NCBI GenBank assembly: GCA_963756885.1
Contig: CAVWPG010000004.1
Coordinates: 443,234 to 507,233 of the forward strand
DNA from: an uncultured Bacteroidales bacterium
GTDB lineage: Bacteria; Bacteroidota; Bacteroidia; Bacteroidales; VadinHA17
DNA: 64,000 nucleotides
Direction: 5' to 3'
Every line of letters begins with the position of its first letter. Positions within the stretch are counted from its first letter, which is position 1. The notes under the pieces were generated by a model. It was given only the letters and a program-made list of their open reading frames with translations. It searched no databases and was not told the origin of the DNA. Positions 1 through 64,000 of the stretch are shown here, piece after piece. Made by a program: the position numbers and the translations under genes.

Positions 1-59
1 CGCGGGTCTGTGATCCGCGCTTTTCGTTTTATGGCGAGGTCACGATAGTGATATTCGAC

Positions 60-108
60 ATAGCTGGCGAGGATTTGCAATCCGTGATAGCTGGCGCGGA
101 TTTGCAAT
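60..108. repeat. 27-bp REP-like tandem units (ATAGCTGGCG(A/C)GGATTTGCAATCCGTG); unit 1 intact, unit 2 interrupted by IS
   Basis: Palindromic core CGGATT-TGC-AATCCG; the unit continues at 1547-1582 and 3021-3034 on the far sides of the IS copies; related hairpin at 1-20. Confidence 0.8.
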
Positions 109-1546
109 CAGGGGTGTTCGGAAGAATCAAAAAATCAAAAACCGAGCTGGTATTAACAATTTATTAATGAGGATGTTAATAATGCTGTTCGATTTTGTGT
201 TTTCCTGCTGATATGAACAATTTTTATTTATGTTGTTTGTAACAATCTCCTAATCAAGAATATAAATAGATTTTGACCTCCTATATTTACATCAAGATTT
301 TAGGACGGATGAAATCTGAGACCAATAAAATATCCATTACACAACTACTCGCCTTAATCCCTGATGAGGATATCAGGCAAATAGCCAAAAAAACTCTGGT
401 AGATTATTATTCAAAGATTTTAGATGGGAGAAGTCTTCTGTGTCTAATTCTTTACTCATTAATAGAAAGCCAGCGTAATAGTTTACGCACCATGGAGGAT
501 ATTTTCAACAGCTCTGCTTTTAAATTCCTCTTTAATCTTGATCCAAATAAAAAAGTTAAATACAACTCCATCTCAGAGCGGCTTTCAGTAATAAATATTG
601 ATTTCTTCAAAAAATCTTATGAGCTCATATACAATCAGTTCAGTCAGCATTATAACGAGCAGGAAATAGAGAATCTCAAATTAGTCCGGGTAGATTCTAC
701 AATGGTTGCAGAAGCAGCGAATAAGCTTTTAAATGGAATGAACATCGGAAAGAAAAAGGATGGTAAAAAACAGATAAAATTTACGGTAGCTTATGACGGA
801 AAGTATCCTTGTATGTCAGAACTCTTTACTGATAAGAGATATTTATCTGAAGATCTGGCGATACCTGAAGTTATTTACAAATACGCTGAAAAAAATAAGA
901 GCTCAGTGTTTGTGTTTGATCGGGGAGTAGCGAAGCGTGAAGTATTTTGCAATTTAGATAATCAAGAAAACATTTATTTTGTTACCAGGTTAAAAGATAA
1001 CTTCCGATATAGGATAATCAAACAGATAGAACAGGGAACGAACAGACCAGTTGGTTCTTTAGATTTAATAAGTGATCAGATTATACAGTTGGGTAAACCA
1101 GACAGTAACCAGTTTTTAGAAAATCACTTCAGAATGATAATCGCAATTAGCCCCGAGACCAAAATTACTTATTACTTCTTAACTAATTTATTTGACAAAA
1201 AAGCTGAAGAAATACTCTCATTCTACAAGAAACGGTGGGATATAGAGGTATTTTTTAGGTTTCTGAAACAGGAATTAAACTTATCACACATAACATCAAC
1301 AAGCGAAAATGGAATGATGATCATAATGTATATGACCATGATTGCATCAATGTTGGTGTTGACCTATAAACGGATAAATAATGTTGGATACAAAACTGCT
1401 GTTCGCCGAATATCGTTTGAACTGAATGAGTTCATAATAAAGTTAATCGTAATGCGATGTGGCGGTGATCCAAGCTTAGTTTTTCGTTAAATGCAAAAAC
1501 CTGTTTTAATTTTTGCGTTCTTTGAAAAATCTTCCGAACACCCCTG
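109..1546 (+). mobile_element. IS4-family insertion sequence, copy 1 (1438 bp)
   Basis: 17-bp perfect terminal IRs CAGGGGTGTTCGGAAGA; 9-bp target duplication ATTTGCAAT at 100-108 and 1547-1555; AT-rich relative to host. Confidence 0.93.
309..1490 (+). CDS. IS4-family DDE transposase
   Basis: VDST, FDRG and YKKRWDIEVFFRFLKQ (Y-R-E-K signature) motifs; ATG at 309 preferred over the TTG at 273. Confidence 0.92.
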   Translation: MKSETNKISITQLLALIPDEDIRQIAKKTLVDYYSKILDGRSLLCLILYSLIESQRNSLRTMEDIFNSSAFKFLFNLDPNKKVKYNSISERLSVINIDFFKKSYELIYNQFSQHYNEQEIENLKLVRVDSTMVAEAANKLLNGMNIGKKKDGKKQIKFTVAYDGKYPCMSELFTDKRYLSEDLAIPEVIYKYAEKNKSSVFVFDRGVAKREVFCNLDNQENIYFVTRLKDNFRYRIIKQIEQGTNRPVGSLDLISDQIIQLGKPDSNQFLENHFRMIIAISPETKITYYFLTNLFDKKAEEILSFYKKRWDIEVFFRFLKQELNLSHITSTSENGMMIIMYMTMIASMLVLTYKRINNVGYKTAVRRISFELNEFIIKLIVMRCGGDPSLVFR

Positions 1547-1582
1547 ATTTGCAATCCGTGATAGCTGGCGCGGATTTGCAAT

Positions 1583-3020
1583 CAGGGGTGTTCGGAAGAA
1601 TCAAAAAATCAAAAACCGAGCTGGTATTAACAATTTATTAATGAGGATGTTAATAATGCTGTTCGATTTTGTGTTTTCCTGCTGATATGAACAATTTTTA
1701 TTTATGTTGTTTGTAACAATCTCCTAATCAAGAATATAAATAGATTTTGACCTCCTATATTTACATCAAGATTTTAGGACGGATGAAATCTGAGACCAAT
1801 AAAATATCCATTACACAACTACTCGCCTTAATCCCTGATGAGGATATCAGGCAAATAGCCAAAAAAACTCTGGTAGATTATTATTCAAAGATTTTAGATG
1901 GGAGAAGTCTTCTGTGTCTAATTCTTTACTCATTAATAGAAAGCCAGCGTAATAGTTTACGCACCATGGAGGATATTTTCAACAGCTCTGCTTTTAAATT
2001 CCTCTTTAATCTTGATCCAAATAAAAAAGTTAAATACAACTCCATCTCAGAGCGGCTTTCAGTAATAAATATTGATTTCTTCAAAAAATCTTATGAGCTC
2101 ATATACAATCAGTTCAGTCAGCATTATAACGAGCAGGAAATAGAGAATCTCAAATTAGTCCGGGTAGATTCTACAATGGTTGCAGAAGCAGCGAATAAGC
2201 TTTTAAATGGAATGAACATCGGAAAGAAAAAGGATGGTAAAAAACAGATAAAATTTACGGTAGCTTATGACGGAAAGTATCCTTGTATGTCAGAACTCTT
2301 TACTGATAAGAGATATTTATCTGAAGATCTGGCGATACCTGAAGTTATTTACAAATACGCTGAAAAAAATAAGAGCTCAGTGTTTGTGTTTGATCGGGGA
2401 GTAGCGAAGCGTGAAGTATTTTGCAATTTAGATAATCAAGAAAACATTTATTTTGTTACCAGGTTAAAAGATAACTTCCGATATAGGATAATCAAACAGA
2501 TAGAACAGGGAACGAACAGACCAGTTGGTTCTTTAGATTTAATAAGTGATCAGATTATACAGTTGGGTAAACCAGACAGTAACCAGTTTTTAGAAAATCA
2601 CTTCAGAATGATAATCGCAATTAGCCCCGAGACCAAAATTACTTATTACTTCTTAACTAATTTATTTGACAAAAAAGCTGAAGAAATACTCTCATTCTAC
2701 AAGAAACGGTGGGATATAGAGGTATTTTTTAGGTTTCTGAAACAGGAATTAAACTTATCACACATAACATCAACAAGCGAAAATGGAATGATGATCATAA
2801 TGTATATGACCATGATTGCATCAATGTTGGTGTTGACCTATAAACGGATAAATAATGTTGGATACAAAACTGCTGTTCGCCGAATATCGTTTGAACTGAA
2901 TGAGTTCATAATAAAGTTAATCGTAATGCGATGTGGCGGTGATCCAAGCTTAGTTTTTCGTTAAATGCAAAAACCTGTTTTAATTTTTGCGTTCTTTGAA
3001 AAATCTTCCGAACACCCCTG
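1583..3020 (+). mobile_element. IS4-family insertion sequence, copy 2 (appears identical to copy 1)
   Basis: Same IRs; TSD ATTTGCAAT at 1574-1582 and 3021-3029; offset 1474 bp from copy 1. Confidence 0.9.
1783..2964 (+). CDS. IS4-family DDE transposase (copy 2)
   Basis: Translation identical to copy 1. Confidence 0.9.
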   Translation: MKSETNKISITQLLALIPDEDIRQIAKKTLVDYYSKILDGRSLLCLILYSLIESQRNSLRTMEDIFNSSAFKFLFNLDPNKKVKYNSISERLSVINIDFFKKSYELIYNQFSQHYNEQEIENLKLVRVDSTMVAEAANKLLNGMNIGKKKDGKKQIKFTVAYDGKYPCMSELFTDKRYLSEDLAIPEVIYKYAEKNKSSVFVFDRGVAKREVFCNLDNQENIYFVTRLKDNFRYRIIKQIEQGTNRPVGSLDLISDQIIQLGKPDSNQFLENHFRMIIAISPETKITYYFLTNLFDKKAEEILSFYKKRWDIEVFFRFLKQELNLSHITSTSENGMMIIMYMTMIASMLVLTYKRINNVGYKTAVRRISFELNEFIIKLIVMRCGGDPSLVFR

Positions 3021-3045
3021 ATTTGCAATCCGTGCCTGCCATGAT

Positions 3046-3118
3046 ATTGTCATGCCATGGGATTGTCATGCCATGGGATTGTCATGCAACGGATTGTCAT
3101 GCCATGGCATGACACTAC
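3046..3118. repeat. Four ~16-bp tandem units (ATTGTCATGCCATGGG) ending in a 20-bp perfect palindrome with a GTAG foot
   Basis: Units at 3046, 3062, 3078, 3093; TGTCATGCCATGGCATGACA at 3095-3114 followed by CTAC (GTAG on the minus strand). Confidence 0.75.
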
Positions 3119-4203
3119 TACAGATATTTATCTTTTGTGGATTTCTTGACGTCCTCGAGGAATTGCTTTATATTCTGTTCCTCCTCCTTCCTCACAATCA
3201 GCAGTACATCGTCGGCATCGACAATAATATAGTCGTTAAGGCCCTGCAAAACAGCTACCTTCCCGGGTGAGATATTGATTATATTCCCCTTGTTGTCGTA
3301 CGAGAACACATCTCCCCTGACAAGGGCATTTCCCTTATGATCAACAGGAGCATGTTCATAAAGGGAGCTCCAGGTGCCAAGATCGGACCACCCTATATCA
3401 GTGCATTTGACATATACATTTTCAGCCTTCTCCATAATTCCGTAATCGATCGATATACTCTTGCATTCGGAGTAGGTCTTTCCAATAAAGCTCTTCTCCT
3501 GATCAGTGCCGAAATAGCTCCTCCCTTCGTCAAATACGGAATATGTATCAGGAAGATATTTTTCAAAAGCCGAAATGATTGATTTTATATTCCAGACAAA
3601 GATCCCCGAATTCCAGTAAAAGTCTCCGCTTTCAATAAATACCCTGGCCAGATCAATATCTGGCTTTTCGGTAAATGTCTTGACTTTCAGTAAATTCCCA
3701 AAACCATAAGCGGGCTTCTTCTGATCAGCCTGGATGTAGCCATAACCCGTTTCGGGCCTGTCAGGCTTGATACCCATCGTTATAAGGGCATCATTGCTCT
3801 GGGCGAACCTGAAGCAGTCCTGGATCTCCTCACAGAACTTATCTTCCTTTACAATAAGGTGATCGGAAGGAGTAACAGCTATTACTGCATCAGGATTTTC
3901 CTTGAGGATCCTGAAGGTCCCATAGGCAATACAGGGTGCTGTATTACGACGTAAAGGCTCGCCCAGAACATGCGACGGCTCTATATCGAGCTGCTCAAGC
4001 ACCAGGTCCTTATGGTCAGCACTGGTCACTACAAATATGTTTTTCTCAGGGCATGTAGTTTTAAACCTTCTGTATGTCTGCTGGATCAGGGTCTCCCCTC
4101 TTCCCAGGATGTCAAGAAACTGCTTCGGTTTTTCGCTACGGCTGAGTGGCCAGAAACGGCTGCCCACTCCACCTGCCATAATTATTACATACCTGTTATC
4201 CAT
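3118..4203 (-). CDS. manC: Mannose-1-phosphate guanylyltransferase
   Basis: IMAGGVGSRFWPLSR, PKQFL, RNTAP, ETGYGYI, WNSG, WSDLGTW motifs. Confidence 0.95.
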   Translation of the reverse strand: MDNRYVIIMAGGVGSRFWPLSRSEKPKQFLDILGRGETLIQQTYRRFKTTCPEKNIFVVTSADHKDLVLEQLDIEPSHVLGEPLRRNTAPCIAYGTFRILKENPDAVIAVTPSDHLIVKEDKFCEEIQDCFRFAQSNDALITMGIKPDRPETGYGYIQADQKKPAYGFGNLLKVKTFTEKPDIDLARVFIESGDFYWNSGIFVWNIKSIISAFEKYLPDTYSVFDEGRSYFGTDQEKSFIGKTYSECKSISIDYGIMEKAENVYVKCTDIGWSDLGTWSSLYEHAPVDHKGNALVRGDVFSYDNKGNIINISPGKVAVLQGLNDYIIVDADDVLLIVRKEEEQNIKQFLEDVKKSTKDKYL

Positions 4204-4326
4204 GCCATATGTGATTTTGATTTACTTAATGCAAATATATAATTAATTATGTATATGAGTTTCACAACCATCTTTAAGGAAATACAGTAAATATTAGTAA
4301 TTTTAACCGCACCAGAATTTAAGACA

Positions 4327-5070
4327 ATGATCGGATTTCTTACACAGCTGGGTAAGTATGTTCTGCTTCTTAAAAAAGTCTTTTCCAAGCCCGAGAAAAG
4401 AATAGTGTACTACAGGCAAACGATGAAGGAATTTGTAAATCTTGGGCTAACTTCAATCGGAATAATAGCTATAATTTCTTTCTTCATGGGGGCTGTCATC
4501 ACCCTTCAGACAGCCTATAATACAGAAAACCCGATATATCCAAAATATCTGATCGGCCTGGGCTGCCGCGACTCCATGATCCTTGAATTCTCATCAACAA
4601 TAGCGGCATTGATACTGGCCGGGAAAGTAGGTTCGAACATTGCGGCAGAAATAGGTACTATGCGGGTTACCGAACAAATTGACGCCCTTGAGATAATGGG
4701 TATCAATTCCGCCTCTTACCTTATACTTCCAAAACTGATTGCCACGCTTATTTTCAATCCGTTCCTTACACTTATAGCAATAATCGTAGGGATCTTCGGG
4801 GGAGGAATAGCCGGCACCCTGTCAGGGGTTATTACGACAGAGAACTTCATATACGGGATCCAGTATGCCTTCATCCCCTATTATATAACCTACTCTCTTA
4901 TCAAGACTGTCGTATTCGCCTTCATTATAACAAGCGTTTCAGCTTTCCAGGGCTATTATGTCGAGGGCGGTTCCCTCGAGGTTGGAAGAGCCAGCACGAG
5001 GGCTGTTGTCTTCAGCAGCGTTCTTATCCTCCTGTTCAATGTAATCCTAACGCAACTGCTGCTGTCATGA
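4327..5070 (+). CDS. mlaE: MlaE-family ABC permease
   Basis: GSNIAAEIGTMRVTEQIDALEIMG signature; multiple TM helices. Confidence 0.92.
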   Translation: MIGFLTQLGKYVLLLKKVFSKPEKRIVYYRQTMKEFVNLGLTSIGIIAIISFFMGAVITLQTAYNTENPIYPKYLIGLGCRDSMILEFSSTIAALILAGKVGSNIAAEIGTMRVTEQIDALEIMGINSASYLILPKLIATLIFNPFLTLIAIIVGIFGGGIAGTLSGVITTENFIYGIQYAFIPYYITYSLIKTVVFAFIITSVSAFQGYYVEGGSLEVGRASTRAVVFSSVLILLFNVILTQLLLS

Positions 5071-5822
5071 TAAACGTAAGACACCTAAGCAAATCATTTA
5101 ACGGGAAGACAGTCCTGGAGAATATCAACGTGAGATTTGAAACGGGGAAGACCAATCTTATAATAGGCAGAAGCGGGTCAGGAAAAACAGTGCTTCTCAA
5201 ATCGATTGTAGGTTTGCACGATATCGACAAGGGAGAGGTCTGGTACGAGGACACACAGTTCAATACACTCAGCTTTGAGAACAAGAAAAAAATCCGAAGC
5301 GAGATGGGCATGCTCTTTCAGGGCAGCGCCCTCTTCGATTCACTCACGGTTGAACAGAATGTCAGGTTCCCTCTCGACATGTTCGCAGAAATGAACAATG
5401 AGGAAAAAGAGGAGAGGGTCAATTTCTGCCTTGAAAGAGTCAACATATTAAATGCAAATCAATTATACCCTGCAGAACTGTCAGGTGGTATGAAAAAAAG
5501 GGTAGCGATAGCGAGAGCTATTTCCCTTAATCCCAAGTATCTTTTCTGCGATGAACCCAATTCAGGGCTCGATCCCCTTACTGCAATCCTTATCGATGCC
5601 CTTATCAAGGAACTTACTGAGGAGTACTCGATGACAACGATAATCAACACCCATGATATGAACTCGGTCATGGAGATAGGTGAAAAGATCATTTTCATCA
5701 ATGATGGCCGGAAATACTGGGAAGGAAATAAAAACGAAATACTTTCATCCGACTGCGAACCACTCAACGATTTTGTTTTTGCAAATTCCCTGGCCAAAAA
5801 GCTCAGGTCAGCCGGAAAATAA
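5067..5822 (+). CDS. mlaF: MlaF-family ABC ATP-binding protein
   Basis: Walker A GRSGSGKT, LSGGMKKRVAIARA, DEPNSGLDP; ATGA-coupled to mlaE. Confidence 0.9.
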   Translation: MINVRHLSKSFNGKTVLENINVRFETGKTNLIIGRSGSGKTVLLKSIVGLHDIDKGEVWYEDTQFNTLSFENKKKIRSEMGMLFQGSALFDSLTVEQNVRFPLDMFAEMNNEEKEERVNFCLERVNILNANQLYPAELSGGMKKRVAIARAISLNPKYLFCDEPNSGLDPLTAILIDALIKELTEEYSMTTIINTHDMNSVMEIGEKIIFINDGRKYWEGNKNEILSSDCEPLNDFVFANSLAKKLRSAGK

Positions 5823-5833
5823 AAAGAGGTGAT

Positions 5834-6022
5834 TTACTTCTTGATCTCCTCGTAATCTATATACTCGCCTACTTCCTTTGATACCTTTTTATTCCCCGTT
5901 CCGTTATCCTTATCCTGTCCACTATTCACAGAGGACGATCTGCTGCCTTCCCCGTACCTGGCAAAAGACCGCGCAATAAGATATACAATAAGCCCAATCA
6001 ATAAATAACGAATCAGAATCAT
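5834..6022 (-). CDS. Small membrane-anchored protein (DUF4834-like)
   Basis: N-terminal TM helix, C-terminal GEYIDYEEIK motif typical of this Bacteroidota family. Confidence 0.75.
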   Translation of the reverse strand: MILIRYLLIGLIVYLIARSFARYGEGSRSSSVNSGQDKDNGTGNKKVSKEVGEYIDYEEIKK

Positions 6023-6029
6023 GTATAAA

Positions 6030-8708
6030 TCATTTTTTATCAGTTTCTATTTTATAATTGTAAAGGAACCTGTCAGTGCCTCCCACTATCAGGTGCCATC
6101 CGCTTCTGTCCGACAATTTTCCGATTGAGAACATTGAAGCGCCCCTGAGAGGAAATCCCTCCATCGTCCTACCCTTGGCATCAATAAGGTATATGAGGTT
6201 TTTTGTCACATCAAACAACCCTATCTTCCTGTCGTTTCCCGAAAAAACAAAGGTTATCGGCCCACCAATATTATCCGAACCAAAATCACGGGAAAACAGC
6301 TTTGCCCTTTCATGGCTGTAAAGATACAACACACCCTTGTCAATAAAAATATACTCGCCGAATCCATCTCCGTTTATATCAAAAATATCAAACGAGTGCT
6401 CTGCTGAAAATTGCTTCAGGCTGAATTTTCTGACTGTCCCATCAAAGTAAATATGCTGAATGGTGCCGTCAGGTGCAGTGCAGACTACCGAAGGATCAGA
6501 GCCCGGGGTGAGCCTGATGGCTGATCCTTTTGCCCTTGTTACAGGCTGACTGAGATTAAGTCTCTTGTTTCCCCTGCGGTCGAGAAAATAAACCGAATTA
6601 TCGTCGGAGGCTACGATATAGTCCTTGCCGGAAACCTTAAAATAAGCCACCTCCGAAATGACCGTTCCAGCCGTCCTGAATGGCTGCCAACCTTTTACAA
6701 CACTGCCCGTTTTGTCGTAGGAGTAGATCATTTTATCTTCACCGGCAATAAACAGCCTGTAATTCAAATTATTGTCGTAATCAAATATTGCAAGGGAATT
6801 GGTTGCAGCTGATCTCAGCCTTACAGGGTATCTCTCTACATAATTGCCGTTCCTGTCGAGCAGGTGAAGATAATTTTTACCTGAAAACAACAGCTGGTAC
6901 TTTCCGTTCCTGAAATAATCAACCATATAGATGTTGCCCGTTATCCTTTCCCGCAGAGGCACCTTCCACAAGACCCTGCCCGCCGCATTGATAAGGTAAG
7001 TATTGTTGTTAAGGTCCTGAATGAATATCTCCTTTACCCCTGTTATATGATTTGTGAAGAAAAATGGCTTAATGGCGGCAACAGTATCGAGAAGTGTTTC
7101 CCATTCAGTAGTGGATTCCTCCCTTGCATCCTCCTTAAACCTCAAAGAAAGGCTGTTGTATACCATGCCATTGCTGGAGGCAAGCTGGTATCCGGCAGAT
7201 TGCAGCTTATTGAGTGAGGCTTTGTTTGCTTTAAGCGCCGCAATAATATTGTCATTCAGGAACCGGGAGAGATAACCTGTCATCCGGGACGGAACGCAAT
7301 AGAAGAAATAACCCGACCTGCTTGGCAGGGTGCTCTCAAAATCCCTGTAAATAAGGTCATTTGCAAGTGTCTTGTTCAGAAGATTATCATATAGCAGCCT
7401 GCAGACCGTTGCATAGGAGCTGCCCGAGATCATGAAATTATCATAGAACGTGAAATATGTTTCATCGAATCCTGAAACAAACCCCGGCTTAAGTATCCCG
7501 CTTAGCTTTGTAAAAGATGTCTTGTAAACGGGCAATTTCACCTGGTCGTCCGGTTCAAAAAAATCAATCTCAGGCTTTGGCCCCAGTTCTTCAAGTAATA
7601 TTTCTTCGGCCCGCACCCTGTTTGTCATCTCATAGACAACGAGTGAATTGGCTTCAAGGGGCTGATTCTTTATATCTACTATTGCCTTTGTAATTTCCTC
7701 CCCTGTACATTCCTTCAGCTTTTCCGCCAGATGTGCGGAGGGCCCCTGCCCCTGATTCATACGGGCCGACTGCTGACCTGCCTCAGGGATAATATAAGTC
7801 TCAAAAAGAACGGTTGCAGAAGGGAGAATTTTATAATTATGCAATTCCCTGGGAGTTATGTACTTGAACTTATAAAGATAATTTGTTGAATCAGTACTTT
7901 CCGTATATCCGCTCAGAACCACTCCATTCTCGTTTATATAGATATCGCTCCCGGCTGTGCCGGCAAGCCCGGGGACCCTGGCTGCAAGATCCTTACTGCC
8001 AGGCAGAAGCCATCTTCTGATCATTTCAGGAAGATTGGAAAAAACAACAAAGATTTTATCGGCGTTTTTGCCTGAGGCAAGATGAACCCTTGAAAATCCG
8101 GGCAGATCCCTGATATCTCCCTCTCCTGTCATCTGTGCCGCAGCATCCTGCACTACGGTCCCGGATTTACTGCAAAGCAACAAGCCTGAAGCTATTGAAA
8201 AAAAGAGTGTATCGCTCCTTTCATTTACATCAAAGGGGATCCCGAGCATTTCAAGGCTTCCCGATTTGGTTTCAGTGATATTGCCAATTCCGGATGAATG
8301 GAGGATCTCCTTTAAATGTCTCAGCCTGATTGTGGCCGGAAGACCAGCTGTAAGAAGAGGATTAAGGCTGCCTTCCCCGTCAGGAGTAAATGAGATCAGT
8401 ATGGTTGCTCCGTCAGTCAGCTGCTTATAAGCAGGCTTATTCAGCTGATCAGCAAGAAAGCCGAGCTCCTTTTCGAAGGCTGCCAGTTCCTTTATTTTTC
8501 CCAGTTCACCGAAGAGCCCCTTGCCTGTTGTAAGGGAGTTGAGAAAGCTTTGAAGATCCACGGTCTCAATAACTATGGATGAAGCCGGAGATATTGCCTT
8601 GAAGGGATCCGTTTGAAGCCGCTTTCTTCCCTGCTGGATATAAAATCCAAGGACCGCCAGACCGATAACCAGGATTATAACAGAGAATATTGTTAGCTTT
8701 TTCCCCAC
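6030..8708 (-). CDS. Conserved membrane-anchored protein (DUF3352-like) with C-terminal beta-propeller-like region
   Basis: 892-aa ORF, N-terminal TM anchor, DYFRNGKYQLLF / DINGDG repeats; family assignment from recognition only. Confidence 0.7.
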   Translation of the reverse strand: MGKKLTIFSVIILVIGLAVLGFYIQQGRKRLQTDPFKAISPASSIVIETVDLQSFLNSLTTGKGLFGELGKIKELAAFEKELGFLADQLNKPAYKQLTDGATILISFTPDGEGSLNPLLTAGLPATIRLRHLKEILHSSGIGNITETKSGSLEMLGIPFDVNERSDTLFFSIASGLLLCSKSGTVVQDAAAQMTGEGDIRDLPGFSRVHLASGKNADKIFVVFSNLPEMIRRWLLPGSKDLAARVPGLAGTAGSDIYINENGVVLSGYTESTDSTNYLYKFKYITPRELHNYKILPSATVLFETYIIPEAGQQSARMNQGQGPSAHLAEKLKECTGEEITKAIVDIKNQPLEANSLVVYEMTNRVRAEEILLEELGPKPEIDFFEPDDQVKLPVYKTSFTKLSGILKPGFVSGFDETYFTFYDNFMISGSSYATVCRLLYDNLLNKTLANDLIYRDFESTLPSRSGYFFYCVPSRMTGYLSRFLNDNIIAALKANKASLNKLQSAGYQLASSNGMVYNSLSLRFKEDAREESTTEWETLLDTVAAIKPFFFTNHITGVKEIFIQDLNNNTYLINAAGRVLWKVPLRERITGNIYMVDYFRNGKYQLLFSGKNYLHLLDRNGNYVERYPVRLRSAATNSLAIFDYDNNLNYRLFIAGEDKMIYSYDKTGSVVKGWQPFRTAGTVISEVAYFKVSGKDYIVASDDNSVYFLDRRGNKRLNLSQPVTRAKGSAIRLTPGSDPSVVCTAPDGTIQHIYFDGTVRKFSLKQFSAEHSFDIFDINGDGFGEYIFIDKGVLYLYSHERAKLFSRDFGSDNIGGPITFVFSGNDRKIGLFDVTKNLIYLIDAKGRTMEGFPLRGASMFSIGKLSDRSGWHLIVGGTDRFLYNYKIETDKK

Positions 8709-8809
8709 TAAAAATCAGTTTTTACTTGTTATCTCCCAAAATTAACAAATAAAAAGATTAATCCGCCCGATTTTATACAGGGAGGTAAAAACCTGAAGCG
8801 ACTCCCGTA

Positions 8810-10396
8810 TCAGGCCTCTTCCGTAACTTTCCAGCCTATTGATTCTGCAAATGCCTGAACGGGATCTTTCAGGTCGCCGTAAAATGTGACCCTGTGCCAT
8901 CCCCACTTGTCCCACATTGTGAAAAGCTTTTCGATATCTCCCACCGGTTCGGCACACAGCTTGGTCCTGCATGCCCTGTCATCGGGATCATTCCCTACAG
9001 CTACAGCCTGGTGGAAAAGGATCTCTTTCTTATCCTTATCTATCTGCAGGCTTGTAGTCAGGTAATTGACTGGCAGGATTGACCTCACGGAAGCCCCGTT
9101 CCTGTCCTCCGAATGAGTCAGGATACTGAACGGGTTCACAGGACCTGCGGGACCGAAGACCCTGTTCGGGGCAACACAATGGGAGTAGATTATCTGCCGT
9201 CTGGAAGTATCTATAACAGGATCCGAAATATATCCCGGCCGGCCGCCGGTCATGGCAGCAAAGGCAACCATTGTTGCCGTTGAACGCACATCGCATTCGC
9301 ATCCTCCTACCAGTCCCTCATTGTTCAACTCGTGAAACCCCAGGCAGGGATATGCATGGATATGACCACCGTAAAAGCCTCCCAGGCAGTTTATTGTTAT
9401 TGCACTGGCACCATGATCCTTTAACACCGATTTCATTCCTATATACATTGCCGCCGATGTGAGAAGCGTTTCATCAGGTACTCCGGTTATTTCAAGGGCT
9501 GTCTTCTTCCACCTGTCCATGATTGCAGCAGATTCATCCCTGCCTGCCTTTTCCCATGCTGAATTAACTTCGGCAAATGTTATATACTCAAGAGGTATGC
9601 CCATTATAGCATCGGCTTTCTCTGCCTTCTGGTCCCTGACAGCAAGGATCCTCGATTCCGAAAGCTGCCTGACTGTTTCTTCAGGTCCTAAAAAAGCGAT
9701 TGCATCTCCGTTGAGGGCAAAATTCCCGGGAGTCTTTTCGCTGCCCAGCCTTACCCTGGTAACTGCTTCGGCAAAGCTGCCGGCCGAATTTCCTCCCTTA
9801 ACCTGTCTGAAGCATCTTACTGCCGATAACAGATCCTCCATACGGGAAGAGGCCACATAACCCACGTTGGCTGTTTTATTGCGCAGGAACGACGAATTGT
9901 AGACCAGGAACCCTCCGCTTCCACCGAACTGAAAATCGGCATAAAGAACCGGCTTGCCCGTCCTGGCAGCTGTCTGCACTACCTGGTTCCAGCAATTCAT
10001 CTGAAAAACTATATACCCGTCAACCTTTTCAGCCTGGTCTCCTGCCACAATCTTCCCTGCATCTTCCTCTCCCTTTGCCAGGGCAGGAAGAAATTCAATA
10101 TCCGGAAAATTTTTGGTCAGGGCCATATTGAAGCGGGTCATAACCGGGTTGAAGTCAAATCCGATATTTGGCCAGTCGGGCTGCTCCTGAACAGGAGCGT
10201 GCAGAGAGTATATTACACGGATCTTCATGCTTCCCGTATTATCTGAGCCAGGCAATGATGAGTCAATAAAACTCAGGGGGGCAAACGCTGCACAGGCAGC
10301 GCAGGCAGAACAGGATGAGATGAAATTTCTCCTTGTGACACAATTTACCTTTCCCGTCCCGGCCTTTCCGGACATATCGGATGCTGTTGTTTTCAT
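8810..10396 (-). CDS. L-fucose/L-arabinose isomerase-like protein with twin-arginine signal
   Basis: TRRNFI Tat motif; AITINCL, YPCLG, CECD, HC and GWHRVTFYGD motifs resembling the FucI/AraA superfamily. Confidence 0.65.
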   Translation of the reverse strand: MKTTASDMSGKAGTGKVNCVTRRNFISSCSACAACAAFAPLSFIDSSLPGSDNTGSMKIRVIYSLHAPVQEQPDWPNIGFDFNPVMTRFNMALTKNFPDIEFLPALAKGEEDAGKIVAGDQAEKVDGYIVFQMNCWNQVVQTAARTGKPVLYADFQFGGSGGFLVYNSSFLRNKTANVGYVASSRMEDLLSAVRCFRQVKGGNSAGSFAEAVTRVRLGSEKTPGNFALNGDAIAFLGPEETVRQLSESRILAVRDQKAEKADAIMGIPLEYITFAEVNSAWEKAGRDESAAIMDRWKKTALEITGVPDETLLTSAAMYIGMKSVLKDHGASAITINCLGGFYGGHIHAYPCLGFHELNNEGLVGGCECDVRSTATMVAFAAMTGGRPGYISDPVIDTSRRQIIYSHCVAPNRVFGPAGPVNPFSILTHSEDRNGASVRSILPVNYLTTSLQIDKDKKEILFHQAVAVGNDPDDRACRTKLCAEPVGDIEKLFTMWDKWGWHRVTFYGDLKDPVQAFAESIGWKVTEEA

Positions 10397-10628
10397 GGGC
10401 AGTTTATGTATTAGTAAGCTTAAAGGGTTGAAGCTATTAAATATACAAAAAATTATGGATTATCTGACTCTTCCTGTAATTATAGATCCCTGACCCGGGA
10501 ATGGAAGAAGAGTCTCCTGAAAAGTCAATTTGGCACGCAATTTGTTCTTAAATAAGAAATACCAGCAATCTCAATCATATACTTGATCTTTCAAGGTCAG
10601 CCAGGCTCAAAGCCTGGCTTTCTTGCTT

Positions 10629-11621
10629 TTATGCAAATGGCTTATAGCCAATTATCTGCCTTACCTCCCTGACTGTTTTCGCAGCGCTCTCCCTTGCCTT
10701 TTCTGCACCTGCTGCAACAACCTTTGCGAGGTACTTATTATCTGAACTGATACTTGAAATCTTTTCTCTTATGGGTTCGGTAAATTTTATGATGTCCTCT
10801 GCCAGCTGCTTTTTCATATCCCCATACCTTATTTCGCACGAGGCATGCTTCTCCCTGAAATATGTCAGGGTTTCCGGAGCCGATACGACATTCATGATTG
10901 TAAAAAGGTTCTGGACCGGTTCCGAAGGTTTCTCATTCGGCTTTACAGGCCCAGTGTCGGTAACCGCCCGCATTACTTTTTTCCTGATCTCCTGCGGCGT
11001 ATCTGCCAGAAAGATCCCGTTCCCCTCGCTCTTCCCCATTTTACCGGTTCCATCCAGCCCGGGTATCTTGACAAGCTGTTTTCCGAAATTATATGCATCG
11101 GGCTCCGGAAAATACTCAACGCCATACATTGTATTGAATCTCCTTGCAAATCTTCTTGTCATCTCAAGATGCTGCTCCTGATCCTTCCCGACAGGTACTT
11201 TATTTGCCCTGTGTATAATAATATCGGCTGCCATAAGTACCGGGTAGGTAAGCAGGCCAGCATTTATATTGTCAGGCTGCTTTCTTATCTTTTCCTTGAA
11301 TGATGTGGTTCGCTCAAGTTCCCCAACATATGCATTCATGTTCAGAAGCAGGTAGAGCTCTGAAACTTCAGGTACATCGCTCTGGATGAAAACCGTTGCA
11401 ATATCCGGGTCGATACCGCAGGCAAGATACTCTGCGAGAACCTGCCTTATGTTTCCATGCAGGTCATCAGGATGGGGATGGGTAGTCAGGGCGTGGTAAT
11501 CGGCAATGAAAAAAAAGCACCTGTTCTCCGTCTGCATCTTCAGGAAATTCCCTATGGCCCCGAAATAATTCCCCAGGTGAAGATTGCCCGTCGATCTGAT
11601 TCCACTGACTACTGTATCCAT
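10629..11621 (-). CDS. trpS: Tryptophan--tRNA ligase
   Basis: HLGN (HIGH), YPVLMAADI, VPVGKDQEQH, KMGKS (KMSKS). Confidence 0.97.
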   Translation of the reverse strand: MDTVVSGIRSTGNLHLGNYFGAIGNFLKMQTENRCFFFIADYHALTTHPHPDDLHGNIRQVLAEYLACGIDPDIATVFIQSDVPEVSELYLLLNMNAYVGELERTTSFKEKIRKQPDNINAGLLTYPVLMAADIIIHRANKVPVGKDQEQHLEMTRRFARRFNTMYGVEYFPEPDAYNFGKQLVKIPGLDGTGKMGKSEGNGIFLADTPQEIRKKVMRAVTDTGPVKPNEKPSEPVQNLFTIMNVVSAPETLTYFREKHASCEIRYGDMKKQLAEDIIKFTEPIREKISSISSDNKYLAKVVAAGAEKARESAAKTVREVRQIIGYKPFA

Positions 11622-11646
11622 TAGCTTAATTTATAAAGATCAGGCG

Positions 11647-11758
11647 CAAAGCTAATAAAAAAGGTATTATTCAACAACGCTTCCCCAAAACGAGGCATAA
11701 GGCCGGAACCATTAAGCCTTCATGCGGTTATGCCTTTAATCCTTTTTTACTACCTTTG
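11647..11758. promoter_or_regulatory. Divergent Bacteroidota sigma70 -7 boxes for trpS and the rbfA operon
   Basis: TAGCTTTG on minus (11647-11654) and TACCTTTG on plus (11751-11758) match TAnnTTTG. Confidence 0.6.
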
Positions 11759-11776
11759 ACTCATAAAAACAGGGCC

Positions 11777-12115
11777 ATGGAATCAACACGACAAAAAAAA
11801 GTATCCCGACTTATCCAGAAAGAGCTGGCCGACATCTTTCTTAGAAAAGGGAATGAATTTGCTCATGGCAAGTTAGTCTCCATAACAAGAGTGCGGGTAA
11901 GTCCCGATCTCTCTTTTGCCAAGGTTTATATAAGCATTTTCCCCGCGACGGATCAGGATGATATTCTTCATTCAATACAGGATCTCAGTTCAAAAATAAG
12001 GTATGATCTTGGTCAGAAGATCAGATCACAGCTCCGGATAGTACCGGATATAGCTTTCCATATCGATGACAGCCTCGACTATATAGATAAAATTGATAAG
12101 CTGCTGAAATCCTGA
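11777..12115 (+). CDS. rbfA: Ribosome-binding factor A
   Basis: MESTRQKKV, VSPDLSFAKVY, LRIVPD..F..DDS motifs. Confidence 0.95.
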   Translation: MESTRQKKVSRLIQKELADIFLRKGNEFAHGKLVSITRVRVSPDLSFAKVYISIFPATDQDDILHSIQDLSSKIRYDLGQKIRSQLRIVPDIAFHIDDSLDYIDKIDKLLKS

Positions 12116-12118
12116 TTT

Positions 12119-12928
12119 ATGCAATACGAACCTATTAAAAGATCTGTCAGCAGATTCTTCACGGGGCCGCCCGTAATGCGTAAAATGCTCTATTTATTGC
12201 TCGACCTGCTTCTGCTGCGGACCTGGCATGTAAAAAAAGCTCTCAGGGAAATAGCACCCGAATACCCAGGTCCGGCAAATGTACTGGATGCAGGATCAGG
12301 ATTCGGCCAGTATACCTGGAGGATGAGCCGCATGAACCAGCAGTGGAAGATCAAGGCTATAGATATAAACAGCGATCATACAGATGACTGCACAAGGTTT
12401 TTCGGGAAGGCAGGGCTTTCAGACAGGGTTAAATTTGAAACCGGAGACCTGACCGGGCTCAGTGAAAGGAACATCTATAACATAATCCTCTCGGTCGATG
12501 TGATGGAGCACATTGAGGAAGATACAAAAGTCTTCAGAAATTTCTGCAATGCCCTTCAGGAAAACGGAGTGCTGCTGATCTCAACGCCTTCAGATCAGGG
12601 GGGCTCGGATGTTCACAGCGATACTGAGGAATCGTTCATCGATGAACATGTGAGGGACGGATACAGTATAGCAGATATTTCCGCAAAACTGTCAGCCGCC
12701 GGGTTCAGGATTATTGAGGCCTCATATACATACGGATGGCCGGGGAATATTTCATGGCGAATTTCAATGAAGTACCCGGTACGGATGCTGAATATCTCCT
12801 TCCTTTTCTTCCTGCTGCTGCCATTCTATTATGCTGTCTTTTATCCCATTTCAGTGATTCTCAATTTTCTCGACCTCCATACAACCCATAAGTCGGGAAC
12901 GGGATTACTTGTCAAAGCGAGAAAATAA
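12119..12928 (+). CDS. Class I SAM-dependent methyltransferase
   Basis: VLDAGSGFG motif I; VDVMEHIEED. Confidence 0.88.
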   Translation: MQYEPIKRSVSRFFTGPPVMRKMLYLLLDLLLLRTWHVKKALREIAPEYPGPANVLDAGSGFGQYTWRMSRMNQQWKIKAIDINSDHTDDCTRFFGKAGLSDRVKFETGDLTGLSERNIYNIILSVDVMEHIEEDTKVFRNFCNALQENGVLLISTPSDQGGSDVHSDTEESFIDEHVRDGYSIADISAKLSAAGFRIIEASYTYGWPGNISWRISMKYPVRMLNISFLFFLLLPFYYAVFYPISVILNFLDLHTTHKSGTGLLVKARK

Positions 12929-12933
12929 ATACT

Positions 12934-14154
12934 GTGAAGCTCTCCCTGTACATAGCAAAAAGATACCTGCTCGCCAAAAAATCGCGAAATGCAATTAATG
13001 TGATTTCGGGGGTATCGGTGGCGGGGGTTGCCGTGGGTACCATGGCTCTGATAATAATACTGTCTGTCTTCAACGGACTGGAGACCATGGTAAGATCGAT
13101 ATTCAATACTTTTGATCCCGACATAAAGATCACAGCCGCAGAAGGCAAGACCTTCAGCCCCGATACGGCAAGGCTGAAAAAGCTGGCAACGGTCGACGGA
13201 TTGTCCTGCTATTCACTTACCCTTGAGGAAAATGCACTTCTCAAATACGGTGACCGCCAGTACATTGCCACAATCAAGGGAGTTGACGACAATTATACGG
13301 CTGTTACGGATATTGACAGCTCAATGTGGGAAGGGGAGTTTACACTTATGTCGGACCGCGGAAGACCATATGCTGTTCCGGGCGTTGGAGTAGCCCAGTC
13401 GCTTGGAATAAGGGTCAATTTTATTACTCCTCTTAATATTTACGTGCCCCGTAAATCAGGGAATCCTACCGATGCTGAAAATGCCTTCAACAGAAAATAC
13501 ATCTTCCCCTCTGGTATTTTCCAGATTGAAAAGGAGTATGATTCAAAGTATGTCTACATACCCCTTCGGTTTGCCCGTGAGCTTACGGAAATTGAAGACG
13601 GAGTGACCGCAATTGAGATCAAATTCACCCAAAATGCCAATCCTTCATCCGTACAGAAGAAAATTAAAAAGATCTACGACAAGGGGTTCCTCGTAAGGAA
13701 CAGGTACGAACAGCAGGAGATCTTCTATAAGGTCATGCAGGCCGAGAGGCTTGCAATATTCTTTATTCTCACCCTTATACTTACAATTGCCTCGTTCAAT
13801 ATAATCGGGTCGCTCACCATGCTCATCATTGAAAAGGAAAGGGATATTGAGATCCTTAAGAGCCTCGGAGCCAACAACGACCTTATAAGAAAGATCTTTA
13901 TATTTGAGGGTTGGATGATATCAATTGCAGGAGCGGCTATGGGATTGATAATGGGATTCATTATCTGCTGGATACAACAGACATTCGGGATTGTCAAGCT
14001 CCAGAGCGAGACGCTCATAATGGATTCGTATCCCGTTGTAATGAAATTGAAGGACTTTTTAATAGTGCCAGCGACAGTACTATTGATAGGATACTGGGCG
14101 GCATGGTACCCGGTGAGGTTCCTTACAAGGAAATTGCTTAACAAGGATGTTTAG
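12934..14154 (+). CDS. LolC/E (FtsX-like) ABC permease
   Basis: YIAKRYL start, ILSVFNG, EKERDIEILKSLGA, IFIFEG. Confidence 0.88.
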   Translation: MKLSLYIAKRYLLAKKSRNAINVISGVSVAGVAVGTMALIIILSVFNGLETMVRSIFNTFDPDIKITAAEGKTFSPDTARLKKLATVDGLSCYSLTLEENALLKYGDRQYIATIKGVDDNYTAVTDIDSSMWEGEFTLMSDRGRPYAVPGVGVAQSLGIRVNFITPLNIYVPRKSGNPTDAENAFNRKYIFPSGIFQIEKEYDSKYVYIPLRFARELTEIEDGVTAIEIKFTQNANPSSVQKKIKKIYDKGFLVRNRYEQQEIFYKVMQAERLAIFFILTLILTIASFNIIGSLTMLIIEKERDIEILKSLGANNDLIRKIFIFEGWMISIAGAAMGLIMGFIICWIQQTFGIVKLQSETLIMDSYPVVMKLKDFLIVPATVLLIGYWAAWYPVRFLTRKLLNKDV

Positions 14155-14220
14155 GGAGATTGCTGATTCCGGTAGCTTAACTGGAAAAAGCAGAATGACC
14201 AGATAATAATATTACTCAAG

Positions 14221-14994
14221 ATGATCAGGTTTCTATCAGCTGCACTTATTGCCCTCTCCCTGCTAAACTCTTCCTGCGAGAGCAGAAGGACCAGGATTGA
14301 CAGGAAGAACCTGATCCCTGAGAATGAACTTGTTCCGTTGCTTACAGATATTTACCTGACCGACGGACTCATAGGAATGCCCAGGATAATAATGAAATAT
14401 CCTCCCATCGATTCCCTTTCGACCTATACCAATGTGATAGAAAAGCACGGATATACAAAAGAAGCTCTCGATAAGACGTTAAAATACTATTTTGTCAAAA
14501 ATCCGAAAAAGCTGATTAAGATCTATGACAGGGTGCTGAGCAGGCTGAGCAAAATGGAGTCGCTTATTCAGAAGGAGCTGGCCAGGTCAAGGTCAAAAAC
14601 AGGAAACTTGTGGCCGGGACAGGATTCATATTCCTTCCCTGATCCCGATGCCTCCGATTCAACATCCTTCTCCCTTTTATTCAAACAGCCGGGCTATTAT
14701 ACATTAACATTTTCGGCAATCCTTTTCCCCGATGATCAATCGCTCAATCCTCACCTGATTGCCTATTCCTGCAATTCAGACAGTCTCGAAACGGGCAGGA
14801 GGCGCTATGTCAAGCCTGTATGTTATATTAAGGATGGCCGCGAACATAAATACAGCGTTGTTTTTTCAATCCCCCCAAAAACCCCGACACAGATAAGGGG
14901 GTCTCTTTATGAATCTGACAACTACCCCGGCGAGTGGGGAAAACATATGGCTATACAGAATATATCGTTCGTATATTCCCTTGTAGAATTATGA
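14221..14994 (+). CDS. DUF4296-like lipoprotein
   Basis: Lipobox-like LNSSC; LIPENELVPLLTDIYL..DG and KHG..K..LD.TL.YY pattern. Confidence 0.7.
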   Translation: MIRFLSAALIALSLLNSSCESRRTRIDRKNLIPENELVPLLTDIYLTDGLIGMPRIIMKYPPIDSLSTYTNVIEKHGYTKEALDKTLKYYFVKNPKKLIKIYDRVLSRLSKMESLIQKELARSRSKTGNLWPGQDSYSFPDPDASDSTSFSLLFKQPGYYTLTFSAILFPDDQSLNPHLIAYSCNSDSLETGRRRYVKPVCYIKDGREHKYSVVFSIPPKTPTQIRGSLYESDNYPGEWGKHMAIQNISFVYSLVEL

Positions 14995-16166
14995 TCAAAT
15001 TTTCGGCCCAGTACATAATAACCAACTCCGGCCCCCCCTTAAAAAGAGGAATCGTAACAACCGATGACAGTGGTACAATTCTCAGCGTTGAAGATACCCA
15101 CGGAGACCTCCGGGAGAGCGGATCGCTCGAATTTCATAATGGCATTATAGTCCCAGGGTTTGTAAATACACATTGTCATCTCGAGCTGTCTCATATGAAG
15201 GGAACAATAAGCCCCGGGGAAGGCCTCATCGGGTTTATAAACCAGGTAAGGTCATCACGATCCGCTGCAGGGGAATCGATTCAGAAAGCCTCCGGGAATG
15301 CAGACAGAGATATGTACGGGGCAGGTGTAAATCTTTGCGCGGATATCTGCAATACGGAGGTCACCTTCAGTTTAAAGAAGAAGAGCCGGATTAAATATGT
15401 AAATCTTCTTGAAGTATTCGGTATCGATCCGCTGAAAGCCCCGCGAAGGATGGAAGAAATAAAAAGAGTCTCAGAAATCGCTGCCGGCGAGGGGCTTGAA
15501 TTCTATCTTGTTCCCCATTCAGTCTATTCAGTGTCACTGCCACTTTTCAGGCTCCTCGGGAAAGAAACCGTAAAAAACAAGGTAACTTCTATCCATTTCA
15601 TGGAAAATCCTGATGAAGAAGAGCTTGTGGAGAGACATTCCGGAGCCATGATGAACTCATATATTAAGTCGGGACTGATCTCTTCGGATCCGTCAACAGT
15701 AAAAAGCCATGCCGACGCCGTAGTCAACGAGATCACCCGAAATGGCAATCTGATTCTCGTGCACAATACCTTTGCAGACAGAAAGACAATAAGCGAGGTC
15801 AGGACCAGGACCAATCTCTTCTGGTGCCTCTGCCCCGGATCAAATCTGTATATAGAGAACAGGGTACCTCCGGCTGATCTGCTGCGTGACGAAGGGTGCA
15901 ACATTACAATTGGTACCGACAGCCTGGCCTCGAACAGTAAGCTCGACATCCTTGCCGAACTTAAGATTCTCCAGATTCACTTCCCCCACCTTTCAATACC
16001 TGAACTTGTATTATGGGCAACTCTTAACGGGGCAAAAGCGCTCGGGAAGGAAAATGAGTTCGGGATTATCGGCGAGGGTAAAAAACCGGGACTTCTCCTT
16101 CTCTCTAATGTGGATCTTCAGAGTATGAAGCTACTGCCGGAGAGCATCGTAACCAGGTTAACATAA
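14991..16166 (+). CDS. Metal-dependent amidohydrolase/deaminase
   Basis: PGFVNTHCHLELS, PHSVYS, SIHFME, GTDSLAS, ATLNGAKAL; ATG at 14991 overlaps the upstream stop. Confidence 0.88.
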   Translation: MIKFSAQYIITNSGPPLKRGIVTTDDSGTILSVEDTHGDLRESGSLEFHNGIIVPGFVNTHCHLELSHMKGTISPGEGLIGFINQVRSSRSAAGESIQKASGNADRDMYGAGVNLCADICNTEVTFSLKKKSRIKYVNLLEVFGIDPLKAPRRMEEIKRVSEIAAGEGLEFYLVPHSVYSVSLPLFRLLGKETVKNKVTSIHFMENPDEEELVERHSGAMMNSYIKSGLISSDPSTVKSHADAVVNEITRNGNLILVHNTFADRKTISEVRTRTNLFWCLCPGSNLYIENRVPPADLLRDEGCNITIGTDSLASNSKLDILAELKILQIHFPHLSIPELVLWATLNGAKALGKENEFGIIGEGKKPGLLLLSNVDLQSMKLLPESIVTRLT

Positions 16167-16222
16167 GTTAATATTAAAAGTATTGTCCAATTTATGCTAA
16201 TTTTGGGCCGGAACGATTTATT

Positions 16223-17008
16223 ATGGCAACCTTTCTTTTTGACGAGATAATTTTCGGGCCTGTGCGAAGCAGGAGACTGGGTGTATCGCTTGGTATTAAC
16301 CTTCTGCCCACAAAGAGAAAGCTTTGCAATTTCAATTGTATCTACTGCGAGTGCGGCTGGACAGGAACCGGTGAAACATTTTCATCCCGTTTGCCAGGCA
16401 GGCAGGATGTTTTCAACGCACTTGAAAGCAAGCTCGCCCTGATGAAGGAAAGAGATGAGAGACCCGATGTAATAACCTATGCCGGCAACGGGGAACCTAC
16501 TCTCCATCCCGAATTTCCGGGGATAATTGACGACAGTATTGCTCTCAGGGACCTGTATTTCCCCGATGCAAAAATTGCCGTCCTTTCAAACTCGACGACT
16601 ATCCGTGACGGGAAGGTGAAATCAGCCCTGATGAAGGTGGATAAGAATATTCTGAAACTTGATTCTGCCTTCGATGCAACCGTCTCAATCCATAATCAGC
16701 CCTCGGCCAGGATAAATGTGAGTGCCCTAATCGACGATCTTGCAGGCTTCAGGGGAAAGCTTATTATCCAGACTCTCTTCCTGCGAGGGCTCTTTAACGG
16801 CCGGGTTATTGACAATACAACGCCGGAAGAGCTCGAAGCATGGTTCAGGGCAGTTGAAAGGATCAGGCCACAGGAGGTCATGATCTACACAATCTCCAGG
16901 GACACGCCTCCTGAAGGAGGAGAGCTGCATAAAGTACCTGCAAAGGAACTGAAGGCAATTGCGGCTGTAGTGGAGGGTCTTGGAATTAAAACTCAGGTAT
17001 CTTCTTAA
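16223..17008 (+). CDS. Radical SAM protein (TYW1-like Fe-S oxidoreductase family)
   Basis: FGPVRSRRLGVSLG, CNFNCIYC, GNGEPTLHP. Confidence 0.88.
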   Translation: MATFLFDEIIFGPVRSRRLGVSLGINLLPTKRKLCNFNCIYCECGWTGTGETFSSRLPGRQDVFNALESKLALMKERDERPDVITYAGNGEPTLHPEFPGIIDDSIALRDLYFPDAKIAVLSNSTTIRDGKVKSALMKVDKNILKLDSAFDATVSIHNQPSARINVSALIDDLAGFRGKLIIQTLFLRGLFNGRVIDNTTPEELEAWFRAVERIRPQEVMIYTISRDTPPEGGELHKVPAKELKAIAAVVEGLGIKTQVSS

Positions 17009-17010
17009 TA

Positions 17011-18102
17011 TTGACCACGCAGCATAATATAATGATCTGTCCCCTTGAATGGGGATTGGGGCATGCCACACGCATGATACCTGTTGCAGTTAAGCTGATG
17101 GAAATGGGTCAGAAGGTATACGTTGCCTCAGGGAAAGAACATCTTGATCTTTACCGGTCGGAATTGCCCGGAGTGACCTGCATCAATTTCCCCGGCTTCA
17201 GGCCGGCCTATTCAGGGCATCTGCCTCAATACATTCCGCTGCTGCTCAAATCGCCGCTGCTGATTTTTCATATCGTAAGGGAACATTTGCGCCTAAGGAA
17301 AGTAATTGGTGAATTCGAGATAGATATCGTCATTAGCGATAACAGGTTCGGCCTCTGGAATAAGAAGATCAGGACTGTCTATGTTACCCACCAGCCACGC
17401 ATTCCATTCCCACGGCCTTTCAGGTTCCTCGAGTTCATCGGGATCCTCCTTCACAGGAGCATTATAAGAAAGTTTACCCTTTGCTTCATCCCGGACCTCC
17501 CGGGGGAATCAAATCTCAGCGGCAGGCTTTCCCATGGACTCAAGCTCCCTGAAAATGTAATGTATATCGGGATCCTTTCGAGGTTTTCAGGTAAAGACAA
17601 TTCTTATGCACGCAGGGCCGTTGCCAGGGGACACAATACTGTAATTCTCTCGGGGCCGGAGCCTCAGAGAGCAATTTTCAGGGATAAGGTTACTGAGTAT
17701 CTTAAGGAGGATGAGTTACAGACTGCAGTTCTCGAGGGAAGACCCGGGAGCGGCAGGGAGATCGGAGCAACAGGCAATGTTATCTCCTATAGTCATCTGC
17801 CGGCACCAGAAATGGAAAAGGTTATTTCATCAGGCGAAAAAATCATAACACGGGCTGGCTACTCCACAATCATGGAGCTGGTGAGCCTCGGGCGAAGCGC
17901 ACTGCTTGTTCCGACACCCGGCCAGACTGAACAGGAATACCTGGCTGAGTACCTGTCATCAAAAGGGTTATTCTCAGCATGCAACCAGAAAAACCTGAAC
18001 AAGGGTTTTGAGTATAGCCCTGAACCTGTAGGGTGGACCGGGAGAATGATTGAAGAAAGCAGGGATCTGCTCGAAACTGCTTTGACAGAGCTGTTAAAAT
18101 AA
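17011..18102 (+). CDS. Glycosyltransferase (GT28 C-terminal/MurG-like)
   Basis: WGLGHATR, ISDNRFG, RAGYSTIMEL, PTPGQTEQEYLA. Confidence 0.88.
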   Translation: MTTQHNIMICPLEWGLGHATRMIPVAVKLMEMGQKVYVASGKEHLDLYRSELPGVTCINFPGFRPAYSGHLPQYIPLLLKSPLLIFHIVREHLRLRKVIGEFEIDIVISDNRFGLWNKKIRTVYVTHQPRIPFPRPFRFLEFIGILLHRSIIRKFTLCFIPDLPGESNLSGRLSHGLKLPENVMYIGILSRFSGKDNSYARRAVARGHNTVILSGPEPQRAIFRDKVTEYLKEDELQTAVLEGRPGSGREIGATGNVISYSHLPAPEMEKVISSGEKIITRAGYSTIMELVSLGRSALLVPTPGQTEQEYLAEYLSSKGLFSACNQKNLNKGFEYSPEPVGWTGRMIEESRDLLETALTELLK

Positions 18103-18726
18103 CATGGCTATAGCTGAAAATCCGACAAGTCCGGCGGAAAATCCCAGCCATACCTGTCCTGAACTGCTGTGCTTAAGCTGAAGCCTGGAGGAGAGCAATA
18201 GTCCGACGGCCAGAATTACAGGGATCAGTATCCACAAAAGAGAGGTGTCCATCTTAACCGACAGTACGAGTACGATTGCAATAAGCATTCCTGCCCCAAT
18301 GGAATGCAGTGAAATTTTCCACCACAAATTGATCACCGTTGCCATAAGCGAAAGAAAAGAGAGGGCAATGAAAAAGGATTTAAGAAAATTAGGAACGGGG
18401 AATCTGAAAATCAGGTATGTGGTTACAGAGTATAAGATTGTGCTTATGATCAGGGGGATGACCCTGTCTTTTCGTTCATGCATAAACCATGAGCTTATTA
18501 TCTTCCTGTGAACAAAAACCGGCATCAGGGATATTGGCAACAGTATATTGTTTACAAGCACGATAAGGATTACAAGCTTCTTGAGCTCATATGGCAGGTA
18601 GTTATAGATTGTAGGCGCCAGAAAGATAATGGTCAGGCCATATACCGGCACCAGGAAAGGGTGAAGTATAACCGAAACCACGCCCGCAAGCTTATCCGGG
18701 AAAGATGAAGATCCGCTGTTTTCCAT
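18094..18726 (-). CDS. PAP2-like integral membrane protein
   Basis: About 7 TM helices; KISLHS and SSRLQLKH motifs; directly downstream of rpoN. Confidence 0.7.
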   Translation of the reverse strand: MENSGSSSFPDKLAGVVSVILHPFLVPVYGLTIIFLAPTIYNYLPYELKKLVILIVLVNNILLPISLMPVFVHRKIISSWFMHERKDRVIPLIISTILYSVTTYLIFRFPVPNFLKSFFIALSFLSLMATVINLWWKISLHSIGAGMLIAIVLVLSVKMDTSLLWILIPVILAVGLLLSSRLQLKHSSSGQVWLGFSAGLVGFSAIAMLF

Positions 18727-18781
18727 TCAGGGTTTATAATTATCGTTAATATTAAAAATGCATTCTCCGGGGCCGGCCCTG

Positions 18782-20236
18782 TTAGATCTCTCTCCTCAGC
18801 CTGGCAACCGGTATATTGAGTTGCTCACGGTATTTTGCAACAGTCCTTCGGGCAATCTGATAGCCCTTTTCCTGGAGTATTTCAGTGAGCCTTTCATCTG
18901 TTAGGGGTCTTCTCTTGTGCTCGTTCTCTATACAATCCTGCAGGATGCGCTTTATCTCCCTTGTGGATACCTCTTCCCCGCTGTCAGTCTGGAGACCTTC
19001 AGAAAAAAAGAATTTAAGCGGGAAAATCCCGAAGTGGGTCTGTATGTATTTGCTGTTTGCCACCCTCGATACTGTCGAAATATCCAGTCCGGTCATCTCG
19101 GCTACATCCTTGAGTATCATGGGACGCAATTTGGTCTCATCGCCATCGATGAAATAGTCCTGCTGGTATTCCAGTATGGCATTCATTGTAAGGAGAAGGG
19201 TATTTTGCCTCTGTTTGATTGCATCAATGAACCATTTGGCAGAATCGATCTTTTGCTTCACAAAAAGTGCCGCATCCTTCATCTCCTTCTTCTGGGTCTT
19301 GTCACGGCTGTAGGAATGGAGCATATCGCTGTATGCCGGACTCAGCCTCAGCTCGGGCAGATTCCTTGAATTCAGGTGCAGATCAAAACCATCCTCTGTA
19401 AGCTCGAGAATAAAATCGGGAATTATGGGCTGTGAAACCTTGCTGTAAGGATCGCTGTAGACTCCCCCCGGCTTCGGATTCAGCTTGAGTATCTCATCGA
19501 TAGCAGCTTTCAGCTCAGTCTCCGTGATCCCCAGCCGAAAAATTATCTTGTCATAATGTCTTTTTGTAAATTCCTCGAAATACTGGTCAAGGATAGAATG
19601 GGCCGTTTTGAGGGCGGGTAATGTATTTCCCCTTTTCTCGATCTGCAGCAGGAGGCATTCCCTGAGAGACCTGGCGCCGACACCTGCAGGTTCCAGATCC
19701 TGAATAACCTCGAGAACCTCCTGAAGTTCAGCTTCAGTTGTTTCAATATTCTGAAGGAAAGCAAGATCATCGACAATATTTATAAGATCACGTCGCAGGT
19801 ATCCATCCTCATCAATATTGCCTATTATATATTCTCCAAGTAACTTCTGCTTGTCGGTAAGATCCCTGAGGCTGAGCTGGGAATCGAGGTGCTCGTGAAA
19901 AGAGAATCCGACAGAAAAAGGGATCTCGGTCCTTTTATCCTCGTCCTTGTTATAGTTTTTCTCCTGCAGCCTGTAATCAGGAATATCGTCTTCCTCAATA
20001 TAATCGTCGAGTGTAAACTCCTCCTGGTCCTTATCGGATTCCTCGAACTGTTCTTCTTCCTGTTCCCCGCTTATTTCATCCTCTTCTGCACCCTCCTCAA
20101 GAGCAGGGTTCTCCTCCAGCTCCTTCTTGATCCGCTGCTCTATCTGCAATGTAGGAACCTCCAGAAGCTTAATCATCTGGATCTGCTGAGGAGATAACTT
20201 CTGAAGCAGCTTCTGCTGTAGTCTTTGCTTTAACAT
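18782..20236 (-). CDS. rpoN: RNA polymerase sigma-54 factor
   Basis: Q-rich region I, ENPALE, GVGARSLRECL, RpoN box ARRTVAKYRE. Confidence 0.97.
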   Translation of the reverse strand: MLKQRLQQKLLQKLSPQQIQMIKLLEVPTLQIEQRIKKELEENPALEEGAEEDEISGEQEEEQFEESDKDQEEFTLDDYIEEDDIPDYRLQEKNYNKDEDKRTEIPFSVGFSFHEHLDSQLSLRDLTDKQKLLGEYIIGNIDEDGYLRRDLINIVDDLAFLQNIETTEAELQEVLEVIQDLEPAGVGARSLRECLLLQIEKRGNTLPALKTAHSILDQYFEEFTKRHYDKIIFRLGITETELKAAIDEILKLNPKPGGVYSDPYSKVSQPIIPDFILELTEDGFDLHLNSRNLPELRLSPAYSDMLHSYSRDKTQKKEMKDAALFVKQKIDSAKWFIDAIKQRQNTLLLTMNAILEYQQDYFIDGDETKLRPMILKDVAEMTGLDISTVSRVANSKYIQTHFGIFPLKFFFSEGLQTDSGEEVSTREIKRILQDCIENEHKRRPLTDERLTEILQEKGYQIARRTVAKYREQLNIPVARLRREI

Positions 20237-20275
20237 GCTCTTCTTTTCCCCAAAAAAATTCCCGTTTAAGTTTTA

Positions 20276-21664
20276 CTAAAACTCTGCATTCTTCGGTGTC
20301 CTCGGAAACGGGATCACGTCCCTTATATTCGACATCCCTGTAACGAACAGGATCAATCGTTCAAAGCCGAGCCCGAAGCCACTATGGGGAGCTGTCCCAA
20401 ACCTTCTTGTATCGAGATACCACCACAGGTCTTTCTCAGGCATCTTCATCTCCCTGATCCTCGACATCAGCTTATCATAATCCTCCTCCCTTTGCGAACC
20501 TCCTATTATTTCTCCTATCCCGGGGAAGAGAACGTCCATTGCCCTCACTGTTTTGTTATCGTCATTCTGCTTCATGTAAAAAGCCTTGATCTCTTTAGGA
20601 TAATCCGTAAGGATCACTGGCCGGTTGAAATGTTCCTCCACAAGGTATCTCTCATGTTCAGCCTGAAGGTCGCGGCCCCATCCTACAGGAAAGTCCCACT
20701 TGCGCTTTGCAGCTGAAAGTATGTCCACTGCTTCCGTGTAGGTTATCCTTACGAAATCATTCTTTAGCACAAAATCGAGCCTTTCCAGAAGCTCCTTGTC
20801 TATCATGCTGTTCAGGAATTCGAGATCATCATGGCAATTCTCCAGGGCATAGCTGATGAGGTATTTGACAAACTCCTCCGCAAGATCCATATTGTCATTG
20901 AGATCGTAGAATGCCATTTCCGGTTCAATCATCCAGAATTCGGCAAGATGCCTTGGCGTATTTGAATTCTCGGCTCTGAAGGTGGGACCAAAAGTATAAA
21001 TATCACCCAATGAAAGTGCACCCAGTTCTCCCTCCAGCTGGCCCGAAACAGTCAGATTTGTTTCCCTGCCAAAAAAATCGTTTCTGAAATCGATACTTCC
21101 GTTTTCATTCCTTGGCATTTCCTTAAGGTCCATTGTTGTTACGTGGAACATCTCACCTGCACCTTCGGCATCGCTCCCTGTAATAATGGGTGTGTGCAGA
21201 TAGAAAAAGCCCTTGTCGTTAAAATATTTGTGAATGGCAAAGGCCATTGCATGCCTAATCCTGAATACAGCGCCAAAGGTATTTGTCCTGAAGCGAAGAT
21301 GAGCGATCTCCCTGAGAAATTCCATTGAGTGCCCCTTCTTCTGCAGTGGATAGGTTTCTGCATCACTTTTGCCATAGAGCTCAATTGCAGATGCATTTAT
21401 CTCCACGCTCTGCCCCTGTCCCTGCGAATTAACAAGCATTCCGGTTACAGCAAGGCAAGCACCGGTTGAAATATCCCTTAAAAGTCCTTCATCAAACGAT
21501 GCAACATCCACAACCACCTGAATGTTATTGATTGAAGAGCCGTCATTGAGAGCAATAAAGTTAATGTTCCTGTTCCCCCTCTTTGTCCTTACCCAGCCTT
21601 TGACAACTACTTCCTTACCCACGGGGGCTGCAGTTAATAACTCTTTTATTTTGGTTCTTTTCAT
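20276..21664 (-). CDS. asnS: Asparagine--tRNA ligase
   Basis: [36 protein letters not shown]. Confidence 0.97.
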
Positions 21665-21959
21665 TATGATCGGTTATTGACAATAAAAAAATTTATCGCA
21701 AAAATAATAAAATGCTCCGTAATTATGCCTTATTGAATCGGGTCATCTCCTTATTATCAACGCAAATTTTCGATTTTCATTTTATATGGCACTGTTTTTG
21801 TAACCGGGGCCATCGCCAGTGGATTTTAACCGTTCAGGATAATAATAATTTCCTCCCCCGCGAGTTATTAATATATAATAGCTTACCCAATAACATATTG
21901 GTTTGTAATTTGATAAAATCTGAATAACTTTGGATAATAAACCGAAAACTGAAAATACT

Positions 21960-22811
21960 ATGGAAGAACACAAAAACATGATAGTTGTACCATGGGATTT
22001 CACGCCTGTAGCTTCACATGCCCTTGCCCATGCAGTGAAAATCAGCCGCATGGTGGGAAATGACATTACCCTGCTCCATATTGTCGAAACAGGAATAAGC
22101 CAGAAATCGCTGGCTGAGAAGAGGGCACACCTTCAGAGAGCAGCGGAAGAGGGCAGCAAAAAGTACAATATAACCCTGTCATGGAATATTACAAAGGGAA
22201 GCATCTTCCATGCAATTTCCGAGTTCGCCAATGAAAAGGAGGCCAGCCTTGTTGTAATGGGTACCCATGGAATGAAGGGGATGCAGAAGCTAACCGGGAG
22301 CTGGGCCCTGAAGGTAATGGTTAAATCGAAGGCACCTTTCATTGTAATTCAGGATCCCCCTTCCGACCAGGAAAAATATCACGACATAGTTTTCCCGGTC
22401 GATTTCAGGAGCGAGAACAAGGAGAAGATGAAGATGGCGATTTTCATGGGCAAGTATTTTGACTCGAAAATCCATATGTTCGTTGCAGGTACAACCGACA
22501 GGAACCTGGCAAAAAAGACCAAGATAAACCTGAACTTCGCTATAAAATACCTTATCCAGAACAATATTGAATACGAGATCCACGAAGTCCCCAAAAAGAA
22601 TTTTGCCCAGCAGACAATAGATTTCGCACAAAGCATAAGTGCCGACCTGATACTGATCATTACAACCAAGAATATAACTTTTGCCGATTATACATTTGGT
22701 GCTTCGGAACAATTTATAATAGCCAACAGTTCCAGGATTCCCGTAATTTGTGTCAATCCGAAAGTATCTTTCACAAAGCTCGGTCAGTTTATGGGTGGCT
22801 GGGGTGATTAG
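21960..22811 (+). CDS. Universal stress protein (tandem Usp domains)
   Basis: IVVPWDF, LVVMGTHG..G....GS, second IVFPVDF domain. Confidence 0.88.
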   Translation: MEEHKNMIVVPWDFTPVASHALAHAVKISRMVGNDITLLHIVETGISQKSLAEKRAHLQRAAEEGSKKYNITLSWNITKGSIFHAISEFANEKEASLVVMGTHGMKGMQKLTGSWALKVMVKSKAPFIVIQDPPSDQEKYHDIVFPVDFRSENKEKMKMAIFMGKYFDSKIHMFVAGTTDRNLAKKTKINLNFAIKYLIQNNIEYEIHEVPKKNFAQQTIDFAQSISADLILIITTKNITFADYTFGASEQFIIANSSRIPVICVNPKVSFTKLGQFMGGWGD

Positions 22812-22865
22812 TAATCTCCCTTTGCATTGTCGCAACAACGGTAATGGAGTAACAAAAACCGAAGT

Positions 22866-23780
22866 ATGTCAATTGTAGTTAAGGAGGTTACAAAGTTTTT
22901 TGGGCAGCAGAAGGCTCTTGATAATGTCTCCTTCGTGGTTAAAACAGGTGAGATAGCAGGTTTTCTCGGGCCGAATGGCGCCGGAAAATCGACTATGATG
23001 AGGATAATATCCGGATTTCTGCCTGCTGATGCCGGCAGGGTGCTTGTAAATGATCTGGAGGCTGAAGCTGACAGCACTGAAGTCAGGAAAATAATCGGCT
23101 ATCTTCCTGAAAATAACCCTCTTTATCCGGAAATGTATGTAAGGGAATACCTTGGCTTCGTTGCATCCATATATAAATCGGGCATACCGGTGAGAAAACA
23201 GGTGAATAACATTATTGAGGTCACCGGGCTTGCCCCTGAACAAAAAAAGAAGATAGGGTCGCTCTCGAAGGGATACAGGCAAAGGGTCGGACTCGCCCAG
23301 GCCCTTATCCACGATCCTTCTGTCCTTATCCTTGATGAAGCAACCACAGGCCTGGATCCCAACCAGATAGTTGAAATAAGAAACCTGATACGGGAAGCCG
23401 GCCGTGAAAAGACTGTCCTGATCTCAACACATATAATGCCGGAAGTTGAAGCAATTTGTGACAGGGTAATAATAATCGACAAGGGTGTAATCGTAGCCGA
23501 CGAAGATAAAAGCAATATCTATTCAGTGCTCAGGCAGTCAAAGCAGATTGTCCGCGTCGAATTCGACAGGGATATAGCTTCGATCGAACTGCCGGGTAAT
23601 CCCGCTGTAAGTAAAATTCAAAAACTCCGGGGTAATATCTGGGTCGTTGAAGCGGAAGGCGAGGAGGATATTCGACCTGCTGTCTTCAATTTTGCTGTCC
23701 GGAATGGCCTTACAGTGCTGTCGCTGCAAAAAAATGAGACCAACCTGGAGGAGGTTTTCAGACATCTCACGGGCAGCTGA
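22866..23780 (+). CDS. gldA: GldA-like ABC transporter ATP-binding protein
   Basis: GPNGAGKST, GYLPENNPLY, LSKGYRQRVGLAQA, GLDPNQ. Confidence 0.7.
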   Translation: MSIVVKEVTKFFGQQKALDNVSFVVKTGEIAGFLGPNGAGKSTMMRIISGFLPADAGRVLVNDLEAEADSTEVRKIIGYLPENNPLYPEMYVREYLGFVASIYKSGIPVRKQVNNIIEVTGLAPEQKKKIGSLSKGYRQRVGLAQALIHDPSVLILDEATTGLDPNQIVEIRNLIREAGREKTVLISTHIMPEVEAICDRVIIIDKGVIVADEDKSNIYSVLRQSKQIVRVEFDRDIASIELPGNPAVSKIQKLRGNIWVVEAEGEEDIRPAVFNFAVRNGLTVLSLQKNETNLEEVFRHLTGS

Positions 23781-23828
23781 TCATTTTGTATTTCCATTTT
23801 TTTTTACGTTCTTTGTCTCTTCATAGAC

Positions 23829-23907
23829 TGGTGGACAGATTTGAGCTGATTGCAACCACGGGAAAAAATGCTAAACCGCGTATGATTTCCTATTATATTT
23901 CAGCTTA
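23829..23907 (+). ncRNA. SAM-II-type riboswitch (long-loop variant) upstream of metK
   Basis: GTGG..GATTTG..TTGCAACCAC..AAATGCTAAA matches the SAM-II/SAM-alpha pattern; loop AGCTGA can pair with downstream TCAGCT (23900-23905). Confidence 0.75.
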
Positions 23908-23952
23908 ATCATCATCCCCCCGTTTACTTAATAAATTTAATATTATAGTATT

Positions 23953-25296
23953 ATGGGATATTTATTTACTTCAGAATCAGTTTCCGAAGGGCATCCTGAC
24001 AAGGTAGCTGATCAGATATCAGACGCACTTCTCGACGAATTTCTCAAATGGGACCCTGAATCAAAGGTTGCCTGTGAAACATTTGTTACAACAGGGCTTG
24101 TGGTGTGCGGTGGCGAAGTGCGCACGGAGGGCTGGGTCGATGTCCAGGAGACAGCCCGCAAGGTTATAAGGAATATTGGCTACACCAAGGCAGAATACAG
24201 GTTCGATTGCGATTCATGCGGCGTCATCTCGACAATACATGAACAGTCGAGTGATATCAGACAGGGAGTGGTGAGGGAAAAACCTGAGGAGCAGGGTGCA
24301 GGTGACCAGGGGATGATGTTCGGCTATGCATGCCGCGAAATGGATAACCTCATGCCCCTTACAATTGAGCTGGCGCACAGGCTTCTGCATGAACTTGCCG
24401 AGATAAGGCGCTCAGGGAAACAGATGAAATACCTCAGACCCGACAGTAAATCACAGGTAACTGTAGAGTACGATGACAATAATCAGCCTCTTCGCATCGA
24501 TTCAATTGTTATCAGTACCCAGCACGATGAATTCATCCTGCCAAAGGGCAAGTCTCATGCTTCTGAACTGGCGGCAGAAAAAGCCATGCAGGAGGCGATC
24601 ACAGCCGATGTAAGAAAGATCCTCATACCCAGGGTAATGAAACTGCTCCCGGCCAGGATCAGGAAATTATTCAACAGCGATTTCAAGCTCTTTGTAAACC
24701 CTACCGGAAAATTTGTTATCGGTGGCCCGCACGGAGACACAGGCCTTACAGGGAGAAAGATCATAGTAGACACATATGGCGGTCACGGGGCACATGGCGG
24801 CGGAGCCTTCTCAGGCAAAGACTCGTCGAAGGTTGACAGGTCTGCAGCCTATGCAGCCAGGCATATAGCAAAGAACATGGTTGCCGCCGGGGTATGCGAC
24901 CAGGCTCTTATCCAGGTGGCTTATGCAATCGGAGTTGCCGACCCGGTAGGGCTTTATATCAATACCTTCGGTACTGCAAAAGTGAAGGACAAAAAAGGAG
25001 TGGTGCTCCCCGACGGAGAGATAGCACAGAAAATCTCCAGGCTATTCGATATGCGCCCCTATTCGATTGTGAAGCGCTTTGGCCTTAAGGACCCCGTTTT
25101 CCTTATAACATCATCATATGGCCACTTTGGTCGCGAAAGCTTTGTCGGCAACGTTGATGTCTATTATGAAGTTCCGGGCAGCAAGCCGAAAGGGGTGAAC
25201 GGCAATGGCAAAAAGGTTTACCAGAAAAAGGTTGAATTCTTTGCCTGGGAGAAGCTGGATTATACCGAGAGGATCAAAAAGGAATTTAAGCTATAA
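23953..25296 (+). CDS. metK: S-adenosylmethionine synthetase
   Basis: [28 protein letters not shown]. Confidence 0.97.
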
Positions 25297-25326
25297 CGCG
25301 GTTACCCGCATTGAAGATGGCATCCC

Positions 25327-26205
25327 ATGAATATTCTCGACGAACTTAAGGAAAAAAAGGTCCTGATCTCCGACGGAGCATTGGGAACAATACTGCAATC
25401 CAGGGGACTGGGGCCCGGTGAATGTCCTGAGTTGTGGAACATAACTCACAGAGACGTAATAAGTGAAATAGCTGAATCCTATATCAGGGCAGGAGCAGAT
25501 ATTATAACCACGAACAGCTTCGGGGGAAGCAGGATAAAGCTTTCACAGTATGGGCTGGCCGACAGGACTGCCGAACTTAACAGGGCCTCGGCAGCTATAT
25601 GCCGTGAGGCTGCAGGACCGGCCAGACATGTGGCCGGATCGGTGGGTCCGACAGGTAAAATGCTTCTCATGGGCGATATCACGGAGGAGGAACTGTATGA
25701 TGCTTTCAGTGAACAGTCAGCAGCCCTGGAAGAGGGAGGCGCCGATATTATCATTATAGAAACAATGTCGGCCGCGGATGAGGCATCGCTCGCCGTAAAG
25801 GCAGCCAGGGCCGCTACTGCATGCACCGTAATAGTTACAATGACCTTCTCTCCCGACAATAACGGAAGCTATCATACGATGATGGGAGTCTCACCTGAAG
25901 AGATGGCTTCACTGATGAAGGCTTCGGGAGCCCACATAATAGGATCAAACTGCGGAAACGGTATAGGCGATATGATCGGAATCACGAACGCCATCCGTTC
26001 CTCCGGCAACCAGATCCCCATAATAATACAGGCAAATGCCGGAATGCCCGATCTTATCGATGGGGTGACCGTTTTCCATGACACTCCTGAAGGGATGGCT
26101 TCATTCGTGCCCCGACTGATAAGTGCCGGAGCCGTAATAATAGGGGGATGCTGTGGCACTACGCCGGCACATATAAGGAGAATGGCGGAGGCAGCCGGAC
26201 GCTAA
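25327..26205 (+). CDS. Stand-alone homocysteine S-methyltransferase domain protein
   Basis: [35 protein letters not shown]. Confidence 0.9.
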   Translation: MNILDELKEKKVLISDGALGTILQSRGLGPGECPELWNITHRDVISEIAESYIRAGADIITTNSFGGSRIKLSQYGLADRTAELNRASAAICREAAGPARHVAGSVGPTGKMLLMGDITEEELYDAFSEQSAALEEGGADIIIIETMSAADEASLAVKAARAATACTVIVTMTFSPDNNGSYHTMMGVSPEEMASLMKASGAHIIGSNCGNGIGDMIGITNAIRSSGNQIPIIIQANAGMPDLIDGVTVFHDTPEGMASFVPRLISAGAVIIGGCCGTTPAHIRRMAEAAGR

Positions 26206-27155
26206 AAAGAGGCCTTGACGATCCTGGCAATATTATCCGACCGGCCGAGCGTATAATAATGGATCCCGGGAACACCTTCCTTAATAAGTTCCCTCGACTG
26301 CATGGCAGCCCATTCGATACCTACCTCCCTTGCATCACTGTCGCTCCTGCAATTCTGAACTGCAGTGACCAGGTCATTGGGAAGATCGATGTGAAAGACC
26401 TGGGGCAATAATTTTATGTCGTTGAGCGCTGATATGGGCTTCATGCCGGCCACAATGGGAACATTAATACCGGCCTTTCTGCAATCATCCCTGAAACGGC
26501 AGAACTTATTGTTGTCAAAAAACATCTGTGTTACGATATAGCTCGCCCCGGCCTCGATCTTAAGCTTCAGGTTCGTAAGATCAACCTGCCTGTTCGGAGC
26601 TTCAAAATGCTTTTCAGGATAACCGGCCACCCCGACACAAAAGTTTGTTGGAAATGTATCTTCAAGCGATTCCTCAAGATATTTGCCATTATTCATATTC
26701 ATGATCTGCCTTACCAGCTCGTGGGTATGGGCATGCCCCTCCTTCTCTGCGATGAATCTGCGGCTTCCCTTTTGCGGATCACCCCTCAATGCAAGGACAT
26801 CGTCGATACCAAGAAAATTCATTTCGATAAGTACATTTTCAGTCTCTTCCTTAGTGAACCCACCGCATAGAATATGAGGTACAACCGTAATGTTGTACTT
26901 ATACTTCACAGCCGCAGCAAGGGCTATTGTCCCTGGTCTCAGGCGTACAACCCTCCTCTCCAGCAGCCCGTCAGGCCGCTCATGATAGATTGTTTCGTTC
27001 CTGTGCGATGTAAAGTTTATGTAAGCAGGATTAAACTCTAGCAGGCGCTCGATAGCAGTATAAATTCTTTCAATGCTGTGTCCCTTGAGGGGAGGAAGAA
27101 GCTCGAAGGTGAAGAGAGGCCCGGTGGCATTCTTAATCTTGTCAATAACACTCAT
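26202..27155 (-). CDS. metF: 5,10-methylenetetrahydrofolate reductase
   Basis: LALRGDP, VAGYPEKH, IVTQMFFD, IHYYT. Confidence 0.95.
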   Translation of the reverse strand: MSVIDKIKNATGPLFTFELLPPLKGHSIERIYTAIERLLEFNPAYINFTSHRNETIYHERPDGLLERRVVRLRPGTIALAAAVKYKYNITVVPHILCGGFTKEETENVLIEMNFLGIDDVLALRGDPQKGSRRFIAEKEGHAHTHELVRQIMNMNNGKYLEESLEDTFPTNFCVGVAGYPEKHFEAPNRQVDLTNLKLKIEAGASYIVTQMFFDNNKFCRFRDDCRKAGINVPIVAGMKPISALNDIKLLPQVFHIDLPNDLVTAVQNCRSDSDAREVGIEWAAMQSRELIKEGVPGIHYYTLGRSDNIARIVKASF

Positions 27156-27164
27156 ATAATCAGA

Positions 27165-30100
27165 TCATAAGTTAGGAGCAAGCCATCTGGCTGCTTCATT
27201 AATTGTCATATTTTTACGTTTGGCATAGTCTTCGAGCTGATCGGTATTTATCTTGCCTATATTAAAATAGCTTGATCCTGAATGCGAGAAGATATATGCG
27301 CTTACAGACGCAGGAGGTACCATGGCATAATTTTCAGTAAGCCTTGCACCGATAAGCTTTTCTGCTCCCAGGAGGTCAAAGATAACCTGTTTTTCCGTAT
27401 GATCGGGACATGCGGGATATCCTGGAGCAGGCCGGATCCCCCTGTATTTTGCCTTTAGAAGATCCTCTGTGTCGAGATTCTCGTCAGCAGCATAACCCCA
27501 ATAATCTTTTCGTATCCTTTCGTGCAGCCATTCCGCGGCCGCCTCAGCCAGCCTGTCGCTCAGTATTCTGATCATAATGGAGGCGTAATCATCGTCCGCA
27601 TACTTCTTCATAACGGTATCGTCGATGTCGGCAGTGACTACAAACAAGCCTATATTATCTCTGAGCCCCGTAGTTTCAGGCGCTATATAATCAGAGAGGG
27701 AGAGATTCGGTACCCCCTTCTCCTTGGGCTCCTGGTTTCTTAAAAACCTGAGCACGGCTGCCGGCTCAATGCTGTCCTTTCCCTTATATACTTTTACATC
27801 ATCTCCCACCGATACGGCAGGATAGAGAGCAAATACAGCCCTGGCCGAGAGAAGCCTGCTATCGATTATCTCCTCCAGGTACCGGAGGGCATCATCAAAC
27901 AGCTTCCTGGCCTCGGCCCCTTTGACCGGATCACTGAAGATAGCCGGGTATTTGCCCGACAGCTTCCATGAAAAGAAAAAGAAGGTCCAGTCGATATAAT
28001 CCTTCAGAACGCTCAGGTCAATCTCCGGCATGTGATGAAGACCAGGCTTCAGAGGCCCGAAAAGATCCGAATCCTTCCAGTCTGTAATTAGCCTGTTCTT
28101 CCTGGCATCATCAAGTGAAAGAAGATTCCTCTCGCTCTGCCTGGAATTATGATCCTCCCTCATCCTGTCATACTTCTCCCTCATCGAGGCTGTATATGCG
28201 GTGTTATCCTTTTGAAGCAGAGCTGAAATCACACCAGCAGCCTTTGAAGCGTCCTTGACATGAATAACAGGGTTTGAGTATGCCGGTGCAACCTTTACTG
28301 CCGCATGGATCTCCGAGGTCGTGGCACCGCCGATAAGCAGAGGGATCCTGATCTTCCTCCTTTCCATTTCGGCGGCAACATGTACCATCTCCTCGAGCGA
28401 AGGGGTTATCAGGCCACTGAGTCCTATTATATCGACATTATCCCTTATTGCGGTATCTATTATCCTGTCGGCCGGAACCATTACTCCCAGGTCAGTGATC
28501 TCATAGTTATTGCATGAGAGCACAACGCCCACAATGTTCTTGCCTATATCATGGACATCGCCCTTGACGGTTGCGAGCAGCACCTTTCCGGCTATTTTCT
28601 TCTCCTCCCCCTCGCTTTCCATCTCGATATAAGGGGCAAGCTTTGCAACAGCTTTCTTCATCACCCTGGCACTTTTGACAACCTGCGGAAGGAACATCCT
28701 GCCGGATCCGAAAAGGTCGCCGACTTCATTCATCCCTCCCATCAGCGGCCCTTCAATGAGCTCAATCGATCTTCTGAACAATGAGCGTGCCTCCTCCACA
28801 TCCTGTTCGATGAATTCATCTATTCCCCTTATAAGTGAATGCTTTATCCTTTCGATCACGGGCAGCTGCCTCCATGCGTCCTCCTTTTCCTCTTTCTTCC
28901 CTTCATTCTGAATGCCTTCGGCAAATTTTACAAGTCTCTCGGTGGCGTCTTTCCTTCTGTTAAGTATAACATCTTCTGTAAGATGAAGAAGATCAGGATC
29001 TATTTCCGTGTAAACCTGCAGCATGCCGGGATTTACAATAGCCATATCGAGACCTGCCCTGATTGCATGATACAGAAAAACCGAGTGCATTGCCTCGCGT
29101 ACCTTATCAGTGCCGCGAAATGAGAATGAGAGGTTGCTGATGCCTCCGCTTACCCTGGCAAAAGGCAGGTTTTTCTTGATCCACTCGACCGCTCTCATGT
29201 AGTTTACGGCATATTCGTTGTGTTCTTCAATGCCTGTTGCGACAGCAAGTACATTGGGATCGAATATTATATCTTCGGGCGGAAAGGCAAGCTTATCGAC
29301 AAGCAAACGGTACGACCGTTCCGCCACCTTTATCCTTTTTTCAAGGGAATCTGCCTGGCCCGACTCATCGAATAGCATCACGACCACGGCTGCCCCATAT
29401 CGTCTGACCTTGCGGGCATGCTCAAGAAACACCTCCTCCCCCTCCTTCAGGCTTATTGAATTAACCACCGATTTGCCCTGGATGCATTTGAGGGCCGATT
29501 CAATTACAACCCATTTGGATGAATCAATCATCAGGGGAAGCTTTGCAATATCAGGTTCAGACATCACAAGATTCACGAACCTCACCATCGCTTTTTCAGA
29601 ATCGAGCATAGCCTCGTCCATGCAGATATCGATGACATTGGCTCCCCCTTCAACCTGGTTCCGTGCAACGGCAAGCGCCTCATCGTACTTTTCGTCCCTT
29701 ATAAGGCGCGCAAACCTGATCGAGCCCGATACATTTGTTCTTTCACCAATATTGATGAAATTTGTCTCTGGTGTTATAGTGAGAGGCTCAAGGCCGCTAA
29801 GCCTGGTGTATCTCTTTATTTCCGGCTTTACCCTGGGCCTGTATTGCCTTGCCGCTTCTGCAATCTTCCGGATATGCAGGGGTGTAGTCCCGCAACAACC
29901 GCCGATTATATTGATCCAGCCCTCCTTCATGAAATCATCTGCAATGGAAGCCATAAACTGCAGCGCTCTGATCATACTCCCCAAACTGGTTTGGCAGGCC
30001 CGCATTCGGGTGTACAGAAACATAAAATCCCGTCTTTCCCGATAATTCCTCAACAAAGGGCCTCAGCTGTTCGGCTCCTAGCGCACAATTAAGACCCAGG

Positions 30101-30816
30101 CTAAGCAGTGGAAAATGAGAAACCGATATTATAAATGCTTCCAGGGTCTGTCCTGTAAGGGTTCGTCCGCTGGCATCCGTGATCGTACCGGAAACCATCA
30201 CCGGCAGCCTGATACCCTTTTCCTCAAATACTGAATCAATTGCAAACAACGCCGCTTTGCAGTTGAGGACATCAAAAATCGTTTCGACCATAAGCAGATC
30301 GACTCCTCCGTCAATCAGCCCCCTGGTCTGCTCCGAATATGCCTCAGCCAGCTGGTCGAAATTAACCATCCTGGCGCCAGGGTCATTGACATCCGACGAC
30401 ATTGAAGCCGTACGGTTCGTGGGCCCGAGGGTACCAACAACAAAGTGTGTCCCGCCTCCCGCAGCCTCCTCGTATTCAGAGATGGTCTCAGCCGCAATGC
30501 GTGCCGCCTGAAAATTCATCTCGTAAACAATCTCCTCCATCCCATAATCACTCATGGAGATCCTGTTCGAATTAAATGTATTCGTTGTAATGATATCTGC
30601 CCCGGCTTCGAGATATTGCCTGTGGATGCCCTTTATGATCTCAGGCCTGGTGAGGGAAAGGAGGTCATTATTCCCCTTCTGGGGATTTGAATGATCCCTG
30701 AACCTTTCACCCCGGAAATCATTCTCCTTCAGCTTGTGCTTCTGGATCATGGTCCCCATCGCTCCGTCGAGGATCAGGATCTTCTTCTCAATAATATCTT
30801 CAATCTTGTGTTTCAA
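27165..30816 (-). CDS. metH: B12-dependent methionine synthase, split by one frameshift near 29960
   Basis: 5' ORF ([18 protein letters not shown]) and 3' ORF ([33 protein letters not shown]) join with a single frame change. Confidence 0.9.
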
Positions 30817-30990
30817 TACTTTTTATGTGTTAATTCATCTATGGTTTGCTTGTTACTAAGTACGTTTTTTCCTGGTTTACCTCACTGAACACCGGGTTGC
30901 CTTTCTGACTCCTGTTCCCTGACCCCCTGTCCCCAAAAGGGGGATTAAAATCCATCGTGTTAGCGATTCAGCCTCTATTCAGGCGTTCCG

Positions 30991-32208
30991 TTACGGAAAC
31001 TGTGGCGATCTAACTACTTTTCTCCCGGTATTCACTATAAAAACATCCATTGCCGCAAGTTGTTCCCTGATGGCATAAAGTCTTTCAAGATTTACAACCC
31101 CGATAACATATTTAAAGAACTTACCGCTAAAGTATTCCGAGACTTCCTCAAATCCAAATAATTCCCTGTCCTTTTCATCCTTATACCTGAGGTAAACCTC
31201 AAGCAGGTGGTTTCGGGTATATTCGGAAACTGTTCCCTGCTGGAATTTTTTATATTCATACCTGTAACCATAAGAGTTAGCCGAGATATCCGACAGAACG
31301 GCGCTGCCAGTGGCATGCCCTCCGGCTCCCTTGCCGCTGAAGAACTGCTTGTCGGCAAAAGCAGCCTCGGTTATTACGCCGTTATACTCATTATCAACAT
31401 TATAAAGGTATTTATCTGACGAGATAAACCTGGGAAGCACAAAGCTTGTAATTGTACTGTCGTTTGTTTTCCCTACAAACGGAACGAGCTTGATCTTGAA
31501 ACCTTTCTCCCTGGCATACTGTATATCAAATCCCGATATAGTCCTGATGCCGTAATGAAATACTTCGTCAGGTTCAAGGAAGAGGCCGTAGGCATGGCCC
31601 GTAATGATGCATAGCTTGTATTTTGCATCCCATCCGTCGACATCGAGGGTCGGATCGGATTCGGCGAAACCCTTCGCCTGAGCCTCCTTCAACGCATCGG
31701 CATATTGGATTCCCTCATTATACATTTTTGTAAGGATATAGTTGGTAGTGCCATTTAGAATGCCTCGAAGTGAATGCAAAAGTTCATTATCGTAGTACTC
31801 CTCGAGGTTTCTGATAATCGGAATACTGGCCCCTGCAGAGGCCTCGTACAGAAGCGATACCTTGTAGAGTCCCTGCATCTCAACCAGTTCCCTGAAATGT
31901 TTTGCAACCATCATCTTGTTGGCAGTAACCACATTCTTGCCATTCTTCATTGCTGTAGTCACAATGCTGAAGGCCTCCTCGGCATCATCAATAAGCTCCA
32001 CAACAAGATTTATAGATGTATCATTTAGAATATCATTCTTGTCAAAAGTGAAATTCGACATATCGATCCTGCGCTTCTTGTTCCGGTCCTTCACACAGAT
32101 CCTGACTATATCGGCCTTGAATCCCTTGCTGCTGTTAAGGACATCATGCAGTCCCTGGCCGACACATCCGTATCCGAATAATCCTATCCTTAGTTTTTCC
32201 CTTGTCAT
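30991..32208 (-). CDS. hom: Homoserine dehydrogenase
   Basis: GYGCVG, VVTANK, GILNGTTNYIL, GFAESDPTLDVDG, GKGAGG. Confidence 0.93.
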   Translation of the reverse strand: MTREKLRIGLFGYGCVGQGLHDVLNSSKGFKADIVRICVKDRNKKRRIDMSNFTFDKNDILNDTSINLVVELIDDAEEAFSIVTTAMKNGKNVVTANKMMVAKHFRELVEMQGLYKVSLLYEASAGASIPIIRNLEEYYDNELLHSLRGILNGTTNYILTKMYNEGIQYADALKEAQAKGFAESDPTLDVDGWDAKYKLCIITGHAYGLFLEPDEVFHYGIRTISGFDIQYAREKGFKIKLVPFVGKTNDSTITSFVLPRFISSDKYLYNVDNEYNGVITEAAFADKQFFSGKGAGGHATGSAVLSDISANSYGYRYEYKKFQQGTVSEYTRNHLLEVYLRYKDEKDRELFGFEEVSEYFSGKFFKYVIGVVNLERLYAIREQLAAMDVFIVNTGRKVVRSPQFP

Positions 32209-32221
32209 CTCTGATCAGTTT

Positions 32222-33544
<1,323 letters not shown>

Positions 33545-33624
33545 TTAAAATTCCATAATGACGGCAGATAAAAAATACAAATGTCTTTATCGCCGGTGTT
33601 GAAAAAAATGAAGCTGGTTGGAAA

Positions 33625-33702
33625 TCAGAGTTCCTGACGGCACATGCACATAGGCATGAGAGGCATAATGAAGTTGTTGTGAGTGAGATGAATCGAATTC
33701 AT
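33625..33702 (-). CDS. Putative Met/Cys-rich leader peptide [25 protein letters not shown]
   Basis: 25-aa ORF read by hand between the SAM-I aptamer and metY; 4 Met and 2 Cys codons within 9 codons. Confidence 0.65.
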
Positions 33703-33718
33703 TGTTTCAGTGTTAAAT

Positions 33719-33828
33719 TTTTATTATCTCCCGGCTTTCCGGGATTAGGTTTTGGCACCGTTCTCTGCCATCAGGCAGTGGTTGCCAGGGTTTCACAGAG
33801 CCTAATCTCTTCACCCTTCTTAATAAAA
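33719..33828 (-). ncRNA. SAM-I (S-box) riboswitch
   Basis: Minus strand TTATTAAGAAGGGTGAAGAGA..GAAACCCTGGCAACC..GGTGCCAA..AGATAATAA; upstream of the met operon. Confidence 0.88.
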
Positions 33829-33869
33829 ACCAAACACCCTCTACGGAAGGAATATTTGATTTGTGCGGA

Positions 33870-33963
33870 CAAAGGTAGAAATGATTTTCTTAAATACAAA
33901 ATATTTCGTTTCCCCTTATATTTCATTATGGCATCAATAAAAAAAATATTTACCTTACTTTTG
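33870..33963. promoter_or_regulatory. Divergent -7 boxes for the met operon and cysS
   Basis: TACCTTTG on minus (33870-33877), TACTTTTG on plus (33956-33963). Confidence 0.6.
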
Positions 33964-33981
33964 TCAGATCAAATCCACCTT

Positions 33982-35454
33982 ATGCAGAATAAACTCTTTA
34001 TCTACAACACCCTTTCCAAAAAAAAGGAATTGTTCAAGCCGCTTCATGCCCCTTTTGTAGGACTGTATGTCTGCGGTCCGACCGTTTACAGCAATGCACA
34101 TCTGGGCCATGCACGACCGGCAATAATATTCGACCTTCTCGACAGGTATCTCCTGCATCTTGGCTATAAAGTCAGGTATGTAAGGAATATCACCGACGTA
34201 GGACACCTCGAAGATGAGAATGCGGGTGAAGGAGAGGACAAGATAATAAAGAAGGCCCGGCAGGAACAGCTCGAACCTATGGAAGTTGTTCAGAAATACC
34301 TGAACACTTACCACCGGAACCTGGAGCAGCTGAATACTCTTCAGCCCTCAATCGAGCCGAGGGCCAGCGGACATATTATAGAGCAACAGGAACTTATACA
34401 GAAGATAATCGATAAGGGTTTTGCATACGAGGTAAATGGTTCTGTATATTTCGATGTTATAAAATACAGCCAGAAATATAGTTACGGGAAGCTATCCGGC
34501 CGGGTGCTCGATGACCTGCAAAGCAACACAAGGGAGCTCGACGGGCAGGATGAAAAGCGCAATGCATTTGATTTTGCCCTCTGGAAGAAAGCCGCCCCTG
34601 AGCACATTATGAAGTGGCCCTCGCCCTGGAGCACCGGATTCCCCGGCTGGCACCTGGAGTGCTCGGTAATGAGCACCAAGTATCTCGGGGAGGTGTTCGA
34701 CATTCATGGAGGGGGGATGGACCTTCAGTTCCCGCATCACGAATGTGAAATTGCCCAGTCGACCGCCGCTAACGGAAAAGAAGCGGTCCGGTACTGGATT
34801 CATAACAATATGATCACAATAAATGGGCAGAAGATGGCCAGGTCGCTCGGGAATTTCATTACTCTCGACCAGCTTTTCAGCGGAGATCATCCCCTCCTGC
34901 TGCAGCCTTTCAGCCCGATGACAATTAGATTTTTCATATTGCAGGCTCACTACCGCAGTACAGTCGATTTCTCCAATGAAGCCCTGCAGGCTGCAGAAAA
35001 GGGACTGCAGAAGCTCTTAAAGGCGATGGCTACGCTGAAAAAACTGAAGGTTTCGGGTACTTCTACGTTGGATATCAGCCAGCTGAAGACAAAATGCTAT
35101 GAAGCGCTCAATGACGATCTGAACAGTCCGGTGCTTCTGTCATACCTTTTCGAAGCCGTAAGGTTCATAAATTCGGCCGCTGACGGAAACGAGAATATCG
35201 ATGAACCCGCCAGGGCAGCTCTCATGGAACTCCTGAATACATTTGTATTCGATATCATGGGACTCAAAGATGAATCAAGGGAGAAGGAGGATGAACATCT
35301 TAGCAACAAACTGATCAATCTGATTGTTGACCTTAGACAGGAAGCCAAAATCCGTAAGGAATGGGATGTGTCGGACAAGATCCGTCAGAATCTCAGGGAG
35401 CTCGGCATTATAATAAAGGATCGCAAGGACGGTGCAGACTGGGAGATGGAGTGA
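33982..35454 (+). CDS. cysS: Cysteine--tRNA ligase
   Basis: [42 protein letters not shown]; start [11 protein letters not shown]. Confidence 0.96.
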
Positions 35455-35573
35455 TTTAACAGGCTGTTAAATCCTGAGGTCGAAACTGAAATCAGTACTG
35501 CTGTGAACAAAATAAGTTCTTTTATTAACGAAATTCTGTCCCACTCCAGGGGGAAGACACAGAGGGTTAAAGA

Positions 35574-37478
35574 ATGAAATACGATACCAGCAATATAATT
35601 CTGCCATCCTCCGGGGGGGGCCAGAGGCTAAAATACACCTCCATTCCCATCTTCGTCGGCTCTATCCCCCTTGGCGGCATCAACCCCATCCGGCTCCAGT
35701 CAATGACAAATACGGATACAATGGACACGCAGGCCTCTGTCGCACAATGTATACGGATCATCGAGGCCGGCGCCGATTATGTAAGGCTGACGGCCCAGGG
35801 AGTAAGGGAGGCCGGCAATCTGGCCGAGATAAAAAGAGAGCTGCATAAATCAGGCTTCAATACACCCCTTATAGCTGATATCCACTTTAATCCCCTGGCT
35901 GCTGAAACGGCCGCCAGGATTGTGGAAAAAGTGAGGATCAATCCCGGCAACTATGCTGATAAAAGAGCCACCTTCGTAAGCAGGGACCTTACCGAAAAGG
36001 AATATAGCGAGGAGCTCGAAAGAACGCATGAAAAGCTGATGCCCCTGATAAAAATCTGCAAAGAGCATAAAACAGTAATTCGTATCGGCATAAATCATGG
36101 ATCGCTTTCAGACCGCATCATGACCCGTTTTGGTAACACACCCGCCGGCATGGTAGTCTCAGCCATGGAATTCATTGACATCTTCAGAAGCGAGAATTTC
36201 AATGATCTCGTTATCTCAATGAAATCCTCCGACAACGCCATCATGATGGCTGCAACACGCCAGCTGGCCTGGCAGCTGCATGAAAGCGGACCGGCTTACC
36301 CTATTCATCTTGGGGTGACCGAGGCCGGGGAAGGCGAGGACGGACGAATCCGTTCAGCGGCAGGCATAGGTGCACTTCTTGCTGAGGGGATCGGTGATAC
36401 GATAAGGATCTCCCTATCCGAAGATCCTGAGCTTGAAATTCCTGTTGCCAAGAAGCTTGCATCTTATTACCCGAGAGGGGTGGCCGATACAAACCAGTCA
36501 GGGACTCTAACCTTCAGGTCTCCTGCCCTGAAGCCTGAAATAGTAAAAAGCATTGGTGGTCCGCTGGTAATAACCAATATGACATCCTGTACCGAGATTG
36601 ACACAAATGCATACAGGGATGCCGGGTTCAGTATCGGTGAAAACCCGGAGGCGATAACAAAAACAGATTCAAGTGCCGATTTTATAATTGCCAGGGAAGC
36701 ACCCCGGATCATCCCCGGAAACGCCGCAATAATACTTCCCTACAAAAAATGGTTTGAGCATACGGAAAATGAAAAGCTCTTTCCGCTTTACTCCCCGGAA
36801 ACCTATCATGATGCTGAATTCAGGTCACCGAGGCTGAATTTCCTCCTCACGGGATCGCATTTTGATATCAGGTACCTTATCAAGCCCGATCCAAGGATCA
36901 CCTTAATTATATTCACATTCAATCCTGACACCGAAAAGTACGCTGCAGACAAATTCCTGAAAACCCTTGAAGAAAACAATCTTAGTCACAATGTGGTTCT
37001 GAACCCTGTTTTCCACGAGGAGAATGCCGATGATCTCAGGATAAAGGCTGCGGCACTGCTGGGCCGTTTTGTAATCGACAGGAGGGTAGCGGGAATATGC
37101 CTTCACAATATTGGAGACACCGGCCTCACCCATGTAACCGCTGTTTCTTTTTCAATTCTTCAGTGCACCGAGACCCGTATAACAAGAACAATGTACCTGT
37201 CATGCCCTACATGCGGCCGTACAAAATTCAATCTCCAGGAATCGGTAAGGAAGGTGAGGGAAGCTACAGGGCATCTTAAAGGACTAAAGATCGCAGTTAT
37301 GGGATGCATAGTGAACGGACCGGGGGAAATGGCGGGTTCTGACTACGGTTATGTTGGAGCGGCAGAGGGCAAGGTGCATATTTACAGGGGTACCACTCCC
37401 GTGCTCAGGAATATACCGGAAAAAGATGCCCCATCCGAATTGCTGAAGCTTATAGAAACTGACCTCTCAGGCAGGTGA
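35574..37478 (+). CDS. ispG: HMBPP synthase (long type-II IspG)
   Basis: IADIHF, RINPGN, IGINHGSLS, HLGVTEAG, SCPTCGR, VMGCIVNGPGE. Confidence 0.95.
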   Translation: MKYDTSNIILPSSGGGQRLKYTSIPIFVGSIPLGGINPIRLQSMTNTDTMDTQASVAQCIRIIEAGADYVRLTAQGVREAGNLAEIKRELHKSGFNTPLIADIHFNPLAAETAARIVEKVRINPGNYADKRATFVSRDLTEKEYSEELERTHEKLMPLIKICKEHKTVIRIGINHGSLSDRIMTRFGNTPAGMVVSAMEFIDIFRSENFNDLVISMKSSDNAIMMAATRQLAWQLHESGPAYPIHLGVTEAGEGEDGRIRSAAGIGALLAEGIGDTIRISLSEDPELEIPVAKKLASYYPRGVADTNQSGTLTFRSPALKPEIVKSIGGPLVITNMTSCTEIDTNAYRDAGFSIGENPEAITKTDSSADFIIAREAPRIIPGNAAIILPYKKWFEHTENEKLFPLYSPETYHDAEFRSPRLNFLLTGSHFDIRYLIKPDPRITLIIFTFNPDTEKYAADKFLKTLEENNLSHNVVLNPVFHEENADDLRIKAAALLGRFVIDRRVAGICLHNIGDTGLTHVTAVSFSILQCTETRITRTMYLSCPTCGRTKFNLQESVRKVREATGHLKGLKIAVMGCIVNGPGEMAGSDYGYVGAAEGKVHIYRGTTPVLRNIPEKDAPSELLKLIETDLSGR

Positions 37479-39613
37479 TCCGTTCACAAGCCTGTAATCC
37501 AGCTGCTTTTTCTGAAGGTCAGCCTTAACGACCTCTACGCTGACACGGTCACCAAGAGTATAGACTTTCCCTGTTGAACGGCCCCTTATGCAGTAGTTTT
37601 CCTCATCGTACTCATAGAAATCATCAGCGAGCTCCCTGATATGGATCATTCCCTCGCACTGATTTTCAATAATTTCCACATAGATACCCCATTCGGTCAC
37701 ACCGGAGATAACTCCTTCGAATACCTTTCCGGTCTTATCGCTCATATACTCAACCTGCTTGTACTTGACGGACGCTCTTTCTGCCTCGGCTGCCAGTCTT
37801 TCCATCTTCGAGGAATGCTGGCATAATTTTCTCATACTGGTCCTGCGAGCCAGGGTTTTCGCTGTCAAGATAGGCTGTCAGAAGCCTGTGCACCATCATA
37901 TCGGGATAACGGCGTATCGGGGATGTGAAATGTGTGTAATATTTGAAAGCAAGTCCGTAATGGCCTATATTTTCAGTCGAATATACCGCTTTTGCCATCG
38001 AGCGCAAGGCCAGGGTCTCAATTATATTCTGTTCCTTCTTGCCTGCGACGGATGTCAACAGCTTATTCATCGCCTTCGGCAGGGAGGATTTTTCGCCATC
38101 ACCCAGCTTATACCCGAAACGGGTAATAAAATGGCTGAAATTGCTTAATTTTTCCGGATCGGGTTTATCATGAATACGGTATACAAAAGTTTTGCCCTTT
38201 CAGCTTTTTGCCAACATACTCTGCTACATGCCTGTTTGCGAGAAGCATGAATTCCTCAACAAGCTGATTGGCCGTGCCCATGTCACGGAATTTTATCCCA
38301 ACAGGTTTCCCGTTCTCATCAAGATCGAACATGACCTCAATTTTTTCAAAGGCAAAAGCTCCGGAGGCAAAACGCTTTGTCCTCAGCTGCTGTGCCAGCC
38401 TGTGAAGAACGAGCACCTCATCCTTCATGTCACCCTCACCGGTATCTATAACCTGCTGGGCCTCGCATATGAAAACCTTCTGTCGGAATTAATTATTGTT
38501 CGTCCAAACCAGTCGTTTACAACCTCCGACTTATCATTCACTTCAAACACAGCCGAATAAGTAAGCTTGTCTTCCGACGGATTAAGTGAGCAGATATGAT
38601 TTGAAAGTCTTTCCGGCAGCATCGGCACAACCCTGTCGACAAGATAATCGAAGTAGCCCTCTGCTTTGCCTCTTCCTCAACCAGCGTACCATCCTTAACA
38701 TAATGAGTCACATCGGCGATATGAACACCAACCTCCCAGTTACCATTGTCAAGCTGCCTCAGCGAAAGTGCATCATCAAAATCCCTTGCATCGGCAGGGT
38801 CAATGGTAAAGGTCGGTGATCATGCCGGAAGTCGCGGCGCAACTTTATCTCATTATCGCTGATCTCTGCAGGGATTTTTTCAGCGTCCGTCTCCACCTCT
38901 TCCGTAAAACTGTATGGAAGCTCAAATTCTGCCAGAATCGCATGCATCTCCGTCTCATGAAGGCCCGGATAGCCAAGAACATTAATAATCTCAGCCACCG
39001 GATTCTTTGATTTGGAATCCCAGTCGATCACCCTCGCAACAGCTTTTTGTCCCTGCAAAGCCCCATTCAGCTTTGAAGAAGGAATAAACAGATCGAATGG
39101 CATGTTCTTGTTATCAGGGATAAGAAAAGCAAAATTTGGCATCACCTCCACAGTCCCAACAAATGATGTTCTCCATCTCTCGAGGATCTCCACAACTTCC
39201 CCTTCGGGTCTCGATCCTTTTCTTTTGGCATAAAGCTTTACTTTCACTTTATCGCCATGAAGCGCTGTCTTAAGGTTATTGGCCGATACGAATACATCAT
39301 CCTCAAGTTCATCTGTCGAGATGAAGCCATATCCCATCCTGGTCATGTCGACAGTACCGGTAATATAGCCCCTGCCCGCTTTGATCCTGTATTTTCCCGG
39401 ACTAATCTCTGCAGCACTTCCCAGTTTTGCAAGCTCTGCGAGAATCTCTGGAATCATCTCCCTCGACCCCGGATCGGTTATATTAAGTCTTTTTGAAATT
39501 TGCTTGTAATTGACTCCCTGTCCGGGATTGTTTGCCAAGACAGAAACTATCTGGTCAGTAAGAGCTTCCCTTGAAATACCAAAGTTTTTTTTGCCCCTTC
39601 CCTTCTTACTCAT
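37467..39613 (-). pseudogene. rnr: Ribonuclease R, broken by several frameshifts (possibly sequencing errors)
   Basis: Collinear fragments: CSD (ALHGDKV), [32 protein letters not shown]1 domain. Confidence 0.8.
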
Positions 39614-39683
39614 AATTCAGTTTTTGCGAAGGTACAAAAATGAACTATAAATTTTAATACATTTGATTTATAAATGGATAAAC

Positions 39684-39971
39684 ATGGCAGGACAAGACAC
39701 AATTCTTTCCCATTCAAAGTCAATAGTTACAACCAAAACAGGAAATGAGTATGTCCTTGTTCCCGTTGCAAACAATATTGCTGATATGAACAGCATGTAT
39801 ACACTTAATGAGACCGGGGCCTTTATATGGGAACATATTGACGGAAAAAACCGCGTGGAGGATATTATTGCTGCAATGATAACAGAGTATGATGTTGATT
39901 ATGAGACAGCTTCAAATGATGTTTTATTATTTGTCAGTGAGATGAGGAAATACCTTGTAATTGATGAATAA
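39684..39971 (+). CDS. PqqD-family protein (RiPP recognition element)
   Basis: LNETGAFIWE..DG and EYDVD..A..D..F motif; -7 box TACATTTG at 39658. Confidence 0.88.
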   Translation: MAGQDTILSHSKSIVTTKTGNEYVLVPVANNIADMNSMYTLNETGAFIWEHIDGKNRVEDIIAAMITEYDVDYETASNDVLLFVSEMRKYLVIDE

Positions 39972-40034
39972 TAAATGGATTGTGAAATATATTTTTTATT
40001 GCCCCCAGGACACATCTGAAGATACTTCTGAAAA

Positions 40035-40925
40035 ATGAAAAATTACATTTTGAAAATAGCAGGTTACAGGATAGGTTTCGAGGCATCAGCCGGAGGCCCT
40101 GATCTTGCCGTTTCTCAAAAATTTCTCAGGAATATATCCTTCGATTCCAATTATGATGTTCTGATAAAAGTCCATTCCGGACCATATTTCCTTCCCCGGG
40201 AAGCTGAAAGGGTTTTTCATGCCCCGTTTGTGGAGGTAAGCAACGGGATCCTTATCCATAACAATCCCGATTTCTGGAGCATCTGGAAGTTTGACACATG
40301 GCTCTTCATAAAAACAATTTTTCCGCTGGGTGGCTACCCAAAGAATGCGGTATTGAAATTTTCACTGAAGGAGAAGGAATGGGATCTCTGGATGGAATCC
40401 GATAAACCCGAAACAGATCCGTTTGAGTACCCCCTCGATGGTCTGATTTTGTATTATCTTACTGTTATCAACAATGATATAATGATTCATGCCTCAGGCA
40501 TCAATTACGGCGGAGAGGGATATATGTTCAGCGGCGTATCGGGGAAAGGCAAATCGACAATGGCGCGCATCTGGGCCGATCACAATGCCAGTGTAATCCA
40601 CGATGACAGGCTTATAATCAGGAAAGCCGGCTACGGATTTATGATGTACAATACACCTGTTTACAACACTGATGAGCCGCTGCATTCTCAGCTTTCCAGG
40701 ATTTTCATTATTGAACATGGCACGGAAAACAAGCTCAAGCGGCTTAGAGGGGCTGCGGCCATAAGCCATGTAATGGCGAACTGCATCCAGCATACATGGG
40801 GTCATGCCATCGTTTCGGGGCTGCTCGGTTCAGTCTCGGAAATGTGCGCTGCCATTCCCGTATACAGCCTGCATTTCCTGCCCGAAAATAGTGTAATAGA
40901 CCATATCCTCAACATTCATGAGTAA
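40035..40925 (+). CDS. HPr-kinase-like P-loop protein (RiPP-cassette type)
   Basis: IHASG, FSGVSGKGKST, IHDDRLII, YNTP. Confidence 0.78.
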   Translation: MKNYILKIAGYRIGFEASAGGPDLAVSQKFLRNISFDSNYDVLIKVHSGPYFLPREAERVFHAPFVEVSNGILIHNNPDFWSIWKFDTWLFIKTIFPLGGYPKNAVLKFSLKEKEWDLWMESDKPETDPFEYPLDGLILYYLTVINNDIMIHASGINYGGEGYMFSGVSGKGKSTMARIWADHNASVIHDDRLIIRKAGYGFMMYNTPVYNTDEPLHSQLSRIFIIEHGTENKLKRLRGAAAISHVMANCIQHTWGHAIVSGLLGSVSEMCAAIPVYSLHFLPENSVIDHILNIHE

Positions 40926-41373
40926 CCAGGATAAACGGATGATAGTCAGGAATACGGGGCTGACACTTCTTGCCGAAGGCAAAAGGATCCGCATCAAAGC
41001 CCATGGCTACAGCATGTACCCCTGCATCAGGCCCGGTTCCCTGGTGCTCATTGAGCCAATAAACGTGAAAGGGCCTCCCGTGCAGGGGGAGATCATTGCA
41101 ATTTCAAAGGATAATGGCATGATAATTCACAGGCTTGTAAAAATTTTAGTCAGGGACGGCTCCATGACCTTTATTGCAAGGGGCGACAGCAATGCGTTTG
41201 CGGATCCCCCCGTGGCTTTGGATAAAATCGCAGGAAGGCTGGTTGGGGCGGAAACCACCGGTGAAAACCCTATATGTGCTGATATAAGGATAAATAAGAG
41301 ACCGTTTTACTTTATAAACAGATTAAGGGTTATCGGATTGCACTTGCACAGGAAATTAAGGCAGGCATTATGA
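40918..41373 (+). CDS. S24/S26-family peptidase
   Basis: GYSMYP (catalytic Ser), IIHRLV, RGDSN..D. Confidence 0.85.
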   Translation: MSNQDKRMIVRNTGLTLLAEGKRIRIKAHGYSMYPCIRPGSLVLIEPINVKGPPVQGEIIAISKDNGMIIHRLVKILVRDGSMTFIARGDSNAFADPPVALDKIAGRLVGAETTGENPICADIRINKRPFYFINRLRVIGLHLHRKLRQAL

Positions 41374-43175
41374 AGAATATAATGAAAAAGACGGCTTTGT
41401 TCCGTGAATCTGTCCTGCTCGTTTGGAAAAGCTCTCCGGTATGGGCAGCAGCAAATGTGCTGGTCTCCGTCCTCAGAAGTTTCCTTCCCCTTGTTCTGAT
41501 CTGGCTGCTTAAGATACTTATTGATGATATCGGAGCAGCCGCATCAGCCGGTTCAGGAGTTGTTTCCGGAAGTCTGCTCCGGATGATAATTGCGGTGGTC
41601 GCAATATATTTTTTCGATGAAGGCTTATATGATCTGAGCAACTATATAAGGAAAAAACAGTCACTTAAACTCGAAATTTACATGTATGACCTTCTTCATA
41701 TGAAGTCGGTCAGGCTCGATCTGATAAATTTTGAAAAGCCGGAGTATTTTGATTGCCTCTCACGGGCAACAAGGGAAGCTCCCTGGCGGCCCAATTCAAT
41801 CCTCAACAACCTGGTCTCCCTGCTGAGGGGGCTCATTTCCCTTCTTCTTATGGCAGGACTAATACTGACCCTCAACTGGATAATAGCATTGGTTCTTCTT
41901 GCTGCAAATATCCCTGCAATATGGCTCCGGCTGCATTATGCGGGCATACTTTATAATTTCCAGAGGGAACAGACGCCCGAGGCTCGCAAATCGGCATATT
42001 TCAACTGGCTTCTTACTGGCGACAGGCCCTCCAGGGAGATAAGGCTGTTCGGACTTGGAGATTATTTCATCGGACTTTTCAAAAGATCCTTTATAAAGCA
42101 AAAGGAGGATGAGATCGGCATTATAAGGAGGAGAACCATTATCGAGCTTATTTCAGATCTTTTCAAGGCATCAGCCTTCCTGGTGACTTTATGGTTTATC
42201 GCCCGACAGACAGTATCCGGAGGCCTCTCTATTGGCCAGATGGCAATGTTCCTCCTGGCTTTCAGACAGGGCATGCTCTATGTGAAGGATCTGTTCAGCT
42301 CCCTAGCCGGACTTTATGAAGACAGCCTCTATATTGAGGATACCTTCGAGTTCCTCAATCTTGAGGAAAAGATAAGGGCTGAAAGTCCGGAAGTACAACC
42401 CCTGCCCCTGACAAAAAATATAAAATTGAAAAATCTTTCATTCACCTATCCGGGGAATACCGGCAAAACCCTTAATGATATCTCATTCGAGATCGGTAAG
42501 GGAGAGGTGATTGCCCTTGTGGGGCCGAATGGGGCAGGTAAAAGCACGCTCGTAAGGCTACTGTGCAGGCTTTATGATCCTGACTCCGGTTCGGTCGAGT
42601 ATGACGGACAGGATATCAGGAATATGGATCCCGTGGAATACAGGAAATTCTTTTCGGTAGTTTTTCAGGATTTCATGCTGTACAATCTCCAGGCCGGCGA
42701 GAATATACGTATGGGCAATATTCATGAAGAAAATCCAGCTGAAAAGATCCGTTCAGCTGCCGTGAGTGCCGGAGTCGATGAAGTTCTTTCAGGACTTCCC
42801 GAAGGCTATGACAGTCCTATTGGCAACCTGTTCGATAACAGCAGGGAACTGAGCTGGGGTGAATGGCAGAAGATAGCCATTGCAAGGGCTCTGTTCAGGG
42901 AGTCTCCTGTTCTGATACTCGATGAGCCGTCAAGTTCACTCGATGCAGATACAGAGTACGAGATCTTCAGCCGGTTCAGGGAGCTTGTAAGGGGAAGGAC
43001 CTCTATACTCATCAGTCACAGGTTTTCCAATGTGAGCCTGGCCGACAGGATCATTGTGCTTGATAAGGGATCGGTGGCTGAAACGGGCACTCATGACGAA
43101 CTTATGTCAATCGGAGGTCTGTACAGCAAAATGTTCATGAAACAGGGCAACAGGTTCAACAGCCGGATTGACTAG
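41370..43175 (+). CDS. ABC exporter, fused permease/ATPase
   Basis: TM domain, EIRLFGL, GPNGAGKST, LSWGEWQKIAIARA, ISHRFS. Confidence 0.9.
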   Translation: MKNIMKKTALFRESVLLVWKSSPVWAAANVLVSVLRSFLPLVLIWLLKILIDDIGAAASAGSGVVSGSLLRMIIAVVAIYFFDEGLYDLSNYIRKKQSLKLEIYMYDLLHMKSVRLDLINFEKPEYFDCLSRATREAPWRPNSILNNLVSLLRGLISLLLMAGLILTLNWIIALVLLAANIPAIWLRLHYAGILYNFQREQTPEARKSAYFNWLLTGDRPSREIRLFGLGDYFIGLFKRSFIKQKEDEIGIIRRRTIIELISDLFKASAFLVTLWFIARQTVSGGLSIGQMAMFLLAFRQGMLYVKDLFSSLAGLYEDSLYIEDTFEFLNLEEKIRAESPEVQPLPLTKNIKLKNLSFTYPGNTGKTLNDISFEIGKGEVIALVGPNGAGKSTLVRLLCRLYDPDSGSVEYDGQDIRNMDPVEYRKFFSVVFQDFMLYNLQAGENIRMGNIHEENPAEKIRSAAVSAGVDEVLSGLPEGYDSPIGNLFDNSRELSWGEWQKIAIARALFRESPVLILDEPSSSLDADTEYEIFSRFRELVRGRTSILISHRFSNVSLADRIIVLDKGSVAETGTHDELMSIGGLYSKMFMKQGNRFNSRID

Positions 43176-43376
43176 AGTCCGGGAATTGTTATGCATACCT
43201 CTGCCTGATCTTGTATGATCAGGACGAAGGTTCCCTATAAATGGTAATCTACCTTAACAGCTGATTATTTTCCACATAATTGCAAAATAAGTCCAAATTA
43301 ATTTGGTCAATTAAAAATATTTTGTTTAATTTTATAGTGATGTAGCTAGTCAAACAGTTTTATCATTTAAGGAAGG

Positions 43377-43586
43377 ATGAACAAGTTCAGAAAAGAGACT
43401 CTGAAAGTCCGGCTTTTAAGACTTGCTGAACTGAAATGCACGGGTGCCCCCTCTGACCTTGCCACAAGGTTTGAGATAAGTGAGCGCCATGTAAAGCGGA
43501 TCGTTAAGGAGATCCGGGATGACGGGACAGCTATCTGGTATAGTCAGACAAGAAGATCATATGTCACAGGGGAAGAATATCAATAA
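43377..43586 (+). CDS. Small HTH DNA-binding protein
   Basis: TGAPSDLATRFEISERHVKR..I.Y...RSY; paralogous to 53371-53652. Confidence 0.8.
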   Translation: MNKFRKETLKVRLLRLAELKCTGAPSDLATRFEISERHVKRIVKEIRDDGTAIWYSQTRRSYVTGEEYQ

Positions 43587-43688
43587 ACGACAAAAAAATT
43601 AATTTTTGGCGCTTATAATGTCCCCGGCTCTTTTTAAACTTGTGTTAGCGATGAGATTGTGACTGTCTTTATCACAAAGTAGAATATT

Positions 43689-43775
43689 ATGAAACAAGGT
43701 TTTGAGATAACAGGGGTTAAGGTTACTCAGTTCTGCGTATTTTTCCAGGGCACGTCTCGCTGCATTCCGTGCTAA
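43689..43775 (+). CDS. Possible 28-aa peptide MKQGFEITGVKVTQFCVFFQGTSRCIPC
   Basis: Hand-read ORF after an AT-rich start context and before a strong terminator. Confidence 0.3.
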   Translation: MKQGFEITGVKVTQFCVFFQGTSRCIPC

Positions 43776-43823
43776 CAACGGGTTCTTGATGAACTGCCGG
43801 TCCCCTTGGCCGACAACCCCGCT

Positions 43824-43859
43824 CCCCGGAAGATAATCCCAGATTTTCCGGGGTTTTTT
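43824..43859 (+). terminator. Intrinsic terminator
   Basis: CCCCGGAA...TTCCGGGG followed by T6. Confidence 0.8.
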
Positions 43860-43951
43860 ATATCAGGGGTGAATCCCCGATTTCAGCCTGGAAGCGGGTA
43901 TGCTGCAGGCAAGCTCGTCAATTTCTCCATTAACAGCCGGAAGTCCTGAAC

Positions 43952-44146
43952 CTACCTCTTGGTAGCATTAATCTTTCGGATCTCCATATACATGGCCAGA
44001 GCTCCCAGAAGTCCGATAAAGGTCATAAATGCCGTAAGAAACAGGTTTCGTCCGGAAGGGTGAAATATAATTATAGATGCCAGGAGCAGAACAGAAATTG
44101 TGAGATTTGCCGTTAATAATATTTTGTACAGAAGTAATTTGGTCAT
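43952..44146 (-). CDS. Small two-TM membrane protein
   Basis: 64 aa, two hydrophobic helices, basic C-tail; TACCTTTG -7 box on minus at 44252-44259. Confidence 0.55.
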   Translation of the reverse strand: MTKLLLYKILLTANLTISVLLLASIIIFHPSGRNLFLTAFMTFIGLLGALAMYMEIRKINATKR

Positions 44147-44388
44147 GTGAAAATCAATTTGAGCTATTTAATATTTATTATTTTTTGAATCTGTCTCCGG
44201 TTAATTTTACTAAAATGTTATTTGTCAGGCATCACAATATAGCCATTCCTGCAAAGGTAAGTAAAGAAGAGAAAAATCCTGCAATCAGCAGTATGTTTCT
44301 GGGCACAGCAGTATGGAGCCTTATCTGCCCGGTGGTGAGCGCACCCACTGATCACTGTCTGGCAGCAGCCAGGCATGACCGGAGGCTT

Positions 44389-46755
44389 GTACAGCACCGA
44401 CTGATCATCCTCTGACTTCGGACACGGATCACTGGTGGACGTAACCCCGGGCTGAAGCCCGGGGTTGGGAGGTGTCTCACGCACATCTGCCGGATACCGT
44501 AGACAGATCCGTATCGGTGATCTGCCGGATCCCGGAGATAAGGTCCCCGAGGCTACTGCCTTACCTGACACCGGGCTGTAACATGAGCCTGGGCCGGTTG
44601 CCGCCCTCCTCATGACTGTGATACAGGATGACCACAGGTCAGGGTGCCCCGGCATGCAGTATAGATCTCATATCCGACACCGGACGATCGTGGACCAGAG
44701 TGCACAGACCTGCCGGATGTGGCTCCGTACAGCACCGACTGATCATCCTCTGACTCCGGACACGGATCACTGGTGGACGTAACCCCGGGCTGAAGCCCGG
44801 GGTTGGGAGGTGTCTCTCGCACGTCTGCCGGATACCGTAGACAGATCCGTATCGGTGATCTGCCGGATCCCGGAGATAAGGTCCCCGAGGCTACTGCCTT
44901 ACCTGACACCTGGCTGTAACGTAAGTCTGGCCCGGTTGCCGCCCTCCTCATGACTGTGATACAGGATGACCACAGGTCAGGGTGCCCCGGCATGCAGTAC
45001 AGATCTCATATCCGACACCGGACGATCGTGGACCAGAGTGCACAGAGCTGCCGGATGTGGCTCCGTACAGCACCGACTGATCATCCTCTGACTCCGGACA
45101 CGGATCACTGGTGGACGTAACCCCGGGCTGAAGCCCGGGGTTGGGAGGTGTCTCACGCACGTCTGCCGGATACCGTAGGCAGATCCGTATCGGTGATCTG
45201 CCGGATCCCGGAGATAAGGTCCCCGAGGCTACTGCCTTACCTGACACCGGGCTGTAACATGAGCCTGGGCCGGTTGCCGCCCTCCTCATGACTGTGATAC
45301 AGGATGACCGCAGGTCAGGGTGCCCCGGCATGCAGTATAGATCTCATATCCGACACCGGACGATCGTGGACCAGAGTGCACAGACCTGCCGGATGTGGCT
45401 CCGTACAGCACCGACTGATCATCCTCTGACTCCGGACACGGATCACTGGTGGACGTAACCCCGGGCTGAAGCCCGGGGTTGGGAGGTGTCTCACGCACAT
45501 CTGCCGGATACCGTAGGCAGATCCGTATCGGTGATCTGCCGGATCCCGGAGATAAGGTCCCCGAGGCTACTGCCTTACCTGACACCGGGCTGTAACGTGA
45601 GTCTGGCCCGGTTGCCGCCCTCCTCATGACTGTGATACAGGATGACCACAGGTCAGGGTGCCCCGGCATGCAGTACAGATCTCATATCCGACACCGGACG
45701 ATCGTGGACCAGAGTGCACAGAGCTGCCGGATGTGGCTCCGTACGGCACCGACTGAGCATCCTCTGACTCCGGACACGGATCACTGGTGGACGTAACCCC
45801 GGGCTGAAGCCCGGGGTTGGGAGGTGTCTCACGCACGTCTGCCGGATACCGTAGACAGATCCGTATCGGTGACCTGCCGGATCCCGGAGATAAGGTCCCC
45901 GAGGCTACTGCCTTACCTGACACCTGGCTGTAACGTAAGTCTGGGCCGGTTGCCGCCCTCCTCATGACTGTGATACAGGATGACCACTGGTCAGGGTGCC
46001 CCGGCATGCACTATAGATCTCATATCCGACACCGGACGATCGTGGACCAGAGTGCACAGAGCTGCCGGATGTGGCTCCGTACAGCACCGACTGATCATCC
46101 TCTGACTCCGGACACAGATCACTGGTGGACGTAACCCCGGGCTGAAGCCCGGGGTTGGGAGGTGTCTCACGCACATCTGCCGGATACCGTAGGCAGATCC
46201 GTATCGGTGATCTGCCGGATCCCGGAGATAAGGTCCCCGAGGCTACTGCCTTACCTGACACCTGGCTGTAACGTGAGTCTGGGCCCGGTTGCCGCCCTCC
46301 TCATGACTGTGACACAGGATGACCGCAGGTCAGGGTGCCCCGGCATGCACTATAGATCTCATATCCGACACCGGACGATCGTGGACCAGAGTGCACAGAC
46401 CTGCCGGATGTGGCTCCGTACAGCACCGACTGATCATCCTCTGACTCCGGACACGGATCACCGGTGGACGTAACCCCGGGCTGAAGCCCGGGGTTGGGAG
46501 GTGTCTCACGCACATCTGCCGGATACCGTAGACAGATCCGTATCGGTGATCTGCCGGATCCCGGAGATAAGGTCCCCGAGGCTACTGCCTTACCTGACAC
46601 CTGGCTGTAACATGAGTCTGGGCCGGTTGCCGCCCTCCTCATGACTGTGATACAGGATGACCACAGGTCAGGGTGCCCCGGCATGCAGTACAGATCTCAT
46701 ATCCGACACCGGACGATCGTGGACCAGAGTGCACAGAGCTGCCGGATGTGGCTCC
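44389..46755. repeat. Tandem array of seven 338-bp units (unit 6 = 339 bp), each with one REP hairpin
   Basis: Unit starts (GTAC(A/G)GCACCGA) at 44389, 44727, 45065, 45403, 45741, 46079, 46418; invariant AACCCCGGGCTGAAGCCCGGGGTT in each. Confidence 0.96.
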
Positions 46756-46758
46756 GTA

Positions 46759-46815
46759 CAACACCGGGCTTCAGCCCGGTGTTGACCATCCCCGTACATG
46801 CCGGGCTTCAGCCCG
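46759..46815. repeat. Two REP hairpins at the 3' flank of tnpA (GGGCTTCAGCCC orientation)
   Basis: CAACACCGGGCTTCAGCCCGGTGTTG and CCGGGCTTCAGCCCG; the second overlaps the tnpA stop codon. Confidence 0.85.
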
Positions 46816-47242
46816 TAAACTTTTCAAATCCATATTTGATGATAAGCTCCTCCGCCTCTTCATCCCAGGATTTAATACTATGATGGGATTCCTGATTCCA
46901 GATATATCTCCGTACCCTCGGAACATGTGATTCACTGACCGATACAGCATAGTATTCTACTGCCCATTTGAATTTTCGGCTTGTAATTTGATTTTTATTC
47001 ATCCAAAAGGATGATTCGCCCTTAATCAGCCTGATGTCATTGGATAAGGCATGATCGGGGTGAAGTAAAATAAGACAGTGCAGGTGTTGTAAATGGCCGT
47101 CTATTACGTCAATGTGGATCCCCTTTGATTTTGCATTTTCGCGTATGTGATCCAGAATGACTTTTTTTGTTTCTTTTGTCAGGAAGGGGACTCTTGATTT
47201 TGTTCCCCATACGCAGTGAAGCCAGTTTTTTACGTAAGCCAT
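46808..47242 (-). CDS. tnpA: Y1 HUH transposase (IS200/IS605 TnpA / RAYT-like)
   Basis: HCVWGTK, HLH (HUH), IKGESS, YAVSVS, catalytic YIWNQ..HH; no tnpB. Confidence 0.9.
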   Translation of the reverse strand: MAYVKNWLHCVWGTKSRVPFLTKETKKVILDHIRENAKSKGIHIDVIDGHLQHLHCLILLHPDHALSNDIRLIKGESSFWMNKNQITSRKFKWAVEYYAVSVSESHVPRVRRYIWNQESHHSIKSWDEEAEELIIKYGFEKFTG

Positions 47243-47255
47243 AATGCTGAAGTTA

Positions 47256-47313
47256 TAGGCTGAAGCCCTGTTAATGATGTTGGTCGGTATCCCCTGGCTG
47301 AAGCCCGGAGTTG
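47256..47313. repeat. Two REP copies at the 5' flank of tnpA (GGCTGAAGCCC orientation)
   Basis: TAGGCTGAAGCCCTG and GTATCCCCTGGCTGAAGCCCGGAGTTG (24/27 identical to the array REP). Confidence 0.8.
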
Positions 47314-47510
47314 ATGATCCTCTCCAGACCCGACTTAAGCGCGTTATCGTTAGGCATTACTTCATGGTTAATACATCATCTGATTATTGATCTTGAGTAG
47401 CCAGAACTTTATTAGTTTTCGTTATATCCCACTAGCTAAATATAGATATCTTGCCTATATTTTGTTTTTTATTAACACAAAATTCCTTTAAGCCATCATT
47501 CGAGGAAATT

Positions 47511-48269
47511 TCAGTTACTTTCTGTAAGCCATTTAGGTAATTCAGAGGTATAATTTCTGGAAGCTAATCTTTGTTTAACCATGTCTTTAAAAGATTGAAA
47601 TGGAATTTCCTTCGAATTTGCCATATCATCAGTAATTTGTCCTTTTTCGATAATTAATATGCGTTCGCAAAGATTATAGATAAGGTCCAAATTATGGGAT
47701 GTTACAAATAATGTTTTTTTACCCTTAAATGATATGAGCAAATTCAATATTTTGTCTAATGATTTAATATCAAGATGAATGAATGGTTCATCTAATATTA
47801 CTAGTTCAGGATTATGAATGAGCGATGCAGCAAGAGATATTTTTATTCTGTCACCAGAAGAATAATTTATGATTTTCTTTTTATCCAGATTATTTATCTC
47901 AAATAAATTAAGTATTTCCTTTATTCTCAATATTGATTCGGCTAGAGCAATTCCTTGAAACTTACAGATAAAATTTAAATATTCGAAGGGAGTAAATTCA
48001 TTTATAAGTATTGGTTCACTTAGAAATGCGCCAATTCTTGATCTGTAAGATACATAATTAGGTGTTATTTTTCGGTCAAAAATTATTATACTCCCATTAT
48101 TGTAAGGTACTATATTACATAACGTTTTAACAATGGTAGTCTTGCCGCTTCCATTATTTCCGACAAGGGCTACAAACTCTCCTGAGTTGACTGAAAAAGT
48201 CAAATCATTCAAGGCTGCTATCTTACCATACGATTTTCTTACTTCTTTAAATTCAAATATCATCACCAT
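47511..48269 (-). CDS. ABC ATP-binding protein (putative bacteriocin immunity/export)
   Basis: GNNGSGKT, YSSG signature, DEPF, TSH; very AT-rich. Confidence 0.85.
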   Translation of the reverse strand: MVMIFEFKEVRKSYGKIAALNDLTFSVNSGEFVALVGNNGSGKTTIVKTLCNIVPYNNGSIIIFDRKITPNYVSYRSRIGAFLSEPILINEFTPFEYLNFICKFQGIALAESILRIKEILNLFEINNLDKKKIINYSSGDRIKISLAASLIHNPELVILDEPFIHLDIKSLDKILNLLISFKGKKTLFVTSHNLDLIYNLCERILIIEKGQITDDMANSKEIPFQSFKDMVKQRLASRNYTSELPKWLTESN

Positions 48270-48280
48270 TATAGTTCTAT

Positions 48281-48838
48281 CTAGGTTAGTCTATCGATGG
48301 ATCTATATTTTAACAAACTGAGCGATACTAATAATAACGTGATATTATAGGCAACGACTACTGGTTTTTTTGTGAAAAGTATAATTGCAATTTGAGAAAT
48401 CAGTAAAAAAATTGATATGCCAATTTTAACGCTCTGTTTTAATGACCATGATCCAATTCTAAAACCAATGAAAACCAGGATCAATAGGTTTAGGATAAAG
48501 AAGTTTGATAGATCAATGTGGGAAAAACCAAAAAGTAAGGTTAAATGCAAAATTAGAAAAACATATAGAAATAAAATTCTACTAATTAAGATAATAATGC
48601 ACTCGACATTGTAGAAATTTAAAAAATCTATCAATTCGTTACTTTTAAGACTTCTATTTAGAATTACAAGTTGCAACAAATTCAAGGCAAAAATATTCAA
48701 CAATACAAATTGTTTATAACTGGCATTATAATTATAACAATACAAACCCGAACTAATTATTAAAATGGTAATTGGTCCTTTAGAATCCACCCAGGAAAAG
48801 TGAATCATTAACCTTATCGTATTTAATAAAGATCCCAT
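48281..48838 (-). CDS. Polytopic membrane protein (putative ABC permease/immunity)
   Basis: About 6 TM helices, AT-rich, overlaps the upstream gene. Confidence 0.65.
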   Translation of the reverse strand: MGSLLNTIRLMIHFSWVDSKGPITILIISSGLYCYNYNASYKQFVLLNIFALNLLQLVILNRSLKSNELIDFLNFYNVECIIILISRILFLYVFLILHLTLLFGFSHIDLSNFFILNLLILVFIGFRIGSWSLKQSVKIGISIFLLISQIAIILFTKKPVVVAYNITLLLVSLSLLKYRSIDRLT

Positions 48839-49506
48839 ACCTCAAATTTTATCCTTGCGATATTAATAAGGAAAATAATTAACGAAATACTCAACAATGA
48901 CCCTAAAATTCCAAATTGGATCCCCATCAAATAGGCTATAAATCCATTTGAAACAGGATTAATATAAAGTATTATTTTAAAAAATTGGCTCCTATCAGAT
49001 ATAACAACAATTAGTATCATTAATGAGATATAGGTCGAAATCACATTCTTTAAATCGGAGGTGATCTTTTTACTTTTAATAAAGTTTTTTAATATAAAAA
49101 ATATGATAATTTGATAAACCACTTGAATCAGATACAGTATTATAAGAATAAATAATTCATAATAGCTATTCTGGTTCAGAAGATAAAAGCTAGATATGAA
49201 AAAAAGAATTGAAAGAATAAAAACTCCAAACTCCCATCTTAAAAAGTAGTGCTTTAATTCTAATAATAAGATTTGAAATCTTGTTAAAGGAAAAGTACAG
49301 AAGTAGTAATGAATTTTGCCACTATCCTGGGAGCAATTGATTTCAAAATAGACAAAATCAATGGCTATGAATAAATTAAACAAGTGAATGAAATAATAAA
49401 GATCAAGTGTCCATTTATCATATTTAACTAACAATAATGAGTATAATAATATTATTATAGATATTATAATCAGCAGTATTTTTGATATGAATAATTTGGT
49501 TGACAT
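48823..49506 (-). CDS. Polytopic membrane protein (putative ABC-2 permease/immunity)
   Basis: About 6 TM helices, FPLTRFQIL..ELK loop and INP motif as in ABC-2 permeases. Confidence 0.7.
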   Translation of the reverse strand: MSTKLFISKILLIIISIIILLYSLLLVKYDKWTLDLYYFIHLFNLFIAIDFVYFEINCSQDSGKIHYYFCTFPLTRFQILLLELKHYFLRWEFGVFILSILFFISSFYLLNQNSYYELFILIILYLIQVVYQIIIFFILKNFIKSKKITSDLKNVISTYISLMILIVVISDRSQFFKIILYINPVSNGFIAYLMGIQFGILGSLLSISLIIFLINIARIKFEVWDLY

Positions 49507-49530
49507 TTGAATATTCTAATGCTATTTTAA

Positions 49531-49558
49531 CTCCCCAATTATCAAATTAATTGGGGAG
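49531..49558 (-). terminator. Hairpin between the precursor and immunity genes (attenuator or stabiliser)
   Basis: CTCCCCAATT-N8-AATTGGGGAG; no clear U-tract on minus. Confidence 0.5.
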
Positions 49559-49593
49559 ATTTGTTAATCAGAATGCCTCATTGCTAATTACTC

Positions 49594-49776
49594 TTAACAA
49601 TTATCAATTACACCCCATATTGACCCTCCCATTCCAACAAGTCCAATAACAATTGAGGCTCCTCCTGTTGCTAAAGCAGCACCAATAAAAGCTGCAGCGT
49701 AGAAACCCAAAGCTGCACCACAAGACATCTTACCGCCTTCGATGTTTTCCATTTGATCCAAATCTAATTTTTTCAT
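49594..49776 (-). CDS. Double-glycine leader bacteriocin-like precursor
   Basis: Leader MKKLDLDQMENIEGG; 45-aa hydrophobic Gly/Ala-rich core with two Cys; next to a C39 transporter. Confidence 0.88.
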   Translation of the reverse strand: MKKLDLDQMENIEGGKMSCGAALGFYAAAFIGAALATGGASIVIGLVGMGGSIWGVIDNC

Positions 49777-49902
49777 AGCGAGACATTTTTCTTTTGCCTA
49801 CTCTGTTTGGGCTTTTCGGCTTCCGCCTGCCATACAATTTTTTATGAATGGTATATCAAATTAAAATCATAAGAGTCCATCAATACCGGACTTGTCAAAA
49901 AT

Positions 49903-52087
49903 TCAATTGTAATCTTCCCAGAAGCGCTTGTAAAGATTGTCAGAAGCAATCAGTTCACTATGTGTGCCATGAGCCGCTATTTTATGGTTCTCAAGGATAT
50001 AGATACAGTCGCTCAGGCTCCTCACAAGATTCATCCTGTGAGAGATAAACAGTATCCCCATCTCTGCCTTCAAACGTGATAAAAGATTAAGAATGACAGT
50101 ATTCGCTCCCTCTGTCCATAAAGGAGGTGCCCTCATCTATTATAAGCATGCGGGGCTTGCTGACCAGGGCTCTTACAAAAGCCAGCAATTGCTTCTCTCC
50201 GCCCGAGAGATTAATGCCTTCCTCCCCTACCAGCGTGAATAACCCGGCCGGAAATTTATTGAAAAACACATCCAATCCATATTCTGAAACAACAGATACC
50301 ATCTCATTGATTTTTGTTTCAGTCAGATCTGACAACAGATTTTGCAGAATTGTCCCATTAAATATATGAATTTCCTGCGGTATAATCCCAATCTCTGAAC
50401 GCCATTTTTTTAAACCCACGGAATTTGATAACCTGTTGCCATCTGCAATAATATCACCTGATTCTGAATTATAAAACCTGAGAATGATATTTGCGAGGGT
50501 ACTCTTCCCGCAACCGCTTTCCCCTATAACGGAGATCAGCTTCCCCTTCTCAAGGGTTAGGCTGATATTGTCAAGCAATAATCTTCTTCCAGGAAACCTG
50601 AATGATATATCTTTCAGCTCCAATATACTTATATCAAATGGCGCTTCTTCATCACCGGCCTTATCACCGGTCTTACCCTCCTCCGGTTCAATCTGAGTGA
50701 ATTCAAACATCCTGTCGAGAGCTACCTTTGCCTCACTCAGGGGTATGCCTATGAGAGCCAGATTAAGGACAGACGGCACGAGGGTTGAACTCAGGGAAAG
50801 TATTGCCATCAATTCTCCCTGTGTAAGGCTTGACTTCATTACACAAAATGAGGCATAGATAAGTACAATTATCAGGTATGTAGTCCCCGCGATTCCAGCA
50901 AGCAGATTAAGCTTTACCTTGATCTTCCCCAGTAAAAATGCCCTCTCCTGAAATTCACCATAGATCCTGTTGTTTCCATTGAAAAAGGATTCCTGCCAGT
51001 TAAGGCTCTTAATCTCCCGGATGCCCTGCAGGGTGCTTATGAAATTACTTTCACTCGCTGCATATCCTGCCATCAGATTATGCTGCGCCGCTATAAATCT
51101 TGATTCCCATTTCCTCACAATCATGTAAAGCACAGGAAGACAAACAAGCGACAATATCCCCGACACCGGGGAATAATAAAAAATCATAGTGATCGTAAGA
51201 AGCAGGATCAGGACATCGATCGAATATATTCCAGCCATATCCGAAATTATCTTCTGAACACGCATCGTATCATTCAGGCGTGCCACAAGATCACCTGTTC
51301 TCCTTGTATCGAAAAACGTTTGCGGCAGAAACAACAATGAATAATAAAAATCATCAACTATTCTTATATTGAAATGCTTCCCCTGTGTCAGCAGCAATAA
51401 TTGCCGCAAGGCAGAAATAATTACCCTTGAAGAGAGCAGGAAAAATACGAGGATTGAGATAACTATCAGAAGCTTAAAATCCCCTGACGGAAGGATCCTG
51501 TCAACCAGCTTCTGAGTAAAAACGGCCATTACAAGACCTAATACTGAAATAACCACCCCTGTTGCCACACTTATTAGCAAAAGATCTTTTTCCGGTATGA
51601 CCGCTTTTAGCAACCAGCTGCGCTTGTTCCTTCTGCTCTCCTTTTCAGGCTTAAATGAACCGCCCGGTACGAGTGCGAGACATTTCCTGCTGTTCCAGAT
51701 CTTATCAAGCTCATCTGCCGGCATAAGGGTAAGTCCGACAGCAGGATCCCACAAAATGAATCTGCCTTCCTCAAAGCCAAAGCTTACCATAAAATGTTCC
51801 AGGTTTTCCTCTTTGACAACATGCAGGATGAGAACATGCTCAAATTCAATGATATCCTTTATTGTGGCCTCATAACCTGAGCTTTCGAGACCGTAGTCAT
51901 TCGCCGCCTGATAAAGGCCGAGCATCGTTGTACCCGTTTGTGTCGTGCCGCTCAGCTTCCTGACCTTATCGATTGTTGCATGCCCTCCATAGTATTTTAT
52001 TGCCGAAACCAGGCATGCAGCACCACAATCTGTTGAATCATGCTGCAATACTGAACATCTCCTGACAGCCTTTATCTTATTCATCAT
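49903..52087 (-). CDS. Peptidase C39-containing ABC transporter, frameshift near 50105
   Basis: QHDSTDCGAACL, HF, DPA; GESGCGKST, LSGGEKQ; the C-terminus (ISHR..) continues in ORF 49903-50136. Confidence 0.9.
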
Positions 52088-52595
52088 TCTTGAGATATTT
52101 ACAAAGCGTCTCTGTCTTTACCTCCCCGAAAAAGACCTTCACAAGCTTTAATTCCCTGTTGTATATATAATTGGACGGAACTATATCATTGCCAAAAATG
52201 CCGGCAAAAGAATCACTCGTATCTGCAAGAGCCATTATATCCGGGTTATCAATCTGAAACGGCCCGAGGAATTTTCTTATCGAATCGGGATGAACGCCCG
52301 AAATCAGCAGGACTTTTGAATGAGCCGGCAGCATCTTGTTTCCGAGTATCCCGGAAATCTCATAGCGGCAATGCTCACATTCAGGATGAAACCTTACCAC
52401 AAGGACCGGACCGGTCTTTATATCAGAAGAATTAAAGGGCTCACCGGAAAGCTTCATGAACGAAAATGAGGGAAACGATCCGATTTGTTTCCGCAGATCA
52501 TTCTCCTTCACGATCTTGCCGGCAACAGATGTAATGAGGTAAATAAGTGAAAACCCGAATACTGCTATGATGATTACCTTAACAGCTTTTCTCAT
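52077..52595 (-). CDS. Membrane-anchored thioredoxin-fold (redoxin) protein
   Basis: N-terminal TM, FHPECEHC (CxxC), VPSNYIY cis-Pro motif; ATGA-coupled. Confidence 0.85.
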   Translation of the reverse strand: MRKAVKVIIIAVFGFSLIYLITSVAGKIVKENDLRKQIGSFPSFSFMKLSGEPFNSSDIKTGPVLVVRFHPECEHCRYEISGILGNKMLPAHSKVLLISGVHPDSIRKFLGPFQIDNPDIMALADTSDSFAGIFGNDIVPSNYIYNRELKLVKVFFGEVKTETLCKYLKNDE

Positions 52596-53254
52596 GATGA
52601 TGCATTTAATGTTATGAACATTGCTACTGTCAGCCATAATGCCAGCCCGGGCAGGTAGGAAGAGAGCACGATCCTCTCAGCATCGTGCCTCTCTATCCTG
52701 CATATGCTGCTGAGGCCGTAGGAGAGAAGAAGCAGATAACCCACATGAAAAAGGTTTACAGACTGCATAGGCAAAATCCATACCTGCCTGAGCTCGCCAG
52801 TGCTGAAAAGATTGGTCAGCGACAGAGGGTAGAAAAAGCCTATATCATTAAGATCGTAGTTGCCTGCAAAAAAGTAGAACCAGAGGAATTTTACAGTCCC
52901 TGCAAGGAGGAATATTACGTCACTTGCAATCACAATTTTGAAAACTGACCCCATTGGGACCTTATACTGAAGGTCTCTTAAAATTATGCCTGTATAAACC
53001 AAAAGACTGACAAGGGAGAATTTAAGAATAAGCATTACAGGTATGAAAATATAGCTTAGCCAGCCGATGCTCTGAAAATCATTAAAAAGCTGAACAGCTC
53101 TTTCATATGTAAGCTGCTCGCTGTAGGCATTATAGAAGACTATTTCGTTTATAAGTACCGATCTGGATAACCAGACCAGGATAAGGTTCCCCGTTATTAT
53201 TAAGATAAATAACTTAAACCGGGAGAGGCTATAAAATCTTGAAAGCCAGGCCAT
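52592..53254 (-). CDS. Conserved multi-TM membrane protein of the bacteriocin operon
   Basis: About 5 TM helices, FYPLSL and NLF motifs; start MAWLSRF. Confidence 0.75.
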   Translation of the reverse strand: MAWLSRFYSLSRFKLFILIITGNLILVWLSRSVLINEIVFYNAYSEQLTYERAVQLFNDFQSIGWLSYIFIPVMLILKFSLVSLLVYTGIILRDLQYKVPMGSVFKIVIASDVIFLLAGTVKFLWFYFFAGNYDLNDIGFFYPLSLTNLFSTGELRQVWILPMQSVNLFHVGYLLLLSYGLSSICRIERHDAERIVLSSYLPGLALWLTVAMFITLNASS

Positions 53255-53370
53255 AGTACCTATATTTAAATATATTTCACTTTTACGTATGACTCCTGCG
53301 GTGTTAATCAGGATCATCAAACAATCAAATCACTCCAGTTGCAACGGCACACTGAGCAACCGGTCCATCG

Positions 53371-53652
53371 TCAGCATTCAGTCTTGCCGGAATACTGAAC
53401 ATTTTCCGGATTCTTATGAATTATATTTTCGACCTTGATTTTTATACGCCTGCTATCGGCATAATAATATGATTGCCTGTTACAGGAGTATTTGATATCG
53501 ACTCCCATCTCCCTCATTTCCTGAAGCGACTGAAAGAGGGTGCTTCGCCGGAGTCCAAGCTTTTCGGCAAATTCCTCAGGTGTACCTGTCGACATCATTG
53601 ATATCAACAGATCCATCCTCTGTAATCTTTCGATATACTTCAGAAGTGACAT
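53371..53652 (-). CDS. Small HTH DNA-binding protein
   Basis: YIERLQRMD..TGTPEEFAEKLGL..L..MREMG..IKY...QSYYY. Confidence 0.85.
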   Translation of the reverse strand: MSLLKYIERLQRMDLLISMMSTGTPEEFAEKLGLRRSTLFQSLQEMREMGVDIKYSCNRQSYYYADSRRIKIKVENIIHKNPENVQYSGKTEC

Positions 53653-53808
53653 GAATACACAATTTCGAAATGCAGCTAACCAAATTTATGAAATATTTTA
53701 ATCCCGGTCCTAAAAATGAAGGAAAATTTATGGAGAAAACAGAAAAAATGTTGAAGAGGTTGAAGGGGTTGAAGGAGGTTGAAGAGGTTTATGACCAAAT
53801 TGTTTTGT

Positions 53809-54168
53809 GAATCCCGATGGCTATCGGGATTGCGGTATAACCTCTGCGAAACTCTGCGAGAACATTCGTGCTTTACGGAATTTGTGATTATTGATATGTC
53901 TCGCTGATGTACGCAGATTGAAGAACGCTGAGTCCCGCAGATTAAATTGCTTTAACATCTGCGAATCCCGATGGCTATCGGGACTGCGGTAACCTCTGCG
54001 AAACTCTGCGAAGAACATTCATGCTTTACGGAATTTGTGATTATTGATATGTCTCGCTGATGTACGCAGATTGAAGAACGCTGAGTCCCGCCGATTAAAT
54101 TCCTTTAACATCTGCGAATCCCGATGGCTATCGGGACTGCGGTAAACTCTGCGAAACTCTGCGAGAAC
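53809..54168. repeat. About 2.3 tandem copies of a 153-154-bp unit headed by the palindrome TCCCGATGGCTATCGGGA
   Basis: Unit starts at 53809, 53963, 54116; internal TCTGCG/CGCAGA motifs. Confidence 0.88.
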
Positions 54169-54285
54169 CCCTGCGAAAATCTGCGGTTATTGGAATTTGA
54201 CTTTTTCAACACCCTCCTACCGGAAATTCCATAAATACTTGCTATTCTGACCGATACGAAGAATTATACTCTGATATACGAATCA

Positions 54286-54363
54286 ACCACCCCGGCCGGA
54301 ATGATAAGTTGCAAATAGCAAATGTACAGACGGTCCGGCCACCCCTCCTTCAAAAGGAGGGGA
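54286..54363. repeat. REP/MITE-like double hairpin
   Basis: GGCCGGA...TCCGGCC plus CCCCTCCTT-CAA-AAGGAGGGG. Confidence 0.55.
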
Positions 54364-54494
54364 AAATTTCACCAAACAATTTTCAGGTTAAACATGAATC
54401 TGTGTCCGCAGGAAGCAAGAAAAATCCTTTTCAGCTTCACCGGCCTGACTGGCTCTGCCTTCAAATGGGGAACCCGGCAACATGGAACCTTGAA

Positions 54495-54585
54495 CTTTCT
54501 CCTTTTGCTTTTTGCCTTTTGCCTTTTGCCTTTCTCCTTTCTCCTTTTGCCTTTCTCCTTTCTCCTTTCTCCTTTTGCCTTTCTC
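54495..54585. repeat. 13 heptamer repeats (CTTTCTC / CTTTTGC)
   Basis: Direct reading; lies just after the adhesin stop codon. Confidence 0.85.
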
Positions 54586-54592
54586 CTTCCAT

Positions 54593-57500
54593 CTAATGTA
54601 AAAGGGTCACATCGCCAACCTTTTTGAACGGCCGTCCATCTTCATACTTGCCTTCAACGATCCATACATATACTCCCTGAGGACAAAGCTTATGCTGGTA
54701 ATAGCCATTCCAGGGCTTATTGATATCATGCGCTTCGAAGATCAGCACACCGAGCCTGTTGAAGATCTGCAGCTTGTACTTCACAACCTTTATCTGTATC
54801 GGCGGGATAGAAGAACATGTCTACCTCAGTCCCGCCTGTCGGAAGATGATCAATATCTATTTCACCATCCTTGTTGGGGGTAAATACCGTAGCGAACCGT
54901 ATGTCTCCCGGTGGTTCAACAGTTACTCCCGGGTGATAGCAGGTATTTATCGCTGCACCCGTTGTCGGAATAAGCCCATAGCGTTACATCGTAAACCCCC
55001 TCTGCCATATACTTGTGATATGGCTCTGCCAGCTTGGATGTGTCACCGTCGCCAAAATCCCACAAATAATGGCTTGCACCTTCGCTCAGGTTAAAGAAGC
55101 GGACACTCTCATCATTTATAAAGACCTTTTTGGGCGATAGTTCGAAATATGCCTTTGGAGCAGCATAGGAGCTTACAACCTGCGATTTGATTGAGACGCC
55201 TCCCGGACCGGTAACCGTAAGCTCAACCCTGTATATCCCGGGATCGAAATAGGTGTAGGTCGGGTTCTTCGCAGTTGAAGTGCTTCCATCACCAAAATCC
55301 CATTTGTATGTCGTGCCGGGAATGTCGGTGTTGAGAGAGGTATTATTGATATCCAGGTTCAGAGGCTCGCAGCCCGATATCAGGGAATCAAAATCTGCTA
55401 CCGGCGGACCATAGGTGATCATCACCTGATGGGTTACCGACTCAGAGCAATTTGAATTCGATGCAATAAGCGTTACCTGAAAGGTACCGACATTGCCATA
55501 GACATGAGTCGGATCCTTAAGGCTCGTCGAATCACCGTCGCCAAACCTCCAGATCCAGCTCCAGGTTCCTGCATTGGTCTCATTTGTGAACACTACCGGA
55601 TTTCCTGCAGCATTGAATACCTGTGACGGCGGATCAGCACTGAACTGAGGCATCGGTACTGGCATTACAACAATATCGAGTGTTTTAACATCGCTGCAAC
55701 TATAGAATGAGGTCGTGGTAAGTGTGACTGTATGGGTGACAGGTGCCGTAGTAGTATTTGGTATAGAGATGGTTTACACTATGCGAGGAATATCCGCTTA
55801 CACCGTCCCCATAATCCCAGAAATACTTGGTCGCACCGGCCTGGGCTGTAAATGATGATTGAATTCCCGCTGCATACAGTATCCGGACTGGCAGTGAAAG
55901 TAGCATCAATGGCAGGATAAACCGTAACGAGAGTTGTAAATGTATCCAGACATCCTCCTGCAGAGCGCACCGTAAGCTTGACATTGTGATATTCGATTGC
56001 GGATATGCTCATATTTGTGAACTCATGGACAGGGTTCGCATTGACAGAGTCTATTCGGGGAACCATCATCAAAGTCCCACCAGAATTTAGCCAGTCCTGT
56101 CATATCCTTGGAGAAGTGATATAGTTGCAGGAGTACACCCGCTGTTGACATCCCACGAGAAGGAAGCATCAGGTGAATCCACAACTACTGATACATCATC
56201 ACTCCCATAGCATCCCCTGCTGTCCTTCACCTGGTAAGTCAGATTGATAGGTACCTGCAATCTGTGAACTGAAGGAAGGTGACTGGATGTAGTAATTATT
56301 CAGTGGTCCGACATCACCGGTCCAGAGATGAGATGCCCATATTCCGGAACCTCCTGACGGATTGCCGTTTATTACAAGAGGCACTCCTCCGCAGGCATGC
56401 AGCGGATCAACGGCGCTGAAATCCACAACAGGATTGGGATAAACTGTCAGGGTGGCACTGGCAGAGTAGACGGTTGTGCATTTTGCCTTCAGTGACAGCC
56501 TGTACTGATTTCCGTTAAGAGCCAGGGGAGCAGTGGTAAGCGTCATCTGCTGGGAGGTGGTCCCGCTAGTAAATTGCATTATCATAAATATCTGCCCATG
56601 CCCCGCCAGCTGAATACCTGCCATCTCATGGAATCTATCAACCCTGAGCCATTGGCACTGAACAGAACGGGCCCGACACCATCGCAGACAGTCTTGTTAA
56701 CGGGATTGAGAGTGATTACAGGGGGATTGTTGACCCTCAGAACAGCGAAGTTGGAATATACAGGAACGCCACATGTGCCTCCTACAATGACCCTGAAGAT
56801 ATAGTTGTTGAACGTGCCCGGAGCATTTACAATAGTAAGTGTATTAAGATTTGCTCCGCTGAAGTTTACATCATTATTCACATTTACAAACCCTGCACCC
56901 CTGTTGACCTGCCACTGGTATGTGAGACTGGTCCCGGTGGCGGTGACGTTGTAGGTTGCCCCGGCATTCATGCAGATCGTTGAATCTTTGGGCTGGGTCA
57001 TTATCTCAGGCTGCGTATTTACATTAAGTGTCGCATCGGATGAGGTTACCGATGACGAACAACCACTTACCACAACATGGTAAACGTAGCCATTCATAAG
57101 CCTTGTTGCACCGAAAATATTGAGTGTCGGTACAGTTGCGCCGAAGTATACTCCACCGTCACTCACGGGGTTAAATCCGCTCCCTGTATTGACATACCAC
57201 TGATAGGTCAGATCCGTTCCAGTGGCAGTGACATTGTATGCAACCATCCCGAATTCACAGGATGGTGACACTTACAGGCTGGGCAGTTATTGCGGGCAAT
57301 GTCCGTACAAATACGGTGGCGTTTCCAATCAGGTTGGGTGACGGACTCGTCACTTCACATCCATTGGCATCCCTTGCCCTCAGCAGCCTGTAGGTTGTGG
57401 TCACTGCGGTGAAACTGCAATATCCGAGCCGCTGACATATCCTGAAATCGTCCCGAGATTCTCGATGTCCAAATCAAACGGACCCGTACCAACCATCATA

Positions 57501-60500
57501 TTGACCTTCAGAATTGCAGTCTGTGACGGACATATTGTTTCACCTCCGGTCAGGATTGCCAGAGGATTGGGATTGACCCTGATCTCCACAACATTGCTGT
57601 AGACAGGTGCGCACATCCCGGATGTCACCATCCGCCTGTAGTATAGTGTTGTTGTAGCTCCCGGGGCGGGGGTATACTGATTTGCATTTGCCCCTGCGAT
57701 ATTTATGAAAGGTCCTGCTACAGTCGAACCATATTGCCACTGATATGTATATGCGGCCGGTCCGCCCGTGGCAGGTGCCGTCTGGGTGAGCTGACCGGGA
57801 TCGGTACCGCTGCAGACCACCTGATCTGCCGCAATTGTTCCGGGTGCAAGAAGTGCCGGCTGCGTAATATTTATGGTTCCCATGGCATCACAGCCGTTCT
57901 GGTCAGACACTGCAACCGTCACAGTACCCGCTCCCGCTCCGAAGAAAGTCTGCGAGTTGAATCCGGGGAATGAAATAGTCGCCCCTGCCGTATTTGAGAC
58001 TACCGTAAATATATAGGGCATAGTACCACCTGACGCATAGAAAGTGCCTGTCCCCGAGTTATCTCCGAAACAGTTCAGGGTTATATCACCCGTCGATGAC
58101 ATGGCAAGTGTAATCGGCTCGGTAATAACAAGATTGGGATAAAGTATTACTGAACACAAATGGTGGGCTGCATCCCTCAATCTGATATCATAAGTCCCCG
58201 GCAATACATTTGAATAGTTCCCGGAAAGCTGCCATGAGCCGCCGCCGTCAATTGAATACTCATATGTGCCATAACCGCCTGAAGGTGAAGATATCGAGAT
58301 TGTGCCGTCATTTGCTCCGTGGCAGGTAACATCAGTCTTTGAAACTGTTGCAGAGAGCAATCCCGGCTGAGTCACAGGATAGGCACTGTTAAGAACGATC
58401 ACACAGCCAATATGGGCAGCATCCCTGATCAGAATGCTGTACGATCCGGTAGTAAGCCCGGCAAAAGCAGGTGATGATTGCCATGATCCGCCACCATTGA
58501 TGCTGTACTCATATGTACCATATCCTCCCGCTGCGCCGGCAATTGTGATAGTACCGTCATTCCCGCCGAAGCATGATACGTTTGTGCCTGAAATCGTTGC
58601 TGAAAGGACTGCAGGCTGAGTGATTGACAAAGCGTTGTCAAGTGTAATGACACAGCCGGTACTTGCGGCATCCCTGATCCTCACGTCATACGAACCGGGT
58701 GCCAGGTTGCTGAAAGTGCCTGAACCCTGCCAGTTTATACCACCGTTGACTGTATACTGGTAGGCCCCTGAACCTCCCAAAGGAGCAGATATTGTAATAA
58801 TTCCGTTGCTGGCATTGAAGCAGGTGACCATTGTCGGTGTTACCGTTGCATTCAAAACTGCAGGTTCGCTTATTACAAGTGCCGGATTGAGCGCTATCAC
58901 GCAAGCTGTATTCGCAGCATCGCGGATCTGTACGTTGTAGGTGCCCGGCGACAATGCGCTGAAGCTGCCGGATGGCTGCCAGGAGCCACCGCCCGTAACC
59001 GAATAATCATAAGTCCCATATCCGCCAGTGGCCCCTATTATCGTTATTGTACCATTGTTGCTCCCGTTGCAGGTTACATTGGTACCGGAGACTGCCGCTG
59101 CAAGAATGGATGGTTCTGTAATCCTGAGCGATCCGTTAAGTATAATAACGCATCCGTGGTTGGCTGCATCCCGGATCTGAACATTATAGAAACCGGGTGT
59201 CAGTGAGGAGAAAATACCGCCTGCCTGCCATCCTGCCCCTCCGTTTACAGTATACTCATATGAACCATAACCTCCCAGTGGATTAGTTATCGTTATGCTG
59301 CCATCGCCCGCACCAAAGCATGTCACATTCGTGCTTGTAACTGTAGCCGTCAGGACTGCTGGCTGTGATATGACCACAGCAGGGTCGAGAACAACCGCAC
59401 AGGCAATATTTGCTGCATCCCTGATCCTGACGTTATAGCTACCGGGGGTAAGTCCTGTAAAACTGCCCGATCCCTGCCAGGATGTCCCTCCGTCGATGCT
59501 GTACTGATAGGTTCCGTAGCCCCCGAGAGGATTTGTAATTGTTATGCTGCCGTTGCCAGCCCCGAAACAGGAGACATTTGCAGATGCAACTGTTGCAGAA
59601 AGAACAGCAGGCTCAGTTATTACAAGACCCGGATTCAGTATAATAAAGCATCCTACATGTGCCTTGTCCCTGATCCTTACATTGTACGATCCGGGCAGCA
59701 GATTCGTAAAGATCCCCGTGGCCTGCCATCCTGCTCCGCCATTGTTGCTGTACTCATATGTGCCGTAGCCGCCTGAGGGACTTGTAACCGATATTGTGCC
59801 GTTATTTGCTCCATTGCAGGTACTGTTTGTCGAAGTAACCGTCGCCGAAAGAATTGAAGGCTCTGTAATTGAAAGCGAGCTGTTAAGTACGATCTCGCAG
59901 GCCATATTCGCCACATCACGGATATGAACATTATAGGTCGCAGGTGTGAGGCCGCTGAATAAACCTCCGGCCTGCCATACAGTTCCACCGTCTATTGAAT
60001 ATTCATATGCTCCATAACCGCCCGAAGGTGAAGTTATGTTTATAATTCCGTCATTGGCCCCGAAGCAGGTTATATTCGTGGGAGTGACAACCGCATTCAG
60101 AACAGCAGGCTGGGTGATTGCCAGGGAGTTGTTCAGGATTATCACGCAACCTGTGTGGGCTGCATCACGGATCCTGACGCTGTAGTTCCCCGGAACAAGT
60201 GCAGTAAAGATCCCGGATGGCTGCCATGAGCCGCCTCCGTTGATGCTGTAATCATAGGTGCCATAGCCTCCTGTCGGAGCAGTGATAGTAATTGTTCCGT
60301 CTCCTCCGCCAAAGCATGTTACATCGGTTTTTGAAAGTGTTGCTGCGAGAACTGCCGGCTGCTTTATATCCAGGGCACCGTCAAGGATCGCTATGCAGGC
60401 ATGGTTGACTGCATCACGCATCTGCACATTATATGTTGCAGGTGCAAGATTTGAGAAATTGCCAGAGCCTGACCAGTGAGCTCCTCCGTCGATAGTATAC

Positions 60501-63500
60501 TGGTATGACCCGTAGCCTCCTGAAGGAGCGGAGATAGATATCGTCCCGTCATTGGCCCCGAAGCAAGTAACGTCCGCCGGCGTGACAGTGGCATTAAGAA
60601 CAGAAGGTTCAGTTATGACCAGTGCCCCGTTGAGCACGATGACACAGCCTGCATGAGCTGCATCGCGGATCTGAACATTGTATGAAGCCGGAACAAGTGC
60701 GCTGAAGATTCCTGACGGCTGCCATGATACTCCGCCGTCGATGCTGTAATCATAGGTCCCATATCCGCCTGAGGGGGATGAAATTGTTATTGTTCCGTCA
60801 CCGGCGCCGAAGCATGTAACATTAGTGCTGGCAAGATTGGCAGAAAGAGTATTCGGCTCGGTGATCCTGAGCGATCCGTTGAGCGTTTTTACACAACCTG
60901 TATTGGCGGCATCACGAATCTGGACATTATAGAATCCGGGTGTCAGTGCTGTGAAGATGCCTGAGGGCTGCCATGTTCCGCCTCCGTTTACAGTATAATC
61001 GTAGGTTCCGTAACCTCCCACAGGAGATGATATTGTAATCGTCCCGTCGTTGGCTCCGTTGCAGGTCACATTTGTGCTTGCAACTGCAGCTGAAAGAGCT
61101 GCCGGCTGTGTAATTACAAGAGCTGCATTGAGAGTTATCACGCAGGCCGGGTAGGCTGCATCCCGTATTCTCACATTGTATGTAGCAGGAGCCAGTCCGC
61201 TGAATATTCCCGAACCCTGCCATGTAGTACCTCCATTGATTGAGAAGCCGTATGTTCCGTAACCTCCCGCAGGAGAGGAAATTGTTATTGTGCCGTTATT
61301 TGCGCCGAAGCAGCTGACATTGATGGCTGCAACCGATGCTGAAAGAATGTCAGGCTCAGTGATCACAAGGGTGGGATCCAGAGTCATTACGCATGACTTG
61401 TGAACCTTATCCCTTATCTGCACATTATATGTTCCCGGTACCAGGTTAGTGAAAATGCCTGTTGCCTGCCAGGTGCCTCCTCCATTGTCGCTGTACTCAA
61501 ATGTGCCGTAACCACCTGTGGGATTTACAATTGTAATAGTCCCGTTATTGGCCCCGAAGCATGTCACATTAGTCGAATTGACATTGGCATCCAGAACATC
61601 CGGCTCGGTAATTGTGAGTGAATTATTCAGGACTATGACACAGCCTGCATTGGCTGCATCCATTATCCTCACATCATAAGTTGCAGGTGCAAGGTTGCTG
61701 AACAGACCTGTAGGGAACCAGTCCGATCCGCCGTTGATCGAATATTCATATGTGCCATACCCTCCTGCCGGAGCAGTAATGCTGATTATTCCGTCACCAG
61801 CGCCGTTGCATGTCACATTGGTCGGTGTAACGACGGCCCGCAGTACTGCAGGCTGGGTTATCTGAAGCGCATTGTTGAGCACTATTACGCATGAGGTATG
61901 AGCAGCGTCGCGTATCTGGACATTATAGTTGCCTGGTCCGAGATCGGTAAAGATGCCGGATGGCTGCCATGACCCGCCGCCGTTTATGCTGTACCCGTAT
62001 GTACCATAGCCGCCGGAGGGTGCTGATACAGTTATTGTACCATCTCCCGCGCCAAAGCATGTGATATTGGTCCTTGTCACTGAAGCCGTGAGAACAGCAG
62101 GCTGTGAAATTACAAGTCCGCCGTCGAGAGTTATAACACACAGAGGATTGGCCGCATCCCTTATCCTGACGTCGTATGTAGCCGGAGCCAGGTTTGTAAA
62201 GTTGCCAAGGCCGCTCCAGTTGGTGCCTCCGTCAATACTGTACTCGTAAGTCCCATAGCCGCCTGATGCGCCCGTAATTGCAATTATCCCGTTATGGGCC
62301 CCAAAGCATGTAACGTTTGTGGGGGTTACAGTAGCAGCAAGTATCGCAGGTTCAGTTATTGAAAGAGAGGAATTGAGAATCACAACGCAGGCAATATGGG
62401 CGGCATCCCTGATCTGAACATTATAGCTGCCCGGAGCCAGGTTGCTGAATGATCCTGTGAGTTGCCAGTTTGCTCCGCCGTCATCGCTGTACTGATAGGT
62501 GCCGTATCCTCCCGATGGGGAAGATACAGTAATTGTTCCGTTGGCTGCACCATTGCAGGTAACATTTGTCCTTGCAACGCTGGCATTCAGAACGGCAGGC
62601 TCAGTGACATTAACAGATCCGTTGACGGTAAAAATGCAACCCTGGTTGGCAGCATCCCTGATCTTTACATTATAGAAGCCGGGAGTCAGTCCTGTGAAGC
62701 TGTTGGATGACTGCCAGATTAATCCTCCGTTTATTGTATATTCATATGTGCCATAACCTCCGGCCGCACCATTTATAGTTATGGTACCGTCAGCAGCACT
62801 ATTGCATGTTACATTCGTTTTCAGCAGCGTCGCACTTAGTGCGGCGGGCTCTGTAATCACAACGGCCGGATTCAGGGCAATAACGCATCCCGTATGGGCT
62901 GCATCGCGGATCCGTATATTGTATGTGCCAGGAACAAGGTTTGTGAAATTCCCTGATCCCTGCCATATCGTTCCCCCGTTTATGCTGTAGCTGTATGATC
63001 CGTATCCTCCTGTCGGTGAAGATATTGTAATCGTCCCATCGCCCGATCCGAAACAGGTCACATTTGTAAAGGCAACTGCAGCATTCAGAACTGCGGGCTC
63101 CGAAATTACAACTGCCGGATCGAGAATAACGAAGCATCCGGGATGCGCTTTATCCCTTATCCTTACATTATATGTGGCCGGAGGAAGCCCTGGAAAAGCA
63201 GGTGAATCCTGCCAGTTGCCTCCGCCATTGTCGCTGTACTGATATGTGCCATAGCCTCCGGCAGAATTGGTGACAGTGATAACACCGTCAGATGAACCGA
63301 AGCAGGTAACATCAGATTTGATAACCAGTCCAGTCAGAGGGGCTGGCTGTGTTATCTGGAGTCCTGCATTGAGAATTATTTCGCAGGCTGCATTTGCAGC
63401 ATCCCTTATCCTTACATCGTAGGTTCCAGGAGCCAGTCCGCTGAACAAGCCCGGACCCTGCCAGTGTGCTCCTCCATCTGATGAGTACTCCCAGGTGCCA

Positions 63501-64000
63501 TGACCGCCTGTCGGGGAGGTAATATTGATTGATCCGTCACCAGCTCCGTTGCAGGTCACATTTGTTGAGGCAACTGATGCACCCAGAACGGCAGGCTGTG
63601 TGATCACGAGGGCATTGTTCAGTATTATGTAGCAGCCGGTGAAGGCAGCATCGCGGATCTGAACATTGTAGGTTCCCGGTGAAAGGTTCGAATAATTTCC
63701 GCCAGGCTGCCAGGAGCCTCCCCCGTTTATGCTGTAGTCATATGCCCCGCTTCCTCCCGCAGGAGCAGATATTGTAATTGTACCGTCGGTTGATCCGAAG
63801 CATGAGATATTTGTGCTGGTCACGGTTGCTGAAAGAGCTGGAGGCTGCTTTATTGTAACTGATGTCAGTGCAATTTCACAAGCCATATTGACTGCATCCC
63901 TGATCATAACATCATAATTCCCGGGAGCAAGGCTGGTAAAGTTGCCGGATCCCTGCCAGGTTGATCCTCCGTCAACCGAATAGCCGTAGGTTCCGTAGCC
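54593..64000 (-). CDS. Giant T9SS adhesin (SprB repeats, Ig-like and PKD domains, gliding-motility/CHU type-B CTD); 5' end outside the window, 3' part frameshifted
   Basis: Frame open to the window edge; about 24 repeats of 83 aa (TC(F/N)G..DG...GGYGTY.YS..GG..WQ); WDFGDG PKD motifs; C-terminal IFNRLG..WNG..GVY..GDVTLLH. Confidence 0.88.

Follow-up and report, generated by a model that had tools for sequence, protein, structure and literature searches.

The tandem array at 44389..46766 of the window (the whole 64,000-nucleotide stretch of DNA analysed here) probably belongs to a REPtron-like locus, whose hairpin-bearing 3' flank was amplified in tandem in this lineage. The array is best read as non-coding DNA of a locus whose Y1 HUH nuclease gene is low in copy number and inherited vertically. 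Relatives in other Bacteroidales carry different hairpin-bearing arrays at the same place, which makes the present one a local version of a repeat cluster of known type, and both its hairpin and its unit are restricted to this locus. The array does not represent a novel type of element, since tandem REP clusters beside RAYTs as well as models of HUH-primed amplification have already been published.

TRF reported a single array at 44389-46766 with a period of 338, 7.0 copies, 97% matches, 0% indels and a score of 4481; no strand is assigned to it. Unit alignment yielded six units of 338 bp and one (unit 6) of 339 bp, with 21 of 339 columns variable. The units follow each other head-to-tail with no spacer between them, amounting to ~2.4 kb adjoining tnpA, and the G+C content of the array is 60% versus ~45% in the genome. 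A protein-coding array was considered and rejected: the unit length of 338 is not divisible by 3, no match in Pfam or NCBIfam was obtained with the longest ORFs (minus strand, 127 aa), and a search of database proteins of 69-223 aa returned two relatives of the 127-aa ORF, both from the same contig. A known RNA family was also rejected as the identity of the array, which had no match in Rfam 15 at the gathering threshold and gave only sub-threshold, chance-level matches at E <= 10 (SorX-like noise). The same holds for structured RNA in the unit, as the fold z-scores of -1.00 (plus strand) and -0.71 (minus strand) were no better than those of shuffles and 0/104 predicted consensus pairs covaried among the seven units, which are near-identical and thus provide little power. 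The unit contains 1.0 perfect hairpin (stem >= 7) per 338 bp, and its spacer (312 nt, ~310 bp) is non-palindromic DNA.

The unit hairpin AACCCCGGGCT-GA-AGCCCGGGGTT, with an 11-bp stem, is invariant in 7/7 units. Its first copy (AACCCCGGGCTGAAGCCCGGGGTT, 44443..44466, plus strand) has 11-nt arms of 100% complementarity with 2 nt between them; the identical copies 2-7 are located at 44781-44804, 45119-45142, 45457-45480, 45795-45818, 46133-46156 and 46472-46495. The tnpA-proximal end of the array carries hairpin 'b' (46759..46784, minus strand; CAACACCGGGCTTCAGCCCGGTGTTG on the plus strand) with a 12-bp stem; between its 5' foot GTACAACACCG and the start of the unit, GTACAGCACCG, 10/11 positions agree. 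Derivation of the unit start from hairpin 'b' by deletion is an idea based only on flank matches of 10/11 and 8/9 and is not established. Hairpin 'a' (CGGGCTGAAGCCCG on the tnpA strand; 46802..46815, minus strand) holds the tnpA stop codon TGA (46808-46810) in its loop. On the other side of the gene, a GGCTGAAGCC palindrome core (47258..47267, plus strand) begins, read on the tnpA strand, 25 nt ahead of the ATG of tnpA in inverted orientation with respect to hairpin 'a', and the outer upstream hairpin GTATCCCCTGGCTGAAGCCCGGAGTTG (47287..47313, plus strand) equals the unit hairpin at 24/27 positions. Across the 64-kb window the core GGCTGAAGCC was counted 11 times, compared to 0.09 expected occurrences; 0/100 shuffles reached this number. 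All 11 cores lie at 44450-47305: seven in the array, two between array and tnpA and two upstream of tnpA.

To what extent these hairpins are conserved was assessed at 24 homologous loci, excluding L035 (frameshifted ORF) as well as L043 and L046 (partial matches). The motif GGCTNNAGCC was present <= 60 nt upstream of the tnpA ATG in 17/24 loci, mostly starting at -25/-26, and at the tnpA stop codon in 16/24, with the stop inside the loop in 13/24; random-window controls gave 1.3% and 0.8%. Covariation was counted in 71 distinct GGCTGAAGCC hairpins with a GA/TC centre, taken from 200 distinct GGCTNNAGCC sites. In 63 cells both sides had changed, versus 23.8 +/- 3.9 in shuffles (0/500 reached the observed count), and slid-partner controls were lower. 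Thus tnpA is bracketed by an inverted pair of GGCT-NN-AGCC hairpins with conserved apex, which are conserved at both gene ends, and the covarying stems show the hairpin to be under structural constraint. Within its own genome, 10/34 matches to the 16-mer (<= 2 mismatches) fell into the locus, the remaining 24 being imperfect, as did 9/12 matches to GGGCT[GT][AC]AGCCC; the corresponding counts in relatives' genomes were 21/21 (G196) and 9/11 (G204). Being restricted to the locus rather than dispersed, the hairpin does not form a classical REP/REPIN population.

The gene tnpA (46808..47242, minus strand) encodes a predicted Y1 HUH nuclease of 144 aa with the motifs HLH and YIWNQESHH (Y---Q--HH), which matches Pfam Y1_Tnp PF01797 at 1.4e-21 over residues 7-117. 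H-L-H is conserved across an alignment of 16 TnpA homologues, in which the Y motif reads Y-I-x-N-Q-x-x-H-H and L034 and L040 look truncated. No TnpB-type domain was found in ORFs >= 150 aa at 36000-56000. A tblastn search of the 5.59-Mb genome with TnpA gave two matches, the second of which is a 24%-identical paralogue, and genomes of the genus hold 1-3 matches each. Behind a second Y---Q--HH paralogue of the same genome lie hairpin arrays of 25-bp x 7-9. With the NCBIfam model NF047646 (REP_Tyr_transpos) TnpA scored 22 bits (cut-off 80), with the IS200 model 56.5, just over the cut-off of 55. Its best PDB relatives are the TnpA proteins of ISDra2 and IS608, and its PDB matches at E <= 1 include no E. 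coli TnpA-REP chain. Quentin 2018 (PMC6006769) gives Y---Q--HH as the signature of TnpAY1 subclass 1.2 (text and Table 1) and describes this subclass there as low-copy, non-IS and reported without REPs. On the basis of motif, length and taxon, TnpA is assigned to subclass 1.2. The gene is conserved, syntenic and under purifying selection, with dN 0.12 and dS ~1.8 relative to tnpA of the closest relative (L047) and with the same ABC transporter beside it at nine loci (L022, L024, L026, L028, L030, L031, L032, L047 and the window). The array locus lies inside a bacteriocin/ABC-transporter cluster. Read along the tnpA strand, the array is followed by an ORF for a small predicted membrane protein (43952..44146, minus strand, 64 aa), the region of which is conserved beside the array of L047. 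A sequence-only reading of this DNA had described seven 338-bp units adjoining a solitary tnpA without tnpB, a unit encoding no credible protein, an invariant hairpin in every unit and a similar hairpin at 47287-47313, all of which was confirmed here. Its designation of the hairpin as a REP does not hold in the strict sense, given the confinement to the locus, and membership of TnpA among the RAYTs is not supported, given the Y---Q motif, the low score with the class-2 model and the PDB matches.

Tandem arrays adjoin tnpA at about half of the homologous loci. Repeats of period >= 30 lie <= 1.5 kb from tnpA at 15/29 genus loci, and repeats of period >= 40 lie <= 700 bp from it at 10/26 genome-contig loci, compared to 2/26 far flanks; the two sets of loci share genomes. 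In the closest relative, L047, TnpA is 81% identical (aa) and occupies the same chromosomal slot, the flanks being 70-77% identical in DNA and the ABC transporter 83% in protein. The array found there (271-bp x 9.7) begins at the stop-codon hairpin, contains 1.9 perfect hairpins per 271 bp and has a spacer unrelated to the 338-bp unit. Arrays of four other relatives (L026, L023, L069 and L066) have no perfect hairpin >= 7 bp in their units, which counts against the REPtron-like reading. The genome-wide rate in the genome under study is 41 arrays of period >= 60 in 5.59 Mb. The same genome has a ~830-bp x 4 array, whose units contain the hairpin pair plus the first 23 codons of tnpA, and a 780-bp x 4.5 array with the same hairpin pair.

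The 338-bp unit itself was found neither elsewhere in its own genome nor in 348 genomes of the family, where four weak short matches outside the hairpin (G108, G099, G214 and G288; E 6e-4 to 9e-3) were read as chance. Unit and spacer were also not found in plasmid and phage records, and two exact 27-29-mers of the unit had no match in metagenome contigs. Word-7 blastn with the 312-nt spacer gave nothing in the relatives' loci and one 20-nt chance match in its own genome. Pieces of the unit (80-228 bp, 95-99% identity) were detected in three soil DNA runs of one study, perhaps from the source sample; no RNA run is listed among the sequencing runs holding such pieces. Beyond the array ends homology is weak, as the score of the tail after hairpin 'b' was reached by 24/500 shuffles and that of the left flank by 39/500. 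Regarding the earlier claims, the link between array and Y1 nuclease finds support in the relatives, in which homologous tnpA genes are flanked on both sides by the same palindrome family, about half of them have arrays and one array sits in the same slot; the tnpA-array association for which the sequence-only reading had looked to other genomes does exist. The dispersed copies for which it had suggested a BLASTN search are missing from the genome, which argues against a non-autonomous mobile element. A structured cargo is at odds with the fold energies and the lack of covarying pairs, and no evidence supports an RNA cassette.

For the amplification of the REPtron-like flank we envisage that, while the DNA is replicated, TnpA would bind the hairpins in single-stranded form and nick nearby. 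Units would be added as the 3'-OH of the nick is elongated or joined to another hairpin copy close by, as in the published strand-transfer/amplification model for BIME arrays (in vitro; Ton-Hoang 2012, PMC3333891). The array would then have been expanded, contracted and homogenised through unequal crossing-over and gene conversion, which would account for a quick turnover of the spacer between species, and the ~310-bp spacer would be passenger flank DNA with no functional cargo. A possible, albeit rather unlikely, alternative is a TnpA-independent satellite, in which palindromes hold up replication and favour slippage as well as unequal crossing-over, the putative nuclease is uninvolved and the array lies beside tnpA because the hairpins are located there. 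Ordinary unequal exchange fits the mosaic of variants in the array: 11/21 variable sites have variants common to at least two units, all four gametes occur at 30/55 site pairs, and units with one other between them show 4-5 differences, fewer than most adjacent units (7-12). Variants have been exchanged between the units. Moreover, the genome holds many hairpin-bearing non-coding arrays away from any Y1 gene, so that palindromes of this lineage may be prone to tandem amplification in general. Array ends did not discriminate between the two explanations in favour of TnpA: by eye ~20/30 looked near a hairpin, yet only 8/30 fell into perfect hairpins (stem >= 6, +/-3 nt) versus 5.3 expected (P ~0.14), and the claim that arrays preferentially end inside hairpins was dropped. 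Against the satellite stand the strong concentration of arrays at tnpA ends across species, often beginning at the hairpins that bracket the gene, and the presence of the tnpA-end hairpin module in three arrays of the genome, one of them including 5' codons of tnpA.

It is very unlikely that each 338-bp unit is a non-autonomous element which leaves the array as a single-stranded circle, is multiplied by HUH-primed rolling-circle synthesis and is re-inserted as a concatemer. HUH chemistry permits such a route, the head-to-tail units without spacer agree with it and a path to tandem BIMEs of this type is published (PMC3333891, legend of Fig. 7C); rolling-circle amplification is no new idea, as Fig. 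7 of Ton-Hoang 2012 proposes it for BIME arrays. However, no unit was detected outside the array in the genome, the 348 family genomes, the plasmid and phage records or, by the 27-29-mers, the metagenome contigs. With one perfect hairpin per unit, left and right ends are not obvious, and non-adjacent units share variants, unlike the products of a single burst from one circle. The soil-run contigs with unit pieces covered no flanks and contained no joints, although these contigs are short and of low depth and cannot exclude circles. A function of the array itself, either as a repeated RNA or as a spacer, cis-regulatory or rich in methylation sites, ahead of the 43952-44146 gene, has a still slimmer chance. 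In the closest relative, too, an array occupies this slot ahead of that small gene, and GATC is the most enriched 4-mer of the spacer (7 per unit versus 1.15 expected, z 5.4); together with CCGGA (6 versus 0.5 expected) this enrichment could mean that the spacer is perhaps more than a passenger. GATC is not clearly enriched in the L047 unit, though (3 versus 1.0 expected, reached by 79/1000 shuffles), the spacer sequence is unconserved even in L047, and the missing Rfam match, shuffle-level folding and lack of covariation speak against a repeated RNA. Finally, long tandem repeats are error-prone in assemblies, but a repeat collapsed or concatenated by the assembler is extremely improbable: 21 sites differ among the units in a structured pattern, the unit pieces in short contigs of three soil runs have 95-99% identity (maybe stemming from the source sample), and the corresponding slot of an independent MAG holds an analogous array.

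Orthologous loci constitute a natural series in which a driving role of HUH nucleases in tandem amplification could be examined. Together with its relatives, the locus provides subclass 1.2, which in 2018 had no associated REP and no known function, with a candidate DNA partner, namely a palindrome pair with an invariant GGCT-NN-AGCC apex and a stop codon in one loop, and with a genomic footprint, namely fast-evolving tandem arrays at a fixed locus. Binding and cleavage of this candidate partner are directly testable with defined oligonucleotides. A more far-reaching and doubtful idea is that subclass 1.2 Y1 nucleases are domesticated enzymes that would act only in cis on the GGCT-NN-AGCC hairpins at the ends of their own genes, building and turning over arrays at one locus without REPIN spread, the array possibly serving as a regulatory or methylation-site spacer of variable length. 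If true, this would represent a locus-confined, nuclease-driven DNA amplification system.

A REPtron, as reportedly set out by Nunvar in 2010, is a tnpA-REP (RAYT) gene with flanking REP/BIME clusters. Ton-Hoang 2012 (PMC3333891), where it describes the REPtron, likewise places the tnpA-REP (RAYT) gene between REP/BIME clusters. The present locus resembles a REPtron in its low-copy Y1 HUH gene, which is immobile as a unit and keeps the same chromosomal position across related species, in the inverted palindromes on both sides of the gene and in the variable number of hairpin units beside it. It differs in that the protein is of class 1 (Y---Q) whereas RAYTs are of class 2 (Y---NP), and in that its hairpins lack the GTAG tag and are not dispersed in the genome. 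Tandem REPIN clusters including flanking sequence adjoin RAYTs according to Bertels and Rainey 2011 (PMC3116915), where the largest cluster quoted for Pseudomonas comprises four REPINs over ~700 bp. Such clusters (PMC3116915; Di Nocera 2013, PMC3733652), as far as described in these sources, share with our array the ordered repeats of REP/REPIN plus flank next to the cognate Y1 gene; here, by contrast, the array measures 7 x 338 bp (2.4 kb), each unit combines a single hairpin with ~310 bp of non-palindromic sequence, and there is no genome-wide REPIN population. A BIME or REPIN unit comprises two inverted REPs and a short linker, and with one hairpin per 338 bp the window unit is far from either, whereas the L047 unit, with its 1.9 hairpins, does show paired hairpins. 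IS200 elements (IS200/IS605, tnpA only) similarly have a small Y1 TnpA and hairpins near gene start and end, but instead of a set of near-identical copies there is one full copy plus the 24%-identical paralogue, the slot is the same across species and the end hairpins are mutually inverted. With TnpAY1 subclass 1.2 (PMC6006769) TnpA shares its length (144 aa versus a mean of 148), the Y---Q--HH motif, a Bacteroidetes host, the absence of IS behaviour, a low copy number and divergent paralogues (24% identity here). Compared to the subclass as characterised in that source, the genes studied here lie between two conserved, mutually inverted palindromes and often have tandem arrays beside them.

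Tandem Repeats Finder reported a single array at 44389-46766, with a period of 338 bp, 7.0 copies, 97% matches and no indels; when the units were cut and aligned, six were 338 bp and one was 339 bp long, with 21 of 339 columns variable. The palindrome AACCCCGGGCT-GA-AGCCCGGGGTT, whose 11-nt arms are 100% complementary, is identical in all seven units. Eleven copies of the core GGCTGAAGCC are present in the window (0.09 expected), always within 44450-47305: seven belong to the array, two fall in the gap that separates it from tnpA, and two are upstream of tnpA, among them 47287-47313, which matches the unit hairpin at 24 of 27 positions. The array has a G+C content of 60% versus about 45% for the genome, and its tnpA-proximal end adjoins a 12-bp-stem hairpin (46759-46784) whose 5' foot shares 10 of 11 positions with the start of the unit. 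The sequence-only reading, which had described the units, their hairpin and the copies flanking tnpA, was right in every detail checked. In the 310-nt unit spacer (44470-46755), GATC is the top 4-mer (7 versus 1.15 expected, z 5.4) and CCGGA is found 6 times (0.5 expected); each array unit carries three copies of CTGCCGGAT. GATC is not clearly enriched in the unit of the closest relative.

The solitary tnpA gene (46808-47242, minus strand) encodes a 144-aa protein that matches Y1_Tnp at 1.4e-21 and scores 56.5 against the NCBIfam IS200 model, slightly over the cut-off of 55. An affiliation with RAYT-type proteins was not supported: the score against the REP-associated tyrosine transposase model was 22, far under the cut-off of 80, and the E. 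coli TnpA-REP chain was absent among solved relatives at E <= 1, the closest solved structures being the ISDra2 and IS608 TnpA proteins. No TnpB-like ORF was found within 10 kb of the gene. The protein carries the motifs H-L-H and YIWNQESHH, the latter with exactly the Y---Q--HH signature that, in the available part of Quentin et al. 2018 (PMC6006769), defines TnpAY1 subclass 1.2, whose members are described there as averaging 148 aa, occurring in few copies and being limited to Cyanobacteria and Bacteroidetes. By motif, length and host, the protein was assigned to subclass 1.2. Homologues (E <= 1e-20) are present in 68 of 211 other genomes of the genus, mostly one each, and nine loci including the window share the same downstream 601-aa ABC transporter (70-83% identity). 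Comparison with the closest homologue (locus L047, 81% aa identity) gave a dN of 0.12 and a dS of about 1.8, and the window's own genome contains one additional paralogue, 24% identical. In these respects tnpA behaves as a domesticated, non-moving gene and not as an insertion sequence.

Both ends of the gene are marked by hairpins. The motif GGCTNNAGCC lies at most 60 nt upstream of the ATG in 17 of 24 homologous loci, starting mostly at -25 or -26, and at the stop codon in 16 of 24, with the stop codon inside the loop in 13; random-window controls gave 1.3% and 0.8%. For the tnpA gene of the window, the stop codon (TGA) forms the loop of CGGGCTGAAGCCCG at 46802-46815; the bracketing copies are mutually inverted, and longer-stem hairpins with the same apex stand directly outside them. 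The lower stem covaries in a set of 71 distinct GGCTGAAGCC hairpins picked by loop sequence only (63 double-change cells versus 23.8 +/- 3.9 after shuffling, 0/500), and all slid-partner controls were lower; since these hairpins are related copies and have 3 of 10 pairs fixed by that choice, the covariation is supportive, not decisive. It points to selection acting on the folded hairpin with a fixed apex, as would be expected of a single-strand hairpin recognised by a protein.

Arrays also accompany homologous tnpA genes elsewhere. Tandem repeats with a period of at least 30 lie within 1.5 kb of tnpA at 15 of 29 genus loci, and repeats with a period of at least 40 lie within 700 bp at 10 of 26 species-collection loci versus 2 of 26 far flanks, the two sets sharing genomes. 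The decisive comparison is L047, whose tnpA is in the same syntenic slot; the flanking DNA is 70-77% identical to that of the window, and the locus has its own array (271 bp x 9.7, 61% G+C) starting at the stop-codon hairpin. Its unit comprises about two long hairpins and the short one, and its spacer is not alignable with that of the window, so the array is kept as a feature while its own sequence turns over. In a Chitinophagaceae MAG (locus L042), a more distant homologue (46% identical) has 23-bp tandem repeats on both sides (4856-4919 and 5476-5529; 2.3-2.8 copies) that are mutual reverse complements, a miniature form of the same inverted-flank design.

The array contains no credible ORF: the 127-aa ORFs on its minus strand, each overlapping the one in the next unit, match nothing in Pfam or NCBIfam and find database relatives only from the same contig. 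No Rfam family matched, folding was no better than that of dinucleotide shuffles on either strand (z-scores -1.00 and -0.71), and none of 104 pairs showed compensatory change among the seven units in what is a low-power test, so that neither structured cargo nor an RNA cassette, as suggested earlier, finds support. The same applies to a mobile 338-nt element: only the seven array copies are present in the 5.59-Mb genome, and the unit is absent from 348 other family genomes (the hairpin alone matches in 50, plus four weak short matches) and was not found in plasmid or phage records. Two exact words of the unit were not found in metagenome contigs; three soil runs of one study contain 80-228-bp pieces at 95-99% identity, so the unit is represented among short reads too, though these may derive from the source sample.

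Eleven of the variable sites (21 in all) are common to at least two units, and all four gametes occur at 30 of 55 site pairs; 4-5 differences separate unit 1 from unit 3 and unit 2 from unit 4, whereas adjacent units differ at 7-12 sites. These shared variants and the likeness of units two apart are the mark of an array that grew in steps, with a block of two units duplicated along the way and variants exchanged between units; they are not that of a single rolling-circle burst after which the units decayed independently. The best explanation is a REPtron-like locus of a Y1 nuclease of subclass 1.2, where a piece of flank that bears the hairpin was amplified locally; comparison across loci shows gene, hairpins and arrays to be linked. 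The accessible part of PMC3333891 reports that E. coli TnpA-REP cleaves DNA and transfers strands, and gives two models of amplification, one being rolling-circle; by analogy, TnpA at this locus would nick at the hairpin and the 3'-OH would then be extended or transferred, adding a unit. A preference of array ends for perfect hairpins (8 of 30 versus 5.3 expected, P about 0.14) and homology past the array ends, which was weak, were discarded.

The main rival is slippage and unequal crossing-over at palindromes, independent of TnpA; it draws support from the many other arrays with hairpins in the same genome (G000). Genome-wide, 41 arrays of period at least 60 lie in 5.59 Mb, and non-coding arrays of long period seem unusually abundant. 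The genome also offers three internal replicates of arrays linked to tnpA or its hairpins. Two are non-coding arrays on contig C11: one of 780 bp x 4.5 with the hairpin pair, and one of about 830 bp (about 802-863) x 4 whose unit combines the hairpin pair, codons 1-23 of a tnpA homologue and stretches of repeats 17-18 bp long. In these two long-period arrays (46084-49625 and 174871-178507), the unit module is a long stem with a GGCTTCAGCC apex followed 36 nt on by GGGCTTTAGCCC. The third replicate is the 24%-identical paralogue, a second Y1 gene (G000:C1:174664-175080; motif YILSQEKHH, again Y---Q--HH; NCBIfam IS200 51.7 bits), which is followed after about 100 nt by three blocks (175180-176484) of a 25-bp repeat, CTACAGATGTTTCGCAGCTCTGCTG, with a GCAGC/GCTGC hairpin and 7-9 copies each. 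Further tandem arrays occur at window 53809-54168, C4:267676-268819, C16:403836-405075, C16:963239-963678, C11:51856-54100 and C14:31340-32142, several with a TCCCGAT-N-ATCGGGA-type palindrome; some arrays have 75-86-bp units in 9-11 copies with a consensus resembling tRNA gene arrays. Whole-genome TRF also reported two tandem copies of a 1474-bp unit (x 2.0) at window 72-3034 (G000:C4:443305-446267; 100% identity, 34% G+C).

Adjoining tnpA is an AT-rich island (47500-49830, 23-32% G+C) with an ABC ATPase (47511-48269, minus), two unannotated membrane-like ORFs and a bacteriocin-like peptide of 60 aa with a double-glycine leader (49594-49776, minus; Pfam Bacteriocin_IIc at a weak 19.9 bits, under cut-off), directly upstream of which lies a DUF805b RNA motif (49795-49829, minus, 46.3 bits). 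A C39-peptidase ABC exporter (50087-52087, minus) comes after the island. The window also contains a SAM (S-box) riboswitch (33718-33829, minus, 75.1 bits) and a SAM-II riboswitch (23825-23884, plus, 50.5 bits).

The hairpins are confined to their locus: 9 of 12 GGGCT[GT][AC]AGCCC sites in the own genome lie at the tnpA locus and 19 of 31 GGGCTNNAGCCC sites inside three arrays, and matches at the tnpA locus amount to 21 of 21 and 9 of 11 in two related genomes (G196 and G204). The hairpins carry no GTAG tag, and no REPIN population is spread through the genome; the locus is not a classical REP system. Such confinement, a 338-bp-long unit with a single hairpin, and a tie of subclass 1.2 to arrays and to a hairpin bracket with the stop in the loop were not found in the literature, on which supplementary files, especially those of Quentin 2018, may bear. 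The locus gives the orphan nuclease subclass 1.2 a testable candidate substrate. It does not amount to a new type of element; the available part of PMC3116915 describes ordered REPIN tandem repeats "including the flanking sequences", in clusters that adjoin each RAYT.
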